DNA of 64,000 nt from Candidatus Poribacteria bacterium (GTDB taxonomy: Bacteria > Poribacteria > WGA-4E > PCPOR2b): positions 3,296,001-3,360,000 of the forward strand of contig OZ244042.1 in the NCBI GenBank assembly GCA_965215015.1, written 5' to 3'. How positions within the stretch are numbered: position 1 is the first letter of the stretch; every line of letters starts with the position of its first letter. The translations under genes and the position numbers were made by a program. Below are positions 1 through 64,000 of the stretch, one piece after another. Below the pieces are notes generated by a model. It was not told the DNA's origin. It did no database searches and worked only from the letters and a program-made list of their open reading frames with translations.

Positions 1-331
1 GCTCGTCTTTCACCACCCCATTCTGGAGAGAAGTGACACAGTCACGTGCCTGTATATGTCCCGTCGTGATCAGTGCTGCTTGTGTGTCTTGAGCTTTCAC
101 AGTATAGATAAGGATATCGCATTCCCGAATACTTTTGGGATCATCAGTCGCATTGACCCCGATGTTAAACTCCTGAAGCCCAGTCAGGCGGAGGGCACGT
201 TGTCGCTGAATTGTATCAATATGTGCGCCCGGACGACCAACGATGGTCACATCGCATTCCCCTGTTCGGGCTAAGAGGGCGGCAACGGTCCCACCGAGTC
301 CGCCCGGTCCAACAATCACCAACCTTTTCAT
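1..331 (-). CDS. Ketopantoate reductase (PanE/ApbA) family, N-terminal part; runs off the window
   Basis: Not in the ORF track. Manual translation: MKRLVIVGPGGLGGTVAALLAR...DILIYTVKAQDT...SLQNGV (Rossmann GxGxxG, VK and LQNG motifs). Confidence 0.85.
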   Translation of the reverse strand, partial: MKRLVIVGPGGLGGTVAALLARTGECDVTIVGRPGAHIDTIQRQRALRLTGLQEFNIGVNATDDPKSIRECDILIYTVKAQDTQAALITTGHIQARDCVTSLQNGVVKDE

Positions 332-463
332 AATTTTCCCCGATTCGTTCTGCTATGCGTGACCTACCCAAGCTGTGATTAAAGCTGCAAGGTTGCCCAT
401 CGCAATCTCTAAGTTCTGTTCAAAATCTGATGCCGCATTGTGATCCACTGTGATCGGTTCCGT

Positions 464-715
464 TCAACCCAACCTACGGGTTCTCGGTCTATATGTCAGG
501 TTGATTAGTCCTTCAACCGGCGATAGGTCGGTTACCAAAGTATCGCGAAAATCAAGACGGGTGAGTTTTGTTAAACTCCTCACAGGCGATATATCGGATA
601 AGAGGTGGTTGCTGTTAAGCCGGAGATCTCGCAGGTTGATTAAGCCTCCCATCGGTGAGAGGTCGAAAATCTGATTGGCTACAATAATTAACTGGTTCAG
701 ATGAGTTGCAAATTG
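464..715 (-). pseudogene. Internalin-type leucine-rich-repeat gene remnant
   Basis: Reads QFATHLNQLIIVANQIFDLSPMGGLINLRDLRLNSNHLLSDISPVRSLTKLTRLDFRDTLVTDLSPVEGLINL (~22-aa LRRs). No intact start; the 3' end runs into a REP-like palindrome at 461-477. Confidence 0.7.
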
Positions 716-970
716 AACCCATTGACAAGGTAGTAGCCCTGTAACCCATTAGGAAGATTGAAGATTACCTCACCACCATCATGTGTGAATGACAGCTTGA
801 GCCCCGCAGATGAATATCAACAAACTGATGGGTGTGATGAGGTGCTGCCGTTGTTTGCAAATTCCCATCAAATAGGAAATGGGATGATGCTTAAACATAG
901 AGTGTATCTCCTGATATGCTAGTTTGCGAATTAGATTCGTTCTTGCTATAGATGGCAACTTGCGTTATTA

Positions 971-1157
971 TAACCCAAGTTGCTAGATAGCCCGTCATAG
1001 GCTTCGCAGGTTAGCTATCCATCCCAATCAGATCGGGATTTCGCTACGCTCAATCTGCGCCCCGTTGAATCGTTGGGGTCGAGCGAAGATGCCCGACCTA
1101 TGGTGTGCGGAAGGGTTACGGCATACGGAGTATGCCTACTACTAGCAATTCGCGCTA
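971..1157. mobile_element. MITE-like element family 1 (TIR TAACCCAAGTTGCTA, TTA flanks)
   Basis: Left end taacccaagttgcta 971-985, degenerate right end tagcaattcgcgcta 1143-1157, tta on both sides. Another right end (tggcaacttgcgtta 953-967) abuts it. Confidence 0.6.
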
Positions 1158-1346
1158 TTATAACATCCGCATAAAAAAAGTAGAATCAAAAAATCTACTA
1201 GTATAAATATCTATACTTTCGTTGGATTGCCAAATCTAACAACAAATGGGGGATAAATTTGTAACGTAGCACCGATTTAGCAGTTGTTCAAAATGCAAGC
1301 AATTGGTATAATATTTCTGTATATCTACCAATCACGGAGTGAATCA

Positions 1347-2339
1347 ATGATTGAAAACCAGACAGAGCAAAACGTTACAAGCGATTGGTGGCTTGGGATG
1401 CCCCATACCGTCGAACCTAAGATCTGGAAGTGGCTGGAAAAATATCCGGACCGATTGGAACTGCGTCACACCACACAATACACAGGGCATAAAATCTACG
1501 CGCTGACTGTAACGAACAGAGACATTCCGGCAGACAGCAAGAAAAAGCTATTGACCACCGTTTCCCATGGTCATGAGCCTGCGGGCACCGCAGCAATCAT
1601 GAATTTTATTAATCAACTGCTCATGGGCGGACACCTCAATGGAAAGCAAACAGATTTGGCTGTGCAGACAATTCTTGATGAAACGCTTTTGACCTTTATC
1701 CCGATCGCGAATCCCGATGGACGTTCCCGGGCGCCTGTTGACTGTTGGGATGGCTCGATTTACAACGCTAGTGAATTTTTCGACTACATGAAAGGTTATC
1801 GTACTGATGGCAGGAGGTTTGATTGGCCCGAACCGCGGGTGTGGAAGCAGAGCGAGGAAAATGTGGCTCGTGTTGGCATCACCTATGCTCAAATTGACCA
1901 AGACACTTACGCCGAAAACTTTTGGGCACCGGAAGGTACCCGGTATAAGGTCTTGATGGAGGAGTTAGGAGAAACTCACTATTATGACGCACTTTTAGAC
2001 TTACACCAAACCTACGAGCAGGAAGAGCACTACGACACCTTTGTGCAGTATGCGGATGCGGATTGGATGCCGAAAGCACAGCAAGAATATGCCCTCGCTT
2101 GGGGTAAGGAGATACAAAAGACCTTTGAAAAGATTGGTGCCCACTTCAGCGGGATTCACACCGGCGGCGATGAACGCTGGATTATCCACCAATTTTCCGT
2201 CAAATACGGAACTCCTAATCTGCTCTTTGAAGTTCAGAATAACCACCCTAACACGCCGATGGACGAGCAACTCCTTTATGCGGAAGCCATAATTCGCGGC
2301 AGCATTGAATGGTTGCGTGGCGACACGATAACTATATGA
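1347..2339 (+). CDS. M14 family zinc carboxypeptidase
   Basis: HGHE (HxxE), NPDG, LDLH and FEV motifs. ATG 1347 preceded by ggag. Confidence 0.85.
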   Translation: MIENQTEQNVTSDWWLGMPHTVEPKIWKWLEKYPDRLELRHTTQYTGHKIYALTVTNRDIPADSKKKLLTTVSHGHEPAGTAAIMNFINQLLMGGHLNGKQTDLAVQTILDETLLTFIPIANPDGRSRAPVDCWDGSIYNASEFFDYMKGYRTDGRRFDWPEPRVWKQSEENVARVGITYAQIDQDTYAENFWAPEGTRYKVLMEELGETHYYDALLDLHQTYEQEEHYDTFVQYADADWMPKAQQEYALAWGKEIQKTFEKIGAHFSGIHTGGDERWIIHQFSVKYGTPNLLFEVQNNHPNTPMDEQLLYAEAIIRGSIEWLRGDTITI

Positions 2340-2571
2340 AGGGTTGATAGAGTAGGAGGCACGATCCGCGTGCTAATCGTTACGGCATATTGCTTGGCTA
2401 ACATGCAATTGCCATTAAACTCCCAACCCCGTAGATAGGGTATCTTGTTCCATCTACCCCTGAGCCCCCTATCTGTATCCGTGCAATCTGAGTCATCTGC
2501 TGCATCTGCGATTCAGACAATAATTATGAGCCCCCTCAACTCTATCATAACTAACCCACAGGAGTATTCCT

Positions 2572-3801
2572 ATGAAAATTAAGCATGTTGAAACAATGAC
2601 TGTGGATATTCCCTTTTACTGTGACCACGTAACTCGCGCCATGCAGCGGGCTCAGACCCACGATGAGCGCGTTCATCTGTGTCGCATCGAGACTGACAAC
2701 GGCATCGTTGGGTATGGCGATAGCGGCGTTTCGGATGCGGACCGGCTGATTGGTCAGAATCCTTTCGTCATCATGAACGACGACTCTATCGGTTTTGGCG
2801 CACAGTTGGCTGTGCTGGATATAGCAGGAAAAGCCGCTGGCGCGCCAGTGCACGCCCTGCTAGGTGACAAAGTGCGCGATCGCTGTCCCATCTCTTGGTG
2901 GGATATCGACATGCCGCCGGAGGATTGGGCTGCAGAGGCAAAGGAATCCCTCAAACGCGGCTACACAACCTTCAAGATGAAAGCCCGTCCTTGGCGCGAC
3001 ATCATTGAGCAGATAGAGACGGTCGGAAAGGTTGTGCCACTCGATTACAAGTTCGATGTGGACTTCAACGGTTTCCTGCTGACTCAGGCAAAAGCTGAGA
3101 TTATCCTCCAGCAGCTTGATCCTCACCCCAATATTGGTATGTATGAGAGTCCCTTCTATCTCCAGCAAGATCTGACAGGTGCCCGCATCCTCCGGGAACG
3201 GGTGTGCAAGCCTATCGTTGAGCACTTCCGCGAGGAGTGTCTGCATTCCCATTGCAGTGACGGCTTTGTAATCGGTGGCGGTGTCACGCAAGTTCGGCGC
3301 GATGCCACGCTCGCTGCCGCCTTCAACAAACCTTTCTGGCTGCAATTGGTCGGCACCGGTATCACTACCGCCTTCGCCGTACATCTCGGTTCAGTTCTCT
3401 CACACGCCCAACTGCCCTACATCACCTGTTTTGAATTGTGGGAACACAATCTCCTCAAAGAAGGACTTGAGGTGGTAGATGGATACATTGACGTGCCAGA
3501 CGCGCCGGGGTTGGGGATCGAGGTTGATGAGAAGGCTATTAAGAAGTACCGGGTTGAGCCTAGTACGCCAACACCGACAGCGTTGTATCGTCAGAAGAAG
3601 CGTATTCTCCGCATCAGTTGGCCCGGCGTTGGAAAGAAACAGCGGGTTTGGGAATTCACTGACGAATCCATTTATCAGCAGGCTTTCTATCAAGGCAACC
3701 TTCCCGGCTTTGAACGCGGCGTGAATCTGGAGGTCATTGAGGACGACAATAGTTCTGGTTTTCGGAAACAACATGAAAAACTGGGAGCTCGAGGGCTGTG
3801 A
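2572..3801 (+). CDS. Mandelate racemase/muconate lactonizing (enolase superfamily) enzyme
   Basis: KMK, VDFN and ESP motifs, C-terminal PDAPGLGIEVD; RBS aggag. Confidence 0.88.
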   Translation: MKIKHVETMTVDIPFYCDHVTRAMQRAQTHDERVHLCRIETDNGIVGYGDSGVSDADRLIGQNPFVIMNDDSIGFGAQLAVLDIAGKAAGAPVHALLGDKVRDRCPISWWDIDMPPEDWAAEAKESLKRGYTTFKMKARPWRDIIEQIETVGKVVPLDYKFDVDFNGFLLTQAKAEIILQQLDPHPNIGMYESPFYLQQDLTGARILRERVCKPIVEHFREECLHSHCSDGFVIGGGVTQVRRDATLAAAFNKPFWLQLVGTGITTAFAVHLGSVLSHAQLPYITCFELWEHNLLKEGLEVVDGYIDVPDAPGLGIEVDEKAIKKYRVEPSTPTPTALYRQKKRILRISWPGVGKKQRVWEFTDESIYQQAFYQGNLPGFERGVNLEVIEDDNSSGFRKQHEKLGARGL

Positions 3802-4197
3802 TTGCCCGAATCGTATCTAACTGAAGCTCATTGGTTCATTAATGAATCAATGAATGATAAGGTAGAACCTCTATTGTGCTTGATAGGGATTTGCATCTAC
3901 CCGCTCAACCTAACCTACTAAAGCTCCAGCAGGGTGAATATAGCAATGCCAAATCACCACAACCCAAAAGGCAAGCAGATCGGCGCAGCAAGGTTGATTT
4001 CTATGATTCTTTTTGACCCATTGGTACGATACAGGAGTTCACAAGTTCTATCTTGTAAATCCTTGAATCCTGAGCCTCCTAACTCAGGCAAATGTTCAGT
4101 CGTTCAATGAACCATGTGGAAACGATAGCCTCACCAACTCGCACCAAAGGTTATTAAATTTCTAAGAAGATTCTTACTTAAGGAAAGGAGTATTGTC

Positions 4198-6510
4198 ATG
4201 TCAGAATATGCAGTCCTTGGCAAAAGACTACCCAGAGTCGATGCCCTTGAAAAAGTAACAGGTGCAGCGCAATACGGAGCTGATGTTCACCTGCCCGGTA
4301 TGCTCCACGGTAAATTTGTTCGTAGCAAACACCCACATGCAAAAATTGTTAGCATCGACACCAGCGAAGCTGAAAAACTTCCCGGTGTTCGGGCTATCAT
4401 CACCCAAGACGATGTTGAGAGCGGACGACGGGTCTTTGCTTCTGACAAAGTCCTGTATCTCGGTGAACCGATTGCAGCCGTTGCGGCAACAGACCCGGAC
4501 ATCGCAGAGGAAGCTGCCGACCTAATTCAGGTCAACTATGAAGTGTTACCCGTTGTTCAAGACGTAACCGAGGCGATCAAGCCGGACGCGCCACGCCTGC
4601 ACAGCGATGATACCAAAGATGGCCCCACCCGTAGAGCGATTAGAACCAACTTGAGAAGACTTGAGCGGGACGAATCGCAAGACTATAGCGCAGAGATTGC
4701 GGAGTTAAACGCACAGTTGGCAGGGATAAAAGATGAAGTCTACTACAACATCTCCGCTGAAACCCACACAGCGGTTGGTGATGTCGAGGAAGGCTTCGCC
4801 GAATCAGACCTTGTCGTGGAAGATACCTATGTCATTCCACGGGTTCATCAGACCTACATGGAGCCGCACGTTTCTGTCGCTGATGTCGATTCCACCGGGA
4901 AAGTAACGGTGTGGGCAAGCACACAAGGTCCCTTCGCCATCCGATCCGGCATCGCCGGCACGCTCGGCATTCCGCTCAATCAGGTCAACGTGATTGCGAC
5001 AACGATGGGCGGCGGATTTGGCGGCCGTTTCGGCGTCGCCTTGACGCATGTGCCTGCGGTTCTCCTCTCTCAGAAGACGGGACGTCCGGTAAAGATTCAG
5101 ATGACCCGCGAAGAGGAGTTTACCGATGGCCGTCCTGCACCGGGGTGCGTGATCACACTAAAAACGGGTGTAAAAAATGACGGCACAATCGTCGCCCGTC
5201 AAGCCCTTGCCTTTTGGGATTCCGGTTCCGTATCGGGTGCCTCGATTGGTAGCACCCTCCGCGTACGGGGTGTCTATAAGATTCCGCACCTAAAGGTTGA
5301 CGCATATGGCGTCTACACAAACAAGTCTGGCACCGCTGCCTATCGCGCCCCGGGTACACCCCAAGCTGCCTTCGCCGGTGAATCCCAACTCGATGACATT
5401 GCACGCAAACTTGGTATGGACCCGGTTGAGTTTCGTCTCAAAAACATGCGTGAAGAGGGCGATTCCATCCCCGGCGGCGGTCAGCGTGGTGGATCCAGAG
5501 AACCGAAGGTCGGTTATAAAGAAACCCTGCAAGCGGTTGCCGATGCTGTTGGTTGGCAGAGCCGAACCAAAGGACCAAATCAAGGGTGGGGTGTGGCGAT
5601 TGGTGATTGGACAAATGGTTGTGGACCGGGTGGGATGTTCGTCTCTATCCACGAAGATGGGAGCGCGCGAATCTTCCACGGTTCTATGGACATCAGCGGC
5701 ACCGATACCGCAATTACCCAGATTGTTGCCGAGGTGCTGACCCTCCCCTACGAGCAGGTTGCAATCACCCGTGGCGATACCGATTCCGCACCTTATGCCA
5801 CCGGTTCTGGCGGTAGCGTTGTTACCTTCACGATGGGGAACACCGCCAAGATTGCGGCTGAAGACACGCGCAAACGTATTCTGGAACTCGCCTCTGAACG
5901 GTTGAATACGGAGATCGATAACCTCACACTGGATGGAGGAAGGGTGACCACAGTTGTCGGTGATCCGCCGAAATCGATTGGATTCGGTGAGTTGGCTGCA
6001 TACAGCCTTTCAACAACAGGCGGTCCCATCGTTGGCAAAGGTTCGTTTGCACGGCAACCGACGACGCCAGCCCTTGCCGCACAAATCGCTAAGGTCGAGG
6101 TCGATTCGGAGACCGGCAGAATCAAGGTGCTGAAGATGGCATCTTCTCAGGATGTCGGCTTTGCTATCAACCCGATGGCAGTGGAGGGACAGATTGAAGG
6201 CGGTACAGTACAAGGCTACGCTTGGGCGACCATGGAGGAGATGCAGTATGACGAGAACGGTAGCGTGAATCCAGGCTTTGTCGATTATCGTGTGCCGACC
6301 TCCGCAGACCTACCAACCGTTGAATCCGTTATCGTTGAAGTGGAAGCTCTCAACGGGCCGTTCGGCGCGAAAGGTGTCGGCGAACCTCCCATCACGCCTA
6401 CCTTGGCAACGATGGCGAATGCTGTTGCTGATGCAGTTGATGTCCGAATTACCGAGCTCCCGATGACACCAGAGCGGGTTGTTGATGCGATTGGTAACAC
6501 ATCCGTTTAG
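4198..6510 (+). CDS. Xanthine dehydrogenase family molybdopterin-binding subunit
   Basis: RVDALEKVTG, MEPH, GGGFGG, AYRAPG, GQIEGG and KGVGE motifs. Confidence 0.92.
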   Translation: MSEYAVLGKRLPRVDALEKVTGAAQYGADVHLPGMLHGKFVRSKHPHAKIVSIDTSEAEKLPGVRAIITQDDVESGRRVFASDKVLYLGEPIAAVAATDPDIAEEAADLIQVNYEVLPVVQDVTEAIKPDAPRLHSDDTKDGPTRRAIRTNLRRLERDESQDYSAEIAELNAQLAGIKDEVYYNISAETHTAVGDVEEGFAESDLVVEDTYVIPRVHQTYMEPHVSVADVDSTGKVTVWASTQGPFAIRSGIAGTLGIPLNQVNVIATTMGGGFGGRFGVALTHVPAVLLSQKTGRPVKIQMTREEEFTDGRPAPGCVITLKTGVKNDGTIVARQALAFWDSGSVSGASIGSTLRVRGVYKIPHLKVDAYGVYTNKSGTAAYRAPGTPQAAFAGESQLDDIARKLGMDPVEFRLKNMREEGDSIPGGGQRGGSREPKVGYKETLQAVADAVGWQSRTKGPNQGWGVAIGDWTNGCGPGGMFVSIHEDGSARIFHGSMDISGTDTAITQIVAEVLTLPYEQVAITRGDTDSAPYATGSGGSVVTFTMGNTAKIAAEDTRKRILELASERLNTEIDNLTLDGGRVTTVVGDPPKSIGFGELAAYSLSTTGGPIVGKGSFARQPTTPALAAQIAKVEVDSETGRIKVLKMASSQDVGFAINPMAVEGQIEGGTVQGYAWATMEEMQYDENGSVNPGFVDYRVPTSADLPTVESVIVEVEALNGPFGAKGVGEPPITPTLATMANAVADAVDVRITELPMTPERVVDAIGNTSV

Positions 6511-6520
6511 GGTTGAATAG

Positions 6521-6550
6521 AGTAGGGAACACAAATCTGCGTTCCCTACT
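6521..6550. repeat. GTAG-type REP-like palindrome (relatives at 15528-15555 and 50904-50931)
   Basis: agtagggaac-N10-gttccctact is a perfect 10-bp stem. Confidence 0.75.
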
Positions 6551-6572
6551 ACCTTGATAGGTTGGGAAAACT

Positions 6573-7868
6573 ATGACCGCCACAGAACTTGCTGAATGGG
6601 TGATTGACGCCCGGCAGCGTACCTTTGATATTGTTGCAGATCTCACCGATGAACAGATAATGAGCCCGTACCTCTCGATCGTCAACCCATTGCTGTGGGA
6701 GATTGGGCACGTCGCGTGGTTTCAAGAGAAATGGGTACTGCGAGATACATGCAAGGCGAAACCGATTCGTGATGACGCTGACGCCCTTTGGGATTCGATT
6801 GCAATCCCCCATGAAACACGGTGGGATCTGCCGTTACCTTCCCGCGAAGGAACGTTAGCGTATATGCGAGAAGTACGGGACCAGATTTTGGACAGGCTTC
6901 AGCGCGAGGAACCGAGTGAGGAACTGGCGTATTTTGTGCGCTATACCACCTACCATGAAGACATGCACAATGAGGCGTTCACATATACACGCCAGACTTT
7001 GGAATACCCACCACCACGCTTTTCTGCTGTTCCTGAAGGCCATCGCGATATCGGAGGCGGCCCATTGTCGGGTAATGCCGAAATCCCCGGCGGCACGTTG
7101 ATGTTGGGTGCTGCGCCTGACGAACCCTTTGTGTTTGACAATGAGAAGTGGGCGCATCCGGTCAAAATTGAGCCGTTCGCCATTGCGCGTGCCGCTGTGA
7201 CTCAATCCGAGTTTGCCGCGTTTACCGAGGATAACGGCTATCATCGGAAGGAATTGTGGGCGGCGGAGGGATGGGAGTGGCGGGAGTCCGTAAACGCAGC
7301 GCATCCCGTCTACTGGCAAGCTGCAGATAACGGTTGGATGCGTCGGCACTTTGACAAATGGGTGCCGCTTGAGCCCCACCTTCCGATCATCCATGTCAAC
7401 TACTATGAAGCCGAGGCCTACTGCCGTTGGGCAGATCGCCGCCTTCCAACGGAAGCCGAATGGGAGACAGCCGCCTCTGTCGAGCCGAACCCAACAGGAG
7501 ACGGATTCTCTTCACGGAAACGTCGTTTCCCTTGGGGCGATGAACCCCCAATGCCAGAATACGCCAACCTTGACTGGGGTGCGATGGGTTGCATTGACGT
7601 AGGAGCATGTCCAGAAAGCGATAGTGCCTTCGGCTGCCGGCAGATGATCGGTAACGTCTGGGAGTGGACCAGTACCCCCTTTCGTCCCTATCCGGGCTTT
7701 GAAATTGACCCCTACAAAGAGTATTCGGAACCGTGGTTTGAAACCCGTAAAGTATTGCGCGGGGGCTGCTGGACAACCCGTTCGCGTCTCCTCCGAAATA
7801 CATGGCGTAACTTCTATACACCAGATCGGCAGGATGTGTTAGCGGGCTTTAGGACATGCACAATCTAA
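6573..7868 (+). CDS. senA: EgtB-family non-heme iron enzyme, SenA (selenoneine synthase)-like subtype
   Basis: DinB-like domain plus FGE-sulfatase domain. NPLLWEIGHVAWFQEKW, HETRWDLPLP, HEDMHNE iron motif, PYKEYSEPWF, RNFY. Confidence 0.7.
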   Translation: MTATELAEWVIDARQRTFDIVADLTDEQIMSPYLSIVNPLLWEIGHVAWFQEKWVLRDTCKAKPIRDDADALWDSIAIPHETRWDLPLPSREGTLAYMREVRDQILDRLQREEPSEELAYFVRYTTYHEDMHNEAFTYTRQTLEYPPPRFSAVPEGHRDIGGGPLSGNAEIPGGTLMLGAAPDEPFVFDNEKWAHPVKIEPFAIARAAVTQSEFAAFTEDNGYHRKELWAAEGWEWRESVNAAHPVYWQAADNGWMRRHFDKWVPLEPHLPIIHVNYYEAEAYCRWADRRLPTEAEWETAASVEPNPTGDGFSSRKRRFPWGDEPPMPEYANLDWGAMGCIDVGACPESDSAFGCRQMIGNVWEWTSTPFRPYPGFEIDPYKEYSEPWFETRKVLRGGCWTTRSRLLRNTWRNFYTPDRQDVLAGFRTCTI

Positions 7869-7889
7869 ATTAGCAACCGAACTTGATGA

Positions 7890-8960
7890 ATGCTGAGCCA
7901 TGGGCGAAATTCACGTACGGCTCAGTCCTCATTACTTCCACCCAATGACGGATTAATAATGGAACAAGGCCTACCGGATGACCTCAACCTGATTAAGGCA
8001 CTTCAACAAGACTCGCAGCAATCCCTAAAAGATGCGGTTGCAGAAGGATTGAAAAGAACTCAGAAAAGTATTCCTGCTCTCTACTTTTACGATATCGCCG
8101 GTTCGCAGCTTTTCGAGCAGATCTGCAAACTCCCTGAATACTATCCAACGCGAACTGAGCAAAAAATATTGACAAACAATGCGCGGGCCATCATCGGAAC
8201 AGTCCCCGGCCAAGTGGAACTGGTAGAGCTTGGGAGTGGCAGTTCTTTCAAAACACGGGTTCTAATTGACGCAGTTCTCGCCAATCAAACCTACCTCCAC
8301 TACATACCGACCGACATTTCCACAGACTTTCTACTCGAATCGGCGATTGCCCTCAAAAACGACTACGAACCGTTATCGATCACGGCGATCGCCGCCGAGC
8401 ACAAGGATGCGCTCCGGCTATTACCCGGTGGAGGTAGCCAATCTCGCCTTTTTCTTTTTTTGGGCAGCAACATCGGTAATTTTGAGCCGGAAGAAACAAT
8501 TGACTTCATTGGACAGATTCGCCGCCGAATGCGTGAGGAGGACCGCTTGCTGATGGGCTTTGATCTGGTGAAAGAGCATCAGGTGCTTTTCGACGCTTAC
8601 AACGACAAGGCAGGGGTAACGGCTGCGTTCAACAAAAACCTGCTGGTCCGGATTAACCGCGAATTGGGCGGAGACTTCGATTTCGACCTGTTCGACCATT
8701 ACGCGCCATTTGTCGAGAAGCATTCTCGCATTGAAATGCACCTGATAAGTCGGTGTGATCAACTGGTTTATGTGGCAGGGCTTGAGGAAGTGTTCAATTT
8801 TGAGGCCGGTGAATACATCCATACGGAAAACAGCTACAAGTACACACTTGAGGGCTTGGGTTCCCTTTGTGAAACGGCGGGGATGAAGATGGAGGAATAT
8901 TGGCTGGATAAACGTGGGTGGTTTGCGGTGGGACTGTTTCGCAGAGCCGGGAGAGGATAG
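7890..8960 (+). CDS. egtD: L-histidine N-alpha-trimethyltransferase (hercynine synthase); start may be 7959
   Basis: YFYDIAGSQLFEQICKLPEYYPTRTE, ELGSGSS, FLGSNIGNF, AYNDKAGVTAAFN, IHTENSYKY. Confidence 0.93.
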   Translation: MLSHGRNSRTAQSSLLPPNDGLIMEQGLPDDLNLIKALQQDSQQSLKDAVAEGLKRTQKSIPALYFYDIAGSQLFEQICKLPEYYPTRTEQKILTNNARAIIGTVPGQVELVELGSGSSFKTRVLIDAVLANQTYLHYIPTDISTDFLLESAIALKNDYEPLSITAIAAEHKDALRLLPGGGSQSRLFLFLGSNIGNFEPEETIDFIGQIRRRMREEDRLLMGFDLVKEHQVLFDAYNDKAGVTAAFNKNLLVRINRELGGDFDFDLFDHYAPFVEKHSRIEMHLISRCDQLVYVAGLEEVFNFEAGEYIHTENSYKYTLEGLGSLCETAGMKMEEYWLDKRGWFAVGLFRRAGRG

Positions 8961-8964
8961 GCGT

Positions 8965-9714
8965 ATGAACGAAAGTAAAATCGCGCTACGGAATGTCGAG
9001 ATGCGTTTTGGCGACGTTGTCGCACTCCATTCGACCAACCTGCAGGTCACAAAGGGGCAAACGACGGTGCTAATCGGTCCGAGCGGTTGTGGTAAGTCCA
9101 CGATTCTGCGGCTAATCATTGGTTTGTTAACGCCAACATCTGGCGCAGTCGAATTTGAAGGGAAACCGGTTTCAAAGAATAATATCCTTGCGTTACGGCG
9201 TCGGATGGGTTACGTCATTCAGGATGGTGGCCTGTTTCCGCATCTGACTGCTGCACAAAATGTAACCCTCATGGCAAAGCATCTCCAAATCTTTCAAGAG
9301 GACGAAATCCAAGCAAAACTGGACGAACTCTGTGAGCTGACTCACTTCCCAAAAGAGGGCCTCGATCGTTATGCAGTCGAACTCTCCGGTGGGCAGCGTC
9401 AGCGTGTCAGTCTGATGCGGGCACTTGCTTTAGATCCTGACGTTCTGCTGCTTGATGAGCCACTTGGGGCGTTAGATCCGATGGTTCGTGCTTCTCTACA
9501 AACAGAGTTGAAAGAAATTTTCAGCCGCCTTGGCAAAACTGTCATCCTTGTCACCCACGACATGGCAGAAGCGGGCTATATTGGAGACAGCATTGTTCTT
9601 ATGCGAGAAGGTCGGATTGTCCAACAGGGAACGCTTGATGACCTCCGAGAGCAACCGGCTGACGGTTTCGTCTCGGAATTCATCACCGCGCAACGGAGTT
9701 TAGTTCAGTTGTGA
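8965..9714 (+). CDS. ABC ATPase, OpuBA/OsmV (betaine/ergothioneine) type
   Basis: Walker A GPSGCGKS, MGYVIQDGGLFPH, LSGGQRQR, LLLDEP; 4 bp after egtD. Confidence 0.9.
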   Translation: MNESKIALRNVEMRFGDVVALHSTNLQVTKGQTTVLIGPSGCGKSTILRLIIGLLTPTSGAVEFEGKPVSKNNILALRRRMGYVIQDGGLFPHLTAAQNVTLMAKHLQIFQEDEIQAKLDELCELTHFPKEGLDRYAVELSGGQRQRVSLMRALALDPDVLLLDEPLGALDPMVRASLQTELKEIFSRLGKTVILVTHDMAEAGYIGDSIVLMREGRIVQQGTLDDLREQPADGFVSEFITAQRSLVQL

Positions 9715-9736
9715 GAGAGGGGCATTTAGTTCTCCA

Positions 9737-9768
9737 GTAGGAGGGATTTCCGAATCCCGACTTCCTAC
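9737..9768. repeat. GTAG-type REP-like element (inverted relative at 32417-32440)
   Basis: gtaggagggatttccgaatcccgacttcctac. Confidence 0.65.
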
Positions 9769-9814
9769 TTAGATAGCAAGAAAACTGAAAACTAAATAGC
9801 CCTAGAGACGTGCG

Positions 9815-11416
9815 ATGAATCGCATGACTACAAACAAAGAGAGGACAGGGATCCTGACCCAAAGGATGAACAAACAACAAGAAGCAAACAGCACGCAGCA
9901 ACATATCTCACGTTTCATGTTTTATATACTATCTGCCCTTCTGTTGATCTGCACATTGTCTTCCGCCAATGCCCAAGAAATCAGTGTTGGTTCCAAGCGG
10001 TTTACGGAGTCCTATGTCCTCGGTGAAATAGCAAAGAAATTGCTGGAAGATACGGGCTACCGTGTGAAATTTAAGCAGGGGATGGGCGGCACCATTATCG
10101 TGTGGGAGGCATTGAAGAATGGTGATATCGCCATGTATCCCGACTACACCGGCACCATCCAAGAGACGATTCTGAAATCGGCGACCCCAATGACATCCGA
10201 GCAGATGCGGAGTGCGCTCGCCGAACATGGCCTCGGCATGACAGGTGAGTTAGGCTTCAACAACACCTACGCGTTTGCCATGCGCCGAGCACATAGCGAT
10301 TCTCTGAACATACATAAAATTTCAGACCTACAGGACCACTCAAATCTCAAGGTAGGATTTACCCATGAGTTTCTGGAACGCGCGGACGGTTGGACACCGT
10401 TGAGCCAGCGTTACGGATTGCAGATTAGACCTCGCGGGATGGAACACGCCCTAGCGTATGTCGCTCTGAACAGCGGTGAGATTGATCTCATGGATGCCTA
10501 CTCCACCGATGCAAAACTCGCTGAATATGACCTAACCGTGTTGGAAGATAATCTGCATTTCTTCCCCAAGTACAACGCTGTCTTTCTTTACCGGTTGGAC
10601 ACCGATCCGGCAGCTATCAACGCAATCCATAAATTGGAAGGCACCATTGATGAAGCACTAATGACGCGATTGAATGCCGAAGCCGAACGCACAAACAACT
10701 TTGCAGCCGCCGCGTCGCTCTACTTTAGCGAAGTACAAAACAGAGCGATAGAAGTCGTGTCCCAGTCGTTTATGTCTAAACTAGTGCGATGGACAGCACG
10801 ACATCTGATGCTCGTAGGCATTTCGATGGCAATTGCTATTGTGGTTAGCATCCCGCTTGGCATACGCGCTAGCCGTCCCGGAATATTCAGCCAAATCATC
10901 ATTGGGATACCAGGGATCATGCAAACCGTGCCATCGCTGGCACTGCTCGCGATACTTGTGCCGGTGCCGATGCTCGGAACAAGTCCGACAACAGCGATTG
11001 TTGCGCTTTTTCTCTACAGCCTTTTGCCGATTGTTCGGAACACCGCCACCGGGCTTCAGAACATTCCGACACCGTTGAGGGAATCTGCTGCCGCACTTGG
11101 GCTTGAATCCGCTGCCCAATTGACGAAGGTGTACCTACCGATGGCATCACGGACAATCCTTGCAGGTATCAAGACAAGTGCTATCATCAACGTTGGAACG
11201 GCTACGCTCGCTGCGCTCATCGGAGCGGGCGGACTTGGCGAACCGATTATCAGCGGTCTCGCTCTCAACAACGCCGAGGTTATCCTGCAAGGTGCTATCC
11301 CGGCGGCACTGCTGGCGATTTTGGTTCAGATATGCTTTGACTGTCTAGACCGAATGATTATTCCGAGAGGGCTGCGTCTGGAGGAGGCCTCCCAACAAGC
11401 TGCGGCAGGCGAGTGA
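9815..11416 (+). CDS. Fused substrate-binding protein (OpuAC/OsmF type) and permease of a betaine/ergothioneine-type ABC importer; start may be 9866 or 9917
   Basis: Signal peptide, GSKRFTESYVLGE, YPDYTGT, NNTYA, YSTD; C-terminal TM domain with QTVPSLALL, ESAAALG, LIGAGGLG. Confidence 0.9.
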   Translation: MNRMTTNKERTGILTQRMNKQQEANSTQQHISRFMFYILSALLLICTLSSANAQEISVGSKRFTESYVLGEIAKKLLEDTGYRVKFKQGMGGTIIVWEALKNGDIAMYPDYTGTIQETILKSATPMTSEQMRSALAEHGLGMTGELGFNNTYAFAMRRAHSDSLNIHKISDLQDHSNLKVGFTHEFLERADGWTPLSQRYGLQIRPRGMEHALAYVALNSGEIDLMDAYSTDAKLAEYDLTVLEDNLHFFPKYNAVFLYRLDTDPAAINAIHKLEGTIDEALMTRLNAEAERTNNFAAAASLYFSEVQNRAIEVVSQSFMSKLVRWTARHLMLVGISMAIAIVVSIPLGIRASRPGIFSQIIIGIPGIMQTVPSLALLAILVPVPMLGTSPTTAIVALFLYSLLPIVRNTATGLQNIPTPLRESAAALGLESAAQLTKVYLPMASRTILAGIKTSAIINVGTATLAALIGAGGLGEPIISGLALNNAEVILQGAIPAALLAILVQICFDCLDRMIIPRGLRLEEASQQAAAGE

Positions 11417-11523
11417 TTCTATACACATGTCGTCCTGCTGGGATGTAGTGATTCGGTCTTGCTATACACCTTGTGCTCCTCTGGAGCAAACGTTATTGCA
11501 GATAGAAAAAATTGGAGGAGAAA

Positions 11524-12042
11524 ATGGATTGGGAAATCAAGAAGAGAGGGCGTGTGACCTACTACCGTAAGAAGACCAACGATGTTTTTTCAGATCTGGT
11601 CGTCGAAACGCTCGATAGCGGCGACCTCAAAATTCGCTTCGTTGGCATGACAGGCGCACTGGCAGCGACCAACGAATTGGAATTGGACGAGGTAGCGCGC
11701 ATGGATCCAGAAAAGGAGATACCGCGTATCTTCGACACTTGGGAAATGTATGTGCGTGAAGCGGGGATTTGTGATTCTCTGGCGGAGCTCGATTTTTTGG
11801 AGGTCCATTCCTTTGGCGCGGCCCCCAAAGAACCACATCCGTTAGTTGAGCCGGAGGGTTACGCGGTGGAAAAGGAGCGTATCCGCCAAGCTTATGCACA
11901 GGCCTATGCGGCTTACTGGAAGGAGAAGATGCCGGAAAACGGGCTGCCGGTGCGGTTCACGGTCTATCTAGAGGAACTACCGGATACGGCTGCCAGCTAC
12001 GAATTCGGGGCTGTGGCACTCTATCAAAGATCAGCGAAGTAG
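11524..12042 (+). CDS. Hypothetical protein, possibly a divergent RidA/YjgF-like fold
   Basis: Strong RBS ggagg. C-terminus RFTVYLEELP...YEFGAVA resembles the RidA C-terminal pattern; fold is a guess. Confidence 0.6.
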   Translation: MDWEIKKRGRVTYYRKKTNDVFSDLVVETLDSGDLKIRFVGMTGALAATNELELDEVARMDPEKEIPRIFDTWEMYVREAGICDSLAELDFLEVHSFGAAPKEPHPLVEPEGYAVEKERIRQAYAQAYAAYWKEKMPENGLPVRFTVYLEELPDTAASYEFGAVALYQRSAK

Positions 12043-12087
12043 GCAGTGCGGATCTGTTCTCTTGAAGCAACATCTAGGAAGATTATC

Positions 12088-12972
12088 TCAAAACCGTTTT
12101 TGTAATACCAACTGGCTCTGAACGTTATAGGGAGAAACACGCGTTTGCAGCTGCAACTCAAAGGGCTTATGTTTTTTATTGAAGCTTTTCGCAGCGATGC
12201 GAGCGTCGACTGCACTGATAACGTGATTCAGAATAGCAATCCCCAGAAAAGTCTTCGCTAACTGGAATTTGTCATTGGCATCCATCCGCATTTGAAAGGC
12301 AGCTTCACGTAGTGGAGAATCATGTTTCTTCCGTTCTTCATCTTTGTAGGTCACTCGATCCGCCCAATACCATTTGCCGACCCTTTCAAGTGGTTCACCA
12401 TTGCCATCCATCATATAGATATTACGCCAATTGTCAAACTGGGTTGCGTGCTCATAATCTTCGATAGGGTCCCAGTTGTCGAACTTGGTGGGACCTTCAG
12501 GAATAACGTGGTCTCTCACATGCTCGCGATAGTCCTCCCGGAGGTTTTGTGCATCGCTGCGTATGATGAAATAGGCAATAAGAAGTCCTGCCTCCGCTGC
12601 AATCTGAAGGTAGCCTCGCTTCGCACCGATGTAGAGTTGCCCCGACCCCGGAACAAGTGCCGAGTACAGAAATGCTTTTGTTGGAGATTTTGTCGGTTCC
12701 AGATTCAGCGGTGCTTGAAGTCCTTCGATAACCGGAGTTTCGCTTTGCTCGGTTGGTAATGTTTGTGTACCTAGCGCAGAGATGAACCGAAAAGATGTAT
12801 CCTGAAAATTCTCAGATGCTTTTTCCGATAGAGGTAAAATTTTGGAGTTTTGCTCCACGTCGAACCCTTTCGACGCACTCCCTACCTGTGCAAAAGTCCC
12901 AATACCAAGCAGCACCACGAGCAGAATCCAGCCCCAATACAATTGGGACTCAAAGCAACGTGTATGTTTCAT
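12088..12972 (-). CDS. Hypothetical membrane/secreted protein (DUF5683-like motif)
   Basis: N-terminal hydrophobic segment, KSPTKAFLYSALVPGSGQLY, SAVDA; C-terminal Phe. Confidence 0.65.
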   Translation of the reverse strand: MKHTRCFESQLYWGWILLVVLLGIGTFAQVGSASKGFDVEQNSKILPLSEKASENFQDTSFRFISALGTQTLPTEQSETPVIEGLQAPLNLEPTKSPTKAFLYSALVPGSGQLYIGAKRGYLQIAAEAGLLIAYFIIRSDAQNLREDYREHVRDHVIPEGPTKFDNWDPIEDYEHATQFDNWRNIYMMDGNGEPLERVGKWYWADRVTYKDEERKKHDSPLREAAFQMRMDANDKFQLAKTFLGIAILNHVISAVDARIAAKSFNKKHKPFELQLQTRVSPYNVQSQLVLQKRF

Positions 12973-13039
12973 CCGTTTTCCTTTGCAGTTGGTTACAGGT
13001 TCTATCAGTCCCGACCTGAAGGGGTAATTGCAGCAATGC

Positions 13040-14182
13040 TTAGAATTGTAGGATGAGCGCAAAGACATTTAGACGTTGCTGCTCTGGACCGCCGCCGGGA
13101 AGTTGTGCAAAGTCAAGCTGATAGTTAAGCAATCGAACCCCTAAACCGTAGGTCAAATGGTCAGTGAAGTTCAGTAGATTAATACCGGGCTCTTCCTTGT
13201 AGCCGACACGGAGTGCCAAGAAACTTCCCAGCCAATATTCGAGTCCAATACTTTTCTGCAGATGCCTCCATTCAAAGGCGTTTATCCCAACTCCTCGATC
13301 TGACAACAATCCTTCGCGTGTGAATTCAGGCTCTAGTTCCTGCTCCTCCGCTAGTCTCTGTTTATTTTTCTCTTTTATGGCTTCATTTAGCCGCAATAGA
13401 TCCGCCTCTAATTCTTCATCATCCTCGCTCAATTTATGGATAGCTGCAGTGAGATCACCAATCAATCGTAACTGGTGATTACCCTGATTATAGAGCGTTA
13501 CCGCGGTTCCAAACCTGAACATACGAGGAAGTGGATCGCTCTGATTTTCATCTATGAAATGTATCCGTGTTCCCCAATTCTGTACCGCCGCACCGATCTG
13601 GATGGGAATTGGTGTCGAGGGTAGGTTGTATTGCAAACCAAAATCAATGGCATACGCCCGTCCGCTTTCCTCCCACAATTTCACGGAGATAACCTTGCCG
13701 CTGATTCCTCCTAACAGTCCTTTTGCCAGTTTATCCGCGTAAGAAACTGTCCATACCCAGTTTGTTCCAAGATTCTCGGTTCGTATAGGCTCCGGGGAAT
13801 CAATTGTCACATCAATCGTTCCTTGCCCTTCAAGCTGAAGCATAGTCCCGAGCGTTCCAGCCTCACCGAGAGGCAAAGCACCGGCGAAGAAAGCATAGTA
13901 CAACCCCTCGCCCGCCCCTCCGAAAAGTTGGGCGCGATCTACATACGAAATCGCGGCTTGTGTATTTTCCATAATGCCCAACCCACTCGGATTCCATAAA
14001 GCGGCTGTGACATCGTTATTGATTGCTGAAAACGCATCACCTAATGCGGCAGCCCGCGTGCCACCACCGAGATCGAGAATTTTAGCAGCAGTTGTCCCCG
14101 GTCCCGCCGAGACGGAGGGGACAATTGAAATTGCCATGAATAATAATAGAATAATTGTAGATAAAATATCTACTCGCTTCAT
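13040..14182 (-). CDS. PorV/PorQ-like (UPF0164) outer-membrane beta-barrel
   Basis: Signal peptide, GTRAAALGDAF, WNPSGLG, SDPLP, GLEYW, LRVGY, terminal F. Confidence 0.8.
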   Translation of the reverse strand: MKRVDILSTIILLLFMAISIVPSVSAGPGTTAAKILDLGGGTRAAALGDAFSAINNDVTAALWNPSGLGIMENTQAAISYVDRAQLFGGAGEGLYYAFFAGALPLGEAGTLGTMLQLEGQGTIDVTIDSPEPIRTENLGTNWVWTVSYADKLAKGLLGGISGKVISVKLWEESGRAYAIDFGLQYNLPSTPIPIQIGAAVQNWGTRIHFIDENQSDPLPRMFRFGTAVTLYNQGNHQLRLIGDLTAAIHKLSEDDEELEADLLRLNEAIKEKNKQRLAEEQELEPEFTREGLLSDRGVGINAFEWRHLQKSIGLEYWLGSFLALRVGYKEEPGINLLNFTDHLTYGLGVRLLNYQLDFAQLPGGGPEQQRLNVFALILQF

Positions 14183-14302
14183 AGTTAAGATCTCCTTACA
14201 TCATCTTCCAAAGAAGTGGTAAATCTTTAACACATATAATCGATCCAAACGAGAAAGGGCTTACCTAAGTTTACAAAATTTTTGGGGCATTTGGAGAAGG
14301 TT

Positions 14303-14731
14303 TTACCTCTCCAAGTGTTTTTTCTCTTTTTCTTCCTCTTTCTCAATGAAGTCGAGCGCGGCTGAATTCATGCAGTAGCGAAGCCCTGTTGGCGGAGGGC
14401 CATCGTTAAAAATATGGCCGAGGTGTGCATCACATCTATCGCACACTGCCTCTGTCCTGACCATACCAAAGCTGGTATCGGCCTCCGTCTCAATGCTGTC
14501 CGCTGAAATGGGTGCCCAAAAGCTGGGCCAACCAGTACCAGAATCAAACTTAGTTTCTGAACTGAACAAGTCAGCTCCACAACAGACGCATCGGTACACA
14601 CCCTCCCCTTGAGCGTTATTGTGTTTGCCTGTGAAGGCGCGTTCTGTGCCTTTTTGTCGGGTCACGTAATATTGCTCTGGGGTCAATTGCTGCTGCCACT
14701 CCGCATCTGTTTTTTTTAATTTCTTAGACAT
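14303..14731 (-). CDS. msrB: Peptide-methionine (R)-S-oxide reductase
   Basis: [35 protein letters not shown]. Confidence 0.97.
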
Positions 14732-14786
14732 GCTTATTCCTTTCCGTTGTAATGACCTCGGTCAAGTGAATGGAGCCCCTACAAGG

Positions 14787-15143
14787 CTAATCCAGATACA
14801 AGATAATCTCATCCCCGTCCACAGTGACAAGGTAAGTTTTGACACGCATGCGCGAATCATAAAGTGCGGTTCCGGTTTTGATGTCAAATTCCCATTGGTG
14901 CCATGAGCACTTGATAATCTCGCCTTCACGTTCAAAATCGACATGATAGGTTTCGTCAGAAATTACGTGCGGTCGGAGTCGCCCTTGGCAGAGAGGACCG
15001 CCTTTGTGCGGACACATGTTTCTTAGTGCGTAAAACGTTCCGTCAACGTTAAACACACCGATTCCCCCCTTCCCTCCTACCGGTATAATTTTCCGTTCGC
15101 CGGGAGGCAACTCGTCCACTTTTCCAACTACATGACGCTGCAT
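14787..15143 (-). CDS. Rieske [2Fe-2S] ferredoxin
   Basis: CPHKGGPL and CSWHQWEF. Confidence 0.92.
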   Translation of the reverse strand: MQRHVVGKVDELPPGERKIIPVGGKGGIGVFNVDGTFYALRNMCPHKGGPLCQGRLRPHVISDETYHVDFEREGEIIKCSWHQWEFDIKTGTALYDSRMRVKTYLVTVDGDEIILYLD

Positions 15144-15168
15144 TGTGAATCTACCTACCCCTTTATTA

Positions 15169-15707
15169 TAACGTAAGTTCCCACCTATCGCTTGGCTAGG
15201 GCTTTTGTTGGTTCATTAGTTTATTGGTTGATTGAACTGATGGACACTGCTCTGAATCAGGATTTATTGGATAGAAACTCTGATGTTTCGTATCGCCCCG
15301 ATGGGCTACAAAGAATATATGAATAATTTTCACTGCGTTGGTCTGCTAGGGCTTTGGGAACTGGCTAGGAAGTCCAACCTACAAATTATGGAGAAGGTTG
15401 GAGTGGGCTAGAAAACCCGCCTTACCAACTATCGGGTCGAAATAAGCAACTTGATTGCCCGGAATACTTAGGGTGTGTTGACATTTTGATGTTTCCAATT
15501 CGGCAAACGCTAGCAGAGGCTACCATTGTAGGGAACACCGATTGTTGTTCCCTACGATAGTCCACACCGGGACATAGAAACAACCGCAATTGGTAGGGAA
15601 CGGGGATCTCCGTTCTATTTGTTCTAAACCATCGGGGTCATGCGTCCAAAGTACATCAAAATTGGTTCAACTTATCAAATGTTAACAGAACCTAGCAACT
15701 TGGGTTA
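15169..15707. mobile_element. MITE-like family 1 element with nested repeats
   Basis: tta|taacgtaagttccca ... tagcaacttgggtta|tta. Confidence 0.6.
15469..15694. mobile_element. MITE-like family 2 element (TIR ~TAGGTTCTGTTGACATTT), nested in family 1
   Basis: tagggtgtgttgacattt ... aaatgttaacagaaccta; contains a GTAG REP. Confidence 0.6.
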
Positions 15708-15998
15708 TTATATCATATCAGAGAGTAGTTTCATCCTTAAAAGTACTAGCACAAGCCGCCGAGTACACAAAATAACTGATGGGTGTGCGTAATTCGAGAC
15801 ACATGATAGCGGAATTCCAGCGAGGGTGCCTGGGTCAATCGTAGGTGTTTGGTTTCCAAGCCCAATGGGTTGGCAGCCCCACGCCCTACGCATAGAGAGG
15901 TGTTGAGAAGTATACGCATCAAAACCTATTTATGAGCACCCCTCAAATAACTGTTTTGTTAAGCTCGACACCAACAAAATGTCTTCGCTTATGATATA

Positions 15999-17132
15999 CT
16001 ACGCCGCACGCCCCACAACCGTCTCTGCCATCTGCAAGCGATGTGCATAGAGTTCACAAGCGTTCTCAACGAAGACGCGTCGTTTGAGTTCTGGGGAAAT
16101 GCCGGGCAGCACGGTCGTTGGATTATCCCAATCCCAGTGGGGATAATCGCTTGCATAAACAAGGATTTCATCGGCATGTAGCCATTCAAGGAATTTGTTT
16201 CGGTCTGCGCGGGTTGGCGGTTGTTCCATCGGTTGCGAGCCAAAACGGATGTGTTGGCGAATATACTCACTCGGCAGCCGCTTGACCCATGGTGTGTAAT
16301 CCCGTGTTGATTTCCAGTCGGCATCCATGTGCCACATCAACCCCGGCAGCCAAAAGGTATCGTGCTCTATGAAGAGGAACCTAAAATCTGGAAACTTTTC
16401 AAAAACTCCTTCACAAATCAGACTGACTGTGTGCGCCATTGCAATCTGCGGGCGTGCCATACGCATCTCTAGATAGTATGACGGGTATCCGGCGGCAGTT
16501 GGAGCATTGGCGATACCGGCACCCTCCGCACCGAAGTGGACGCACACTGGCAAGCCGTGTTCTTGAGCGGCTTCGTAGATCGGATGATAAAACCGATTGC
16601 CGAAGGGCATACGCGCCCCGGCAGGCATAATCACCTGAAAAACTGATGGATGCTCGCCAAGTCGATGAATTTCTTCGGCTGCCTGTTGTGGATCCGTCGG
16701 AGCGATGGCAATAGATGCCTTGAAGCGGGAATCCGCCTTAATCCAAGTTTCAAGTGTCCAGTCGTTGAAAGCGCGACACATCGCTGCGCCGTAATCGGAA
16801 TTTGGATGGACCGCTGCACCATAAACAGTAGAACCTGAGAGAACAGCGATGTCAATCCCATGGACGTCCAAGTGCTTCTCTCGCGCGAGGTCAATGTTAC
16901 CGCCGGGATGTTCGTCTTGCTCCTCCCACAGTTCAGCACGGACTCCCCCACGTGGCATGTTTGTATATCCAACCCCGGGCATCATCGTTCCAAAGTCTGT
17001 GATGTGCTCCACGTAATGCCGAGGCAGATAGGGGAATAGATCTTCCTGCTTCTTCGTCGAATGGTGTAAGTCACAGTCAATAATGTTGATTGTTTGTGTG
17101 TCGATAGTAGATTGCTTTTGTAGGGTTTCCAT
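15999..17132 (-). CDS. Amidohydrolase_2 family TIM-barrel metalloenzyme; possible dinuclear oxygenase subunit
   Basis: IIDCDLH, CRAFNDW, VHFG, GVFEKFP, SQPME, ASDYPHWD; co-oriented upstream of the Rieske gene. Confidence 0.85.
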   Translation of the reverse strand: METLQKQSTIDTQTINIIDCDLHHSTKKQEDLFPYLPRHYVEHITDFGTMMPGVGYTNMPRGGVRAELWEEQDEHPGGNIDLAREKHLDVHGIDIAVLSGSTVYGAAVHPNSDYGAAMCRAFNDWTLETWIKADSRFKASIAIAPTDPQQAAEEIHRLGEHPSVFQVIMPAGARMPFGNRFYHPIYEAAQEHGLPVCVHFGAEGAGIANAPTAAGYPSYYLEMRMARPQIAMAHTVSLICEGVFEKFPDFRFLFIEHDTFWLPGLMWHMDADWKSTRDYTPWVKRLPSEYIRQHIRFGSQPMEQPPTRADRNKFLEWLHADEILVYASDYPHWDWDNPTTVLPGISPELKRRVFVENACELYAHRLQMAETVVGRAA

Positions 17133-17501
17133 AGAAATCTCCTGTCACTATCAGAAATCAAACCTTACGGTGCGCCTAATTCTTGGACTTGGTATCGTAC
17201 AATCTGGTATAATTCACCGCGTAGGGTTGATTCGTTGCACATTAAAACTCTGTTACTATTTTTTGCTCGTCTGGAATTGCCACACCCAGAATGTAATATC
17301 CTTTGAGCGCAGACGTAGAGTTGGATTTGGCAATCTAACGGAAGTGTAAGTAACTTCTGAGGGCTTGCCTATAAATGATACCCTACAGAAGATTCAGATT
17401 CAAGTGCTGCAAACAATTTACTTGCGAAAAAGATAAAGAAGCTTATACACAAACCATACCAAATTCAGTGCCGATTGAGGAAGCAAAACAGGAGGCCATC
17501 G

Positions 17502-19148
17502 ATGAATGTTGCACAGCTATTTGTAAAGTGTTTAGAAACTGAAGAAGTGGAGTATGTCTTCGGTGTACCGGGGGAGGAAAACGCCCATTTCATGATAGCG
17601 TTAGAGGACTCTTCAATACCGTTTATTCTCACCCGCCATGAACAGGGTGCTGCGTTTATGGCAGATGTCTATGGCAGATTGACCGGCAGGGCCAGTGTCT
17701 GTCTTGGGACGTTGGGACCGGGGGCAACCAATTTGATGACCGGTGTTGCTGATGCCAACATGGATCGTGCGCCGGTGGTTGTCGTCACCGGACAGGCAGA
17801 TAGCCGGCGACAACATAAAGAAAGTCACCAAAACATGGATGTGGTGGGGATGTTCCAGCCGGTCACCAAATGGGCAAGCCCTATCATTAATCCGGAAAAT
17901 ATCCCTGAAGTGGTTCGCAAGGCTTTTAAGCTGGCTGAAACAGAGAAACCGGGGGCCTGCCACATTGAACTCGCTGAGGATATCGCCTCCCAATTGACTA
18001 GCAATATCCCCATTCCGCGACAACGTCTCCGTCGCGCTGTACCGGACGATAAAATTGTTGACCAAGCCATGGATTTAATTCGCCAAGCGACACGTCCGGT
18101 GATCCTTGCGGGCAACGGTGCTATCCGCAAGCGGGCAAGCAAGCAGTTACGCGAGTTTGCCGAAACCACGAATATTGGTGTTATCAACACTTTTATGGGC
18201 AAAGGCGCAGTTTCCCGTCATGCCCCTTACAGTTTATTTACCATCGGCTTACAGGCGAAAGACCTCGTCGCTTGTGCCGTTGATGCTGCTGATTTGGTGA
18301 TAACTCTGGGCTACGACTTGGTGGAATACCATCCGCGTCTATGGAATCACGGAAGTCATAAGCAAATCGTGCATATCGACTTCCTGCCAGCAGAGGTCGA
18401 TGAAGATTACCGCGTCGATGTCGAGGTTGTCGGAGATCTCGCACATACACTGTGGATGCTCAATGAGCGTGTTAAAGAGAATCCCCTTCAGTTCGATGGT
18501 CATCAGCACGAGACCATTCGGAAGGAGATGTTGGCTGAGTTTGACAGACACAAAGACGATGAGACAGTTGGGATCATCCGCCCTCAAAAGGCACTCTGGA
18601 ATGTGCGCGAGGCGTTAGGGCCTCACGATATACTGTTGAGCGATGTGGGCGCGCATAAAATGTGGATTGCGCGCTATTATCAATGTGATGAGCCGAATAC
18701 CTGTTTTATTTCTAACGGTTTCTGTTCCATGGGATTTGCGCTGCCGGGTGCTATCGCGGCGAAGATGGTATTTCCAGAACGCCGCGTACTCGCTATATGC
18801 GGTGATGGCGGTTTTTTGATGAATGTTCAAGAAATGGAAACCGCCAAACGCTTAGGGACGAACATTGTGGCTATGGTGTGGGAGGATGGCGGCTACGGGC
18901 TTATTTCTTGGAAACAGGACAACCAGTTCAACCGCCATACTAATCTCTCGTTCGGCAACCCGGACTTTGTTAAGCTAGCAGAATCCTTCGGTTGGGAGGG
19001 CGTTCGGGTCGAGAACGCTGTGGACCTCGGTCCCACCTTGGACAAGGCTTTTTGTACTGATAGTCCGGTGCTTATTGTTATTCCGATTGATTATCGGGAA
19101 AATACCCTGTTGACAGAGCGTTTGGGAAATATTGCCTGCCCGATATAG
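17502..19148 (+). CDS. Acetolactate synthase large subunit-like TPP enzyme
   Basis: FGVPGEEN, RHEQGAAFMA, TLGPGATN, GDGGFLMN; RBS ggagg. Confidence 0.92.
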   Translation: MNVAQLFVKCLETEEVEYVFGVPGEENAHFMIALEDSSIPFILTRHEQGAAFMADVYGRLTGRASVCLGTLGPGATNLMTGVADANMDRAPVVVVTGQADSRRQHKESHQNMDVVGMFQPVTKWASPIINPENIPEVVRKAFKLAETEKPGACHIELAEDIASQLTSNIPIPRQRLRRAVPDDKIVDQAMDLIRQATRPVILAGNGAIRKRASKQLREFAETTNIGVINTFMGKGAVSRHAPYSLFTIGLQAKDLVACAVDAADLVITLGYDLVEYHPRLWNHGSHKQIVHIDFLPAEVDEDYRVDVEVVGDLAHTLWMLNERVKENPLQFDGHQHETIRKEMLAEFDRHKDDETVGIIRPQKALWNVREALGPHDILLSDVGAHKMWIARYYQCDEPNTCFISNGFCSMGFALPGAIAAKMVFPERRVLAICGDGGFLMNVQEMETAKRLGTNIVAMVWEDGGYGLISWKQDNQFNRHTNLSFGNPDFVKLAESFGWEGVRVENAVDLGPTLDKAFCTDSPVLIVIPIDYRENTLLTERLGNIACPI

Positions 19149-19390
19149 CAAGGGAGTCGGCTTGAATTTGAGGAATAGCACGTCGAATGGGGCCTCTTAG
19201 ACATTCGCACGAAACTGTGTGGTCCTTTCTGTCTCGATTTTCGGCTTGACGTAGTTTATAGGTCATGGTATAGTGCTTTTCCGTTTTGTCGTGCAAACTG
19301 TTAGCTTGCCATCGTACAATTTTGCGTATAGAATCAATAGCTAGGAAGAATCAAAACTGATAAATTGACTTGACACTGGATATTGACTAT

Positions 19391-19679
19391 ATGAACTTTC
19401 GCTTTGAATGGGATGCCAACAAGGCAAACGCTAACGCCACAAAACACGGAGTGAGTTTTTAAGAAGCCGCAACTGTATTTCAGGATGCAATGGCTGTTAT
19501 CTTTGAGGGTGAAAATCACCCGGACGAAGAGTTTAAGAGAAATCATCGTTGGACACTCTGATAGGAACGGTTTACTTCTGGTATGTTTCACCGAGTGTAA
19601 CGATGTCATTTGCATTATCAATACTCGAAAAGCGACAAGGAGATAACATCGAGATTATGAAGAACACCAAAATCGTTGA
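19391..19679 (+). pseudogene. BrnT (DUF497) toxin pseudogene
   Basis: MNFRFEWDANKANANATKHGVSF*EAATVFQD, then a frameshift, then REIIVGHS...LLLVCFTE...IINTRKATRR*HRDYEE. Confidence 0.85.
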
Positions 19680-19896
19680 ACATGCCTCTAGCGTATCTGA
19701 TGAAATGTGAGACGAATACCAGTTTGACTATAGCTAAGCCAAACCGAACCGTTTTGTGTCGCAGATTGGGCAGGGCCAGTTGATGATCGTTCTTGATCCG
19801 GATGTCGCCGGTGTCTTCAAAACAACTGAATCCGTGAATCAAGTATTGCGGGCGATCATCATCCCAATGCCTAATATAGAAAAAGGTATTAGCTGA
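19657..19896 (+). pseudogene. BrnA-like antitoxin pseudogene
   Basis: MKNT...DEM*DEYQFDYS*AKPNRF...LDPDVAGVFKTTESVNQVLRAII; two in-frame stops. Confidence 0.8.
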
Positions 19897-19899
19897 ATT

Positions 19900-20084
19900 G
19901 GCTCATGTTAAGGAATAGTGCAGCGGAAACCGGGTTTTTTTTGGAAAAACTCGGTTTCTCTTTATGTTTTGCATTGTCTTTTTTTAAGTCCCGTAGGTCG
20001 GGCTTCCAGGCCCGGCTACACCAATGAACTATAATTTTCACATTTCACGCTTTTTGCGTTTTGCACTTTCTTTTGACATGAGCC
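19900..20084. mobile_element. MITE-like family 3 element, copy 1
   Basis: ggctcatgttaaggaatagtgca ... ttgcactttcttttgacatgagcc; internal hairpin gaaaccgggtttt...aaaactcggtttc. Confidence 0.7.
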
Positions 20085-20185
20085 CTGAATTTCGTATTCC
20101 GTTTCATGATTCTTGCAAGTCGTTATCTAAGTCCACACAATCATACAACCACTATTCGCCGCTTATATAACCGGAGGAGAAGCAA

Positions 20186-30054: not shown

Positions 30055-31191
30055 ATGCACACGATTCCCACAGATACCACTCAACCCACACAGGCAACTC
30101 ACATTCCCATTGCAGACATCTTCCCGGGCGAACTCGTTAGTTTCGGCGGTGACAGCGAACCGAAATCGGCGCGTTCCATGCTTCAGACCTTAATCGAATT
30201 TGAGGAGGAGTTTGGGTTTGAAGCGGACAGTTATTCGCTTGGTGGAAATGTTCAGCAGGTTGAGGAAAAATTTGCAGCGATGTTGGGGAAGGAAGCTGCG
30301 GTCTTTATGCCGACCGGCACCCTCGCCAACCATCTTGCTGTTCGGATGCTCTGCGGAGACAAGCCACGTGTAATCGTACAGGAGCAGAGTCATCTATATC
30401 AAGACAGCGGAGATTGCGTCTCCCGCCTCAGCAATATCAACCTTCTACCGCTGGCGAAGGACCGTCCTCATTTTACAGTCGAAGAATTGAAACAGGCGGT
30501 TGAGCAATCGGAGCGGGGAAGGGTTCTGACCCCGGTCGGCGCACTAATGATTGAGAGCCCTGTCCGCCGTCAGGATGGCAAAGTTGTGCCCTTCGATCAA
30601 ATGCAGGCGATAACCACCTACTGCCGCGAGCGAGGAATCGGCACCCATCTCGATGGAGCGCGCCTCTACATGATGTCGGGCGCAACAGGCATTTCGGCAA
30701 AGACATACGCCTCGCTGTTCGATACGGTATATGTGTCCCTGTACAAGTATTTCGGTGCTCCTTTCGGATCTGTGTTGGTGGGAACCGCTCAATTCTGTGA
30801 TGGACTGTACCATGACCGCCGTATGTTCGGAGGCGGTCTGGCGTCCGCCAATTTTGCAGCGGCACTGGCGTTGAAAGGCGCAGAAGGGTTTGAAGAACGC
30901 TTTAACACCGCCATAAAACGTGCCACAACTCTATTTGACAAACTCAATACATTGGCGGGCATCCATGTCGGGCGTTTTGAGAACGGCTCCAACATCTTCC
31001 CGATGGATTTGTCCCGGGATCTGGATTCAGACAAGTTTGTGAAAATTCTTCGAGAGCAGTCAGTGTCTATCTCTCTGGGCGACCCGGATCCGAGACGGAG
31101 CACACTCAGAGTGAATACCACTATATTGAGGCAGGATGTTGACACACTGTTTACTGCCTTTCGTTCTGCCCTTGAAGGGAGCCGGCCGTAA
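30055..31191 (+). CDS. Threonine aldolase family PLP enzyme
   Basis: AVFMPTGTLAN, HLDGAR, SLYKYFGAPFG. Confidence 0.85.
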   Translation: MHTIPTDTTQPTQATHIPIADIFPGELVSFGGDSEPKSARSMLQTLIEFEEEFGFEADSYSLGGNVQQVEEKFAAMLGKEAAVFMPTGTLANHLAVRMLCGDKPRVIVQEQSHLYQDSGDCVSRLSNINLLPLAKDRPHFTVEELKQAVEQSERGRVLTPVGALMIESPVRRQDGKVVPFDQMQAITTYCRERGIGTHLDGARLYMMSGATGISAKTYASLFDTVYVSLYKYFGAPFGSVLVGTAQFCDGLYHDRRMFGGGLASANFAAALALKGAEGFEERFNTAIKRATTLFDKLNTLAGIHVGRFENGSNIFPMDLSRDLDSDKFVKILREQSVSISLGDPDPRRSTLRVNTTILRQDVDTLFTAFRSALEGSRP

Positions 31192-31251
31192 TCCATTTTT
31201 CTCCTCTAGTCTTGAGCATCCCACAGCGGAAAACCGATCAAAGGTACGCAG

Positions 31252-32313
31252 ATGAACGAAATCTACGAACTCACCGTCTGCCCATGGACGCCCGCGCATC
31301 CGCGGAATGATCACCAGCTCATCTTCCCGATGAAAGATGGGTGCCTGATGCTAGTCTGGTGTGAATACTATGCGGATAGCCCTTCACTTGTCGGGTATGT
31401 ACCATACACCCACCGACGGATTGGAGACAACATGCCGTGCCGCATCTCGGCAAAAATATCCGTCGATGTCGGACGGAGTTGGAGTGACGCATTTACCCTG
31501 CAAGATAACGTTGGTAAAATGAACGTGAAACACCCCAACTTGCTCCGACTCCCGTCAAATGAGATTCTATTCACCTATACTGTGCGCAATTCCGTTAGCG
31601 ATTTAAGGATTTATATGAAGTGCTCTCATGATGAATGCGAAACGTGGAGCGACTCTCGTCAAATTTCCTCGCTGCCGGGAATGAATTTCACCAACTGCGA
31701 CCATATCCTTCAACTCAGCTCCGGTAGAATCCTACTCCCCGCACATCACGGCGCCTTCCACGGCAGGGGCGATCACTATCAGGCACTCTGTTACTACTCC
31801 GATGACGATGGTCACACGTGGACGCCGAGCAGGGTAAGGATGGACCTACCGAAACGGGGTGCCGAAGAGCCTTCCATTGTGGAATTGCAAGATGGCTCTC
31901 TCCTTGCAGTCATCAGGAATAGCCTAGGCACAGTTTATAAGTCCCATTCCAACGATAGTGGGGAGTGTTGGACACCCCCTGAATCAACGGGATTAGCGGC
32001 ACCGGCATCTCCACCGTTGTTAAAGCAGATTCCCACTACAGGCGATCTGTTGCTCATCTGGAATCATAATGCTAACCTCGACTACCCCCATCAGGGTGAC
32101 AGAAATCCGTTGACAGCGGCGATTTCCAAAGACGAAGGGCGGACGTGGGAAAATATCAAGGACATCGAAAACCACTTGGGATATGACAGTGCCTATGCCG
32201 CGGTGACCTTCGTTGACGATGAAGCCCTCGTAACCTATTACACTCGATCCATCGCAACCTACGGAGAATCGGTCAAGCTGAAGATCTTCTCGACAGATTG
32301 GTTTTACCAGTAG
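31252..32313 (+). CDS. Sialidase-like BNR-repeat protein
   Basis: Asp boxes SVDVGRSW, SHDECETW, SDDDGHTW, SNDSGECW, SKDEGRTW. Confidence 0.85.
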   Translation: MNEIYELTVCPWTPAHPRNDHQLIFPMKDGCLMLVWCEYYADSPSLVGYVPYTHRRIGDNMPCRISAKISVDVGRSWSDAFTLQDNVGKMNVKHPNLLRLPSNEILFTYTVRNSVSDLRIYMKCSHDECETWSDSRQISSLPGMNFTNCDHILQLSSGRILLPAHHGAFHGRGDHYQALCYYSDDDGHTWTPSRVRMDLPKRGAEEPSIVELQDGSLLAVIRNSLGTVYKSHSNDSGECWTPPESTGLAAPASPPLLKQIPTTGDLLLIWNHNANLDYPHQGDRNPLTAAISKDEGRTWENIKDIENHLGYDSAYAAVTFVDDEALVTYYTRSIATYGESVKLKIFSTDWFYQ

Positions 32314-32478
32314 AAAGGTCACGGGATGCCTCTCAAACCGTTGAATCTCCTCTCGTTGCAACCTTTTATTAGGTCAAGTAGGGTTATTTTGGATAAGTCG
32401 CTCCTACAGTGAGGTATCGGGATTCGGAGATCCCTCCTACAGGAAAACTCAATGCCCTTAACTGTCAAGAATTTAGTC

Positions 32479-32508
32479 TTGACGCGATAACGCGCTTTGG
32501 CGTACAAT
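32479..32508 (+). promoter_or_regulatory. Putative sigma70 promoter
   Basis: TTGACG-18-TACAAT upstream of the TPP enzyme gene. Confidence 0.45.
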
Positions 32509-32655
32509 GCGTCGTTGAACGCCCAATACCGGTTTAGGCTTGCGTTGTTTATCTGAGGACTGTTGATTATGGAAAGTTGTAAAACAAAGTTGTAAAACAA
32601 TGTCGGTTTAATAGAGAAGCTCACAATAGGTTTTGATTGTACAAGGAGATCATAT

Positions 32656-34290
32656 ATGCAAGCTATTGATGCAGTCGCACAAATTTTGAAAACTGAAGGT
32701 GTTGAGAATTTGTTCTGTTTTCCAGCGAACAGTCTTATTGATGCCTGTGCAAAGGTCGGTATCCGTCCGATTATGGCGCGAACAGAACGAACACTGATCA
32801 ATATGGCAGATGGATTCAGCCGTATCTCCAACGGAGACCGTTTGGGTGTTGCGTGTGTCCAATCCGGTCCCGGTAGCGAAAATGCGTTCGGCGGGGTCGC
32901 CCAAGCGTTTTCGGACTCTGTTCCAATTCTGATGCTACCGGGCGGAGTTGCCCGCCGCAGCCACGGCATTCCCACCCATTTCGAGGCAGTACCAAACTAC
33001 GGCGGTATTACGAAATGGGTCGCTCAAGTAAATTTTCCGGATCGAATTCCCGCCATGATGCGCCGCGCCTTTAGTCTACTCCGTACAGGGCATCCGGCAC
33101 CGGTGATGCTTGAGGTGCCAACCGATGTTGCCAGCGAAGATATCGACGACGGCTTCGGCTACAAACCGCCTGAGAAGATTAAACCCGCTGGCAATCCCAG
33201 TGACATTGAAGCATCGGTGCGAGCCCTCCTTGCTGCAGAATCTCCAATCCTTCATGCAGGGCAGGGTGTCCTCTACGCTGACGGGACGGATGAACTGATC
33301 GAATTTGCAGAATTGGTGGGCGTTCCAGTGATGACAACGATGGCCGGCAAGAGTGCCTTCCCTGAAAACCATCCGCTGTCTCTCGGTGCCAGTGGACATA
33401 CCGGCACTGGAATGGTTAAGCATTTTCTAGGGGAAGCGGATCTCGTCTTTGGGCTTGGGTGCAGCCTGTCACAGTCGGTCATGTCCACCCCGATTCCTGA
33501 TGGAAAGGTGTTGATCCATAACTCGATCGATGAGCTAGATATCAATAAAGATTACGCCGCCGATTATGCGATTATCGGCGATGCAAAAATTGTCTTGGGG
33601 CAACTCATTGATGAAGCAAGAAAGCAATTGGGTGGAAGCGGACGCAGTCGTGACGCAGTTGTTGGAGAAATCAAAACCGTGAAGGAGCAGTGGTTAGCGG
33701 AGTGGATGCCAAAACTGACCTCGGATGAAGCTCCTATCAACCCGTATCGTGTTGTTTGGGATCTGATGCAGGCGGTGGATCGGACGCAAACCATTGTCAC
33801 ACATGATTCAGGGAATCCGCGTGATCAGACCCTTCCCTTCTATGAAACGATTACCCCGCACGGTTACATCGGTTGGGGCAAGTCCACGCAATTGGGATAT
33901 GGGCTTGGATTGATTATGGGTGCGAAACTGGCTGCGCCGGAAAAACTGGCTGTCAATATCATGGGGGACGCCGCCTTCGGTATGGCGGGAATGGACTTTG
34001 AAACCGCTGCACGGGAGCGCATCCCCATCCTAACGATTATGTTCAACAACTCGGCACTCGGCGGCTACGAGAAACACATGCCTGTCGCAACCGAACGGTT
34101 CCAGACAAAGTTTCTATCCGGTGATTACGCAAAGGTCGCGGAAGGATTGGGAGGATACAGTGAAAAGGTCGAGAATCCAGCGGACATTATTCCCGCTATC
34201 CAGCGCGCCCAGAAAGAGACACAGGCGGGCAAACCCGCCCTGCTTGAGATTATTACGCGCGAGGAAACCGACTTTTCCATGGGAATTTAG
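32656..34290 (+). CDS. Thiamine pyrophosphate-requiring enzyme
   Basis: GPGSEN, GKSAFPENHPL, GKSTQLGYGLG, GDAAFGM. Confidence 0.9.
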   Translation: MQAIDAVAQILKTEGVENLFCFPANSLIDACAKVGIRPIMARTERTLINMADGFSRISNGDRLGVACVQSGPGSENAFGGVAQAFSDSVPILMLPGGVARRSHGIPTHFEAVPNYGGITKWVAQVNFPDRIPAMMRRAFSLLRTGHPAPVMLEVPTDVASEDIDDGFGYKPPEKIKPAGNPSDIEASVRALLAAESPILHAGQGVLYADGTDELIEFAELVGVPVMTTMAGKSAFPENHPLSLGASGHTGTGMVKHFLGEADLVFGLGCSLSQSVMSTPIPDGKVLIHNSIDELDINKDYAADYAIIGDAKIVLGQLIDEARKQLGGSGRSRDAVVGEIKTVKEQWLAEWMPKLTSDEAPINPYRVVWDLMQAVDRTQTIVTHDSGNPRDQTLPFYETITPHGYIGWGKSTQLGYGLGLIMGAKLAAPEKLAVNIMGDAAFGMAGMDFETAARERIPILTIMFNNSALGGYEKHMPVATERFQTKFLSGDYAKVAEGLGGYSEKVENPADIIPAIQRAQKETQAGKPALLEIITREETDFSMGI

Positions 34291-34366
34291 GTGTAAGACG
34301 TGAGGTGTAAATGGTCAGGGGTTTATTATGGGTTCAATAGTTCGCAATAGAAAGGAGTCACCACTC

Positions 34367-36841
34367 ATGGCAGACTATCAACCGCTCGAGTTGTCACCGT
34401 TATGCAATGCAGGACTTGAAGTTTTAGGCGCAAACGCGGATGCCCCCATCGGCAAACAAGCCTTCCGTGGTCTTCCATTTTTGGTAAACGCGGACGGTTC
34501 AAGATGTTTCATCGCACTTAATGACGCTTCGGGAAATGTCACGATTCCCATCAATCAATCCGCACGCCGCATTATCATCGCACACCGTTTGCTAGAATCT
34601 GATCTGATGGAGGGCGGAGCACTAGGGGAGCCTGTCGCAGATTATGTGTTTCGTCTAGCAGAGGGTGCCGAAATCCGTATTCCCATCCGGGAGCGATTTG
34701 AAATTGCGGATCTCTCCGGTAGCGGTGCGCCATTCCACGCGCTCCCCGATCAGAACGACCATCTGATGCCGCGTCATGAGGGGAAATGGGAGGAGATGGG
34801 GCGACGTCAGACCGAAGTGTCGCGCGGCACAGCCCGTGGCTACTACCTATGGGCGTGGGAGAATCCGCATCCAGACCGCGAGGTCGAATCGCTGGAGATT
34901 ATTCCGAGTGGACCGCATTTTATTATCGCGGGTGTCACGCTTTCGCACGTTGACGAGCATCCTTTCGTCCGACAGGGGAAACGCGAAGCGCGCTTAATCC
35001 TGACCAATCCTGAAGACGCAGAAAAGCCGTTTGACCTTGACGTGGAAGTCGATCGGGGGATAGCGACTTATGTCCATCCGTTGCCTGAAGCGTCATCCGC
35101 CGATTTTGTCAACGATGATTTCGCCGGTTGGGGAGAAGCGCAGAATCCCAAGTCGAGCCCATCCTATGTCGAGGTTGCTGCGGTTCCATCAGCAACGGTG
35201 ACAGTAAAGCAGGGCAAGGAAAAGGTAGGGGAGGTCAAGTGGGGTGATGTTGAGGAGAAAAAGGTGGTCGAAACCCCACGAATGCGTGTGGAACTTTTGG
35301 ACCGTGGACGGAATTGGGTTCACGTCACTATCCTTGATGATGATACGGGCAAACCAGTCCCTTGCCGCGTCCATTTCCGATCACCGGAAGGCGTCCCCTA
35401 TCAACCATACGGACATCACAATCAGGTTAATTCTAATCTCGGCAGTTGGCATATTGACATTGGCGGTGATCTTCGACTCGGACAAATCACCTACGCATAC
35501 ATTGACGGTCGTTGTCAGGGATGGCTACCGCGCGGCGAGGTTATCGTGGATATCGCGCGGGGATTTGAGTATGAACCGCTACGGACACGAGTGAATATCG
35601 AACCGGGTCAACGCGAACTAACTTTGCGCCTCAAACGATGGGTTCACATGAACGCGGATGGCTGGTATAGCGGCGATTCCCACGTGCACTTCCTCTCGAC
35701 ACAGGGCAGTCATACGGAGTCCCAAGGCGAAGACCTCAACATCGTGAACCTGCTCCCATCGCAGTGGGGCAACCTGTTCACAAACACGGAGGACTTCACA
35801 GGCAAGCCGAGTATCTCGCAAGATGGTAATAACATCGTTTATGTCGGTCAGGAGAATCGGCAGCACTTTCTGGGGCATCTCATCCTCTGGGGTCTCAAGG
35901 AGCCGGTGATGCCGTGGTGTAGTGATGGTCCCGGTGAATCTGAGCTCGGTGGAACGCTGGAAATCACGATGAGTGATTGGGCAGATCAGTGTCATGCCCA
36001 GGGCGGCTCGGTCATTATCCCGCACCTCCCGAACCCGAATGGTGAACCTGCGGCACTGATTGCCACCGGTCGCGTGGACGGTGTGGAGATGCTACGTCAT
36101 GCACCGTTCAATCACCTTGAATACTATCGCTACCTCAACTGCGGTTACCGCTTGCCGCTGGTTGGCGGAACGGATAAGATGAGTAGCGATGTACCTGTCG
36201 GTATTTACCGGACCTACGCCTATCTACCTGACCAAGAGTTCACCTACGACAATTGGTGCAAAAGTGTATCCCAGGGACGAACATTCCACAGCGGTGGCCC
36301 TATGATTAACCTCACCGTGGATGGACATAATATCGGTGATACGATGCAGTTGTCAGGGGCTGGTACGGTGGAGGTCGAAGCGTGGGCGGAGAGCATCTTC
36401 CCGATTCATACGCTCGAAATCGTTCAAGCTGGACGTGTCGTTGCCTCGACAGAAGATAGCAAAGGTACACGTCGGTTGGAGTTGAAGGCACAAGTGAAAG
36501 TGGAGGGACACACTTGGATTGCTGCTCGATGTGGTGCTCCTAATTACACCAGCATCCCTCATCACGATGGCTGGGGACGAGGAATATTTGCTCACACTTC
36601 GCCGATTTATATCGCCTGCGGTGGAGAGTGGTGGATGTTTGATAAGGATGCCGCCCAGTATATGCTCACGCTCATTGATGGCAACCTGACCTACATCCGT
36701 CAAACCGCCGCTCGACACGCGCCCGGCACGGCAACCCATCATCACGGTGAAGATAATCACCTTACCTATCTAGAACGTCCCTTCGTCGAAGCCCGCGCAG
36801 CCATTCACCGGCGGATGCATCAATTGGGGATAGCACATTAG
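34367..36841 (+). CDS. CehA/McbA-type (PHP-like) metallohydrolase
   Basis: RGFEY, WYSGDSHVH, GQENR, GH, YRYLNCG, GGTD; RBS aaggag. Confidence 0.78.
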   Translation: MADYQPLELSPLCNAGLEVLGANADAPIGKQAFRGLPFLVNADGSRCFIALNDASGNVTIPINQSARRIIIAHRLLESDLMEGGALGEPVADYVFRLAEGAEIRIPIRERFEIADLSGSGAPFHALPDQNDHLMPRHEGKWEEMGRRQTEVSRGTARGYYLWAWENPHPDREVESLEIIPSGPHFIIAGVTLSHVDEHPFVRQGKREARLILTNPEDAEKPFDLDVEVDRGIATYVHPLPEASSADFVNDDFAGWGEAQNPKSSPSYVEVAAVPSATVTVKQGKEKVGEVKWGDVEEKKVVETPRMRVELLDRGRNWVHVTILDDDTGKPVPCRVHFRSPEGVPYQPYGHHNQVNSNLGSWHIDIGGDLRLGQITYAYIDGRCQGWLPRGEVIVDIARGFEYEPLRTRVNIEPGQRELTLRLKRWVHMNADGWYSGDSHVHFLSTQGSHTESQGEDLNIVNLLPSQWGNLFTNTEDFTGKPSISQDGNNIVYVGQENRQHFLGHLILWGLKEPVMPWCSDGPGESELGGTLEITMSDWADQCHAQGGSVIIPHLPNPNGEPAALIATGRVDGVEMLRHAPFNHLEYYRYLNCGYRLPLVGGTDKMSSDVPVGIYRTYAYLPDQEFTYDNWCKSVSQGRTFHSGGPMINLTVDGHNIGDTMQLSGAGTVEVEAWAESIFPIHTLEIVQAGRVVASTEDSKGTRRLELKAQVKVEGHTWIAARCGAPNYTSIPHHDGWGRGIFAHTSPIYIACGGEWWMFDKDAAQYMLTLIDGNLTYIRQTAARHAPGTATHHHGEDNHLTYLERPFVEARAAIHRRMHQLGIAH

Positions 36842-36871
36842 TGAAACGTGAAAGGTAATGCGTAATACCTC

Positions 36872-37190
36872 CCCGTGAAAAAATCGCCATTGTGGAGGGT
36901 ACGGAAAATGTCTGAATTAGATAATGCGGCTATTTGAATCCGTGTGCTGAATCAGGATTTTCAGGCTGGATGGATAAATAGGATAGAAACGTCAGCATCT
37001 AAGAATCCTGAGAATCGTAGAATCCGGTGAATCCGGATTCTGACAAGTTACACACCCTCCTCCAAAATCATCGCCGCATTCTGTCTGAATCAGGATTTAC
37101 TGGATTTTAGGATTAACAGGATTGACTCTATCCATTGCCATTCACTATCCTGAAAATCCTTCCATCTTGAGAATCCAGATTCTGACAATT
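36872..37190 (+). repeat. Upstream copy of the array unit (MTase-tail fragment plus inverted-repeat element) and a second element
   Basis: atcgccattgtggagggtacggaaaatgtctgaattagataa...gattctgacaag, then tgtctgaatcaggatt...aatccagattctgacaa (37082-37188). Confidence 0.85.
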
Positions 37191-37296
37191 TATACTATTG
37201 ATGCATCTGTAAGCCGATAGCCCTCGCTTAATCCTTGACATGCCTTGATTTAGCTCAAAAGATAGCAGCAAGGATTAAACTCAGGAAAGCCTAAAG

Positions 37297-40200
37297 ATGA
37301 ACGACCCACAACACAAATCTACCATCACAAATGCCCTAAACCGCTTCACCGATGGGGCCCTCGCTGAAAATGCACGAAACCTACTCAACACACTCGGCTA
37401 TCAGAGCGAAAGGACACTAGCCCTTGAATCAAATACCGCCGACGCCTTTATTGCCGCGTATGATCCGCAAGGGCAACTGAATAGCGGTAGGGCACTGACA
37501 GCAGAGTGGACCTCCATTGACCTGCTTTTCCAACTCACAGGCGATGACCTGACGCCCACGGATACAACCCGATGGATTTTCAATCCCAGCCAGACGCAGG
37601 TGGATAACACCATCATCGAATCCTACCTTTTCTTCGCAATCCGCTTGGAAGGCAGCGGTTACAACCGCACCCAACTGTCGCAAATCACCCGCGAAATCAA
37701 CAAGTTGTTCTCGATACCCGCGATGCTGCTCTTTCAACACGGCAGCACGCTTACGCTGTCGATTATCGATCGCCGTTTGGGGGTACGCGATCCATCCCGC
37801 GATGTCCTTGAAAAAGTAACCCTTATCAAGGACATTAATTTCAAAGATCCCTACCGCGCCCACATCGATATCCTATTCGATCTCGCCCTCGAACCGTTGA
37901 ACCAAACGCACGGTGTCCGCAACTTTGTCGAGCTCCATCGCGCTTGGGAAAAGACACTCGACACCGAAGCACTCAACAAGAAATTCTACCGAGAGTTGTT
38001 CGACTGGTTTGAATGGGCGGTTGATGAAGGGGGGTTCCCCACAAACGAAAAGCGTACCTTGAAACCGGAGGAGCACGTCATCCGCTTAATCACGCGACTG
38101 CTGTTCGTCTGGTTTATCAAAGAGAAGGGATTGGTCGCCGATGAACTGTTCAACGAGACGCACGTCGCCCCATTGCTGAAAGACTATGACCGCGACACCG
38201 GCGATTCCTACTACCGGGCGGTGCTGCAGAATCTGTTTTTCGCCACACTGAACACGGAGATAGAGAAGCGTGGGTTTAGCAAAGGGGGCAACCCGGCTCA
38301 TCGCAATTTCTCACGGTATCGCTACAAAGACCAGATAGCCGATCCCGACAAGCTGCTGGGGCTGTTCGCCCAAACCCCATTTATCAACGGTGGCTTATTC
38401 GATTGCCTCGACAGCGAGGAGGCGACACGGGATGGCGGCTACCGGGTGGATTGTTTCTCCGATGTGCATTACAGTCAATTAAGTATTCCTAACCGTCTCT
38501 TCTTCGATGATGCTTACGGCCTGATTCCCCTGCTGAAACGGTACAAGTTTACCGTTGAGGAAAACACACCGATAGAGCAGGAGGTCGCATTGGATCCGGA
38601 GCTACTTGGCAAGGTGTTTGAAAACCTGCTCGCTGCGTATAATCCTGAAACTGGCACAACGGCACGAAAGCAGACCGGTTCCTATTACACCCCCCGCGCC
38701 ATTGTGGACTACATGGTAGAGGAGGCGTTAGTAGCCACGCTTGGAGGACGGGTGGCCCCGACGGACGGTGATTCAAAGTTTTGGGACGAGCGGTTGCGCT
38801 ATCTGTTCGATTATGCGAAAGCGTTCGATGATGCGAGTGAATGGTTCGATAGCCGTGAATCGGACTTGGTAGTGCGGGCAATTTCAGAACTGAAGATACT
38901 TGACCCCGCCGTCGGTTCCGGCGCGTTTCCGATGGGGGTGCTACACAAACTGACGCTTGCCCTACGACGGTTGGACCCGGATAACACCCGATGGGAGACA
39001 TTGCAAAAGGAACGTGCCGCCCAGCGAGCGGCGGATGCGTTTGATACGGCAGATGACCACATACGCCGTGAAGCACTCCTCGAAATCAACGAAACTTTCA
39101 AACGGTACCGCGATTCGGATTTCGGACGGAAGTTGTATCTGATTCAAAACAGCATCTTCGGTGTCGATATTCAGTCAGTGGCGTGCCAAATCGCTAAGCT
39201 CCGCTTTTTCATCTCCCTTGCCATTGAGCAGGAGCCGGATAGGGCCGCAGCTAACTTTGGGATTAAGCCGTTGCCCAATCTGGAGACACGGTTTGTTGCG
39301 GCAAACACGCTCATCGGTCTCGAAGGCGAACGAACCCTGACAAGCCCCAGGGCCAAAGCATTGGAAGGGAAATTGAGTGAGAACCGCGAGCGGCATTTCC
39401 ACGCAACGACACGCTCCCAGAAACTGGCGTGTAAGCGAGCTGACAAGGAATTGCGGCGAGAATTGGCGACGGAATTACGCCATATCGGGATGCCCACCGA
39501 TGATGCGGAAAAAATTGCCCATTGGGACCCCTACGACCAGAACGCCTCTGCTGATTTCTTTGATCCAGAGTGGATGTTTGGGGTCAGAACTGGTTTTGAT
39601 ATTACAATTGGAAATCCACCCTATGTCAGATCAGAGGCGCGGGGACAACGAGCGTTGCGTCAGCAAATAGAAAATAGCAATCAGTATGAAACCCTTTGGG
39701 AGAAATGGGATTTGTATATTCCGTTCATTGAACGCAGCTATAAACTGCTCAAGCCGGCGGGTTTCACAACACTCATCGTCTCAGATGCCTATTGTCACTC
39801 GAAATATGCCCAGAAATCCCAAAACTGGTTTTTGAAAAATAGTCGCATCCTGCAACTTGACTTCTTTGGTAAGATTAAAATCTTCGATGCAGGGGTTCAT
39901 AACGTTACTTATCTGTTTCAAAAAGCAGATGGTAGTTATCAAAAGCCGGAGCGTCGTGTTCATGATCCCGAATTTGGTGTGGTCAATTTATTGCCAACTA
40001 ACGAACAGCGTGAATTAACCTATCGGGTCTTTTTTCCTGAAGATACAAACTGTCAACAGTTTTCAGTGTCGACGCTTGACCTATCAGAAATTTGTTACAT
40101 TAGTTATGGACTGAGGCCAAGTAGCAAGACACAGGATAAAAATAAATTTGTAACCTCTGATGTGGTTTCAGATAAAAAAGATCGACTTCATAGCAAGCCC

Positions 40201-40842
40201 TTTGTCGAAGGAAAGCATTTAGATCTGTGGCTTCCGAGAACAAACCTTTGGATTGAGTGGAATACAAATCGCGCACCTACAAAATTTTACAGTCCAACAT
40301 TCCCAGAAATGTATACAGTGGATGAAAAGATCTTAACTCAACGAAGTCCTGGGCCGGATCCAAAAGTTTGTTATGATAATCAGCATCTTGTTTTCACGCC
40401 CAGCAGTGTTGGATTAATTTTTTGGCATAATTTATCCGGTGTCCGCAATAGATCTATTCAAAAGCAGGCACGCTATAGCGACGAAGTGCGTCACCCAAAT
40501 TTGCCACAGCGGGAAGAACTTGAAGAGACAAGTCGTCGTTTTGCCGTGAAATTCCTGCTTGGTGTGATGAATTCGACTGCCGCCCATAATTTCCTGAAGG
40601 CAAATCGTCGTAGCAATATCCACTTGTACCCTGATGATTGGAAAAAGTTACCTATTCCCGATGTGCCACTTGAGCAACAAGCACCAATTGTTGAACTGGT
40701 CAATCAGATCCTCGACGCTAAACGCCCCGACCCAAACGCCGATGTATCCGAACTTGAAAATGAGATTGATCAGATAGTATATTTGTTATACGGTCTGACC
40801 CGTGAAGAAATCGCTATTGTGGAGTGTGCTGAAAATGTCTGA
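37297..40842 (+). CDS. Large gamma-class N6-adenine DNA methyltransferase with C-terminal target recognition domain (type IIG / Eco57I-like)
   Basis: PFINGGLF, LDPELLGKVFENLL, GSYYTP, LDPAVGSGAF, IGNPPY, C-terminal IDQIVYLLYGLTREEIAIVE. No nuclease motif identified by eye. Confidence 0.92.
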   Translation: MNDPQHKSTITNALNRFTDGALAENARNLLNTLGYQSERTLALESNTADAFIAAYDPQGQLNSGRALTAEWTSIDLLFQLTGDDLTPTDTTRWIFNPSQTQVDNTIIESYLFFAIRLEGSGYNRTQLSQITREINKLFSIPAMLLFQHGSTLTLSIIDRRLGVRDPSRDVLEKVTLIKDINFKDPYRAHIDILFDLALEPLNQTHGVRNFVELHRAWEKTLDTEALNKKFYRELFDWFEWAVDEGGFPTNEKRTLKPEEHVIRLITRLLFVWFIKEKGLVADELFNETHVAPLLKDYDRDTGDSYYRAVLQNLFFATLNTEIEKRGFSKGGNPAHRNFSRYRYKDQIADPDKLLGLFAQTPFINGGLFDCLDSEEATRDGGYRVDCFSDVHYSQLSIPNRLFFDDAYGLIPLLKRYKFTVEENTPIEQEVALDPELLGKVFENLLAAYNPETGTTARKQTGSYYTPRAIVDYMVEEALVATLGGRVAPTDGDSKFWDERLRYLFDYAKAFDDASEWFDSRESDLVVRAISELKILDPAVGSGAFPMGVLHKLTLALRRLDPDNTRWETLQKERAAQRAADAFDTADDHIRREALLEINETFKRYRDSDFGRKLYLIQNSIFGVDIQSVACQIAKLRFFISLAIEQEPDRAAANFGIKPLPNLETRFVAANTLIGLEGERTLTSPRAKALEGKLSENRERHFHATTRSQKLACKRADKELRRELATELRHIGMPTDDAEKIAHWDPYDQNASADFFDPEWMFGVRTGFDITIGNPPYVRSEARGQRALRQQIENSNQYETLWEKWDLYIPFIERSYKLLKPAGFTTLIVSDAYCHSKYAQKSQNWFLKNSRILQLDFFGKIKIFDAGVHNVTYLFQKADGSYQKPERRVHDPEFGVVNLLPTNEQRELTYRVFFPEDTNCQQFSVSTLDLSEICYISYGLRPSSKTQDKNKFVTSDVVSDKKDRLHSKPFVEGKHLDLWLPRTNLWIEWNTNRAPTKFYSPTFPEMYTVDEKILTQRSPGPDPKVCYDNQHLVFTPSSVGLIFWHNLSGVRNRSIQKQARYSDEVRHPNLPQREELEETSRRFAVKFLLGVMNSTAAHNFLKANRRSNIHLYPDDWKKLPIPDVPLEQQAPIVELVNQILDAKRPDPNADVSELENEIDQIVYLLYGLTREEIAIVECAENV

Positions 40843-42294
40843 ATCAGGATTTTCAGGATGGAAGGATTTTCAGGATAAGTATCACCATCGACGGATTTTT
40901 TTTGCCTCGGTAACAACCCGAATTCGGATAGTATACTCATTATACAATTTAACCCCTGAAGAAATTGCTATTGTGGAGGGTGCGGCAAATGGCTGAATTA
41001 GATAAGGTGGCTATTTGAATCCGTGTGCTGAATTAGGGTTTCCAGGCTGGATGGATAAACAGGATAGGGCAGCATCTAAAAATCCTGAGAATCATAGAAT
41101 CAGGTGAATCCAGATTCTGACCATTTATAGGGTCTGCCTCCTGAAGACATCGGTATTGTGGCGGGTGCGGAAAATGTCTGAATCAGGGTTTCCAGGCTGG
41201 ATGGATAAACAGGATAGGGCAGCATCTAAAAATCCTGAGAATCATAGAATCCGGGTTCTGACCATTTATAGGGTCTGCCCTGTGAAGACATCGCGATTGT
41301 GGAGGGAAATGTCTGAATCAGGATTTTCAGGGTGGATGGATAAACAGGCTAGAAACGGCAGCATCTAAAAATCCTGAGAATCGTAGAATCTTGTGAATCC
41401 AGATTCTGACAATTGATACGGTGTCACTCCTGAAGAAATCGGTATTGTGGAGGGCGCGGATTTTTTGAATCTGCGTTAACCTTGAATCTGCGTTAATCTG
41501 CGATTCTGACGCTGCGGGAAATTAAGATTGTGAATGAGACACTAATTGTCTGAATCAAGATTTTCAGGATGGAAGGATAAACAGGATAAGTATCACCATA
41601 GACGGATTTTTTTGCCTCCGTAACACCCCGAATTCGGATAGTATAGTCATTATACAATTTAACCCCTGCAGACATCGCTATTGTGGAGGGTGCGGCAAAT
41701 GGCTGAATTAGGATTTTCAGGATGGAAGGATAAACAGACTAGAAACGGCAGCATCTAAAAATCCTGAGAATCATAGAATCTTGTGAATCCAGATTCTGAC
41801 AATTTATAGGGTCTGCCTCCTGCAGACATCGGTATTGTGGCGGGTGCGGAAAATGCCTGAATCAGGATTTCCAGGCTGGAAGGATAAACAGTATAGAAAC
41901 GGCAGCATCTAAAAATCCTGAGAATCATAGAATCTTGTGAATCCAGATTCTGACAATTGTATACGGTCTGCCTCCTGAAGAAATCGCGATTGTGGAGGGA
42001 AATGTCTGAATCAGGATTTCCAGGATGGATGGATAGACAGTATAGAAACGGCAGCCTCTAAAAATCCTGAGAATCGTAGAATCTTGTGAATCCAGATTCT
42101 GACAATTGATACGGTGTCACTCCTGAAGAAATCGGTATTGTGGAGGGTGCGGCAAATGTCTGGATCAGATAAGGTGGCTATTTGAATCCGTGTGCTGAAT
42201 CAGGCTTTCAGGATGGAGGGATAGACAGTATAGAAACGGCAGCACCTAAGAATCCTGAGAATCATAGAATCTTGTGAATCCAGATTCTGACAAG
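40836..42294 (+). repeat. Degenerate tandem array: 9 units of MTase 3'-end copy plus ~100-bp inverted-repeat element
   Basis: attgtg anchors at 40816 (gene), 40970, 41155, 41296, 41444, 41527, 41680, 41834, 41989, 42137. Element ends tgtctgaatc ... gattctgaca. Confidence 0.92.
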
Positions 42295-42335
42295 AGACAT
42301 ACCAACAGAGTATAAAAATAATGGAGGTTTCGTCC

Positions 42336-43157
42336 ATGACCCAATCGGCATCAAGCAGTTTCGATAAACCGGAGAATTTTAGTTTAACTGAGGGCCAGAT
42401 TACGCAGTTCAAGCTCAACGGCTTCCTCGTGGTCGAAGAGGTCCTATCTCCGGAAGAGGTGGAAATCCTCTCTGCCCATACCGACCTAATAGCGGCCGGT
42501 AAGGCGGAAAATATTCCGGAAACGAGCATTCAACTTGAAGCGGCTTTCCGCGAGGGCTCGAAGCCTGTTACGAATCAGGTCTTATCGGTCCGCAAGCTAT
42601 ACAACCTAGCTGTCTACGACGAGGTGATGTGGACGCATGTCTGTAACCCCAAAATTGTGAACATTATAGCGGCACTATTGGGAACCGATGATATCAAGAT
42701 GTACGGAGATCAGCTATTCATGAAAGCACCGGAGGGAGTCGGCACAGCGCAGCGTTGGCACCAAGACTCTGCCTCATGGCGGGACATCTTCCCGAAAGAT
42801 TTGGTTACAGCATGGACAGCTATTGACCACGCAACGATGGATAACGGGTGCCTGAATTTTGTCCCCGGAACCCACCGCTGGGGCATGATGCGTGGCGAAC
42901 AGTTGGCACCGTTTCTGAAAGACTTAGGAACTGACCAATGGCCGATTATCCCTGTGCCGTTGAGATCGGGCAGCATTAGCTTCCACCACAGTCTCACGCT
43001 GCATCAAAGCAACGCTAACAAATCCAATACACGTCGTCGTGGCTACGCGGTACACTACATGCGCGCGACCTCCCGCCGGGATGAATCGGTGACTGATGCG
43101 CCGAAGATGCCTCCCTTCAAGCAGGTGCGCGGCCGTTCATGGCGGGGGCGCGTGTGA
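42336..43157 (+). CDS. Phytanoyl-CoA dioxygenase (PhyH) family protein
   Basis: WHQD, NGCLNFVPGTH, HHSLTLH, NxSxxRR. Confidence 0.92.
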   Translation: MTQSASSSFDKPENFSLTEGQITQFKLNGFLVVEEVLSPEEVEILSAHTDLIAAGKAENIPETSIQLEAAFREGSKPVTNQVLSVRKLYNLAVYDEVMWTHVCNPKIVNIIAALLGTDDIKMYGDQLFMKAPEGVGTAQRWHQDSASWRDIFPKDLVTAWTAIDHATMDNGCLNFVPGTHRWGMMRGEQLAPFLKDLGTDQWPIIPVPLRSGSISFHHSLTLHQSNANKSNTRRRGYAVHYMRATSRRDESVTDAPKMPPFKQVRGRSWRGRV

Positions 43158-43171
43158 GGACTGAAAACAAA

Positions 43172-44224
43172 ATGTCAAATCGGCAGCGACTCCTAACAAC
43201 TGTTTTTATCTTTTTTCTAAGCTGTATGTTTGTCCGTGAGGTTTCTGTGGCTCTAGCAAACACAGCACGTCTTATCTCCGCAACCCCATTGTCCCAAATC
43301 GCCGTTCAGTTGCGATTTGATCAGACCTTAGACCCACAATCAGCAGAGAATGTGTCAAACTACCGAATCGAGCCAGAGATTGGAATTGAATGGGCAACGC
43401 TCGATTCACGGATGGATATTGTACACCTGTACACCAATCCACTCGAAATTGACAAAAGATATACCCTGAGAATTGAGGGAATAACTGACGCAAATCAGGA
43501 AATCGCTATCACGCTGCCGGAAACGATGGAGATAACCTTCGGTGAAGGTCGAGAGGTGACATTCTCAGGGGTCTTGCGGGATACGACTCTGATCGTCCAT
43601 CCGCAAAAGAAGGAGAAAAACTACAACGCCGGTGGGGAAGGATTTTTGCTGTGTACGCCGATCGGGGGTGTTTTCTTTGTCGCTTTTGACATCATGGAGG
43701 TTTTTGAGGAAATCGGCATCATACGAGCGGCTAGCATCTTAGACGCGTCGATCAGCCTTTATGCAGAATCTGTCGGAAATAATGCTCCCCAGCAGATTAT
43801 TATTCGGCGTGTGTTGCTCCCTTGGCATGAGGGTGCACAAAAATCGCAGCCAGCGAAGGAGAATGAACTCACCTACAACAGTGCGATGCACCAAAATTTC
43901 CCGTGGAATAAACCGCCGGCACAAGCGATGTTGGAAGGTATCAACGGTGAGGCCGCAAGTGATTACAACGGTTCGGAGGATGTCGCATATCGAATCGATG
44001 GACTGGCAGAGATTGGAGCGGCTGAAATGCGATATATATGGAAGGGAATTCTGGTAACAGATGCCGTGCGTTTTTGGTTTACCAACCCCGATTATAGCTA
44101 CGGCTACCTGTTTGCTGTGCGAGATGGCACAGCATCGGTTCGTTTCTCTTCCAAAGAGCATCCCGATGAAACCCTCCGACCCATCCTAACAATCCGGTAT
44201 CGGACACAGGTAGAAAATAACTAA
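43172..44224 (+). CDS. Secreted protein: Ig-like domain plus DNRLRE-like domain
   Basis: Signal peptide, LRFDQTLDPQSAENVSNY, VTDAVRFW...PDYSYG...FSSKE...RPILTI. Confidence 0.65.
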   Translation: MSNRQRLLTTVFIFFLSCMFVREVSVALANTARLISATPLSQIAVQLRFDQTLDPQSAENVSNYRIEPEIGIEWATLDSRMDIVHLYTNPLEIDKRYTLRIEGITDANQEIAITLPETMEITFGEGREVTFSGVLRDTTLIVHPQKKEKNYNAGGEGFLLCTPIGGVFFVAFDIMEVFEEIGIIRAASILDASISLYAESVGNNAPQQIIIRRVLLPWHEGAQKSQPAKENELTYNSAMHQNFPWNKPPAQAMLEGINGEAASDYNGSEDVAYRIDGLAEIGAAEMRYIWKGILVTDAVRFWFTNPDYSYGYLFAVRDGTASVRFSSKEHPDETLRPILTIRYRTQVENN

Positions 44225-44246
44225 TAATGGGCCGGATGAAACATGG

Positions 44247-45566
44247 CTACGTTGTCAAATAAGACCTTATCCGAGCCAATGTCCGCTCGGATGCCCCCAA
44301 ATTTTCTTCGATGACCTGTTTTCCGATTTGTCCCATTTGGATCCGTTTTGCCTCATCAGGGAGCAGCGATGCAAGTGCTTCCATCATCTCTTGAGCATTA
44401 TTAACCAGCTGAGCCGCCCCTCGTGTCTTTAGGATACCTGCCTCATAGGCGTTATGAATCGTGGGACCGAATAGAATCGGTTTTGCCATCGCCGCTGGCT
44501 CCATCACATTGTGAACGCTCCCGTGGAAACTCCCCCCGACAAAAGCAACATCCCCCAACTTATAAAGTTGTGCCAACAAACCAACGGCATCAATCACAAT
44601 GACATCAATTCGGCTCAGATCGATGCCTTCCCGTAATTCTGAAAAACATATCTGTGAAATTCCCAGGCGGTCAAGCTGCGTCTGAATCTCGTCAATCCGT
44701 TCCGCGGTCGGTTCGTGGGGGACGAGGATTAAATGCGGCACGTTATCTTGAATCCTGATGCCATTGGGGGCGTATGATACGTCTTCACATAAGCGGCAGC
44801 AGACTTCAAGCACGACCCGTTCATCCTCCGGGTAAGTGCTTCCTGCAATCAGAATTGGGCGTTGTAAGGTCGATTGTCCCGGGAAGAATTCAGTCGTCCC
44901 ATTGACGGTGATTGCTCGTTGGTAGACGCGATCAAAGCGAGTATCTCCCGTTACCTCGATTTGCGCGGACAGCGGACAAATCATGCGAAACCGTTGTGCA
45001 TCGTCCTCCGAAATCACACAATGCACCGAAATGTATCGATGGACATCTCGGAAAAAGGAACGTGCAAAGAATCCTAACCGTCTGGACTTGGGGTGTAGTG
45101 TTCCCGCGATGAGCGCGACCGGGACCTTGTACTTAGCAGCACACCAAACCAGGTTGGGCCAGATATCAAACTTGGAGAAAACAAGAAGAGATGGCTTAAC
45201 AATTTGCAGGAGACGTTCTGCGTTTCGGGGGGTGTCCAATGGAAGGTAGATAGCAGCGTCGTGGTGGGGATATCTTGCTACGTTGGGGTGGACGGAGGGT
45301 GAGAAGTAAGTTAAGACAATACGCGCCTCATCTTTGAGACTTTCGATGAGCGGCTTGGCTTGCTCAAATTCCCCGACGGAGGTGAAATGAAACCACGCCG
45401 TTTGATTAAGTTCTCGTGCTGAACTCAATTGACTTTCGATTGAGTCGAAAACGCTTCGCCGCCCGGCAATCCCTTCACGAACTTTAGAATTAAACCGAGC
45501 GGCTGTGTAGAACCCAACGACTAACGCGGGGATTACAAGTATATTATAGAGCGTTTTCCAGAGCAT
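44247..45566 (-). CDS. waaA: 3-deoxy-D-manno-octulosonic acid transferase
   Basis: WFHFTSVGEF, YLPLD, GDTRFD, AGST, AFVGGS, HNVMEPA. Confidence 0.92.
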   Translation of the reverse strand: MLWKTLYNILVIPALVVGFYTAARFNSKVREGIAGRRSVFDSIESQLSSARELNQTAWFHFTSVGEFEQAKPLIESLKDEARIVLTYFSPSVHPNVARYPHHDAAIYLPLDTPRNAERLLQIVKPSLLVFSKFDIWPNLVWCAAKYKVPVALIAGTLHPKSRRLGFFARSFFRDVHRYISVHCVISEDDAQRFRMICPLSAQIEVTGDTRFDRVYQRAITVNGTTEFFPGQSTLQRPILIAGSTYPEDERVVLEVCCRLCEDVSYAPNGIRIQDNVPHLILVPHEPTAERIDEIQTQLDRLGISQICFSELREGIDLSRIDVIVIDAVGLLAQLYKLGDVAFVGGSFHGSVHNVMEPAAMAKPILFGPTIHNAYEAGILKTRGAAQLVNNAQEMMEALASLLPDEAKRIQMGQIGKQVIEENLGASERTLARIRSYLTT

Positions 45567-45697
45567 GGTATCCTAAAGCATAATGCGTCGCGCTATCAAC
45601 CTTGAGCTTAGACATCTATGTGAAACTCCCTGTGAGAGAAAGATGAACTTAGCGTGCGTAAGACGTAAAGTCTTTCGTGTTGTATGATACGGTATGT

Positions 45698-46024
45698 TTA
45701 TAGCGCAGAGAGGATTTTGTTTTTGAGTGTATCTTTTGGATGTGCACCGACAATCTGCTCTGCCACGTCTCCTTCCTTAATGACTAGAAGCGTTGGGATG
45801 CTACGAATGCCATACTTCATTGCAGTCTCTCGGTTGTCATCCACATTCAGCTTGCCTACCTTGAATTTGCCGACATACTCATCAGCAAGTTGTTCAAGAG
45901 TCGGGGCAATCATTTTGCACGGGCCGCACCATTCCGCCCAAAAATCGACAACAATTGGCGTCTCGGAATTCAAAACAGTTTCTTCAAAGTTGGCATCGGT
46001 GATTTCTAAAACATTCTCAGTCAT
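45698..46024 (-). CDS. trxA: Thioredoxin
   Basis: DFWAEWCGPCK, SIPT. Confidence 0.97.
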   Translation of the reverse strand: MTENVLEITDANFEETVLNSETPIVVDFWAEWCGPCKMIAPTLEQLADEYVGKFKVGKLNVDDNRETAMKYGIRSIPTLLVIKEGDVAEQIVGAHPKDTLKNKILSAL

Positions 46025-46120
46025 GAGTGATCTCCTTATACGTGAAGTATCAGAATATTTTCATTACATTTTACATTATAATATGATACCCTACAAAAGT
46101 CAGCGTGTCAATCAATGATC

Positions 46121-46273
46121 GCTCATGTTAAGAAATCGTGCAACAGTCCCCGAGTTTTTTGTTGAAAACTCGGGGGCAAATACCAATGGTGTTGGACTCT
46201 GGTGTTTGGTGAATTGAGCCAAAACTGTTGCGCGATGTTCCGGGTATCTTTGTACTTTCTTTTTATATGAGCC
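46121..46273. mobile_element. MITE-like family 3 element, copy 2
   Basis: gctcatgttaagaaatcgtgcaa ... ttgtactttctttttatatgagcc; similar along its whole length to 59813-59967. Confidence 0.75.
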
Positions 46274-46281
46274 TCAATGGT

Positions 46282-48088
46282 TTACGCTTCGTCCGGCATT
46301 GTCCGCAAATCGTCCACCGTCTTTTTGAGATTTTCAGCGGTTTCTTTTTTTAGGATAAAAACCGTATCCGGTGCATTCTGCAAGCGTCCGTAGTGGTGCT
46401 CATCATCAGCGAGTTTCCCGATTTCTAGTAGGTGCTCCGTTCGATCCTTCAGCGTGACAGCCAGTTGCATCTCCGGCACATCAAGCCCTGTTGTTGTTAT
46501 GGGGGGCGACACGGCTAAAAACACTTCGACTGTCAATTGGTTTATCTGATGGATGATGCTGCTGACCGCTCCGTTTTTCGCGTCCTCGTGTACCGGATGC
46601 GTGAGTCGCCAATTCGTTCCCTGCTTTTGACAGGTCAGATTGACTCCACCATACTTCAAGACAAATTTGACAGCGGCATCGCTGTCGAAATCAAGAATCT
46701 GTTTATCCCGTAGTTCTGCGACTCCCACTCTAACAAGATCGAGGAGGTTTTTCTTGACCAAAAAGACTGGTTCAGCGTTTTGGGCTTTGACATAAATGTT
46801 ATCCCCTTTCATCTTCCCCACAAGCAGGACAGCAGGTTCGGCGTCGGGCACCATGAACGCAGACTCAATCGAAGGCGAATCCAAACCATAAGGTTGAAGA
46901 TTCTTCGGTTGATCGTCTACGAATGCCACTGCCTTCAGCGCATCCACGCCAAATAGGAGGTCATCAACTGCCTCTTCATCTGCTTTCAGGGTAACTGGTG
47001 TTGTAATCTCCCATTCACCGTCCATATTTTTTTGACACACAATCTTGCTATCCCCTTGACGGATTGCAAACCGATGGGTGGCTGTGCGCTGGAAGTCAAT
47101 AACCCGCTTATCGCGGAGATCAAAAATGGTTTTGTTCAACTTCGTGTAGATCTCTTTATTGACCGCATAAACGGCATGGTGGTCGGAACGTGCAACGTAA
47201 ATCCGCCCGGGTGTTCCCGCATCGCTGCCAATTTGTAACTCTTGTATTGAGCCATCAGCCGTGGATTGGAATGCGACGGTAATCCTCGGTTGAGCAAGTC
47301 CGTAACTGGCAGGATTGTACTCACCATCCGCTTCAAAGAGGACCACCCTCAAGCTGCCAATTGCGGATACGATATCTTCAACTGCTCTAGGATCGGCTTT
47401 TGCCTTTACCGGTTGAATTATTTTCCATTCACCCGGTTCTCCCGTTGCATCGGGATTTGAAGCGACCTGCCTCTCGCAATGAATATCGGGTTGCCCGGCA
47501 ACCTGAAGATGGAGTGCTGCAACTTCAGCCGGTAAAAATTTGAAAACGCTCCGATCTCGAAAATCTGAAGGCGACTTTGTAAAATCATCAAGCGCACTCG
47601 ATTCAATCAGAAAGATATGGGATTCCGATTGCTCCTTTGTGTAGACAGAATAGTTGACGGTCTTATCACCGATAAGGAAGGTTTTGGCTGGATCTTTTCC
47701 CTCTGTCCACAATTCGATCCGGATATTGGGTGGCTGTAGTCCGTATTGCGCCAAATCTTCCGCTTCGATTGTCTGTTTGACCTGTTTTTCGAGTAGATCT
47801 TGCAGCATCTCATCAATCTTGTGTGGATTAGCCTCAGCAGTAAGGGGGGGCCGTCAATTGCCATATACTGTCAGCGTTTTTTGCCAATGTCAAAGATCGA
47901 TACGATTCGTCCTTGAACGACAAGCGAATCCGCCGAATCTCGTCTGTACTGAGTGCATAAACCTCGCGAATCTTCTGGGCATCTATCTTCGACTGCTCTG
48001 TATCGGGAGATGGACGCCCGAAAAAGAAATATACGCCGCCGAGTAGGATAAATATTGCAAGAATAATCAGTGTCGTTTTGAAATTCAT
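46282..48088 (-). pseudogene. Multi-repeat DUF4340 protein with a frameshift in a C7 run
   Basis: Repeated W..P...AD...YGL..P units. Removing one base of G7 at 47844-47850 gives WQLTAPLTAEANPHKIDEMLQ, joining the two ORFs. RBS ggaggtg. Confidence 0.82.
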
Positions 48089-48302
48089 ATAAATCACCTC
48101 CTGACTTACCTGTATACCAATTTGCCATCTGGGCCTTGACAAGCTACGTGTTCTCTTTTGGTTCTCTTTTGGTAGCTGGTGACAAATAACTCTCGTCCTT
48201 TTCACTCATTACTTCTCACACCTCACGCGAGACAACGGATGCAGCGTTGGTTCAACTTTTCAAGGGCTTAATGACTATATGAGTCTATCAGATTTACCGG
48301 CA

Positions 48303-49748
48303 CTATTTTACGACAATGACTGTGCCGGTATCGAAACTTTCACCCACTTGAATCTGGTAAACGTAAACGCCACTTTCGACGAGATTGCCAATTTCATCTT
48401 TGCCATCCCATTCCAAATCACGCGCACCCGGATTAGCAGATTTTAATTCCCTGATGAGAACACCATTGATGTTGAAAATGATAACACTAAACTCACCCTC
48501 AACCCCTTCAATGGCACGAGTGGGAAATACAACACGATTAAAATCGGGATTGTTCGAGAGTGGGGTAAATGGATTAGGAAAGGGTTTACCGAGGATGCGC
48601 AGGATTTGGGAAATCTGCTCCGATCGATGTCCTACTTCATCAACTGCTTCAATAGCGTAGGTAAAAACGCCGACCCCCAGTTTCCGCTCATCTAAAAACT
48701 CATTGACCCCCTCTATAGGAATTTCTACATTTTCCCCATTCCGGTTTCTTAGAGGCTTGAGTCGTGCGCCCAACCTACCGAAAAAGAGTCTATATTTGAC
48801 AACATCGGGGGTTGGGCTGCTAATCCAACTTAGGTTGATTATATCGTCAGATTCAACGACGGCCATGCTTCCGGGAGGTTGAGGTCGGGCGGTGTCCGGT
48901 AGGACTTCGACAGGGACAGATTCGGAACGTTTGGATCTCAGGAACGGTGTTTTATAGGATTCGATTGCGTAATCGTGCGTTCCCGGCTCGACGTTTACAT
49001 CTAGAAACCTTTCGGTATTCCGACTTGAATCAATTTCGACTTTGACATCGATGCGTGGTGCATTGTCGCGATAGATAAAGTAACCAACCACATCAGGATC
49101 ATCAGATTTCTCCCAAATGAGGATGACATCGTTTTCACCCTTCGCATCCGGTGTAGCCCTGAACCCTTCGACGGGGTCGGGGGGTACGTTGGAGATGATT
49201 TGCAGAGTAAAGTCGTCGTTATTCTGTTTGCCATCTGTATTACCTGGTTGGATAAATCCACCAATCGGTATATCTTCTAAGTTTCTGAGGCGCACTCTAA
49301 AAGTCACCTCTTCGGCAGTGGTGTCCGCTGTAGACGTGGGATTGGGCGTTTTGCTATCAAAGATAATCTCGTTGAGAGTATTTTCAAAATCTGTGATTGC
49401 CTCGTCTAAGCGAATACGCAGGCTATTCCCTATGGGTTCTGCAACTGCATCCACTTGCCAACCATCACGAGAAAAGGATTTGAAATTTGATGGCTCGACG
49501 CCGAATCCGGCTGGCAGTATGATTTCAATGGTTCTGATATCTTCATCAACCGCTCTGGCAAGTGAGCGATCAATCCGCAGCGTGACGATCAGCGTCACGG
49601 TTGAGCCTGCGGGAACAAGCCCCTGATCGTCGTCTTTAACGTTGATTTCGCCTATCGATGTAACCGCTGCGTGACCATTAGTTGCAAAACATACCACAAA
49701 AAATGCAATCAGTTCTACAAAGTGATAGCGTTGTTTTTTTTCGTTCAT
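48303..49748 (-). CDS. Secreted Fn3/Ig-domain protein with C-terminal FlgD-Ig / T9SS-like sorting domain
   Basis: Signal peptide, two Fn3-like units, C-terminal FPNPFTP...IFNINGVLIR...WDGKD...SGVYVYQI. Confidence 0.78.
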   Translation of the reverse strand: MNEKKQRYHFVELIAFFVVCFATNGHAAVTSIGEINVKDDDQGLVPAGSTVTLIVTLRIDRSLARAVDEDIRTIEIILPAGFGVEPSNFKSFSRDGWQVDAVAEPIGNSLRIRLDEAITDFENTLNEIIFDSKTPNPTSTADTTAEEVTFRVRLRNLEDIPIGGFIQPGNTDGKQNNDDFTLQIISNVPPDPVEGFRATPDAKGENDVILIWEKSDDPDVVGYFIYRDNAPRIDVKVEIDSSRNTERFLDVNVEPGTHDYAIESYKTPFLRSKRSESVPVEVLPDTARPQPPGSMAVVESDDIINLSWISSPTPDVVKYRLFFGRLGARLKPLRNRNGENVEIPIEGVNEFLDERKLGVGVFTYAIEAVDEVGHRSEQISQILRILGKPFPNPFTPLSNNPDFNRVVFPTRAIEGVEGEFSVIIFNINGVLIRELKSANPGARDLEWDGKDEIGNLVESGVYVYQIQVGESFDTGTVIVVK

Positions 49749-50704
49749 TCAAACATAAGGTTCAGCGAAAACCGTTGAGTCGTGTTGTCCGCTAGAGGTC
49801 CTGTGACAATCTGAAAAGCGTAATCTAGTTGGATTTGAAGTGCAGCAACCGGTAGTTTCACACTGCCGCCGAGCGAAATACCAGTCACACGGTTGACACC
49901 ACTTCTTAACGAATAGCCAGCGCGGATACCAACCGCTCTGTTGAGCCACAGTTCTGCACCGGTGTGAATGTGTCGATCCCCATCTCGAAAGGCAATTTCA
50001 AAAAGACCGAGCCCTGACTTGAGCACTTCCCGTAGGGCTTCTTGCTGGGTAGTAGCAGCGATTGCAGTCAGTCGATATACCAAGCCGACACGGATGTTTT
50101 TCGGGACGGGGTCTTCCCCCAACTCGGAGACACTGATATCGGCAGGGAAAAGATTCTCGGCCGAGAGTCCAAGGGTTAAACCTGTCACCGGATTTGCCAT
50201 CATACCGAGGTCAAAGGAAATGTCAGCGGCGGAGGTACGGGCGAAAAACTGATGGTTGTTTTTGATATGTACACTAACAGATTCGTTATTTTCATCAAAA
50301 TGGGTGCTCAAGGATTTCAGGTTCAGGCCAATTGCGAACCTCTGTAAGAAGGTTTTCCCATAAGATAGGGTAATGGTTTGTTCTTTATAAACTTCCGAAT
50401 CTTCGGTTAGAACACCGATGCTTGCGCCGAACGAACCTGCAGATTGAAGCGGCACAACCCCACCGATATGGTTATAATTGATGAGTCCTCTGAACCGTTG
50501 GGCGGTTGTTAGGTTGACGTGAATTGTGTTAATATAGCCAAGTCCGGCGGCGTTGTAACTCGCCGCGTTGCCATCGTCAGCTAGTGCCACGAACGCGCCA
50601 CCCATTCCGAGCGGTCGTGCGCCTATACCAATATCATTAAATGCGGCAAAAGCACCTCCTGTACACAGGATCAGCAGTCCGATTGCACAGATGACGATTC
50701 GCAC
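49745..50704 (-). CDS. PorV/PorQ-like (UPF0164) outer-membrane beta-barrel
   Basis: IGARPLGMGGAFVALADD...YNAAGL, IRAGY, LDYAF; 4-bp overlap with the downstream gene. Confidence 0.8.
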   Translation of the reverse strand: MRIVICAIGLLILCTGGAFAAFNDIGIGARPLGMGGAFVALADDGNAASYNAAGLGYINTIHVNLTTAQRFRGLINYNHIGGVVPLQSAGSFGASIGVLTEDSEVYKEQTITLSYGKTFLQRFAIGLNLKSLSTHFDENNESVSVHIKNNHQFFARTSAADISFDLGMMANPVTGLTLGLSAENLFPADISVSELGEDPVPKNIRVGLVYRLTAIAATTQQEALREVLKSGLGLFEIAFRDGDRHIHTGAELWLNRAVGIRAGYSLRSGVNRVTGISLGGSVKLPVAALQIQLDYAFQIVTGPLADNTTQRFSLNLMFE

Positions 50705-51020
50705 CTTATTTCCACCCCTGTGATTTTTCGTTGCTAAATAGAGATAAATCCTTCGCTTTTTTAATACTTATAGGACTTACGCGCTTTAGCTTATAGTGCC
50801 GCAATTCAATCCGCGTCACGACGGGCGATGAATCGCTCTACTACAAATCCTAATTCCTGTGTGTTGGAATAACACTTATCCCATGGAACACCCCCGATTG
50901 GGTGTAGGGAACAGCGATTGTTGTTACCTACGGGCTTGTTGATGGAGCCATTGCTGTAGTTGCTCAGTTCATTACTTACTAAGTGCTTACGCTGCGCGGA
51001 GCACGACAGCGTTTGACTAC

Positions 51021-51053
51021 AAAAAAAGCAGGGCATCTACTTGAACACCCCGC
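51021..51053 (-). terminator. Putative Rho-independent terminator
   Basis: Minus strand gcggggtgtt-caagta-gatgccctgc followed by T7; ~200 nt after the glycerate kinase stop. Confidence 0.55.
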
Positions 51054-51251
51054 CTCAAATCTGAAGGATCCTCAATACTCAAACGGGATAGCGTATGCTA
51101 CAGTGGTGGTTTTTGATTAAAAATTTCTCCATCGTGATGGTATCAAAAATCAAACCGGAAACTATTTTTACAGAGAGGACGTAACTCTTAGCATAAATAT
51201 CCTCGGTTACTCATAGTTTTCGTCAAGAACATCTTTACGATAGAGAGTCCT

Positions 51252-52400
51252 TTAATTATGTTTGATTTTCATGCCGGTGGCAACCATACGTCCCGCGCGC
51301 TCTGCAGCAGTTTCGATGAGTGCCGTTGCATTTTCAATTGCAGTTTCCAGAGACATCGGCTCAGGGACAATATCAATCATCGCGTCAATCCCTGCACCGT
51401 AAACACCACCAGAATCGTCAGCAATACTGCCAGCAATCGCAATCACAGGGATGTTATGCGTCTTTGCAACCTGAGCAACACCGACAGGCGTTTTACCGAA
51501 AACCGTTTGAAAATTAATCTGCCCTTCGCCCGTGATAACAAGATTTGCACCTATGAGCCGTTTGCCCAATCGGGTCGCCTCGGTGACGATTTCAATACCG
51601 GATTTTAGCGATGCGTTCAGGAAAGCCATCAAGCCGGCACCTAAACCGCCGGCGGCACCCGCGCCGGGGACGTTTCCCACAGATTTGCTGAGATCTCGCT
51701 GCAGAATCTCATCAAAATGTGCCAAGTTTGCGTCTAACATCTCAATCATTTCAGGAGTTGCGCCCTTTTGGGGCCCATAAACATGAGAGGCCCCTTGTCC
51801 ACCGGTCAATGGGTTATTGACGTCGCAAGCAACGACGGTTTCTGTTTCAGCAATGCGTGGATCCAATTCGGAGAGGTCAATTGAATTGAGTGCTGCCAGA
51901 TAGCTGCCTCCCGGCTTTATCTGTTCCCCATTTGCTGTGAGCAGCTTTGCACCAAGAGCTTGTGCCATTCCGGCACCGCCATCGTTTGTCGCACTGCCCC
52001 CGATGCCAATGATAAGCTTTTGACAACCCTGCGCTAGCGCGGCTTGGATGAGTTCTCCAGTGCCGTAAGTTGTTGTGACGCGTGGGTCGCGTTTATCAGG
52101 AGGAACGAGCGTCAAACCAGATGCCGCCGCCATTTCTATAACCGCTGTGAGACCATCGCCAAGCACTCCATATTGGGCATCAATTGGGTTGCCAATTGGA
52201 TCCAGCACCCGTGCAGTTAGGACTTCTCCGCCAGTTGCATCAACGAGGGATTGTACCGTGCCTTCACCGCCATCTGCCATTGGCACTTTTTCAATAACCA
52301 CCTCAGGAAACACATGGCGTAAGCCAGTCTCTATTGCTTCTGCTACCTCCAATGCGGTCAGGCTGCCTTTGAACGAATCAGGGGCAATAACGATTTTCAT
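51252..52400 (-). CDS. glxK: Glycerate kinase
   Basis: MKIVIAPDSFKGS, ADGGEG, GIGGSATNDGG, GAAGG, TGEG. Confidence 0.93.
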   Translation of the reverse strand: MKIVIAPDSFKGSLTALEVAEAIETGLRHVFPEVVIEKVPMADGGEGTVQSLVDATGGEVLTARVLDPIGNPIDAQYGVLGDGLTAVIEMAAASGLTLVPPDKRDPRVTTTYGTGELIQAALAQGCQKLIIGIGGSATNDGGAGMAQALGAKLLTANGEQIKPGGSYLAALNSIDLSELDPRIAETETVVACDVNNPLTGGQGASHVYGPQKGATPEMIEMLDANLAHFDEILQRDLSKSVGNVPGAGAAGGLGAGLMAFLNASLKSGIEIVTEATRLGKRLIGANLVITGEGQINFQTVFGKTPVGVAQVAKTHNIPVIAIAGSIADDSGGVYGAGIDAMIDIVPEPMSLETAIENATALIETAAERAGRMVATGMKIKHN

Positions 52401-52584
52401 TACTGAACTCCGGGCATAATGTGCAACGGAATATGGATCAATACACGCACTAACGGATTTATCCATAAACTTGTTTCCTTATTGTGTGAATTCATTGTTT
52501 TATCCTATCACGAGAGGCAAACCTTGTCAAGTGGAAGCACATTAGTGATTCCAAGAGTACAAACAAGAGATTTAAAGATACAAT

Positions 52585-53154
52585 ATGCAAACTATTAATA
52601 GAAATACAAACGCAAAACGCAGAAACACAATTTACTTTGATTTGGAAACACAAAAGTCCGCCCAAGAGGTTGGTGGCTGGTCACATATCGACCAGATGAA
52701 ACTTGCAGTCGCTGTGACGTTCAGCACCGCCGATCAGCGATATACAACCTTCCGAGAGTCCGATGTTGAGCTCCTAATAAATCAACTCACAAAAGCAGAC
52801 TGTATTGTTGGATTCAATCTCAAGGCTTTTGATTACCTTGTCCTCAGTCCATATACACCGGTCAACTTGTGGCAATTGCCAACTTTCGACATGTTGGAGC
52901 ACATCCGTCGTGCACTGGGATTTCGCGTCAGTCTCGATGCACTTGCAAAAGCGACGTTGGGGGAATCTAAATCAGCGGATGGGTTGCAGTCCGTGCGATG
53001 GTGGAAAGCAGGTAGGGCAAATCTGGTTGCGAAATATTGTCGTAAGGATGTCGAAATCACAAAGCGGCTGCATGAGTATGCCTGTCAAAATAAGCATCTT
53101 CTGTTTCGAGGGCGGGATGGTAGGATTCGGCGTGTGAATACAACAAGTTGGTGA
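52585..53154 (+). CDS. Stand-alone RNase H-like (YprB/RNase_H_2) DEDD exonuclease
   Basis: FDLETQ, VGFN...FD, LDALAKATLG, YCRKDV. Confidence 0.82.
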   Translation: MQTINRNTNAKRRNTIYFDLETQKSAQEVGGWSHIDQMKLAVAVTFSTADQRYTTFRESDVELLINQLTKADCIVGFNLKAFDYLVLSPYTPVNLWQLPTFDMLEHIRRALGFRVSLDALAKATLGESKSADGLQSVRWWKAGRANLVAKYCRKDVEITKRLHEYACQNKHLLFRGRDGRIRRVNTTSW

Positions 53155-53317
53155 ATTGATGTAATGCGGTTCTTTGTTATCCCCGTTATTGCAAAATCTG
53201 AGGACGTTCAACACTTTGGATGACAGGGACGCGGCGGAGAGAACGTCAGGACTTCATCGTAGAAACCTCTTTTTTCCTAAATATTGCTATTATTGAAAAT
53301 CTGAACTCAGATTCTAT

Positions 53318-53346
53318 TTGACAAAATCGGTATTGTTACATATAAT
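53318..53346 (+). promoter_or_regulatory. Consensus sigma70 promoter
   Basis: TTGACA (53318-23), 17 nt, TATAAT (53341-46). Confidence 0.8.
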
Positions 53347-53389
53347 GTGAGGCGTATTCGATTGTGATCTGAAAGGGGGTGTAACCTAA

Positions 53390-53773
53390 ATGCACATACT
53401 AAAGCTCACACTAATCTGTTGCATAGCGATGCTGCTTGCTGTTGGCTGTGCTTCAGAGAAGAAGATAGAACAAGCGACTGAGACAACACAACCCGCAACC
53501 ACAGAAGCAGATACCACTGCAAGCACGGATATGTCCGCAGCAGCACCGGCGGCTCATGAGCAAATCACGTTAAACGTTAATGGGCTGACGTGAGGTGGTT
53601 GTGTAGCCAAAGTGCGGTCTGCACTTACGAGCGTTCCCGGTGTGATTAGTGCCGATGTTCTTCAAACAGATGGTAAAGCCATCGTCAAGCTGGAGAAAGG
53701 CAAAGCCACCGCTGTCCAATTGACCGATGCTGTCGAAAAAGCGGGTTTCAGCGCAGAAACCGCAACAAATTAG
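53390..53773 (+). CDS. Probable selenoprotein: lipoprotein with heavy-metal-associated (HMA, CopZ/MerP-like) domain, UxxC motif
   Basis: Lipobox LAVG-C. Reading through TGA 53591-93 gives LNVNGLT-U-GGCVAKVRSALTSVPGVISADV...LTDAVEKAGF, 127 aa, ending at TAG 53771-73. Confidence 0.88.
53610..53626 (+). promoter_or_regulatory. Bacterial SECIS element
   Basis: aagtgc-ggtct-gcactt hairpin, loop 22 nt after UGA; resembles the E. coli fdhF apical stem GCAGGUCUGC. Confidence 0.8.
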
Positions 53774-53795
53774 TCAGTTCCTACAGTTAAAGCGT

Positions 53796-53841
53796 GAACG
53801 GAAGGTTTGGCCTCGAATCGAGGGGCAGATACCTTCCGTTC
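53796..53841. terminator. Strong hairpin between convergent genes
   Basis: gaacggaaggt ... accttccgttc with inner cctcga/tcgagg; no long U tract. Confidence 0.5.
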
Positions 53842-53902
53842 TTCCACTTCGTCCTACCCTCACAACATAATTGGTGATTCCTTGATGAAACCTGCCCTCG
53901 GA

Positions 53903-55747
53903 TCACTGCATCCCTTCCATTTGCTGCAGCCCGACGAACATGGTGATGATTTCCTTAAAATCGCCGAGGGAGATAAATAATTCTCCTGCAACCCCCCCCT
54001 CCCGATTTTGGCTGGCAATACCGATACTGTAAGTTTCGGGAATGTTTACCAAAAACATCTGAATCATACCAACGCCCGGATCCGCTTGAGCAAAGATTTG
54101 TACGAGACTCTTGACTGCTGTGATAAGTGAAAGACCAAGGAACATGTTGTTTTTCAGGGTCAGCTCACCGGTCAGCTTGGCATAGCCTGCCCCTTGATCA
54201 AAGCCTGCCCCTATACCGGCCATTCGGTCTAGGGTGTCTTTGACCGGCTGGGCATTCGCTGCTGTCGCGTAGAGAAGTTTGCCATCGTTGATGGCATAGT
54301 AGATATTCCACTGTTCTGGAGCGACAGCTTCCATCCCGAGCGGAGGTTCAGCGAAAAGGGAGGTAATATTTGGCAGCACGTAATTTTTAATCTCCACACC
54401 GTTGTATATTTCAGGGGGCCCTGCTGATACATCCCCGTACATGCCGGCGACTTCCGGTCCCGCTCCCAGTGCTTCAAATAGTCCTGTAAAAGCACTCAAA
54501 TGTTCGATGAAATCTTTCTCCAGGTACGCTTTAACCTGCTTTTCGTCCGTCACATTGTAGATGTATAAGCAGTCAGGCATCAGGCTTCCGCTGAAATTGG
54601 CAGAAAAGGCGATCCCGTCTCCCAAACCTTTGTAGAAATTTGTCAAGGCTTCAGTAGCTGCCTCGGATGCTTTTTCGATTTCCGCTGTATCTGCGTTTGG
54701 ATCCGAAGGGGTAACTAACTTCACCATCGTTTGTGTGAACTCAATGAGCATCTCCTTCTGAAATTGCATTTCACCGTTGAGAAACGCATGTTGGGGCAGG
54801 TATTTGAGGTGTGTCAGCTCTCGCGGCATTTGGCGGATATATGTTTGGATTTCACTATCCGGCTTAAATTTGAGGAATGGAGAAATTTGTAGGTCGCTGC
54901 CGTTGAGCTGCACGGTAAGGCTCAAGGTCTTTGACTGATCCAATAGCCATATGCCACCGTCAATTAGACTTTCAGCATGTCCTAAGCCGACGCGGAGTTC
55001 TGGATCCGCTTCTACGCTTCCCTTCATTTCTGCCTTTAATTCTTCCGCTTTCTGAGTTAGCGTAGGCTGAAGGGCTTCCGTAATAGCATCCATTGCAAAA
55101 TAAAAGATTAGATCATTCTCACCAGATGTAGTATCGAGCTTAAACGACTGAAAATCGGTATTAGTAGCAATAGATGGCATCGCTTTCTTCCGGGTATCAA
55201 TGACCTTTTCACAGACCGCTGCTGAACCCGAATAGACCATCACATCGTCCATCAGAACAAACGCGCCAGCCTCACCTGTGGTATAATATTTCACACCGTT
55301 ATGGGTAACTGCACTACTGCCTTCCGCTTCCATTTCGATTAGCTGTTTGACACTTTCTGCATCTTTAACATGAACGGCGGCGGAGGGCACCGGTGGATTC
55401 ACACCGGAAAGAAACACTGCGAAGTTTCTTCGCAGATCCAAGCCCAGTTCCTCCAATTCCTCTAGCGTCTCAAAACCTGCACTAAAAGTGTCTGCCAACA
55501 CCTTAGCGGGCAGTTCTTGCGGTGGGTCTGAAGGAATCATTTCTACAAGAAGTGAATTAATTTCGTCGTTGAGTCCGAGTAAGTTCGGGATGTAAATCAC
55601 CCCAACGGTGTCTTGTGGGATGACATTCAAAACACTGTCAGGAGCGACATCGGGAATCCCTGCGCTCTCTTCGCCGCTGCAATTCAATACCATGATGCCA
55701 GTCAGCAAGATTAGGGTTATGACAGTTAAACGACAGGACATTTTCAT
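53903..55747 (-). CDS. Exported acidic protein, probable lipoprotein (DUF3352-like)
   Basis: Signal peptide ending VLNC; 614-aa ORF; RBS aaggag. Confidence 0.6.
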   Translation of the reverse strand: MKMSCRLTVITLILLTGIMVLNCSGEESAGIPDVAPDSVLNVIPQDTVGVIYIPNLLGLNDEINSLLVEMIPSDPPQELPAKVLADTFSAGFETLEELEELGLDLRRNFAVFLSGVNPPVPSAAVHVKDAESVKQLIEMEAEGSSAVTHNGVKYYTTGEAGAFVLMDDVMVYSGSAAVCEKVIDTRKKAMPSIATNTDFQSFKLDTTSGENDLIFYFAMDAITEALQPTLTQKAEELKAEMKGSVEADPELRVGLGHAESLIDGGIWLLDQSKTLSLTVQLNGSDLQISPFLKFKPDSEIQTYIRQMPRELTHLKYLPQHAFLNGEMQFQKEMLIEFTQTMVKLVTPSDPNADTAEIEKASEAATEALTNFYKGLGDGIAFSANFSGSLMPDCLYIYNVTDEKQVKAYLEKDFIEHLSAFTGLFEALGAGPEVAGMYGDVSAGPPEIYNGVEIKNYVLPNITSLFAEPPLGMEAVAPEQWNIYYAINDGKLLYATAANAQPVKDTLDRMAGIGAGFDQGAGYAKLTGELTLKNNMFLGLSLITAVKSLVQIFAQADPGVGMIQMFLVNIPETYSIGIASQNREGGVAGELFISLGDFKEIITMFVGLQQMEGMQ

Positions 55748-55846
55748 GAGTTATTTCTCCTTTGTAAGGGTAGGTTGGTAGGTGTATAGAACTGATGTTG
55801 GCATCATGCTGTGGTGCAATATGCTTAAGGTTTCAGTGGATTCGGA

Positions 55847-56959
55847 TTAGTTATGCCTCTTTGTCGCTTCAATTTTTTCTGCTAGGCTATCGATCGCTAC
55901 GTTAGAAGTCAGAATACCGATTTCAACTTCATAATGTCTACGTCCACCCGGTTCAATAAATTCCAGCGTTCCTCGTTCTCTTTCCTTTGATCTGCCATCA
56001 ACCCAGCAGTTCGCTGGTTCCAAACCAATGACATAGAGTCCTTCACCGTTCATCTTCCACTGAACGAATTTGGGAAGCTGCGTTTTATGGTATCTCACGT
56101 ACAACCCCAGGCCTTGTCCATTGTTGAACGCCCGATTGACCAAAGCAACATAGATATGGTTATCCTCATCTGCTTCCATTTCATGGTAATATACTTCTTC
56201 ATGAAAATCGACGGTAGGTGCTTCGCACCGTGCATGGTCACTCAACTTTCCTGCCGAGTGCTTATCCATTGGCTGCACTTGTGTGGAAGGCGCAATCAGC
56301 TCGGACCCTTCAGCGACAATTGGAAATCCCGGATTGATATGGAATAGGTACATGTGCGGTGTATCTTGATAGCCAAGGTTCTCAATAATATCTTCGATAT
56401 GGAGTTTCGTTGCACCCAGTTCTGTCCAAATACGACGGGTTCGACAGAGGTTTTCATCTGCGACCGTTGTCTCCGTTACTTTACCTTGAGCCCACATAAT
56501 ATATCGATCTCCCTCCCAGCGGCTATCAATCCATACATTCTGGGCGGGAATATAAGATACACGACCGTGCAAGCCAAGTGACTCTTCATCATCGGTGTCC
56601 GGTTCCCCAAGGTATGTCATGCCGCAGGTGGTTAGCAAGCCACCAAAGAATCCGCGCAGCCATCCATTTCCCTCCGGCTCATAATAGGTTGGTGCTACAT
56701 CGCCGGTGCTCGATCGCCAGCACAGTGGAATACCGTTGTATTCGGCATAAGAGATATCCAATCCACGGTCTGGTAGGACAGTAAAATTTAACCCGGAGCC
56801 TGTCCGGAAATCAACACCAGCCACTCCCTTCTCAGTTCCACTTGCTAATTCATATCCTTTCACACCAGCAATCTGAGAAATATCTCCGACGTGCCGAAGC
56901 AGTTGTAGGCGATGGTATTCCTCACCGTATAATTTGATCACATCTATCTCTCCTTTCAT
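55847..56959 (-). CDS. DUF4432 / aldose 1-epimerase-like protein
   Basis: LPDRGLDI, GGLLTTCG, LHGR, HINPG, GLEP. Confidence 0.85.
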   Translation of the reverse strand: MKGEIDVIKLYGEEYHRLQLLRHVGDISQIAGVKGYELASGTEKGVAGVDFRTGSGLNFTVLPDRGLDISYAEYNGIPLCWRSSTGDVAPTYYEPEGNGWLRGFFGGLLTTCGMTYLGEPDTDDEESLGLHGRVSYIPAQNVWIDSRWEGDRYIMWAQGKVTETTVADENLCRTRRIWTELGATKLHIEDIIENLGYQDTPHMYLFHINPGFPIVAEGSELIAPSTQVQPMDKHSAGKLSDHARCEAPTVDFHEEVYYHEMEADEDNHIYVALVNRAFNNGQGLGLYVRYHKTQLPKFVQWKMNGEGLYVIGLEPANCWVDGRSKERERGTLEFIEPGGRRHYEVEIGILTSNVAIDSLAEKIEATKRHN

Positions 56960-57045
56960 TTTTTAATTTCTATCAACTTATCTCTACCTATAGAGGGCTG
57001 CATCTATTATAGGAATTAGGCAGTTGACCAATCAGAGCCTTGGGC

Positions 57046-57265
57046 TAGGTTCTGTTGACATTTACGTGAGGTGTGCGAATGCGAGGCATAGTATACAATG
57101 GGTTGGAAGCCCCAACCCCTACGGCGTGAACCGTGTTTACATGGCATAAAGTAAGCTGCACAGGCAACCAGAGAAACCGTCGGGGCTTTGTTCACCCGCT
57201 CGTGCCCCCTCTCACTCTTGTCGGTCGAGATTCATATCTCAACGCCCCAATGTCAACACCTCCTA
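57046..57265. mobile_element. MITE-like family 2 element
   Basis: taggttctgttgacattt ... aatgtcaacacctccta; internal REP ending acccctac. Confidence 0.55.
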
Positions 57266-57485
57266 ATTCCCGTAGTAGCGCAGATTTCATCAAGGGCAGT
57301 CAGTGGGCGATCGCAGGTTGTGTGCCTACGAATGGATTTCTATTGTCGTATACCAAAGTCCTACTCATACGCCGCATGAAATAGGACATGATTTTTGTAA
57401 TTGAAGTGCGTAAGTCCTACACAATATTTACATGCGATTGCCCTGTCTCTACCTATGTGTCAGATTTGTGTCAATAGCAGCAACC

Positions 57486-58730
57486 TTATTCGTGCCGTAA
57501 AGCCTCTGTTGGCATCAACCGTGCCGCCTTATAGGCAGGAAGAATACCAAATACTATACCGATAAACGCGGAAGAACCGAAAGCAACAGCTGCAGCCCAT
57601 AACGATACCACTGCAGGCCATTCCGTCTCTTTGATGAGAAAAGTTGTGACTCCCCAGGCAACCACAAAAGTAATGAACCCGCTAATGAGAATCCCAATCA
57701 GTCCTCCAGAAACGCTTAGAACAACTGATTCGATTAGAAACTGTTGCAAAATATCGCGGTGTCGTGCACCAACAGCTTTGCGCAGCCCTATTTCTCGTGT
57801 ACGTTCCGTAACGGAAACTAACATGATATTCATGATACCGATGCCGCCAACTAATAACGAGATACTCGCAACACCACCGAGCAGAATCTTAAGGACCTGG
57901 CTGACTTGTCCAACCTGCTCTAAGACCGCCTTTGCGGTGTAAAATTGGAAGTGTTCTTCAGAACCGTGCCGGCGACGCAGGGTAATCATCACTTCTGCTA
58001 GTGCCTGATCCACTTTTTCAAAGCTCTCCGCTTTCATCCACAGTTCAAACCCTCGTTTCTGATCGCCGATAAAACGTGTCCACATCGTCGTAAACGGAAT
58101 AATCAACCTTTTATCCCACCCCTCCGTCGCCATTTTATCCCCTTTCTCCTGCATTACCCCGACGACGGTAAATCGCTGCCTACCAATTTTTAATTCCTGA
58201 CCAATTGGATCTGTTTTGCCAAATAAATCCCTCTGGACTTCCGTCCCAATCACGCATACCGACTCGTTCCGATCCAAATCCGCCTGTTGGATAAAACGCC
58301 CGGATTCGACATACCAATTGTGTACCTCTTGATACAGCGGCGTAACACCTTCAAAGCGGAAATGCTTCATCTCGCCTTTGTATGATATAGGCTGCGCCAT
58401 CGTATCAATGTCGGCTGTAATGCTTTTCACCGAGGGGCAGGACACCATAATCGCATCTAAGTCTTCGTATTCAAGGTACACCGGGGCTTTATTCTGGACC
58501 CATGTGCCATCCTCCCTCTGGATCCAGTTCGGTCGGAAACAGATAATTAAATCGGACCCACCCATTCGCTCAAATTCTGCTAGGACTAAAAACTTTGCTC
58601 CGCCACCAATCGAAACCATGCCAACCACCGCAGAAATACCGATGATGATACCAAGCATCGTTAGCAGGGACCTGAGTTTATTCCGTCTCAGGGCAGCCAA
58701 CCCAATGAACAAGCTTTGTATGATGTGCAT
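57486..58730 (-). CDS. MacB/FtsX-type ABC permease
   Basis: RSLLTMLGIIIG, GGIGIMNIMLVSVTERTREIGLRKAVGA, PAYKAA. Confidence 0.93.
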   Translation of the reverse strand: MHIIQSLFIGLAALRRNKLRSLLTMLGIIIGISAVVGMVSIGGGAKFLVLAEFERMGGSDLIICFRPNWIQREDGTWVQNKAPVYLEYEDLDAIMVSCPSVKSITADIDTMAQPISYKGEMKHFRFEGVTPLYQEVHNWYVESGRFIQQADLDRNESVCVIGTEVQRDLFGKTDPIGQELKIGRQRFTVVGVMQEKGDKMATEGWDKRLIIPFTTMWTRFIGDQKRGFELWMKAESFEKVDQALAEVMITLRRRHGSEEHFQFYTAKAVLEQVGQVSQVLKILLGGVASISLLVGGIGIMNIMLVSVTERTREIGLRKAVGARHRDILQQFLIESVVLSVSGGLIGILISGFITFVVAWGVTTFLIKETEWPAVVSLWAAAVAFGSSAFIGIVFGILPAYKAARLMPTEALRHE

Positions 58731-59126
58731 TAAATTCCTCCTTATCTTGTGCGTTCACCTCTGTGTATACACTGAGACGAAATTTAAGAACTAAGGATTA
58801 ACACCCACCATGAGTGAAGCGTGAAACGTGAAAACCATTTGTTCCTGAAATTATTAGTTCATGTCGGTTTCGATCCTGATCTTATCGGGGAATGGATTTA
58901 TGAACCCATGAAGGATGTGGAAACGACAATCTCGCCAACCAGCACCACGGGTTATTACTATCGGCATTCAATCTAGCAGGCGTTGCGGCCAGCTTTCTCC
59001 GAATTTGCTTCTTAACCCTTTTCAAGACCGTTGGGGTTGTTCCTTCAGTCGGACAGAAAGATGGTACTCTCAATGCGACTTAAAGATTATAGCACGATTT
59101 ACAGAAGACTGAAACAACATTCCGAA

Positions 59127-59155
59127 TTGACACTATATTGGATTTTTGGTAAAAT
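59127..59155 (+). promoter_or_regulatory. Putative sigma70 promoter
   Basis: TTGACA-17-TAAAAT upstream of the VOC gene. Confidence 0.6.
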
Positions 59156-59205
59156 GCTTGGAGGCAGTGAACATATCCAATGACGTGCAACCTTGAGGAG
59201 GCGGC

Positions 59206-59673
59206 ATGAAAATTACCGGCGCGCACCATACCAGTTACACTGTTTCTAACCTTGAGCGTTCGCTTGAATTCTATGTCGAGTTGCTCGGCTGCAAAGTCAT
59301 TTGGCAGCGCGAGAATCGAGATCAATACTTTCGCGATATTGTAGGCTACCCCGATAGTGCTGCAAAGATGGCTATGTTGAGTGTTCCCGGTTCCACGCAC
59401 GCCATCGAATTAATTGAGTACGTCGTCCCGCGCGGTGTCTCTGCCGATGTTCGCACGAAAAATGTGGGCAGCTCGCACATCGCGTTTCTGGTTGATGATT
59501 TGCAGGCAGCGTATGAAGAATTGTGCGCCGCAGGTGTGCAGTTCCGTTCGCCCCCCGTTGAGATAACGGCAGGTGCGAATAAAGGTGCTAAGGCGGTTTA
59601 TATGATAGATCCGGACGGCATTACGATGGAGTTTTTCCAACCGTCGAAAGCAGAGGCGGAAAGTGAAACATGA
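59206..59673 (+). CDS. VOC/glyoxalase family protein
   Basis: HHTSYTVSNLERSLEFY, IELIEY, HIAF, DPDGITME. Confidence 0.9.
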   Translation: MKITGAHHTSYTVSNLERSLEFYVELLGCKVIWQRENRDQYFRDIVGYPDSAAKMAMLSVPGSTHAIELIEYVVPRGVSADVRTKNVGSSHIAFLVDDLQAAYEELCAAGVQFRSPPVEITAGANKGAKAVYMIDPDGITMEFFQPSKAEAESET

Positions 59674-59812
59674 AGTATGAAACGTGATGCGTGGATTGGC
59701 TCATTAGTAAGTTAGTAGATTGGTTCATGGTCTCATTAAAATAATGAATACTCGAATGATGTGGAAACGACAGCTTCACCAACTCGCACTCGCACCAAAA
59801 GTTAATAAAAGT

Positions 59813-59967
59813 GGTTCGTGTTAAAAAATGGTGCAACAGCCCCCGAGTTTTTTCTTAAAAACGTCGGGTTCAAATACCAATCGTGTTGGAAGCTGATATT
59901 TGGTGAATTGAGCCAAGACGGTTGCGCGATATTCCGGGTATTTTTGCACTTTACTTTTGACATAAGC
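59813..59967. mobile_element. MITE-like family 3 element, copy 3
   Basis: ggttcgtgttaaaaaatggtgcaa ... ttgcactttacttttgacataagc. Confidence 0.75.
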
Positions 59968-60025
59968 TATAAAATGGCATAAGCTATAAAAAGCTATAAA
60001 AGTTAGCAGCCAATAAGGAGGTAGT

Positions 60026-61366
60026 ATGGACAAGCAAGCATTACAAAATTCGCTAGATAGCTTGGTCACGGAATATGTAGCTAACAACCCACGCTCGCGG
60101 GAGATGTTTGAACGGGCACAGGAATCGTTGCCGGGGGGTAACACTCGTACCGGCGCGTATATGCAGCCCTTCCCAATTTATATAGAACGCGGTGAAGGTG
60201 CCTATTTTTACGACCTAGACGGTCATCGTCTGTTGGACTTTGTCAATAATAACACTGCCTTGATTCTGGGCCACGCTCACCCTGCAATTGTGGAGGCACT
60301 TCAAGATCGAGTCGCTAAAGGAACAGCGTTCTCTCGACCAACAGCCCTTGAAGTCGAAATGGCAGAATTGCTGCGGGAACGGGTGCCATCCTTGGAACAG
60401 ATTCGTTTCTGCAGCTCAGGGACTGAAGCGGTGCTGAATGCGCTGCGAGTTGCTAGGGCGTTTACTGGAAAACGTAAAATTGCTAGATTTGAAGGGGCGT
60501 ATCATGGTGTGGGTGAATACGCGCTAGTTAGCTATGTGCCTCCGCTGGGCCCAGACTTGGGTCCCGCGAATCGCCCTCGGTCAGTTCCTTCGACAGCGGG
60601 GCTTTCACCGGCAATTCTTGAAGAGGTATTGGTGCTGCCATTTAACGACGCGGATGCCTGTGCAGAAATCATCAACGAGAACGCTGATAATTTGGCAGCT
60701 GTGATTGTAGATCCGTTGGCAACGGGTGCGGGCACCTGCCTCCCAGTCGATGGTTTTCTGTCCCACTTGAGAGAGCTTACGACGCAGACAGATGCGCTGC
60801 TGATTTTTGATGAGATTATCAGCTTCAGAGCTTCCCGCGGCGGTGCACAGGAACTCTACGACGTAAGACCTGACTTGACATGCATGGCAAAAGTCATTGC
60901 AGGCGGTACACCGGGGGCAGCTTTTGGTGGGCGCGCTGATGTGATGGGACTGTATAATCCCACCTCTGGAGCGAAGATTCCCCAGTCAGGAACTTACAAC
61001 GCGAATCCTATGGCTATGGTCGCCGGGCTCGTCGCACTCCAAATGATGACGCCGGAGGCATACGAAAAGATCGGTGCGCTGACGCAACGGTTAGGAACGG
61101 AATTGGAATCAGCATTTGCTGAGGTAGGAGTCGAGGCTCAGGTTACTGTCGTCGGATCGCTTTTCCGCGTCCACTTCATGCCCCACGCTCCACGGAACTA
61201 TCGAGAAGCCGCGGAAGACGACAAGCTAATGCAAGATTATCTCTTCTTCTGGCTTCTTAACCACGGGATTCATTGGACAAGCGGTGGAAATGTGTCGCTC
61301 CCAATGACGGAGGCACATATCAACAGCTTGGTATCTGAAGTTCGGAATGCGTTTGAACAGTTTTAA
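60026..61366 (+). CDS. Class III aminotransferase, glutamate-1-semialdehyde aminomutase-like
   Basis: LPGGNTR, SGTEA, GAYHG, LIFDEI, AKVIAGG, SGTYNANP. Confidence 0.88.
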   Translation: MDKQALQNSLDSLVTEYVANNPRSREMFERAQESLPGGNTRTGAYMQPFPIYIERGEGAYFYDLDGHRLLDFVNNNTALILGHAHPAIVEALQDRVAKGTAFSRPTALEVEMAELLRERVPSLEQIRFCSSGTEAVLNALRVARAFTGKRKIARFEGAYHGVGEYALVSYVPPLGPDLGPANRPRSVPSTAGLSPAILEEVLVLPFNDADACAEIINENADNLAAVIVDPLATGAGTCLPVDGFLSHLRELTTQTDALLIFDEIISFRASRGGAQELYDVRPDLTCMAKVIAGGTPGAAFGGRADVMGLYNPTSGAKIPQSGTYNANPMAMVAGLVALQMMTPEAYEKIGALTQRLGTELESAFAEVGVEAQVTVVGSLFRVHFMPHAPRNYREAAEDDKLMQDYLFFWLLNHGIHWTSGGNVSLPMTEAHINSLVSEVRNAFEQF

Positions 61367-61696
61367 GTCGTAGCAACAAGGGATTAGAGAAAACTTTAGT
61401 GGGGCTGCCCATAATTCTTGTCTGAATCACGGATTCTTGCCCCGAAAATACCCTATATGTTGCCCTACACCCCGGGGTCATTGAGAAACACTGGGATTCT
61501 CGCGCAATGTTCATCGTTGGTTGCCCCATGACCCTTGCACTATAGTCCTGGTATCCTCGGCGATTTATCGCCGGTGAAGAGGCCTCTCAACGCCCGATTT
61601 ATCGAGTGGCGACAGTTAATCCTACTACCGTTTTGACGTGAGCTAAAAATGAAACGCGCCATTCTCTGTTAGGTTAGAGCTAACAGAGGTCAGATT

Positions 61697-62938
61697 TCAC
61701 TCTACATATTTTCGGACAGCAATAGAGGTGTTGTGTCCACCAAAACCGAAGGCGTTGGACAATGCAACTTGAATATTTGCAGACCGTCCTTGATTCGGCA
61801 CACAGTCCAAGTCACAATCCGGATCGGGATTTTCGTAGTTGACGGTTGGTGGGATATAATCGTTTTGCATTGCACACAAGGTGGCAATCAACTCGACGGC
61901 TCCGGCAGCACCAAGCAGGTGACCTATCATAGACTTCGTTGCACTCATAGCAAGGCGGTGAGCGTGATCTCCAAAAAGTGCCTTAACAGCAAGTGTTTCT
62001 GCGATGTCGCCTGATGGCGTTGAGGTGCCGTGCGCATTGATATAATCAACATCCTCCGGTGCAATTTGGGCATCTTTGAGTGCCAATTCCATTGATTTGG
62101 CAGCACCTTCTCCATTTTCACTCGGGTGCACCATATCATAGGCATCAGCACTCATCCCATAGCCAACAATTTCGCCATAAATAGGTACATTACGTTTCAA
62201 GGCGTGCGACAGGGATTCCAAGACTAATACGCCTGCCCCCTCGCCCATCACAAACCCATCGCGCTCCTTATCAAATGGGCGGCTTGCCCGCTGCGGTTCG
62301 TCATTGCGCGTAGACATTGCACGCATGGCGCAGAAACCGGCAAAGCTCAATGGGGTAATTGCATCTTCCGAACCGCCGGCAAACATCACATCGGCATCGC
62401 CACGCTGGATGATCTTGAACGATTCCCCAATCGCGTTGTTCGCGGTTGCACAGGCGGTAACAGATGCAAAATTGGGTCCCTTGAGTTTCAAATGAATCGA
62501 GATTTGTCCAGAGGCCATGTTAATAATCTCGTGAGGTACAAAGAAAGGACTGACCCGCCTTGGTCCTTTTTCGAGCAAGATTCGGTGATTTTCCTCTAGG
62601 ACACTGATGCCCCCGATTCCGGACCCGACGCCGACGCCAACGCGATAAGGATCTATTGAAGAAAGATTGAGGGCTGCCTCCTGTTGGGCTTGAATTGCGG
62701 ACACCAGTGCATATTGGATGAACAGTGGCAAACGCGCCACAGCCTTCCGCGGAAGATAGGTCTCCGGCGCAAACCCCTTGATCTCGCCCCCAATTTGCGT
62801 GCGAAAATCTTGCGGATCAAAATGTGTAACCCGATCAATACCACTTTTGCCTACCGCAATTGATTCCCAAAACTCATCTTTAGTGTTGCCTACAGAACAG
62901 ACAACTCCCATTCCAGTGATAACGACTCGATTCCCCAC
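61697..62938 (-). CDS. fabF: 3-oxoacyl-ACP synthase II
   Basis: [34 protein letters not shown]; GTG start with RBS gagg. Confidence 0.97.
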
Positions 62939-63098
62939 GAATATACCTCTTTCGCCTTGGAAACATAGAAATAGATTGGTGGAAGGGGAATGTGTGTATA
63001 ACATAACCAAAGGTTGATAGCACACCCTCCCCAGATAATAAGCAGAAACTGTCTGCCGTATCGGTAACTACAACGCTCTAATTGAGCCAGTACAACTA

Positions 63099-63332
63099 TT
63101 AGGCATTCTCATCTAGGTAATCAAGTGCCTGTTGCACAGTGCGAATCTTTTCAGCTTCACTGTCCGGAATTTCAATATCAAATTCCTCTTCAAGTGCCAT
63201 GATCAATTCCACTGTATCCAATGAATCAGCCCCTAAATCATCCATAAACGAGGCATCAGGTTTAACCTGTTCTTCGTCAATCTGTAACTGATCCGCAATC
63301 ATTTTGATAATTCGATCTTGATCTATTGCCAT
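63099..63332 (-). CDS. acpP: Acyl carrier protein
   Basis: [12 protein letters not shown]. Confidence 0.98.
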
Positions 63333-63377
63333 TGATTTATTAACCTCCTATGTTATTGAAAATTGTATATCAATTCA

Positions 63378-64000
63378 CTACATAAACATGCCACCATCAA
63401 CTTGGATGGCTTGCCCTGTGATGTATCGGGCGGCATCCGACGCCAAAAACAGGGCAGTTCCCGCAACATCCTCTGGTGTACCAAAACTGCCCGTTGGAAT
63501 CATTTCTAACATTTTCTGCTGATCTATCTCCGATATTTTTTCTGTCATATCGGTTGTGATGAAACCGGGGGTAATTGCATTGACTGTGATGCCACGGCTT
63601 CCGACCTCTTTTGCAACAGATTTGGTCAAGCCAATTATTCCAGCTTTAGAAGCGGCATAGTTCGCCTGTCCGGCATTTCCTGCGACTCCCACCACTGATG
63701 AAATATTAATGATTCGCCCACTTCTTTGGCGCATCATTGAACGAATAACGGTACGCATGCAATACGCCGTTCCGGTAAGATTGGTCTGTAAGACCGCATC
63801 CCAGTCCTCGTCCTTCATTCGCATAAGCAGGGCATCACGCGTGATGCCAGCATTATTTACAAGAACGTCGACGCGATCAAATTCCTTCAGCGTTAAATTG
63901 ACAAGTGCCTCTACATCGGCTTTGTTGGCAACATCGGCTTGCGTAGATTTTGCGCTTCCGCCTCCGCTTGAAAGCGATTCAGAGATAGCAGCAACCGATT
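63378..64000 (-). CDS. fabG: 3-oxoacyl-ACP reductase; 5' end outside the window
   Basis: LVNNAGITRD, YAASKAG, VDGG. Confidence 0.96.
   Translation of the reverse strand, partial: SVAAISESLSSGGGSAKSTQADVANKADVEALVNLTLKEFDRVDVLVNNAGITRDALLMRMKDEDWDAVLQTNLTGTAYCMRTVIRSMMRQRSGRIINISSVVGVAGNAGQANYAASKAGIIGLTKSVAKEVGSRGITVNAITPGFITTDMTEKISEIDQQKMLEMIPTGSFGTPEDVAGTALFLASDAARYITGQAIQVDGGMFM

Follow-up and report, generated by a model that had tools for sequence, protein, structure and literature searches.

A senA–egtD locus joined to a putative ABC importer in a Candidatus Poribacteria bacterium

We analyzed a 64,000-nucleotide stretch of a Candidatus Poribacteria chromosome (C1:3296001-3360000, hereafter the window) and found, at positions 6573–11416, what is probably one half of a conventional selenoneine pathway, covering hercynine formation and coupling, together with a dedicated ABC importer. 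Selenoneine is a selenium-containing antioxidant metabolite that has been explained only recently. As a preliminary description of this DNA had proposed, the locus consists of four co-oriented + strand genes (senA, egtD, an ABC ATPase gene and a binding-domain/permease fusion gene), the first three of which are tightly packed; the intergenic gaps are 21 nt, 4 nt (with the ATPase ATG at 8965) and 100 nt. Profile searches with NCBIfam and Pfam models placed all four family assignments far beyond chance. The features are as follows.

6573..7868, + strand: senA (431 aa), predicted selenoneine synthase (non-haem-iron selenoxide synthase) with DinB_2 and FGE-sulfatase domains; NF041186, Pfam, composite motif
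7890..8960, + strand: egtD (356 aa), predicted L-histidine N-alpha-methyltransferase (hercynine maker); TIGR03438, Methyltransf_33; translation may in fact begin downstream of 7890
8965..9714, + strand: ABC transporter ATP-binding subunit, 249 aa, without CBS; ABC_tran; a longer GTG-initiated ORF from 8914 overlaps egtD
9815..11416, + strand: fusion protein (533 aa) of an N-terminal signal/anchor, a periplasmic OpuAC-type substrate-binding domain and a type I importer permease; Pfam
9977..10705, + strand: substrate-binding domain (residues 55-297) with a betaine-type aromatic cage; PDB matches, pocket map against SpEgtUC
10850..11368, + strand: permease domain (residues 346-518); BPD_transp_1

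From the gene identities, motifs, co-occurrence and neighbourhoods described below, we infer a scheme of enzyme activities, UGA decoding and transport. EgtD would trimethylate histidine to hercynine, SelD/SenC would supply selenophosphate, and SenB would build the selenosugar. SenA would then join hercynine and the selenosugar into selenoneine by forming the C2-Se bond. The importer would take up a histidine betaine, either hercynine that feeds the synthase or leaked selenoneine or ergothioneine that is recaptured.

SenA, EgtD and the distant donor genes

The first gene had been read as SenA-type rather than as an EgtB that uses cysteine or gamma-Glu-Cys, and scoring against both families supports that reading. 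Its product scored 516.6 bits with the SenA model NF041186 (cut-off 420, E 5e-155), above its own EgtB score of 339.4 bits with TIGR03440, which is under the cut-off of 360. Pfam places DinB_2 at residues 13-130 and FGE-sulfatase at 170-428. The strings that had been quoted from the protein, NPxxWExGHVAWFQE, HxTRWxLPLP and RNFY, are all present, as NPLLWEIGHVAWFQE (residues 38-52), HETRWDLPLP (80-89) and RNFY (412-415). The composite active-site rule for SenA, xNEH--HRHxHYYN(F/Y)(F/Y)R, as published in PMC11030361, is matched by N38, E43 and H46, H80 and R83, H128, M131 and H132, Y381 and Y384, and N413, F414, Y415 and R419. The thiol-binding Arg87 and Asp416 of type I EgtB are His80 and Tyr415 here, and the type II motif SHH..YY..RR..NFF is unmatched, N and E taking the place of S/D or S/H. 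Among solved relatives, an OvsA variant carrying YNF was the best match (8ux5, 338.1 bits), followed by wild-type OvsA (8u41, 328.5), SenA (8k5i, 265) and EgtB (4x8b, 263). Residues Y384, N413 and F414 form the hercynine-type YNF triad, not the histidine-type M/Q/A of OvsA. Finally, in species genomes, senB is present at 70 of the 80 nearest SenA loci, and at 69 of them it lies within 500 nt. These data identify the first gene as senA, with selenoneine synthesis as the predicted activity of its product.

The second product is, as proposed, a bona fide member of the histidine N-alpha-methyltransferase family. It scored 365.8 bits with TIGR03438 (cut-off 290.9, E 2e-109; residues 47-349 against profile positions 3-300 of 301), and Methyltransf_33 matched at E 1.5e-107. 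By tblastn, egtD was found as a single copy in the genome.

We also searched the genome for senB and selD. Whole-genome profile searches gave no SenB or SelD match inside C1:3296001-3360000, so the reported lack of senB and senC stands for the window but not for the genome, where selD and senB scored 369 bits (cut-off 125) and 401.6 bits (cut-off 300), respectively; the pair occupies C1:3518746-3520758, on the same chromosome and 216 kb downstream. Their operon reads MetE-like–selD–senB, and selA, selB and tRNA-Sec are all in the genome. The genome thus holds SenB and SelD/SenC along with SenA, the pair being non-adjacent to senA. Since both genes are on the same chromosome, an alternative selenium donor, one of two options that the preliminary description had offered, is unneeded; the other option, dispersed genes, accounts for the arrangement.

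A survey of 176 genomes of the phylum found SenA over the cut-off in 45, SenB in 44 and a transporter match in 46, within one shared set of about 45 genomes from the same ten genera; selD and senB accompany senA in 44-45 of the 176. These genomes are kin, so that the counts overstate independence and amount to 10 of 31 genera. The 19 remaining genomes of the genus all have senA 1.8-6.9 kb from the transporter and senB at a distant site. In three genomes of sister genera (G034, G064 and G066), egtD–ATPase–SBD/TMD adjoins senA–selD–senB, and in another (G032) egtD, the ATPase gene, SBD/TMD, senA and senB fall within 13 kb, a stretch in which selD was not found. The selenoneine pathway, as predicted from these genes, is complete yet split over two loci, and sister genera hold all its genes in one cluster.

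The MetE-like gene, selD and senB each contain one in-frame UGA. In senB this single TGA interrupts the reading frame at codon 145. Among the 45 genomes of the phylum that carry SenB, 10 have TGA at this codon and the others have a Cys codon. The gene would be intact only if the UGA is decoded as selenocysteine. A MetE-like candidate selenoprotein accompanies the sen genes. Within the window, the selenoprotein reported at 53390 is borne out as an ORF (53390-53773) with a single in-frame TGA; this codon falls within GLTUGGC, the metal-binding motif of its HMA domain (PF00403, 43.7 bits).

The ABC importer and its neighbourhoods

The ATPase matched ABC_tran (E 1e-37) and its alignment to the ProV model (363 positions) was limited to positions 4-234. 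Tandem CBS domains at the C-terminus are typical of the OpuAA/ProV ATPases; Pfam found no CBS match in the 249-aa protein, which sets it apart from osmoregulated importers of the OpuA/ProU type, and its orthologue at a metagenomic locus (L015) is likewise a 249-aa ORF. The fusion protein has a hydrophobic N-terminus ending, by inspection, in ...SSANA/QE, an OpuAC domain at residues 55-297 (E 9e-51) and BPD_transp_1 at 346-518 (E 2.8e-20). Its permease part scored 81 and 63 bits against choline and ProW permease models, below their cut-offs, and its OpuAC-type domain is the only one found in the genome. The order, binding domain first and permease second, is not that of EgtU, whose permease is N-terminal; the SpEgtU binding domain is given as residues 233-506 in PMC9732360.

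The binding domain matched Lmo1422/BilEB (147 bits), AfProX (140), SpEgtUC (133-137) and HpEgtU (115) in the PDB. Aligned to SpEgtUC, its pocket comprises K61, R62, F63, G91, G92, T93, Y111, T114, F148, N150, Y152, E185, R189, D191, Y229 and Y253. Among these, Y111, Y152, Y229 and Y253 reproduce the EgtU cage, K61 and R189 (K242/R379) its clamp, and E185 its E375. The ergothioneine determinants reported for EgtU, namely an invariant G244 and a Y-to-F switch (F293 with Y337; PMC9732360), are absent: F63, Y111 and F148 stand for G244, F293 and Y337, the same states as in AfProX. At these three discriminating positions AfProX-like states occur at 85/85, 85/85 and 84/85 loci. The position that contacts sulfur in EgtU (I243/P296) carries a clade-specific basic residue (Arg62 here, Lys in 73 of the 85 members of the clade) and is Pro in AfProX, and the clade carries Asn150-Thr-Tyr and GFTxEF..R.DG, which are EgtU-like rather than AfProX-like. 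Together the two proteins make up a predicted type I importer in the AfProX/EgtU subfamily; the OpuAC-type importer of the preliminary description is upheld, but this pocket gives no ground for predicting that it favors ergothioneine as EgtU does.

We surveyed the neighbourhoods of 80 metagenomic relatives of the importer (46-67% identity), found by a scan seeded with motif patterns from the importer's own clade; 54 were informative upstream and 26 ended at a contig end. At 50 of the 54, egtD is present, directly upstream and on the same strand in 49. An NHISS gene (iron sulfoxide/selenoxide synthase) lies upstream of egtD in 33 of these 50, and all 24 full-length alignable NHISS proteins from egtD-bearing loci have an EgtB-II-like motif, one example (L113) scoring 571 bits for EgtB versus 341 for SenA. 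One further synthase (L104) has the SenA motif, in a contig that ends with no egtD match there. The metagenomic importers stand mostly behind type II EgtB and in a minority beside SenA. In the phylum, the transporter occurs only in sen-positive genomes and in one genome with an EgtB-type cassette. In a published table, 5.4% of NHISS genes have OpuBB/PBP2_AfProX_like permeases as neighbours. The suggested coupling of importer and pathway is thus borne out by neighbourhoods conserved in metagenomes and sister genera: egtD–ATPase–permease is a conserved three-gene module beside either type II EgtB or SenA.

Alternative readings and implications

Could the enzyme be a histidine 5-selenylase like OvsA, or an EgtB that uses a sulfur donor and makes ergothioneine? 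Its EgtB score is still considerable, OvsA is its best solved relative, and SenA is reported to take thioglucose, though poorly. We regard this as highly improbable, given the sub-threshold EgtB score, the loss of the Arg/Asp pair, the presence of egtD as the next gene, and a YNF triad whose introduction in place of M/Q/A is reported to turn OvsA into SenA (PMC11030361). It is also very unlikely, if slightly less so, that SenA works with another donor in place of the SenB selenosugar, in a variant selenoneine/ergothioneine pathway. Such a donor would fit the separation of senB from the window locus and two metagenome-assembled genomes (L018 and L025) with the same cassette, which lack SenB over the cut-off (best 95-97 bits) yet have selD with a TGA and, between egtD and senA, a MetE-like gene whose frame is broken by a stop where Sec would be. 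However, those assemblies are fragmented (at least 248 and at least 343 contigs, completeness not given), and senB and selD are in this genome, co-occur with senA across the phylum and adjoin it in sister genera.

The substrate of the importer is less certain. It might be a general glycine/proline betaine importer that rides with egtD for reasons of regulation or metabolism (methyl-group economy, a shared stress regulon) and has no histidine-betaine specificity. The AfProX-like discriminating positions, an AfProX score as high as that of EgtUC and the lack of a second OpuAC-type domain in the genome are in keeping with this, whereas the adjoining egtD, the restricted distribution in the phylum, the ATPase without osmosensing CBS domains, and the EgtU-like linker and basic residue argue against it, and we consider it rather unlikely. 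A bolder reading, somewhat less likely than not, posits a previously uncharacterised class of egtD-linked importers for histidine betaines (hercynine, selenoneine or ergothioneine), in which a basic residue (Arg62; mostly Lys) would replace the CH-S contacts of EgtU and which could act as the salvage or recapture arm of producer operons; the pathway itself might be served by a Sec-containing SenB and a MetE-like selenoprotein outside the 2026 selenoproteome review.

The importer would be an uncharacterised but widely conserved pathway partner, and the chemistry would be ordinary. In the searchable literature we found no bacterial transporter named for selenoneine or hercynine, and this importer is a concrete candidate for their uptake, with a pocket unlike that of the known ergothioneine transporter. 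In soil and sponge-associated bacteria alike, egtD and a specific ABC importer keep together as a fixed module, whether the partner enzyme adds sulfur or selenium. An "orphan" senA alone calls for caution in genome mining; it is no sign of new chemistry, because donor genes may sit hundreds of kb to Mb away. With the conserved UGA in senB and that in the MetE-like gene of its operon, the pathway that consumes selenophosphate would itself gain selenoproteins.

Comparison with known systems

The locus shares the SenA, SenB and SelD/SenC families, all over NCBIfam cut-offs here, with the senABC cluster of Variovorax paradoxus, in which EgtD supplies hercynine (Kayrouz et al., preprint 10.1101/2022.04.13.486033); egtD is likewise co-localised in a subset of the published clusters. 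It differs in that senA lies 216 kb from selD–senB and is grouped with egtD and the importer genes, in the in-frame UGA of both selD and senB, and in a SenA whose sequence matches OvsA at 338 bits but V. paradoxus SenA at only 265 bits. With the OvsA/ovoselenol pathway of Halomonas and Marinobacter, which provides the closest solved sequence relative, the locus shares the SenB/SenC selenosugar supply, and some strains are reported to have their ovs genes, too, at separate places on the chromosome; the window enzyme, however, has Y/N/F rather than M/Q/A and is paired with EgtD, not OvsM. Type II EgtB–EgtD operons, such as that with Chloracidobacterium thermophilum EgtB, are related through the egtD–ATPase–SBD/permease module, which in the egtD-bearing metagenomic loci follows an EgtB-II-type gene in 24/24 alignable full-length cases, whereas here SenA precedes egtD and the predicted product is the selenium analogue.

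With EgtUV of S. pneumoniae, H. pylori and L. monocytogenes (BilE), the importer shares the SBP subcluster, OpuAC fold, four-aromatic cage, Lys/Arg carboxylate clamp (K61, R189), Glu185 (E375), Asn150-Thr-Tyr152 linker, fusion of binding domain to permease and short ATPase. In contrast to EgtUV, the binding domain is N-terminal, G244, F293 and Y337 are Phe, Tyr and Phe, the I243/P296 position is Arg (Lys in 73/85), and the importer is encoded beside egtD in producers rather than in non-producers. With Archaeoglobus fulgidus ProX, which binds glycine and proline betaine, it shares the four-tyrosine cage, Phe at F15 and F107, the equivalents of K13, R149 and T66, and a similar phmmer score (140 bits). 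It departs from AfProX in having a basic residue for Pro14 and, like EgtU, N-T for the D109-D110 linker, and its binding domain is fused to a permease in a context of histidine-betaine biosynthesis.

The senA–egtD–importer locus and the identity of its first gene

The window carries four co-oriented genes, preceded on the same strand by the gene of a molybdenum enzyme:
4198–6510, +, xanthine-dehydrogenase-family molybdopterin hydroxylase large subunit, ending 62 nt 5′ of senA
6573–7868, +, senA, 431-aa ORF
7890–8960, +, egtD, 356-aa ORF
8914–9714, +, ABC ATPase, with an internal ATG at 8965 giving a 249-aa product
9815–11416, +, binding-domain/permease fusion, 533-aa ORF

The gaps between the four genes are, in order, 21 nt, 4 nt and 100 nt. 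In NCBIfam, the first protein matched the SenA model NF041186 (516.6 bits, cut-off 420) and the second the EgtD model TIGR03438 (365.8 bits, cut-off 290.9). The ATPase has no CBS domain and aligns only to positions 4–234 of the 363 in the ProV model (NCBIfam and Pfam), and the fourth protein consists of an OpuAC-type binding domain (residues 55–297) followed by a BPD_transp_1 permease domain (residues 346–518; Pfam). The four-gene arrangement given in the preliminary description is thus sound, and all of the sequence strings that it quoted are found in the SenA protein of the window. The closest named record, a Candidatus Poribacteria MAG (L015) whose SenA is 91% identical, has the same gene order from the molybdenum enzyme through a small ORF after the permease. 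Among the fetched loci tested, only this close relative has the molybdopterin subunit gene beside senA. A scan of positions 3800–12300 found no excess of promoter-like sites (8, against 6.8 in shuffled sequences) or terminator-like sites (6, against 8.5), and so gives no basis for placing operon boundaries.

The preliminary description had called the first protein a SenA rather than an EgtB. The EgtB model gave 339.4 bits, under its cut-off of 360. Composite active-site rules, as set out in the accessible text of the ovoselenol preprint (PMC11030361), are xNEH--HRHxHYYN(F/Y)(F/Y)R for SenA, ...HYMQAYR for OvsA, the 5-selenohistidine synthase, xSDH--RRHQHYYNWDR for EgtB-I and xSHHYYRRHQHxYNFFx for EgtB-II. 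A MAFFT alignment of 104 homologues gives N E H / H R / H M H / Y Y / N F Y / R for the window protein, in agreement with the SenA rule. According to the accessible part of the selenoneine preprint, all SenA proteins have His in place of Arg87 and Phe or Tyr in place of Asp416, the thiol-binding pair of EgtB; the window protein has His80 and Tyr415 at these positions. In the comparison with solved structures, Variovorax paradoxus SenA scored 265 bits and M. thermoresistibile EgtB 263 bits. The top match among solved structures is OvsA, and the engineered OvsA-M401Y/Q430N/A431F (8ux5), described as SenA-behaving in the accessible part of its report, scored higher than wild-type OvsA (8u41; 338.1 versus 328.5 bits). 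The call stands on the family models and the composite motif, and together with the structure-match scores the motif marks the enzyme as a SenA that, by sequence, is close to the branch that gave rise to OvsA and retains the hercynine-type triad.

A profile search found this protein to be the sole full-length member of its enzyme family in the genome. The 20 other matches to the SenA model, scattered over the chromosome, cover the FGE-sulfatase half only and belong to a large paralogous family of this organism. Four other fetched loci (L069, L070, L078 and L085) encode SenA-like enzymes with the divergent motif E E H Y R ... N F F/Y R and have no senB in the locus; these may represent a synthase type that is still unclassified.

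Donor genes and a probable split of the sen cluster

The preliminary description had noted the absence of senB and senC and proposed either a different donor or dispersed genes. Whole-genome searches gave no SenB or SelD match inside the window, as it had stated; both genes are nevertheless present in the genome, with a single match each, SelD at 369 bits (cut-off 125) and SenB at 401.6 bits (cut-off 300). The two genes adjoin at 3518746–3520758 of the same chromosome (C1), 216 kb downstream of senA (C1:3302573). Dispersal was therefore the correct part of the proposal, and, with senB and selD encoded on the same chromosome, no different donor is needed for this genome.

We surveyed the neighbourhoods of the 80 closest SenA loci, on contigs from one genome per species. 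As many as 70 contain senB, in 69 cases no more than 500 nt from senA, so that an orphan senA is unusual among relatives. SelD is encoded in 18 loci and an EgtD match occurs in 12, 10 of them strong; the transporter is present in five (L015, L018, L020, L023 and L025), each of which also has egtD. Within the phylum (176 genomes from 31 genera, the window's own included), SenA exceeded its cut-off in 45 genomes, SenB in 44 (45 at E <= 1e-40) and the fusion protein was matched in 46 at E <= 1e-60; these genomes are kin, and the counts describe one lineage rather than independent events. The SenA-, SenB- and transporter-positive genomes coincide and represent ten of the 31 genera, with one further genome (G017) pairing the transporter with an EgtB-type enzyme (346 bits).

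The 19 other genomes of the window's genus all have senA and the transporter on one contig, 1.8–6.9 kb apart, and in these genomes senA and senB are far apart wherever both are on one contig. Elsewhere in the phylum the genes occur together: G034 has egtD, ATPase, binding domain/permease, a MetE-like gene, senA, selD and senB on a single strand; G064 and G066 have senA-selD-senB convergent with egtD-ATPase-binding domain/permease; and G032 has senA, senB, egtD and the transporter inside 13 kb, a stretch with no selD match. The simplest reading of these gene orders is a single sen cluster that would have been split in the window's genus, with no call for another selenium donor.

In-frame TGA codons in senB, selD and a MetE-like gene

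Three consecutive genes at C1:3517291–3520758 each contain one TGA, read here as selenocysteine (U):
C1:3517291–3518211 (L004:13–936 in the fetched locus), MetE-like gene 5′ of selD-senB, PRK06520 subfamily (176 bits, below cut-off)
selD, adjoining senB, with the TGA in the usual N-terminal ...CGUAAK loop
C1:3519811–3520758 (L004:2533–3483), senB, with an in-frame TGA at codon 145

The senB codon lies in the context FEL-U-VLGHLRPVKD, 9 residues before the lysine that aligns with K158, named as catalytic in the accessible text of PMC10891094. Among 69 SenB homologues from SenA loci, the residue at this position is Cys in 34, Ser in 11, Ala in 7, Val in 7, Leu in 6, Thr in 3 and Ile in 1; so variable a position does not stand out as a catalytic one. 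Ten of the 45 SenB genes of the phylum, from six genera, have one TGA. It falls at the same codon in six other readable copies (L104, L181, L183, L184, L186 and L190), and 8 close relatives that lack the TGA have TGC or TGT there. Since it is very unlikely that nonsense mutations arose twice, independently, at a single codon, codon 145 is likely a Cys/Sec pair, and the gene likely encodes a selenocysteine form of SenB. A hairpin, UG.GUCC[CGUGAA]GGAC.CA, begins 14 nt past the UGA in all seven TGA-bearing copies; one of its six pairs changes from G-C to G-U in a single sequence, and its overlap with conserved codons means that it offers no independent proof. A search of the selD-senB locus against Rfam gave two chance-level matches and no SECIS family match. 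The genome has selA, selB and tRNA-Sec clustered at C1:4763111–4766646. A contig from another study (X5) covers codon 145 and shows 48 differences in 2143 bases; among the differences listed (40 of 348 rows, hence a weak check) none is at this codon. The terms SenB, glycosyltransferase and selenosugar each have 0 occurrences in the main text of a 2026 review of the prokaryotic selenoproteome (PMC13188914), the tables and supplements of which may hold more.

The TGA of the MetE-like gene lies in an H-L-U motif, at the site of the zinc-binding His-x-Cys of MetE. This gene occurs in 23 of the 176 phylum genomes, all sen-positive, with one TGA in 22 and two in G054. Further copies are at L018:9012–9932, L025:1659–2579, L193:9438–10358 and L082:5370–6296. 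Within sen/egtD clusters of distant lineages, the gene separates egtD from senA (L018 and L025) or the permease from senA (G034), and in these three the frame has a stop at the Sec position; in a Thiohalorhabdus MAG (L082), the gene is beside selD-senB and has Cys at the TGA position. The gene likely encodes a selenoprotein linked to the sen genes; possible roles would be methionine regeneration for EgtD or Se-methylation.

L018 and L025, from MAGs G002 and G003, carry a cassette of egtD, the MetE-like gene, senA, ATPase and binding domain/permease. Their genomes have a TGA-containing selD and no SenB over the cut-off, the best match being a GPMC-type glycosyltransferase at 95–97 bits; this could reflect either MAG incompleteness or a real senB-less variant. 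The selenoprotein cited in the preliminary description, a lipoprotein-like HMA-domain ORF at 53390–53773 (+) of the window (PF00403, 43.7 bits), needs one TGA, in the metal-binding motif GLTUGGC, to be read through.

The egtD-linked importer and its candidate substrate

We scanned metagenome contigs for relatives of the transporter and obtained 80 loci, 46–67% identical; seeding with two clade motif patterns biases which relatives turn up, but not what adjoins them. EgtD is encoded in 50, in 49 of them directly upstream, on the same strand and less than 400 nt before the ATPase, and in one (L176) downstream of the transporter. Four loci (L101, L173, L177 and L178) lack egtD although 1 kb or more of upstream sequence is available, and 26 are uninformative because their contig stops inside the ATPase or just short of it. 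Upstream of egtD in the 50 loci, 33 have a sulfoxide/selenoxide synthase, 16 have no room for one and 1 has room but none.

In these egtD-bearing loci, the 14 columns of 24 full-length synthases spell S H H H R H Q H L Y N F F K/A, agreeing with the EgtB-II rule at 11 of 12 specified positions; the mismatch could come from a shifted alignment beside the type II insertion. The L113 synthase, for instance, scored 571 bits with the EgtB model and 341 with that of SenA. L104 is a SenA version, in which a selenate-type ABC system, senA, selD and senB are convergent with the ATPase and fusion protein. The putative selenate system (L104:5684–8864; TIGR04553 binding protein, PhnC- and PhnE-like subunits) is directly 5′ of senA-selD-senB. 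In a quick transporter tree, in which one wrong-frame row (L023, branch length 6.6) was disregarded, 22 of 23 EgtB-II-linked rows fell in one 59-row group (SH-aLRT 94, unstarred) and the SenA-linked rows outside it, a tentative result.

In the literature searched, as far as accessible, we found no characterisation of the egtD-linked transporter, which is mentioned only in a frequency table; the accessible part of that table puts transporters with housekeeping genes. In L177 (4983–6921 and 11596–13173), the egtD-less relative follows selD and a gene for a serine O-acetyltransferase, and nearby is an FAD oxidoreductase of the PRK06370 type, a family also tabulated beside these synthases in the accessible part of the published table.

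The binding domain scored 147.6 bits against Listeria BilEB/Lmo1422, 139.9 against A. fulgidus ProX (AfProX), 133–137 against S. pneumoniae EgtUC, 115.5 against H. pylori EgtU and about 88 against OpuBC/OpuCC; tblastn found no second OpuAC-type domain in the genome at E <= 1e-5. We projected the SpEgtUC pocket residues, taken from the accessible text of PMC9732360 and a 2025 preprint, through a sequence alignment (SpEgtUC numbering is the chain index + 229, checked on K242, F293, Y341, E375, R379, D381, Y419 and Y443). The window domain keeps the aromatic cage (Y111, Y152, Y229 and Y253), Asn150, the carboxylate clamp (K61, T114 and R189), E185 and D191. These residues point to a domain built for a carboxylate betaine; the CBS-less ATPase and the sole OpuAC domain bear on the substrate as well.

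Which betaine this would be is a matter of context. The sulfur and selenium versions of the pathway both pass through hercynine, whose synthesis takes three SAM per molecule. In the accessible part of a 2025 preprint hercynine is also described as something that may mark the oxidation of ergothioneine in cells. Being shared, costly in SAM and such a possible marker, it favours a histidine betaine, which we consider the probable substrate. A general betaine would be the less likely substrate. Beyond family membership, we infer the functional steps: an importer of histidine betaine would bring in hercynine for the synthase or, alternatively, recapture the end product.

The pocket departs from both reference proteins. 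At the ergothioneine determinants of EgtU, G244, F293 and Y337 (PMC9732360), the window domain has Phe63, Tyr111 and Phe148, in each case the AfProX state, which is found in 85/85, 85/85 and 84/85 clade loci, respectively. The position of I243, which contacts the thione sulfur in EgtU according to the accessible text of the 2025 preprint and PMC9732360, is Pro in H. pylori and AfProX, whereas it is Arg62 in the window domain; among the 85 clade loci this column has Lys in 73, Arg in 5, His in 2, Ser in 2, Ala in 1 and Asn in 1, with 1 unaligned. By its residues, the domain is neither a canonical EgtU nor quite an AfProX. The pathway itself is of a known kind; what is new is its arrangement, with senA moved to the egtD–importer module, and the importer, which is conserved and uncharacterised and has a pocket signature of its own.

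Follow-up and report, generated by a model that had tools for sequence, protein, structure and literature searches.

Restriction-modification specificity determines which foreign DNA a cell accepts, and what is known of its diversification comes largely from a few pathogens. A window of 64,000 nt from the genome of a Candidatus Poribacteria bacterium (contig OZ244042.1), the whole stretch of DNA analysed here, carries a methyltransferase gene that stands among copies of its own 3' end, and raised the question of how such an array arises and whether it is connected with the exchange of recognition specificities. The original prediction held that gene tail plus element acts as a recombination or landing site for serial exchange of specificity modules, the array recording past alleles. 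The features of the locus are collected in Table 1.

Table 1. Features of the methyltransferase locus, numbered from the first base of the window.
Positions	Strand	Feature	Basis or remark
36868..36920	+	Upstream truncated tail copy (..PREKIAIVEGTENV, then stop); left edge of the 5.4-kb block	
36909..37045	+	Module copy with a ~36-nt mini-insertion in its left end	
37046..37187	+	35-nt spacer and "family-2" module	
37188..37246	+	"Terminal" segment, which comes after the last module in several arrays elsewhere	7 genome copies
37247..37296	+	5' leader of the gene	50 nt 100% identical to the leader in front of the paralogue at genome 3797372-3800935
37297..40842	+	1181-aa Eco57I-type gamma-class N6-adenine methyltransferase, type IIG-like	1 of 8 paralogues
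37297..39624	+	Conserved N-terminal module of the gene, itself mosaic	Paralogue DNA comparison
39613..39624	+	NPPY codons	Breakpoint on the 5' side of the variable module
39625..40640	+	Variable module: target-recognition domain with the remainder of the methylase domain	Unique in genome
40786..40842	+	Resident tail (LYGLTREEIAIVECAENV, then stop)	Stop TGA within the first bases of the module
40836..40996	+	Left end of the module alone, ~50-nt spacer, 22-codon remnant of the other tail type (IVYSLYNLTPEEIAIVEGAANG, then stop)	
40997..42303	+	Remaining array: tails 41138, 41279, 41427, 41497, 41663, 41817, 41972, 42120	Module after each

The methyltransferase gene and its recognition module

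The gene product matched the Eco57I methylase domain of Pfam (PF07669) at residues 618-863 (E 1.1e-28), was called REase_MTase_IIG by PADLOC (E 6.8e-57), and has its NPPY catalytic motif at aa 773-776; its PDB sequence matches were M.BseCI, CamA, and M.TaqI. A Pfam scan of the 1181-aa protein for an N-terminal endonuclease domain found no nuclease domain, with MmeI_hel remaining sub-threshold at residues 261-368 (E 0.031, 15.5 bits versus a cut-off of 27). Identity with BREX PglX was rejected, as BREX_1_MTaseX scored 50 bits versus a cut-off of 500 and the neighbours were a hydrolase and a PhyH dioxygenase instead of BREX genes. Residues 1080-1172 matched the C-terminal part of TIGR02987. The C-terminal motif had been expected to be conserved behind a variable recognition domain, and distant paralogues at 24-28% identity indeed kept the YxLTxEEIxxIE helix, with the endings ..YQLYDLTDEEIALIE.. 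and ..HYGLTDEELDFII...

Comparison with the paralogues was then made at the DNA level. The N-terminal module was 89-91% identical to the 4 closest paralogues over the aligned spans, p3497 being alignable only from gene nt ~660 on (91%) and p3374/p3378 from the same point at 74%. Homology stopped at gene nt 2328, in the NPPY codons, and returned 150-210 nt ahead of the stop. The variable module in between had no second copy in the genome and was 61-78% identical to genes of another lineage in other species. At the protein level, residues 1-780 matched one lineage (71-96%) and residues 781-1140 another (63-83% versus 13-35%), and the window-by-window identity profile switched lineage at aa 780, at the NPPY motif. 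One G018 gene was 78% identical in the recognition domain and 61% in the N-terminal part; the N-terminal part was matched best (84%) by a G018 gene without a recognition-domain match. The gene is thus chimeric and combines two lineages, its recognition part having been swapped in from another lineage, and the specificity-module exchange among these methylase genes that had been postulated is real.

Tail copies, module, and their distribution

A repeat search found 10 copies of a 49-nt tail, starting at 36872, 40799 (the gene's own), 40953, 41138, 41279, 41427, 41663, 41817, 41972, and 42120. The spacings from the gene's own copy onward were 154, 185, 141, 148, 236, 154, 155, and 148 nt, the gap of 236 being divided 83+153 by a decayed tail copy at 41497-41546 that reads LTLREIKIVNETLIV and a stop. 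Nine copies of the gene's last 13-22 codons lie downstream, each beside a ~104-bp module, with one more upstream, exactly the units listed in the original prediction, the 83-bp gap included; the tail peptides reported with them were also recovered by direct reading. Tandem Repeats Finder gave a period of 154 at 41665-42168 (3.3 copies, 88% matches). Frame and stop were retained in every tail copy, and the remnants carried 4-22 codons only, recognition-domain sequence being absent. The compound unit directly behind the gene was seen again at 41547-41711. The first remnant (IVYSLYNLTPEE...) is of a tail type different from the resident tail, and its best match outside the genome was a tail in G018, that of the gene which also matched the N-terminal part of the present gene best.

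The module (TGTCTGAATCAGGATT...AATCCAGATTCTGACA) is present around the gene in 7 copies of 98 nt with 69-86% identity. It is built from two inverted, AGGAT-rich ends of ~42 nt with one AGGAT motif every 8-9 nt, and it starts within the stop-codon region throughout the whole gene family; the TGA of the present gene lies inside TGTCTGAATC, in the left end of the element as had been read before. The description of the element as palindromic was too strong: only about 16 bases at its termini (TGTC...GACA) are inverted, mismatches included. A strong hairpin was rejected, single-strand folding being weak (z -1.1 to -2.0) and the two ends not paired in the fold. The first ~22 nt form a near-dyad. The family-2 right end (37146-37191) and the module end behind the gene (40832-40877) form an inverted repeat of 46 nt at 89%. 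The 35-nt family-2 spacer was identical at 5 loci and therefore travels with the module instead of being made at each target. Related elements of 180-209 nt have near-perfect inverted ends of 22 nt, and no long flanking repeats were seen at solitary elements related to the module.

At least 4 types of tail-module unit were found in the genome, with tail lengths of about 11, 27, 50, and 66 nt. Each type has a single fixed junction in this genome and therefore arose once and was then copied. In all units of the 50-nt type, ATT(T/GT)ATAC after the module end is joined to TTATAC inside the tail, and the bases of this junction are also found before the terminal segment. The fixed junctions speak against the array as a record of serial alleles, as do the local homogenisation of three arrays, the existence of arrays without genes, and the shortness of the remnants. 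A diversity-generating retroelement was rejected because the tail-copy differences were not restricted to adenines and no reverse transcriptase was found among 11 large ORFs within 28886-47808.

We further investigated the distribution of the units in the genome. Of the 8 type IIG-like paralogues, 6 have a tail+module array behind them, so the proposed check for such arrays at other type IIG genes came out in favour of the prediction, and arrays without any adjoining gene also exist. A 21-nt tail pattern (up to 3 mismatches) occurred 53 times versus 0 for the reversed control, which excludes a chance origin of the tail copies; 15 congeners had 0-9 copies. The module is present in 89 copies at 19 loci, single-copy at 3 loci only and none clearly free-standing, and tail copies of >=30 nt number 50 at 9 loci. 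Unit number and order vary freely between loci. In a nearest-neighbour comparison of 52 units, the nearest unit lay within the same array (87-97%) for 7/7 units at 0.73 Mb, 3/4 at 0.377 Mb, and 6/9 at 3.796 Mb. The arrays at 3.336, 3.803, and 5.413 Mb have common colinear blocks of 400-830 nt at 85-90%, and multi-unit blocks are common to arrays behind different paralogues. The left edges of arrays lie about 0, 11, 17, 20, and 45 nt before the module, inside the tail and with no fixed core, and different arrays with the left end in common also stand behind other, distantly related Eco57I-type genes here. In other species, tail-like sequence directly followed the first module right end behind the gene at 8/10 loci (p<=0.05, 500 shuffles), and 6 other right-end-like matches at those loci gave p 0.19-0.98. 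A decayed second tail is the usual finding behind the module in other species, and tail duplication beside the module is therefore old and recurrent.

The 5.4-kb block is an insertion that is missing from 19/19 congeners. The genes flanking it are adjacent in all 19, with gaps of 26-460 nt, and are 5483 nt apart here. The block meets host DNA at GCGTAATAC/CTCCCC on the left, and its right edge is the module end ..GATTCTGACA at 42294. No clean target duplication was found at the edges, and about 50 nt of host DNA had been replaced. Insertion 3' of a TATAC-like target (host ..TAATAC at the left joint) was set aside, this being a single case with three tail bases missing. Short-read contigs of 4 public runs (2 studies) extended into the block from the left flank to 36957 (36910 in run X1) and from the right flank from 42264. 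No contig of these runs bridged the array; the contigs broke inside it with many alternative joints, which are not assignable to a particular locus. The unique variable module was recovered from the runs as a single contig of 1272-1276 nt with 0 differences, run X1 included, and the flanks in run X1 differed from this genome at 16/611 and 7/537 bases. Metagenome scans for the 29-nt left junction and for 32 nt of the module left end each returned 0 contigs.

Origin of the arrays

The array is a satellite-like tandem repeat whose unit is the last ~50 nt of the gene plus the ~104-bp module: the units run head-to-tail at a period of 154, their junction is constant, and in three arrays of the genome the units are locally homogenised. 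The reading that we prefer, and to which we give an even chance of being correct, is a module-linked duplication of the tail, the products of which multiplied through unequal recombination and passed between paralogues that recombine. Short-homology duplication would have created each unit type, and unequal homologous recombination or slippage would have expanded it. Recombination between paralogues, by gene conversion or by pop-out and re-entry at the conserved tail, may then have spread both arrays and recognition modules. In the main, the arrays would be by-products, through which the 3' homology arm common to the paralogues becomes longer.

Some observations run against this preferred reading. 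With at least 4 unit types, the tail must have been duplicated beside the module several times, and such separate duplications hint at a mechanism tied to the module instead of random duplication. Moreover, the module lies between two tails with a second module absent, unlike the outcome of a simple tandem duplication, and it stands upstream of an Xer-like subfamily that is expanded in this genome only.

The main rival to module-linked duplication is site-specific recombination, which we regard as possible although not probable. The module ends would be sites for a trans-acting tyrosine recombinase, and a circle with one site and a tail copy, or with a whole methylase gene, would integrate at the site in the stop-codon region; the tail would be restored and the older tail pushed downstream, so that arrays accrete and genes move as cassettes. 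The tail-module-tail layout in other species, the intact frame and stop of all tail copies, the inverted module ends that bracket the gene (89% complementary over 46 nt), and the near-dyad at the module start are consistent with such sites. The genome has 11 tyrosine-recombinase genes, and the module core stands just upstream, in the same orientation, of 5 of them, which form one family (52-94% identity). Four Xer-like copies have the module left end just upstream, the distance to the start codon being about 150 nt in those that were measured; the fifth, diverged copy has family-2 modules upstream. The core was absent at 28 homologous loci in 21 other genomes, and the expansion of this Xer-like subfamily is confined to this genome. 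That this very subfamily recombines at the module ends, with type IIG genes and tail stubs as the cassettes of an undescribed integron- or pdif-like system, is a more doubtful proposal. Against cassettes, no recombinase was found near any array or among the 11 large ORFs of 28886-47808, the part of the window to which the confirmation of the original statement that no recombinase is visible applies, and the link between recombinase and module amounts to one lineage-specific expansion that could equally be a passenger duplicated beside the module. The left edges varying within the tail without a fixed crossover core, the common junction of units of one type instead of independent origins, and the insertion with host DNA replaced and no clean target duplication also argue against it, and the local homogeneity of three arrays requires tandem amplification anyway.

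Selection of the arrays for a function of their own is unlikely, whether this were, for instance, to yield plentiful non-coding RNA, to stack terminators or insulators, or to bind proteins. The recurrent AGGAT motifs of the module ends and the common left end of different arrays behind distantly related Eco57I-type genes could be read this way, and a highly transcribed array with the Tery_0080 3' part in Trichodesmium is a precedent (PMC4143802). No RNA run contained the stretch, and Rfam over 36000-43000 at E<=0.1 gave no match, by which a known RNA family was rejected. A promoter or terminator stack was likewise rejected, with promoter-like (9 versus 8.2 expected) and terminator-like sites (6 versus 5.8) not enriched. 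The weak folding of the module and the freedom of unit number and order to differ between loci point in the same direction. Slighter still is the chance that the module is a DDE-type MITE, whose long variable target duplications or repeated hits on the tail would duplicate tail parts. Its inverted termini, the related elements with near-perfect ends, and the flanking tail copies of differing length would suit a MITE, and long variable direct repeats are known from the IS1634/IS1549 family. No autonomous element with matching ends was found; the 12 DDE_Tnp_1 matches all lay away from the arrays, the module with its middle part was essentially never solitary, and neither the missing long repeats at solitary relatives nor the constant family-2 spacer fits. 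The only hits of a search for an autonomous transposon, with inverted ends spaced 0.6-12 kb, were arrays, methylase genes, and one other region, and no transposase was enclosed; that other region has an IS1595 transposase and an integrase, with a matching pair of ends absent. An IS200-type Y1 transposase was rejected, its 2 genome matches lying far from the arrays. A mis-assembled or inflated array, finally, would account for the broken contigs and alternative joints and is scarcely credible: the units differ from one another by 3-40%, which collapsed or duplicated reads would not, flank contigs of 4 runs from 2 studies anchor the block at both edges, and the same architecture recurs at 9 tail-bearing loci of a single-contig genome.

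Known systems and meaning

In the accretion of integrative and cis-mobilisable elements at gene 3' ends, and in integron and pdif arrays, copies of the 3' end separate successive inserts. The present locus resembles these systems in its repeated gene 3' ends, the inverted site-like modules bracketing the gene, and a candidate tyrosine recombinase family. It differs in that the inserts are only about 100 bp, cargo-free, and without an adjacent integrase, the edges lack a fixed core, and units of one type have a single origin. Bacterial MITE arrays (Correia, RUP, and similar) likewise have a small inverted-repeat element at a stop codon that has grown into a tandem array. Unlike these, the present module hardly ever stands alone, its inverted ends are weak, target duplication and a known transposase are both lacking, and a piece of gene tail always comes with it. 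Literature searches returned nothing matching for MITE tandem arrays at stop codons, and only general sponge-microbiome papers for restriction-modification repeats in Poribacteria.

Domain movement in restriction-modification genes is reportedly a related published system. Target-recognition domains move between non-orthologous methyltransferase genes (Furuta & Kobayashi 2012; commentary PMC3575425). The likeness lies in a module that has conserved methylase-motif codons as its borders and that paralogues at different loci exchange through recombination in the conserved flanks, the 5' flank here being the NPPY motif. The 3' flank here is different, consisting of the extreme gene tail with up to 1.5 kb of tail+module repeats, and the 8 paralogues belong to an uncultured sponge symbiont, not to Helicobacter pylori with its type III and type I genes. 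In Trichodesmium erythraeum, a tandem array holds the duplicated 3' part of Tery_0080 and foreign sequence, and its authors suggested the involvement of mobile elements (PMC4143802). Head-to-tail units with the 3' part of a neighbouring gene are common to both cases. The Tery_0080 units measure 736-973 bp in one highly transcribed array (PMC4143802), versus ~154 bp at many loci here, and only the present arrays sit behind a multi-copy restriction-modification gene.

Together, the findings show eight recombining paralogues in an uncultured sponge symbiont, with a recognition module that has sharp borders and can be swapped, and with a burst of tail repeats peculiar to the lineage. If the cassette proposal were true, the system would insert at the stop-codon region and rebuild the tail every time, and the symbiont could move and re-sort restriction specificities by cassettes. 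If the repeats or the inverted-end module promote exchange, or serve a dedicated recombinase, they would represent a new shuffling route for defence specificities and also a new class of array-forming repeat. Otherwise, the locus is a clear natural example of a stop-codon repeat dragging coding sequence into a satellite.

Chimeric structure of the methyltransferase gene

The product of the methyltransferase gene contains an Eco57I methylase domain (PF07669, E 1.1e-28), matched the PADLOC type IIG restriction-methylase models strongly, and fell well short of the BREX PglX cut-offs. Among solved structures, M.BseCI, CamA, and M.TaqI were nearest in sequence. No Pfam nuclease domain was found, only a sub-threshold match to the MmeI spacer domain. 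Eight paralogues were found by tblastn in the host genome, a single contig of 5.94 Mb.

When the gene was compared with its seven paralogues at the DNA level, the five closest were 89-91% identical and the other two 74%. Identity began at the start codon for four of the five closest, and ~660 nt into the gene for p3497 (one paralogue) and the two at 74%. In all seven it stopped at gene nt 2328, where the NPPY codons (aa 773-776) end, was absent for ~1 kb, and returned over the last 150-210 nt (82-89%). The N-terminal 2.3 kb was itself mosaic, with p3497 at 42-72% identity in the first 800 nt and 81-95% beyond, and two haplotype groups were present among paralogues in gene segment 1600-2000. 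Five genomic copies of the N-terminal part were 89-92% identical, and no match in another species exceeded 84%. Genes in three other species (G018, G013, and G006) matched the gene's variable module (the rest of the methylase domain plus the target-recognition domain) at 78%, 76%, and 74% identity, respectively, and its N-terminal part at only 61%, 73%, and 64%. The best N-terminal match (84%) was to a second G018 gene, which showed no match to the variable module; profiled in 60-residue windows, its identity was 71-96% to residue 780 and then 13-35%. The first G018 gene gave 18-55% for residues 1-240 and 63-83% for residues 781-1140. The window's copy is a chimera, and recombination takes place within its gene family. 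The predicted exchange of methyltransferase specificity modules was thus supported by the break at NPPY, the return of paralogue identity near the tail, and the two-lineage chimera. Recognition domains have thus moved between methylase genes that are not orthologous, a process that passages of PMC3575425 describe for Helicobacter pylori; in this gene the breakpoint lies at the catalytic motif.

The block as an insertion

The hydrolase-like gene (end 36841) and the PhyH gene (start 42321) were adjacent in 19 of 19 other congeneric species (gaps of 26-460 nt) and 5483 nt apart in the window, and the ~5.4-kb block between them is an insertion. Alignment to empty sites placed its left edge inside a tail copy, between GCGTAATAC and CTCCCCGTG, and its right edge at a module end, between GATTCTGACA and AGAGAC, with loss of ~50 nt of ancestral spacer and no target duplication at the edges. 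Short-read contigs from four runs of two studies entered the block from both flanks, the array not being bridged, and the gene's unique middle formed one contig in the assemblies of four runs. In one public run (X1), the recognition-module contig (window 39466-40737) was identical (0/1276 differences) and flank contigs differed at 16/611 and 7/537 bases, which may point to a strain mixture or to the module having recently swept or been transferred.

Tail and module arrays in the window and the genome

Repeat search and direct reading confirmed nine extra copies of the tail (the gene's last 13-22 codons) downstream, each beside a ~104-bp module, and an additional such unit upstream of the gene at 36872. 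The gene's stop codon lies within the module's first bases (TGTCTGAATC). Although it had been described as palindromic, the module has weakly inverted ends (~16 nt with mismatches) and folds weakly (z -1.1 to -2.0). No Rfam family matched.

As predicted, other methyltransferase genes are also followed by tail and module units, namely six of the eight paralogues, five with arrays of 3-10 further units and one with a single unit. Gene-less arrays occur at 0.73 Mb and 3.67 Mb, and others sit upstream of genes or of a common terminal segment. By BLAST, the module had 89 copies at 19 loci, single at only three, and is therefore an array-former and not a scattered MITE; tail copies of at least 30 nt numbered 50 at nine loci. 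A 21-nt tail pattern occurred 53 times in this genome versus 0-9 times in each of 15 congeners, and its reversed control 0 times in this genome.

Several further elements were observed. Within the left end of some modules is a ~36-nt mini-insertion (core GGCTATTTGAATCCGTG), flanked on both sides by an 8-9-nt direct repeat; the core also matches 12 isolated genomic sites, so the mini-insertion may itself be a tiny mobile element. Arrays of a second module family have a period of ~143 nt (1.70 Mb holds 14 units) and a constant 35-nt spacer that looks like a decayed short methylase tail. Other tandem arrays (11x100 nt, 3.7x228 nt, and 5x144 nt) border distantly related Eco57I-type genes (24-28% identity). 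These arrays share the module-end motif in either orientation, and one of them takes in the 5' portion of a small ORF downstream. Terminal-segment variants closing arrays carry TTGACA-N18-TATACT, a near-consensus promoter-like pair; the window's copy is shortened and fused to the gene's leader.

Coordinates of the gene, repeats, and associated elements
Feature	Coordinates	Strand	Remark
Methyltransferase gene	window 37297-40842	+	1181 residues
First downstream remnant	window 40930-40996
Mini-insertions	window 36919-36953, 41000-41034, 42157-42199
Terminal segment, window copy	window 37188-37246
Terminal segment variants with promoter-like pair	genome 3500770, 3795798, 5418705
Second-module-family loci	genome 1699441-1701422, 1753241-1754130, 1502765-1503101, 51216-51413; window 37046-37187
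Arrays flanking distant Eco57I-type genes	genome 3401992-3402994, 4392952-4394040, 4098089-4098667
Xer-like recombinase family members	genome 2380293-2381291, 6759-7730, 2864648-2865331, 3848134-3848721, 50254-51039

Origin of the arrays

The first downstream remnant (IVYSLYNLTPEEIAIVEGAANG and stop) is of a tail type unlike the resident IVYLLYGLTREE, and since its best match outside the genome was the tail of the G018 gene closest to the gene's N-terminal part (88%, 89 nt), it may genuinely be the scar left when modules were swapped. Counting against this, its compound unit is found with an identical junction in two copies at the window locus, two at 3.80 Mb, and six at 5.41 Mb, indicating a single origin and then copying. 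Wherever it occurs, the common 50-nt unit shows a single junction, with ATT(T/GT)ATAC after the module end joined to TTATAC within the tail, and these bases also stand before the terminal segment that follows the last module; such a junction is what short-homology duplication of tail plus module would leave. Among 52 units compared, nearest relatives lay within the same array (87-97%) for 7/7 units at 0.73 Mb, 3/4 at 0.377 Mb, and 6/9 at 3.796 Mb. At 3.336, 3.803, and 5.413 Mb the closest unit was often in another array, and these arrays share colinear multi-unit blocks (400-830 nt, 85-90%) about as divergent as the genes themselves. Homogeneity within arrays and blocks common to several of them mark the array as a tandem repeat whose units are exchanged between loci, and not as a log in order of time. 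The original prediction that the array records past alleles was therefore mostly unsupported, given the fixed junctions, copied units, locally similar arrays, and inter-locus blocks. Tail plus module is still a candidate landing site for such exchange, as originally proposed.

The main rival to amplification by recombination is a site-specific cassette system, which we consider unlikely. Pointing to a module-linked mechanism, family genes of other species likewise end in IVEGAENV with the stop within TGTCTGAATC, and behind them lies either a lone left end or a related module carrying CGGATT repeats. At 8 of 10 loci from seven species, tail-like sequence came immediately after the first right end of a module beyond the gene (p<=0.05 versus 500 shuffles; four loci at p<=0.006), and six other right-end-like matches in the same loci gave p 0.19-0.98. 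Tail pieces trapped between modules were ~11, 27, 50, and 66 nt, an old short copy included. The module core also lies just upstream, in the same orientation, of 5 of the genome's 11 tyrosine-recombinase genes, at ~150 nt from the start codon in the copies measured, and these five form one Xer-like family (52-94% identity). No module core was found upstream of homologous recombinase genes at 28 loci in 21 other genomes. The expanded recombinase and expanded arrays are one lineage-specific coincidence, suggestive of a mechanism tied to the module and not proof of it, and the recombinase could be a passenger copied beside a module. The family with the module's left end upstream was expanded in the window's genome only, and two copies look truncated.

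Other features were seen at methylase-gene loci of relatives. At L035, L033, and L006 (genomes G006, G018, and G011), a decayed tail copy after the module ends in AAGGAGTAAAAATGTCAAATCAA, the ribosome-binding site and start of the next gene, and this start resembles the opening bases of the module (AAAATGTCTGAATCA). At L037 (G001:C1:4582100-4582930), a 38-nt insertion inside the tail of a family gene introduces a stop codon. ORFs downstream of the methylase genes at L003, L005, and L010 begin like TIR-domain proteins (KVFISY or KVFITYAHK), which suggests possible defence islands.

Our literature search found no paper on tail and module arrays behind a restriction-modification gene family; a partial precedent is a Trichodesmium array that, in passages of PMC4143802, contains the 3' part of a gene. 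The best-supported account, about evenly balanced in our judgement, is that the tail and module unit was amplified and spread by recombination among recombining paralogues.
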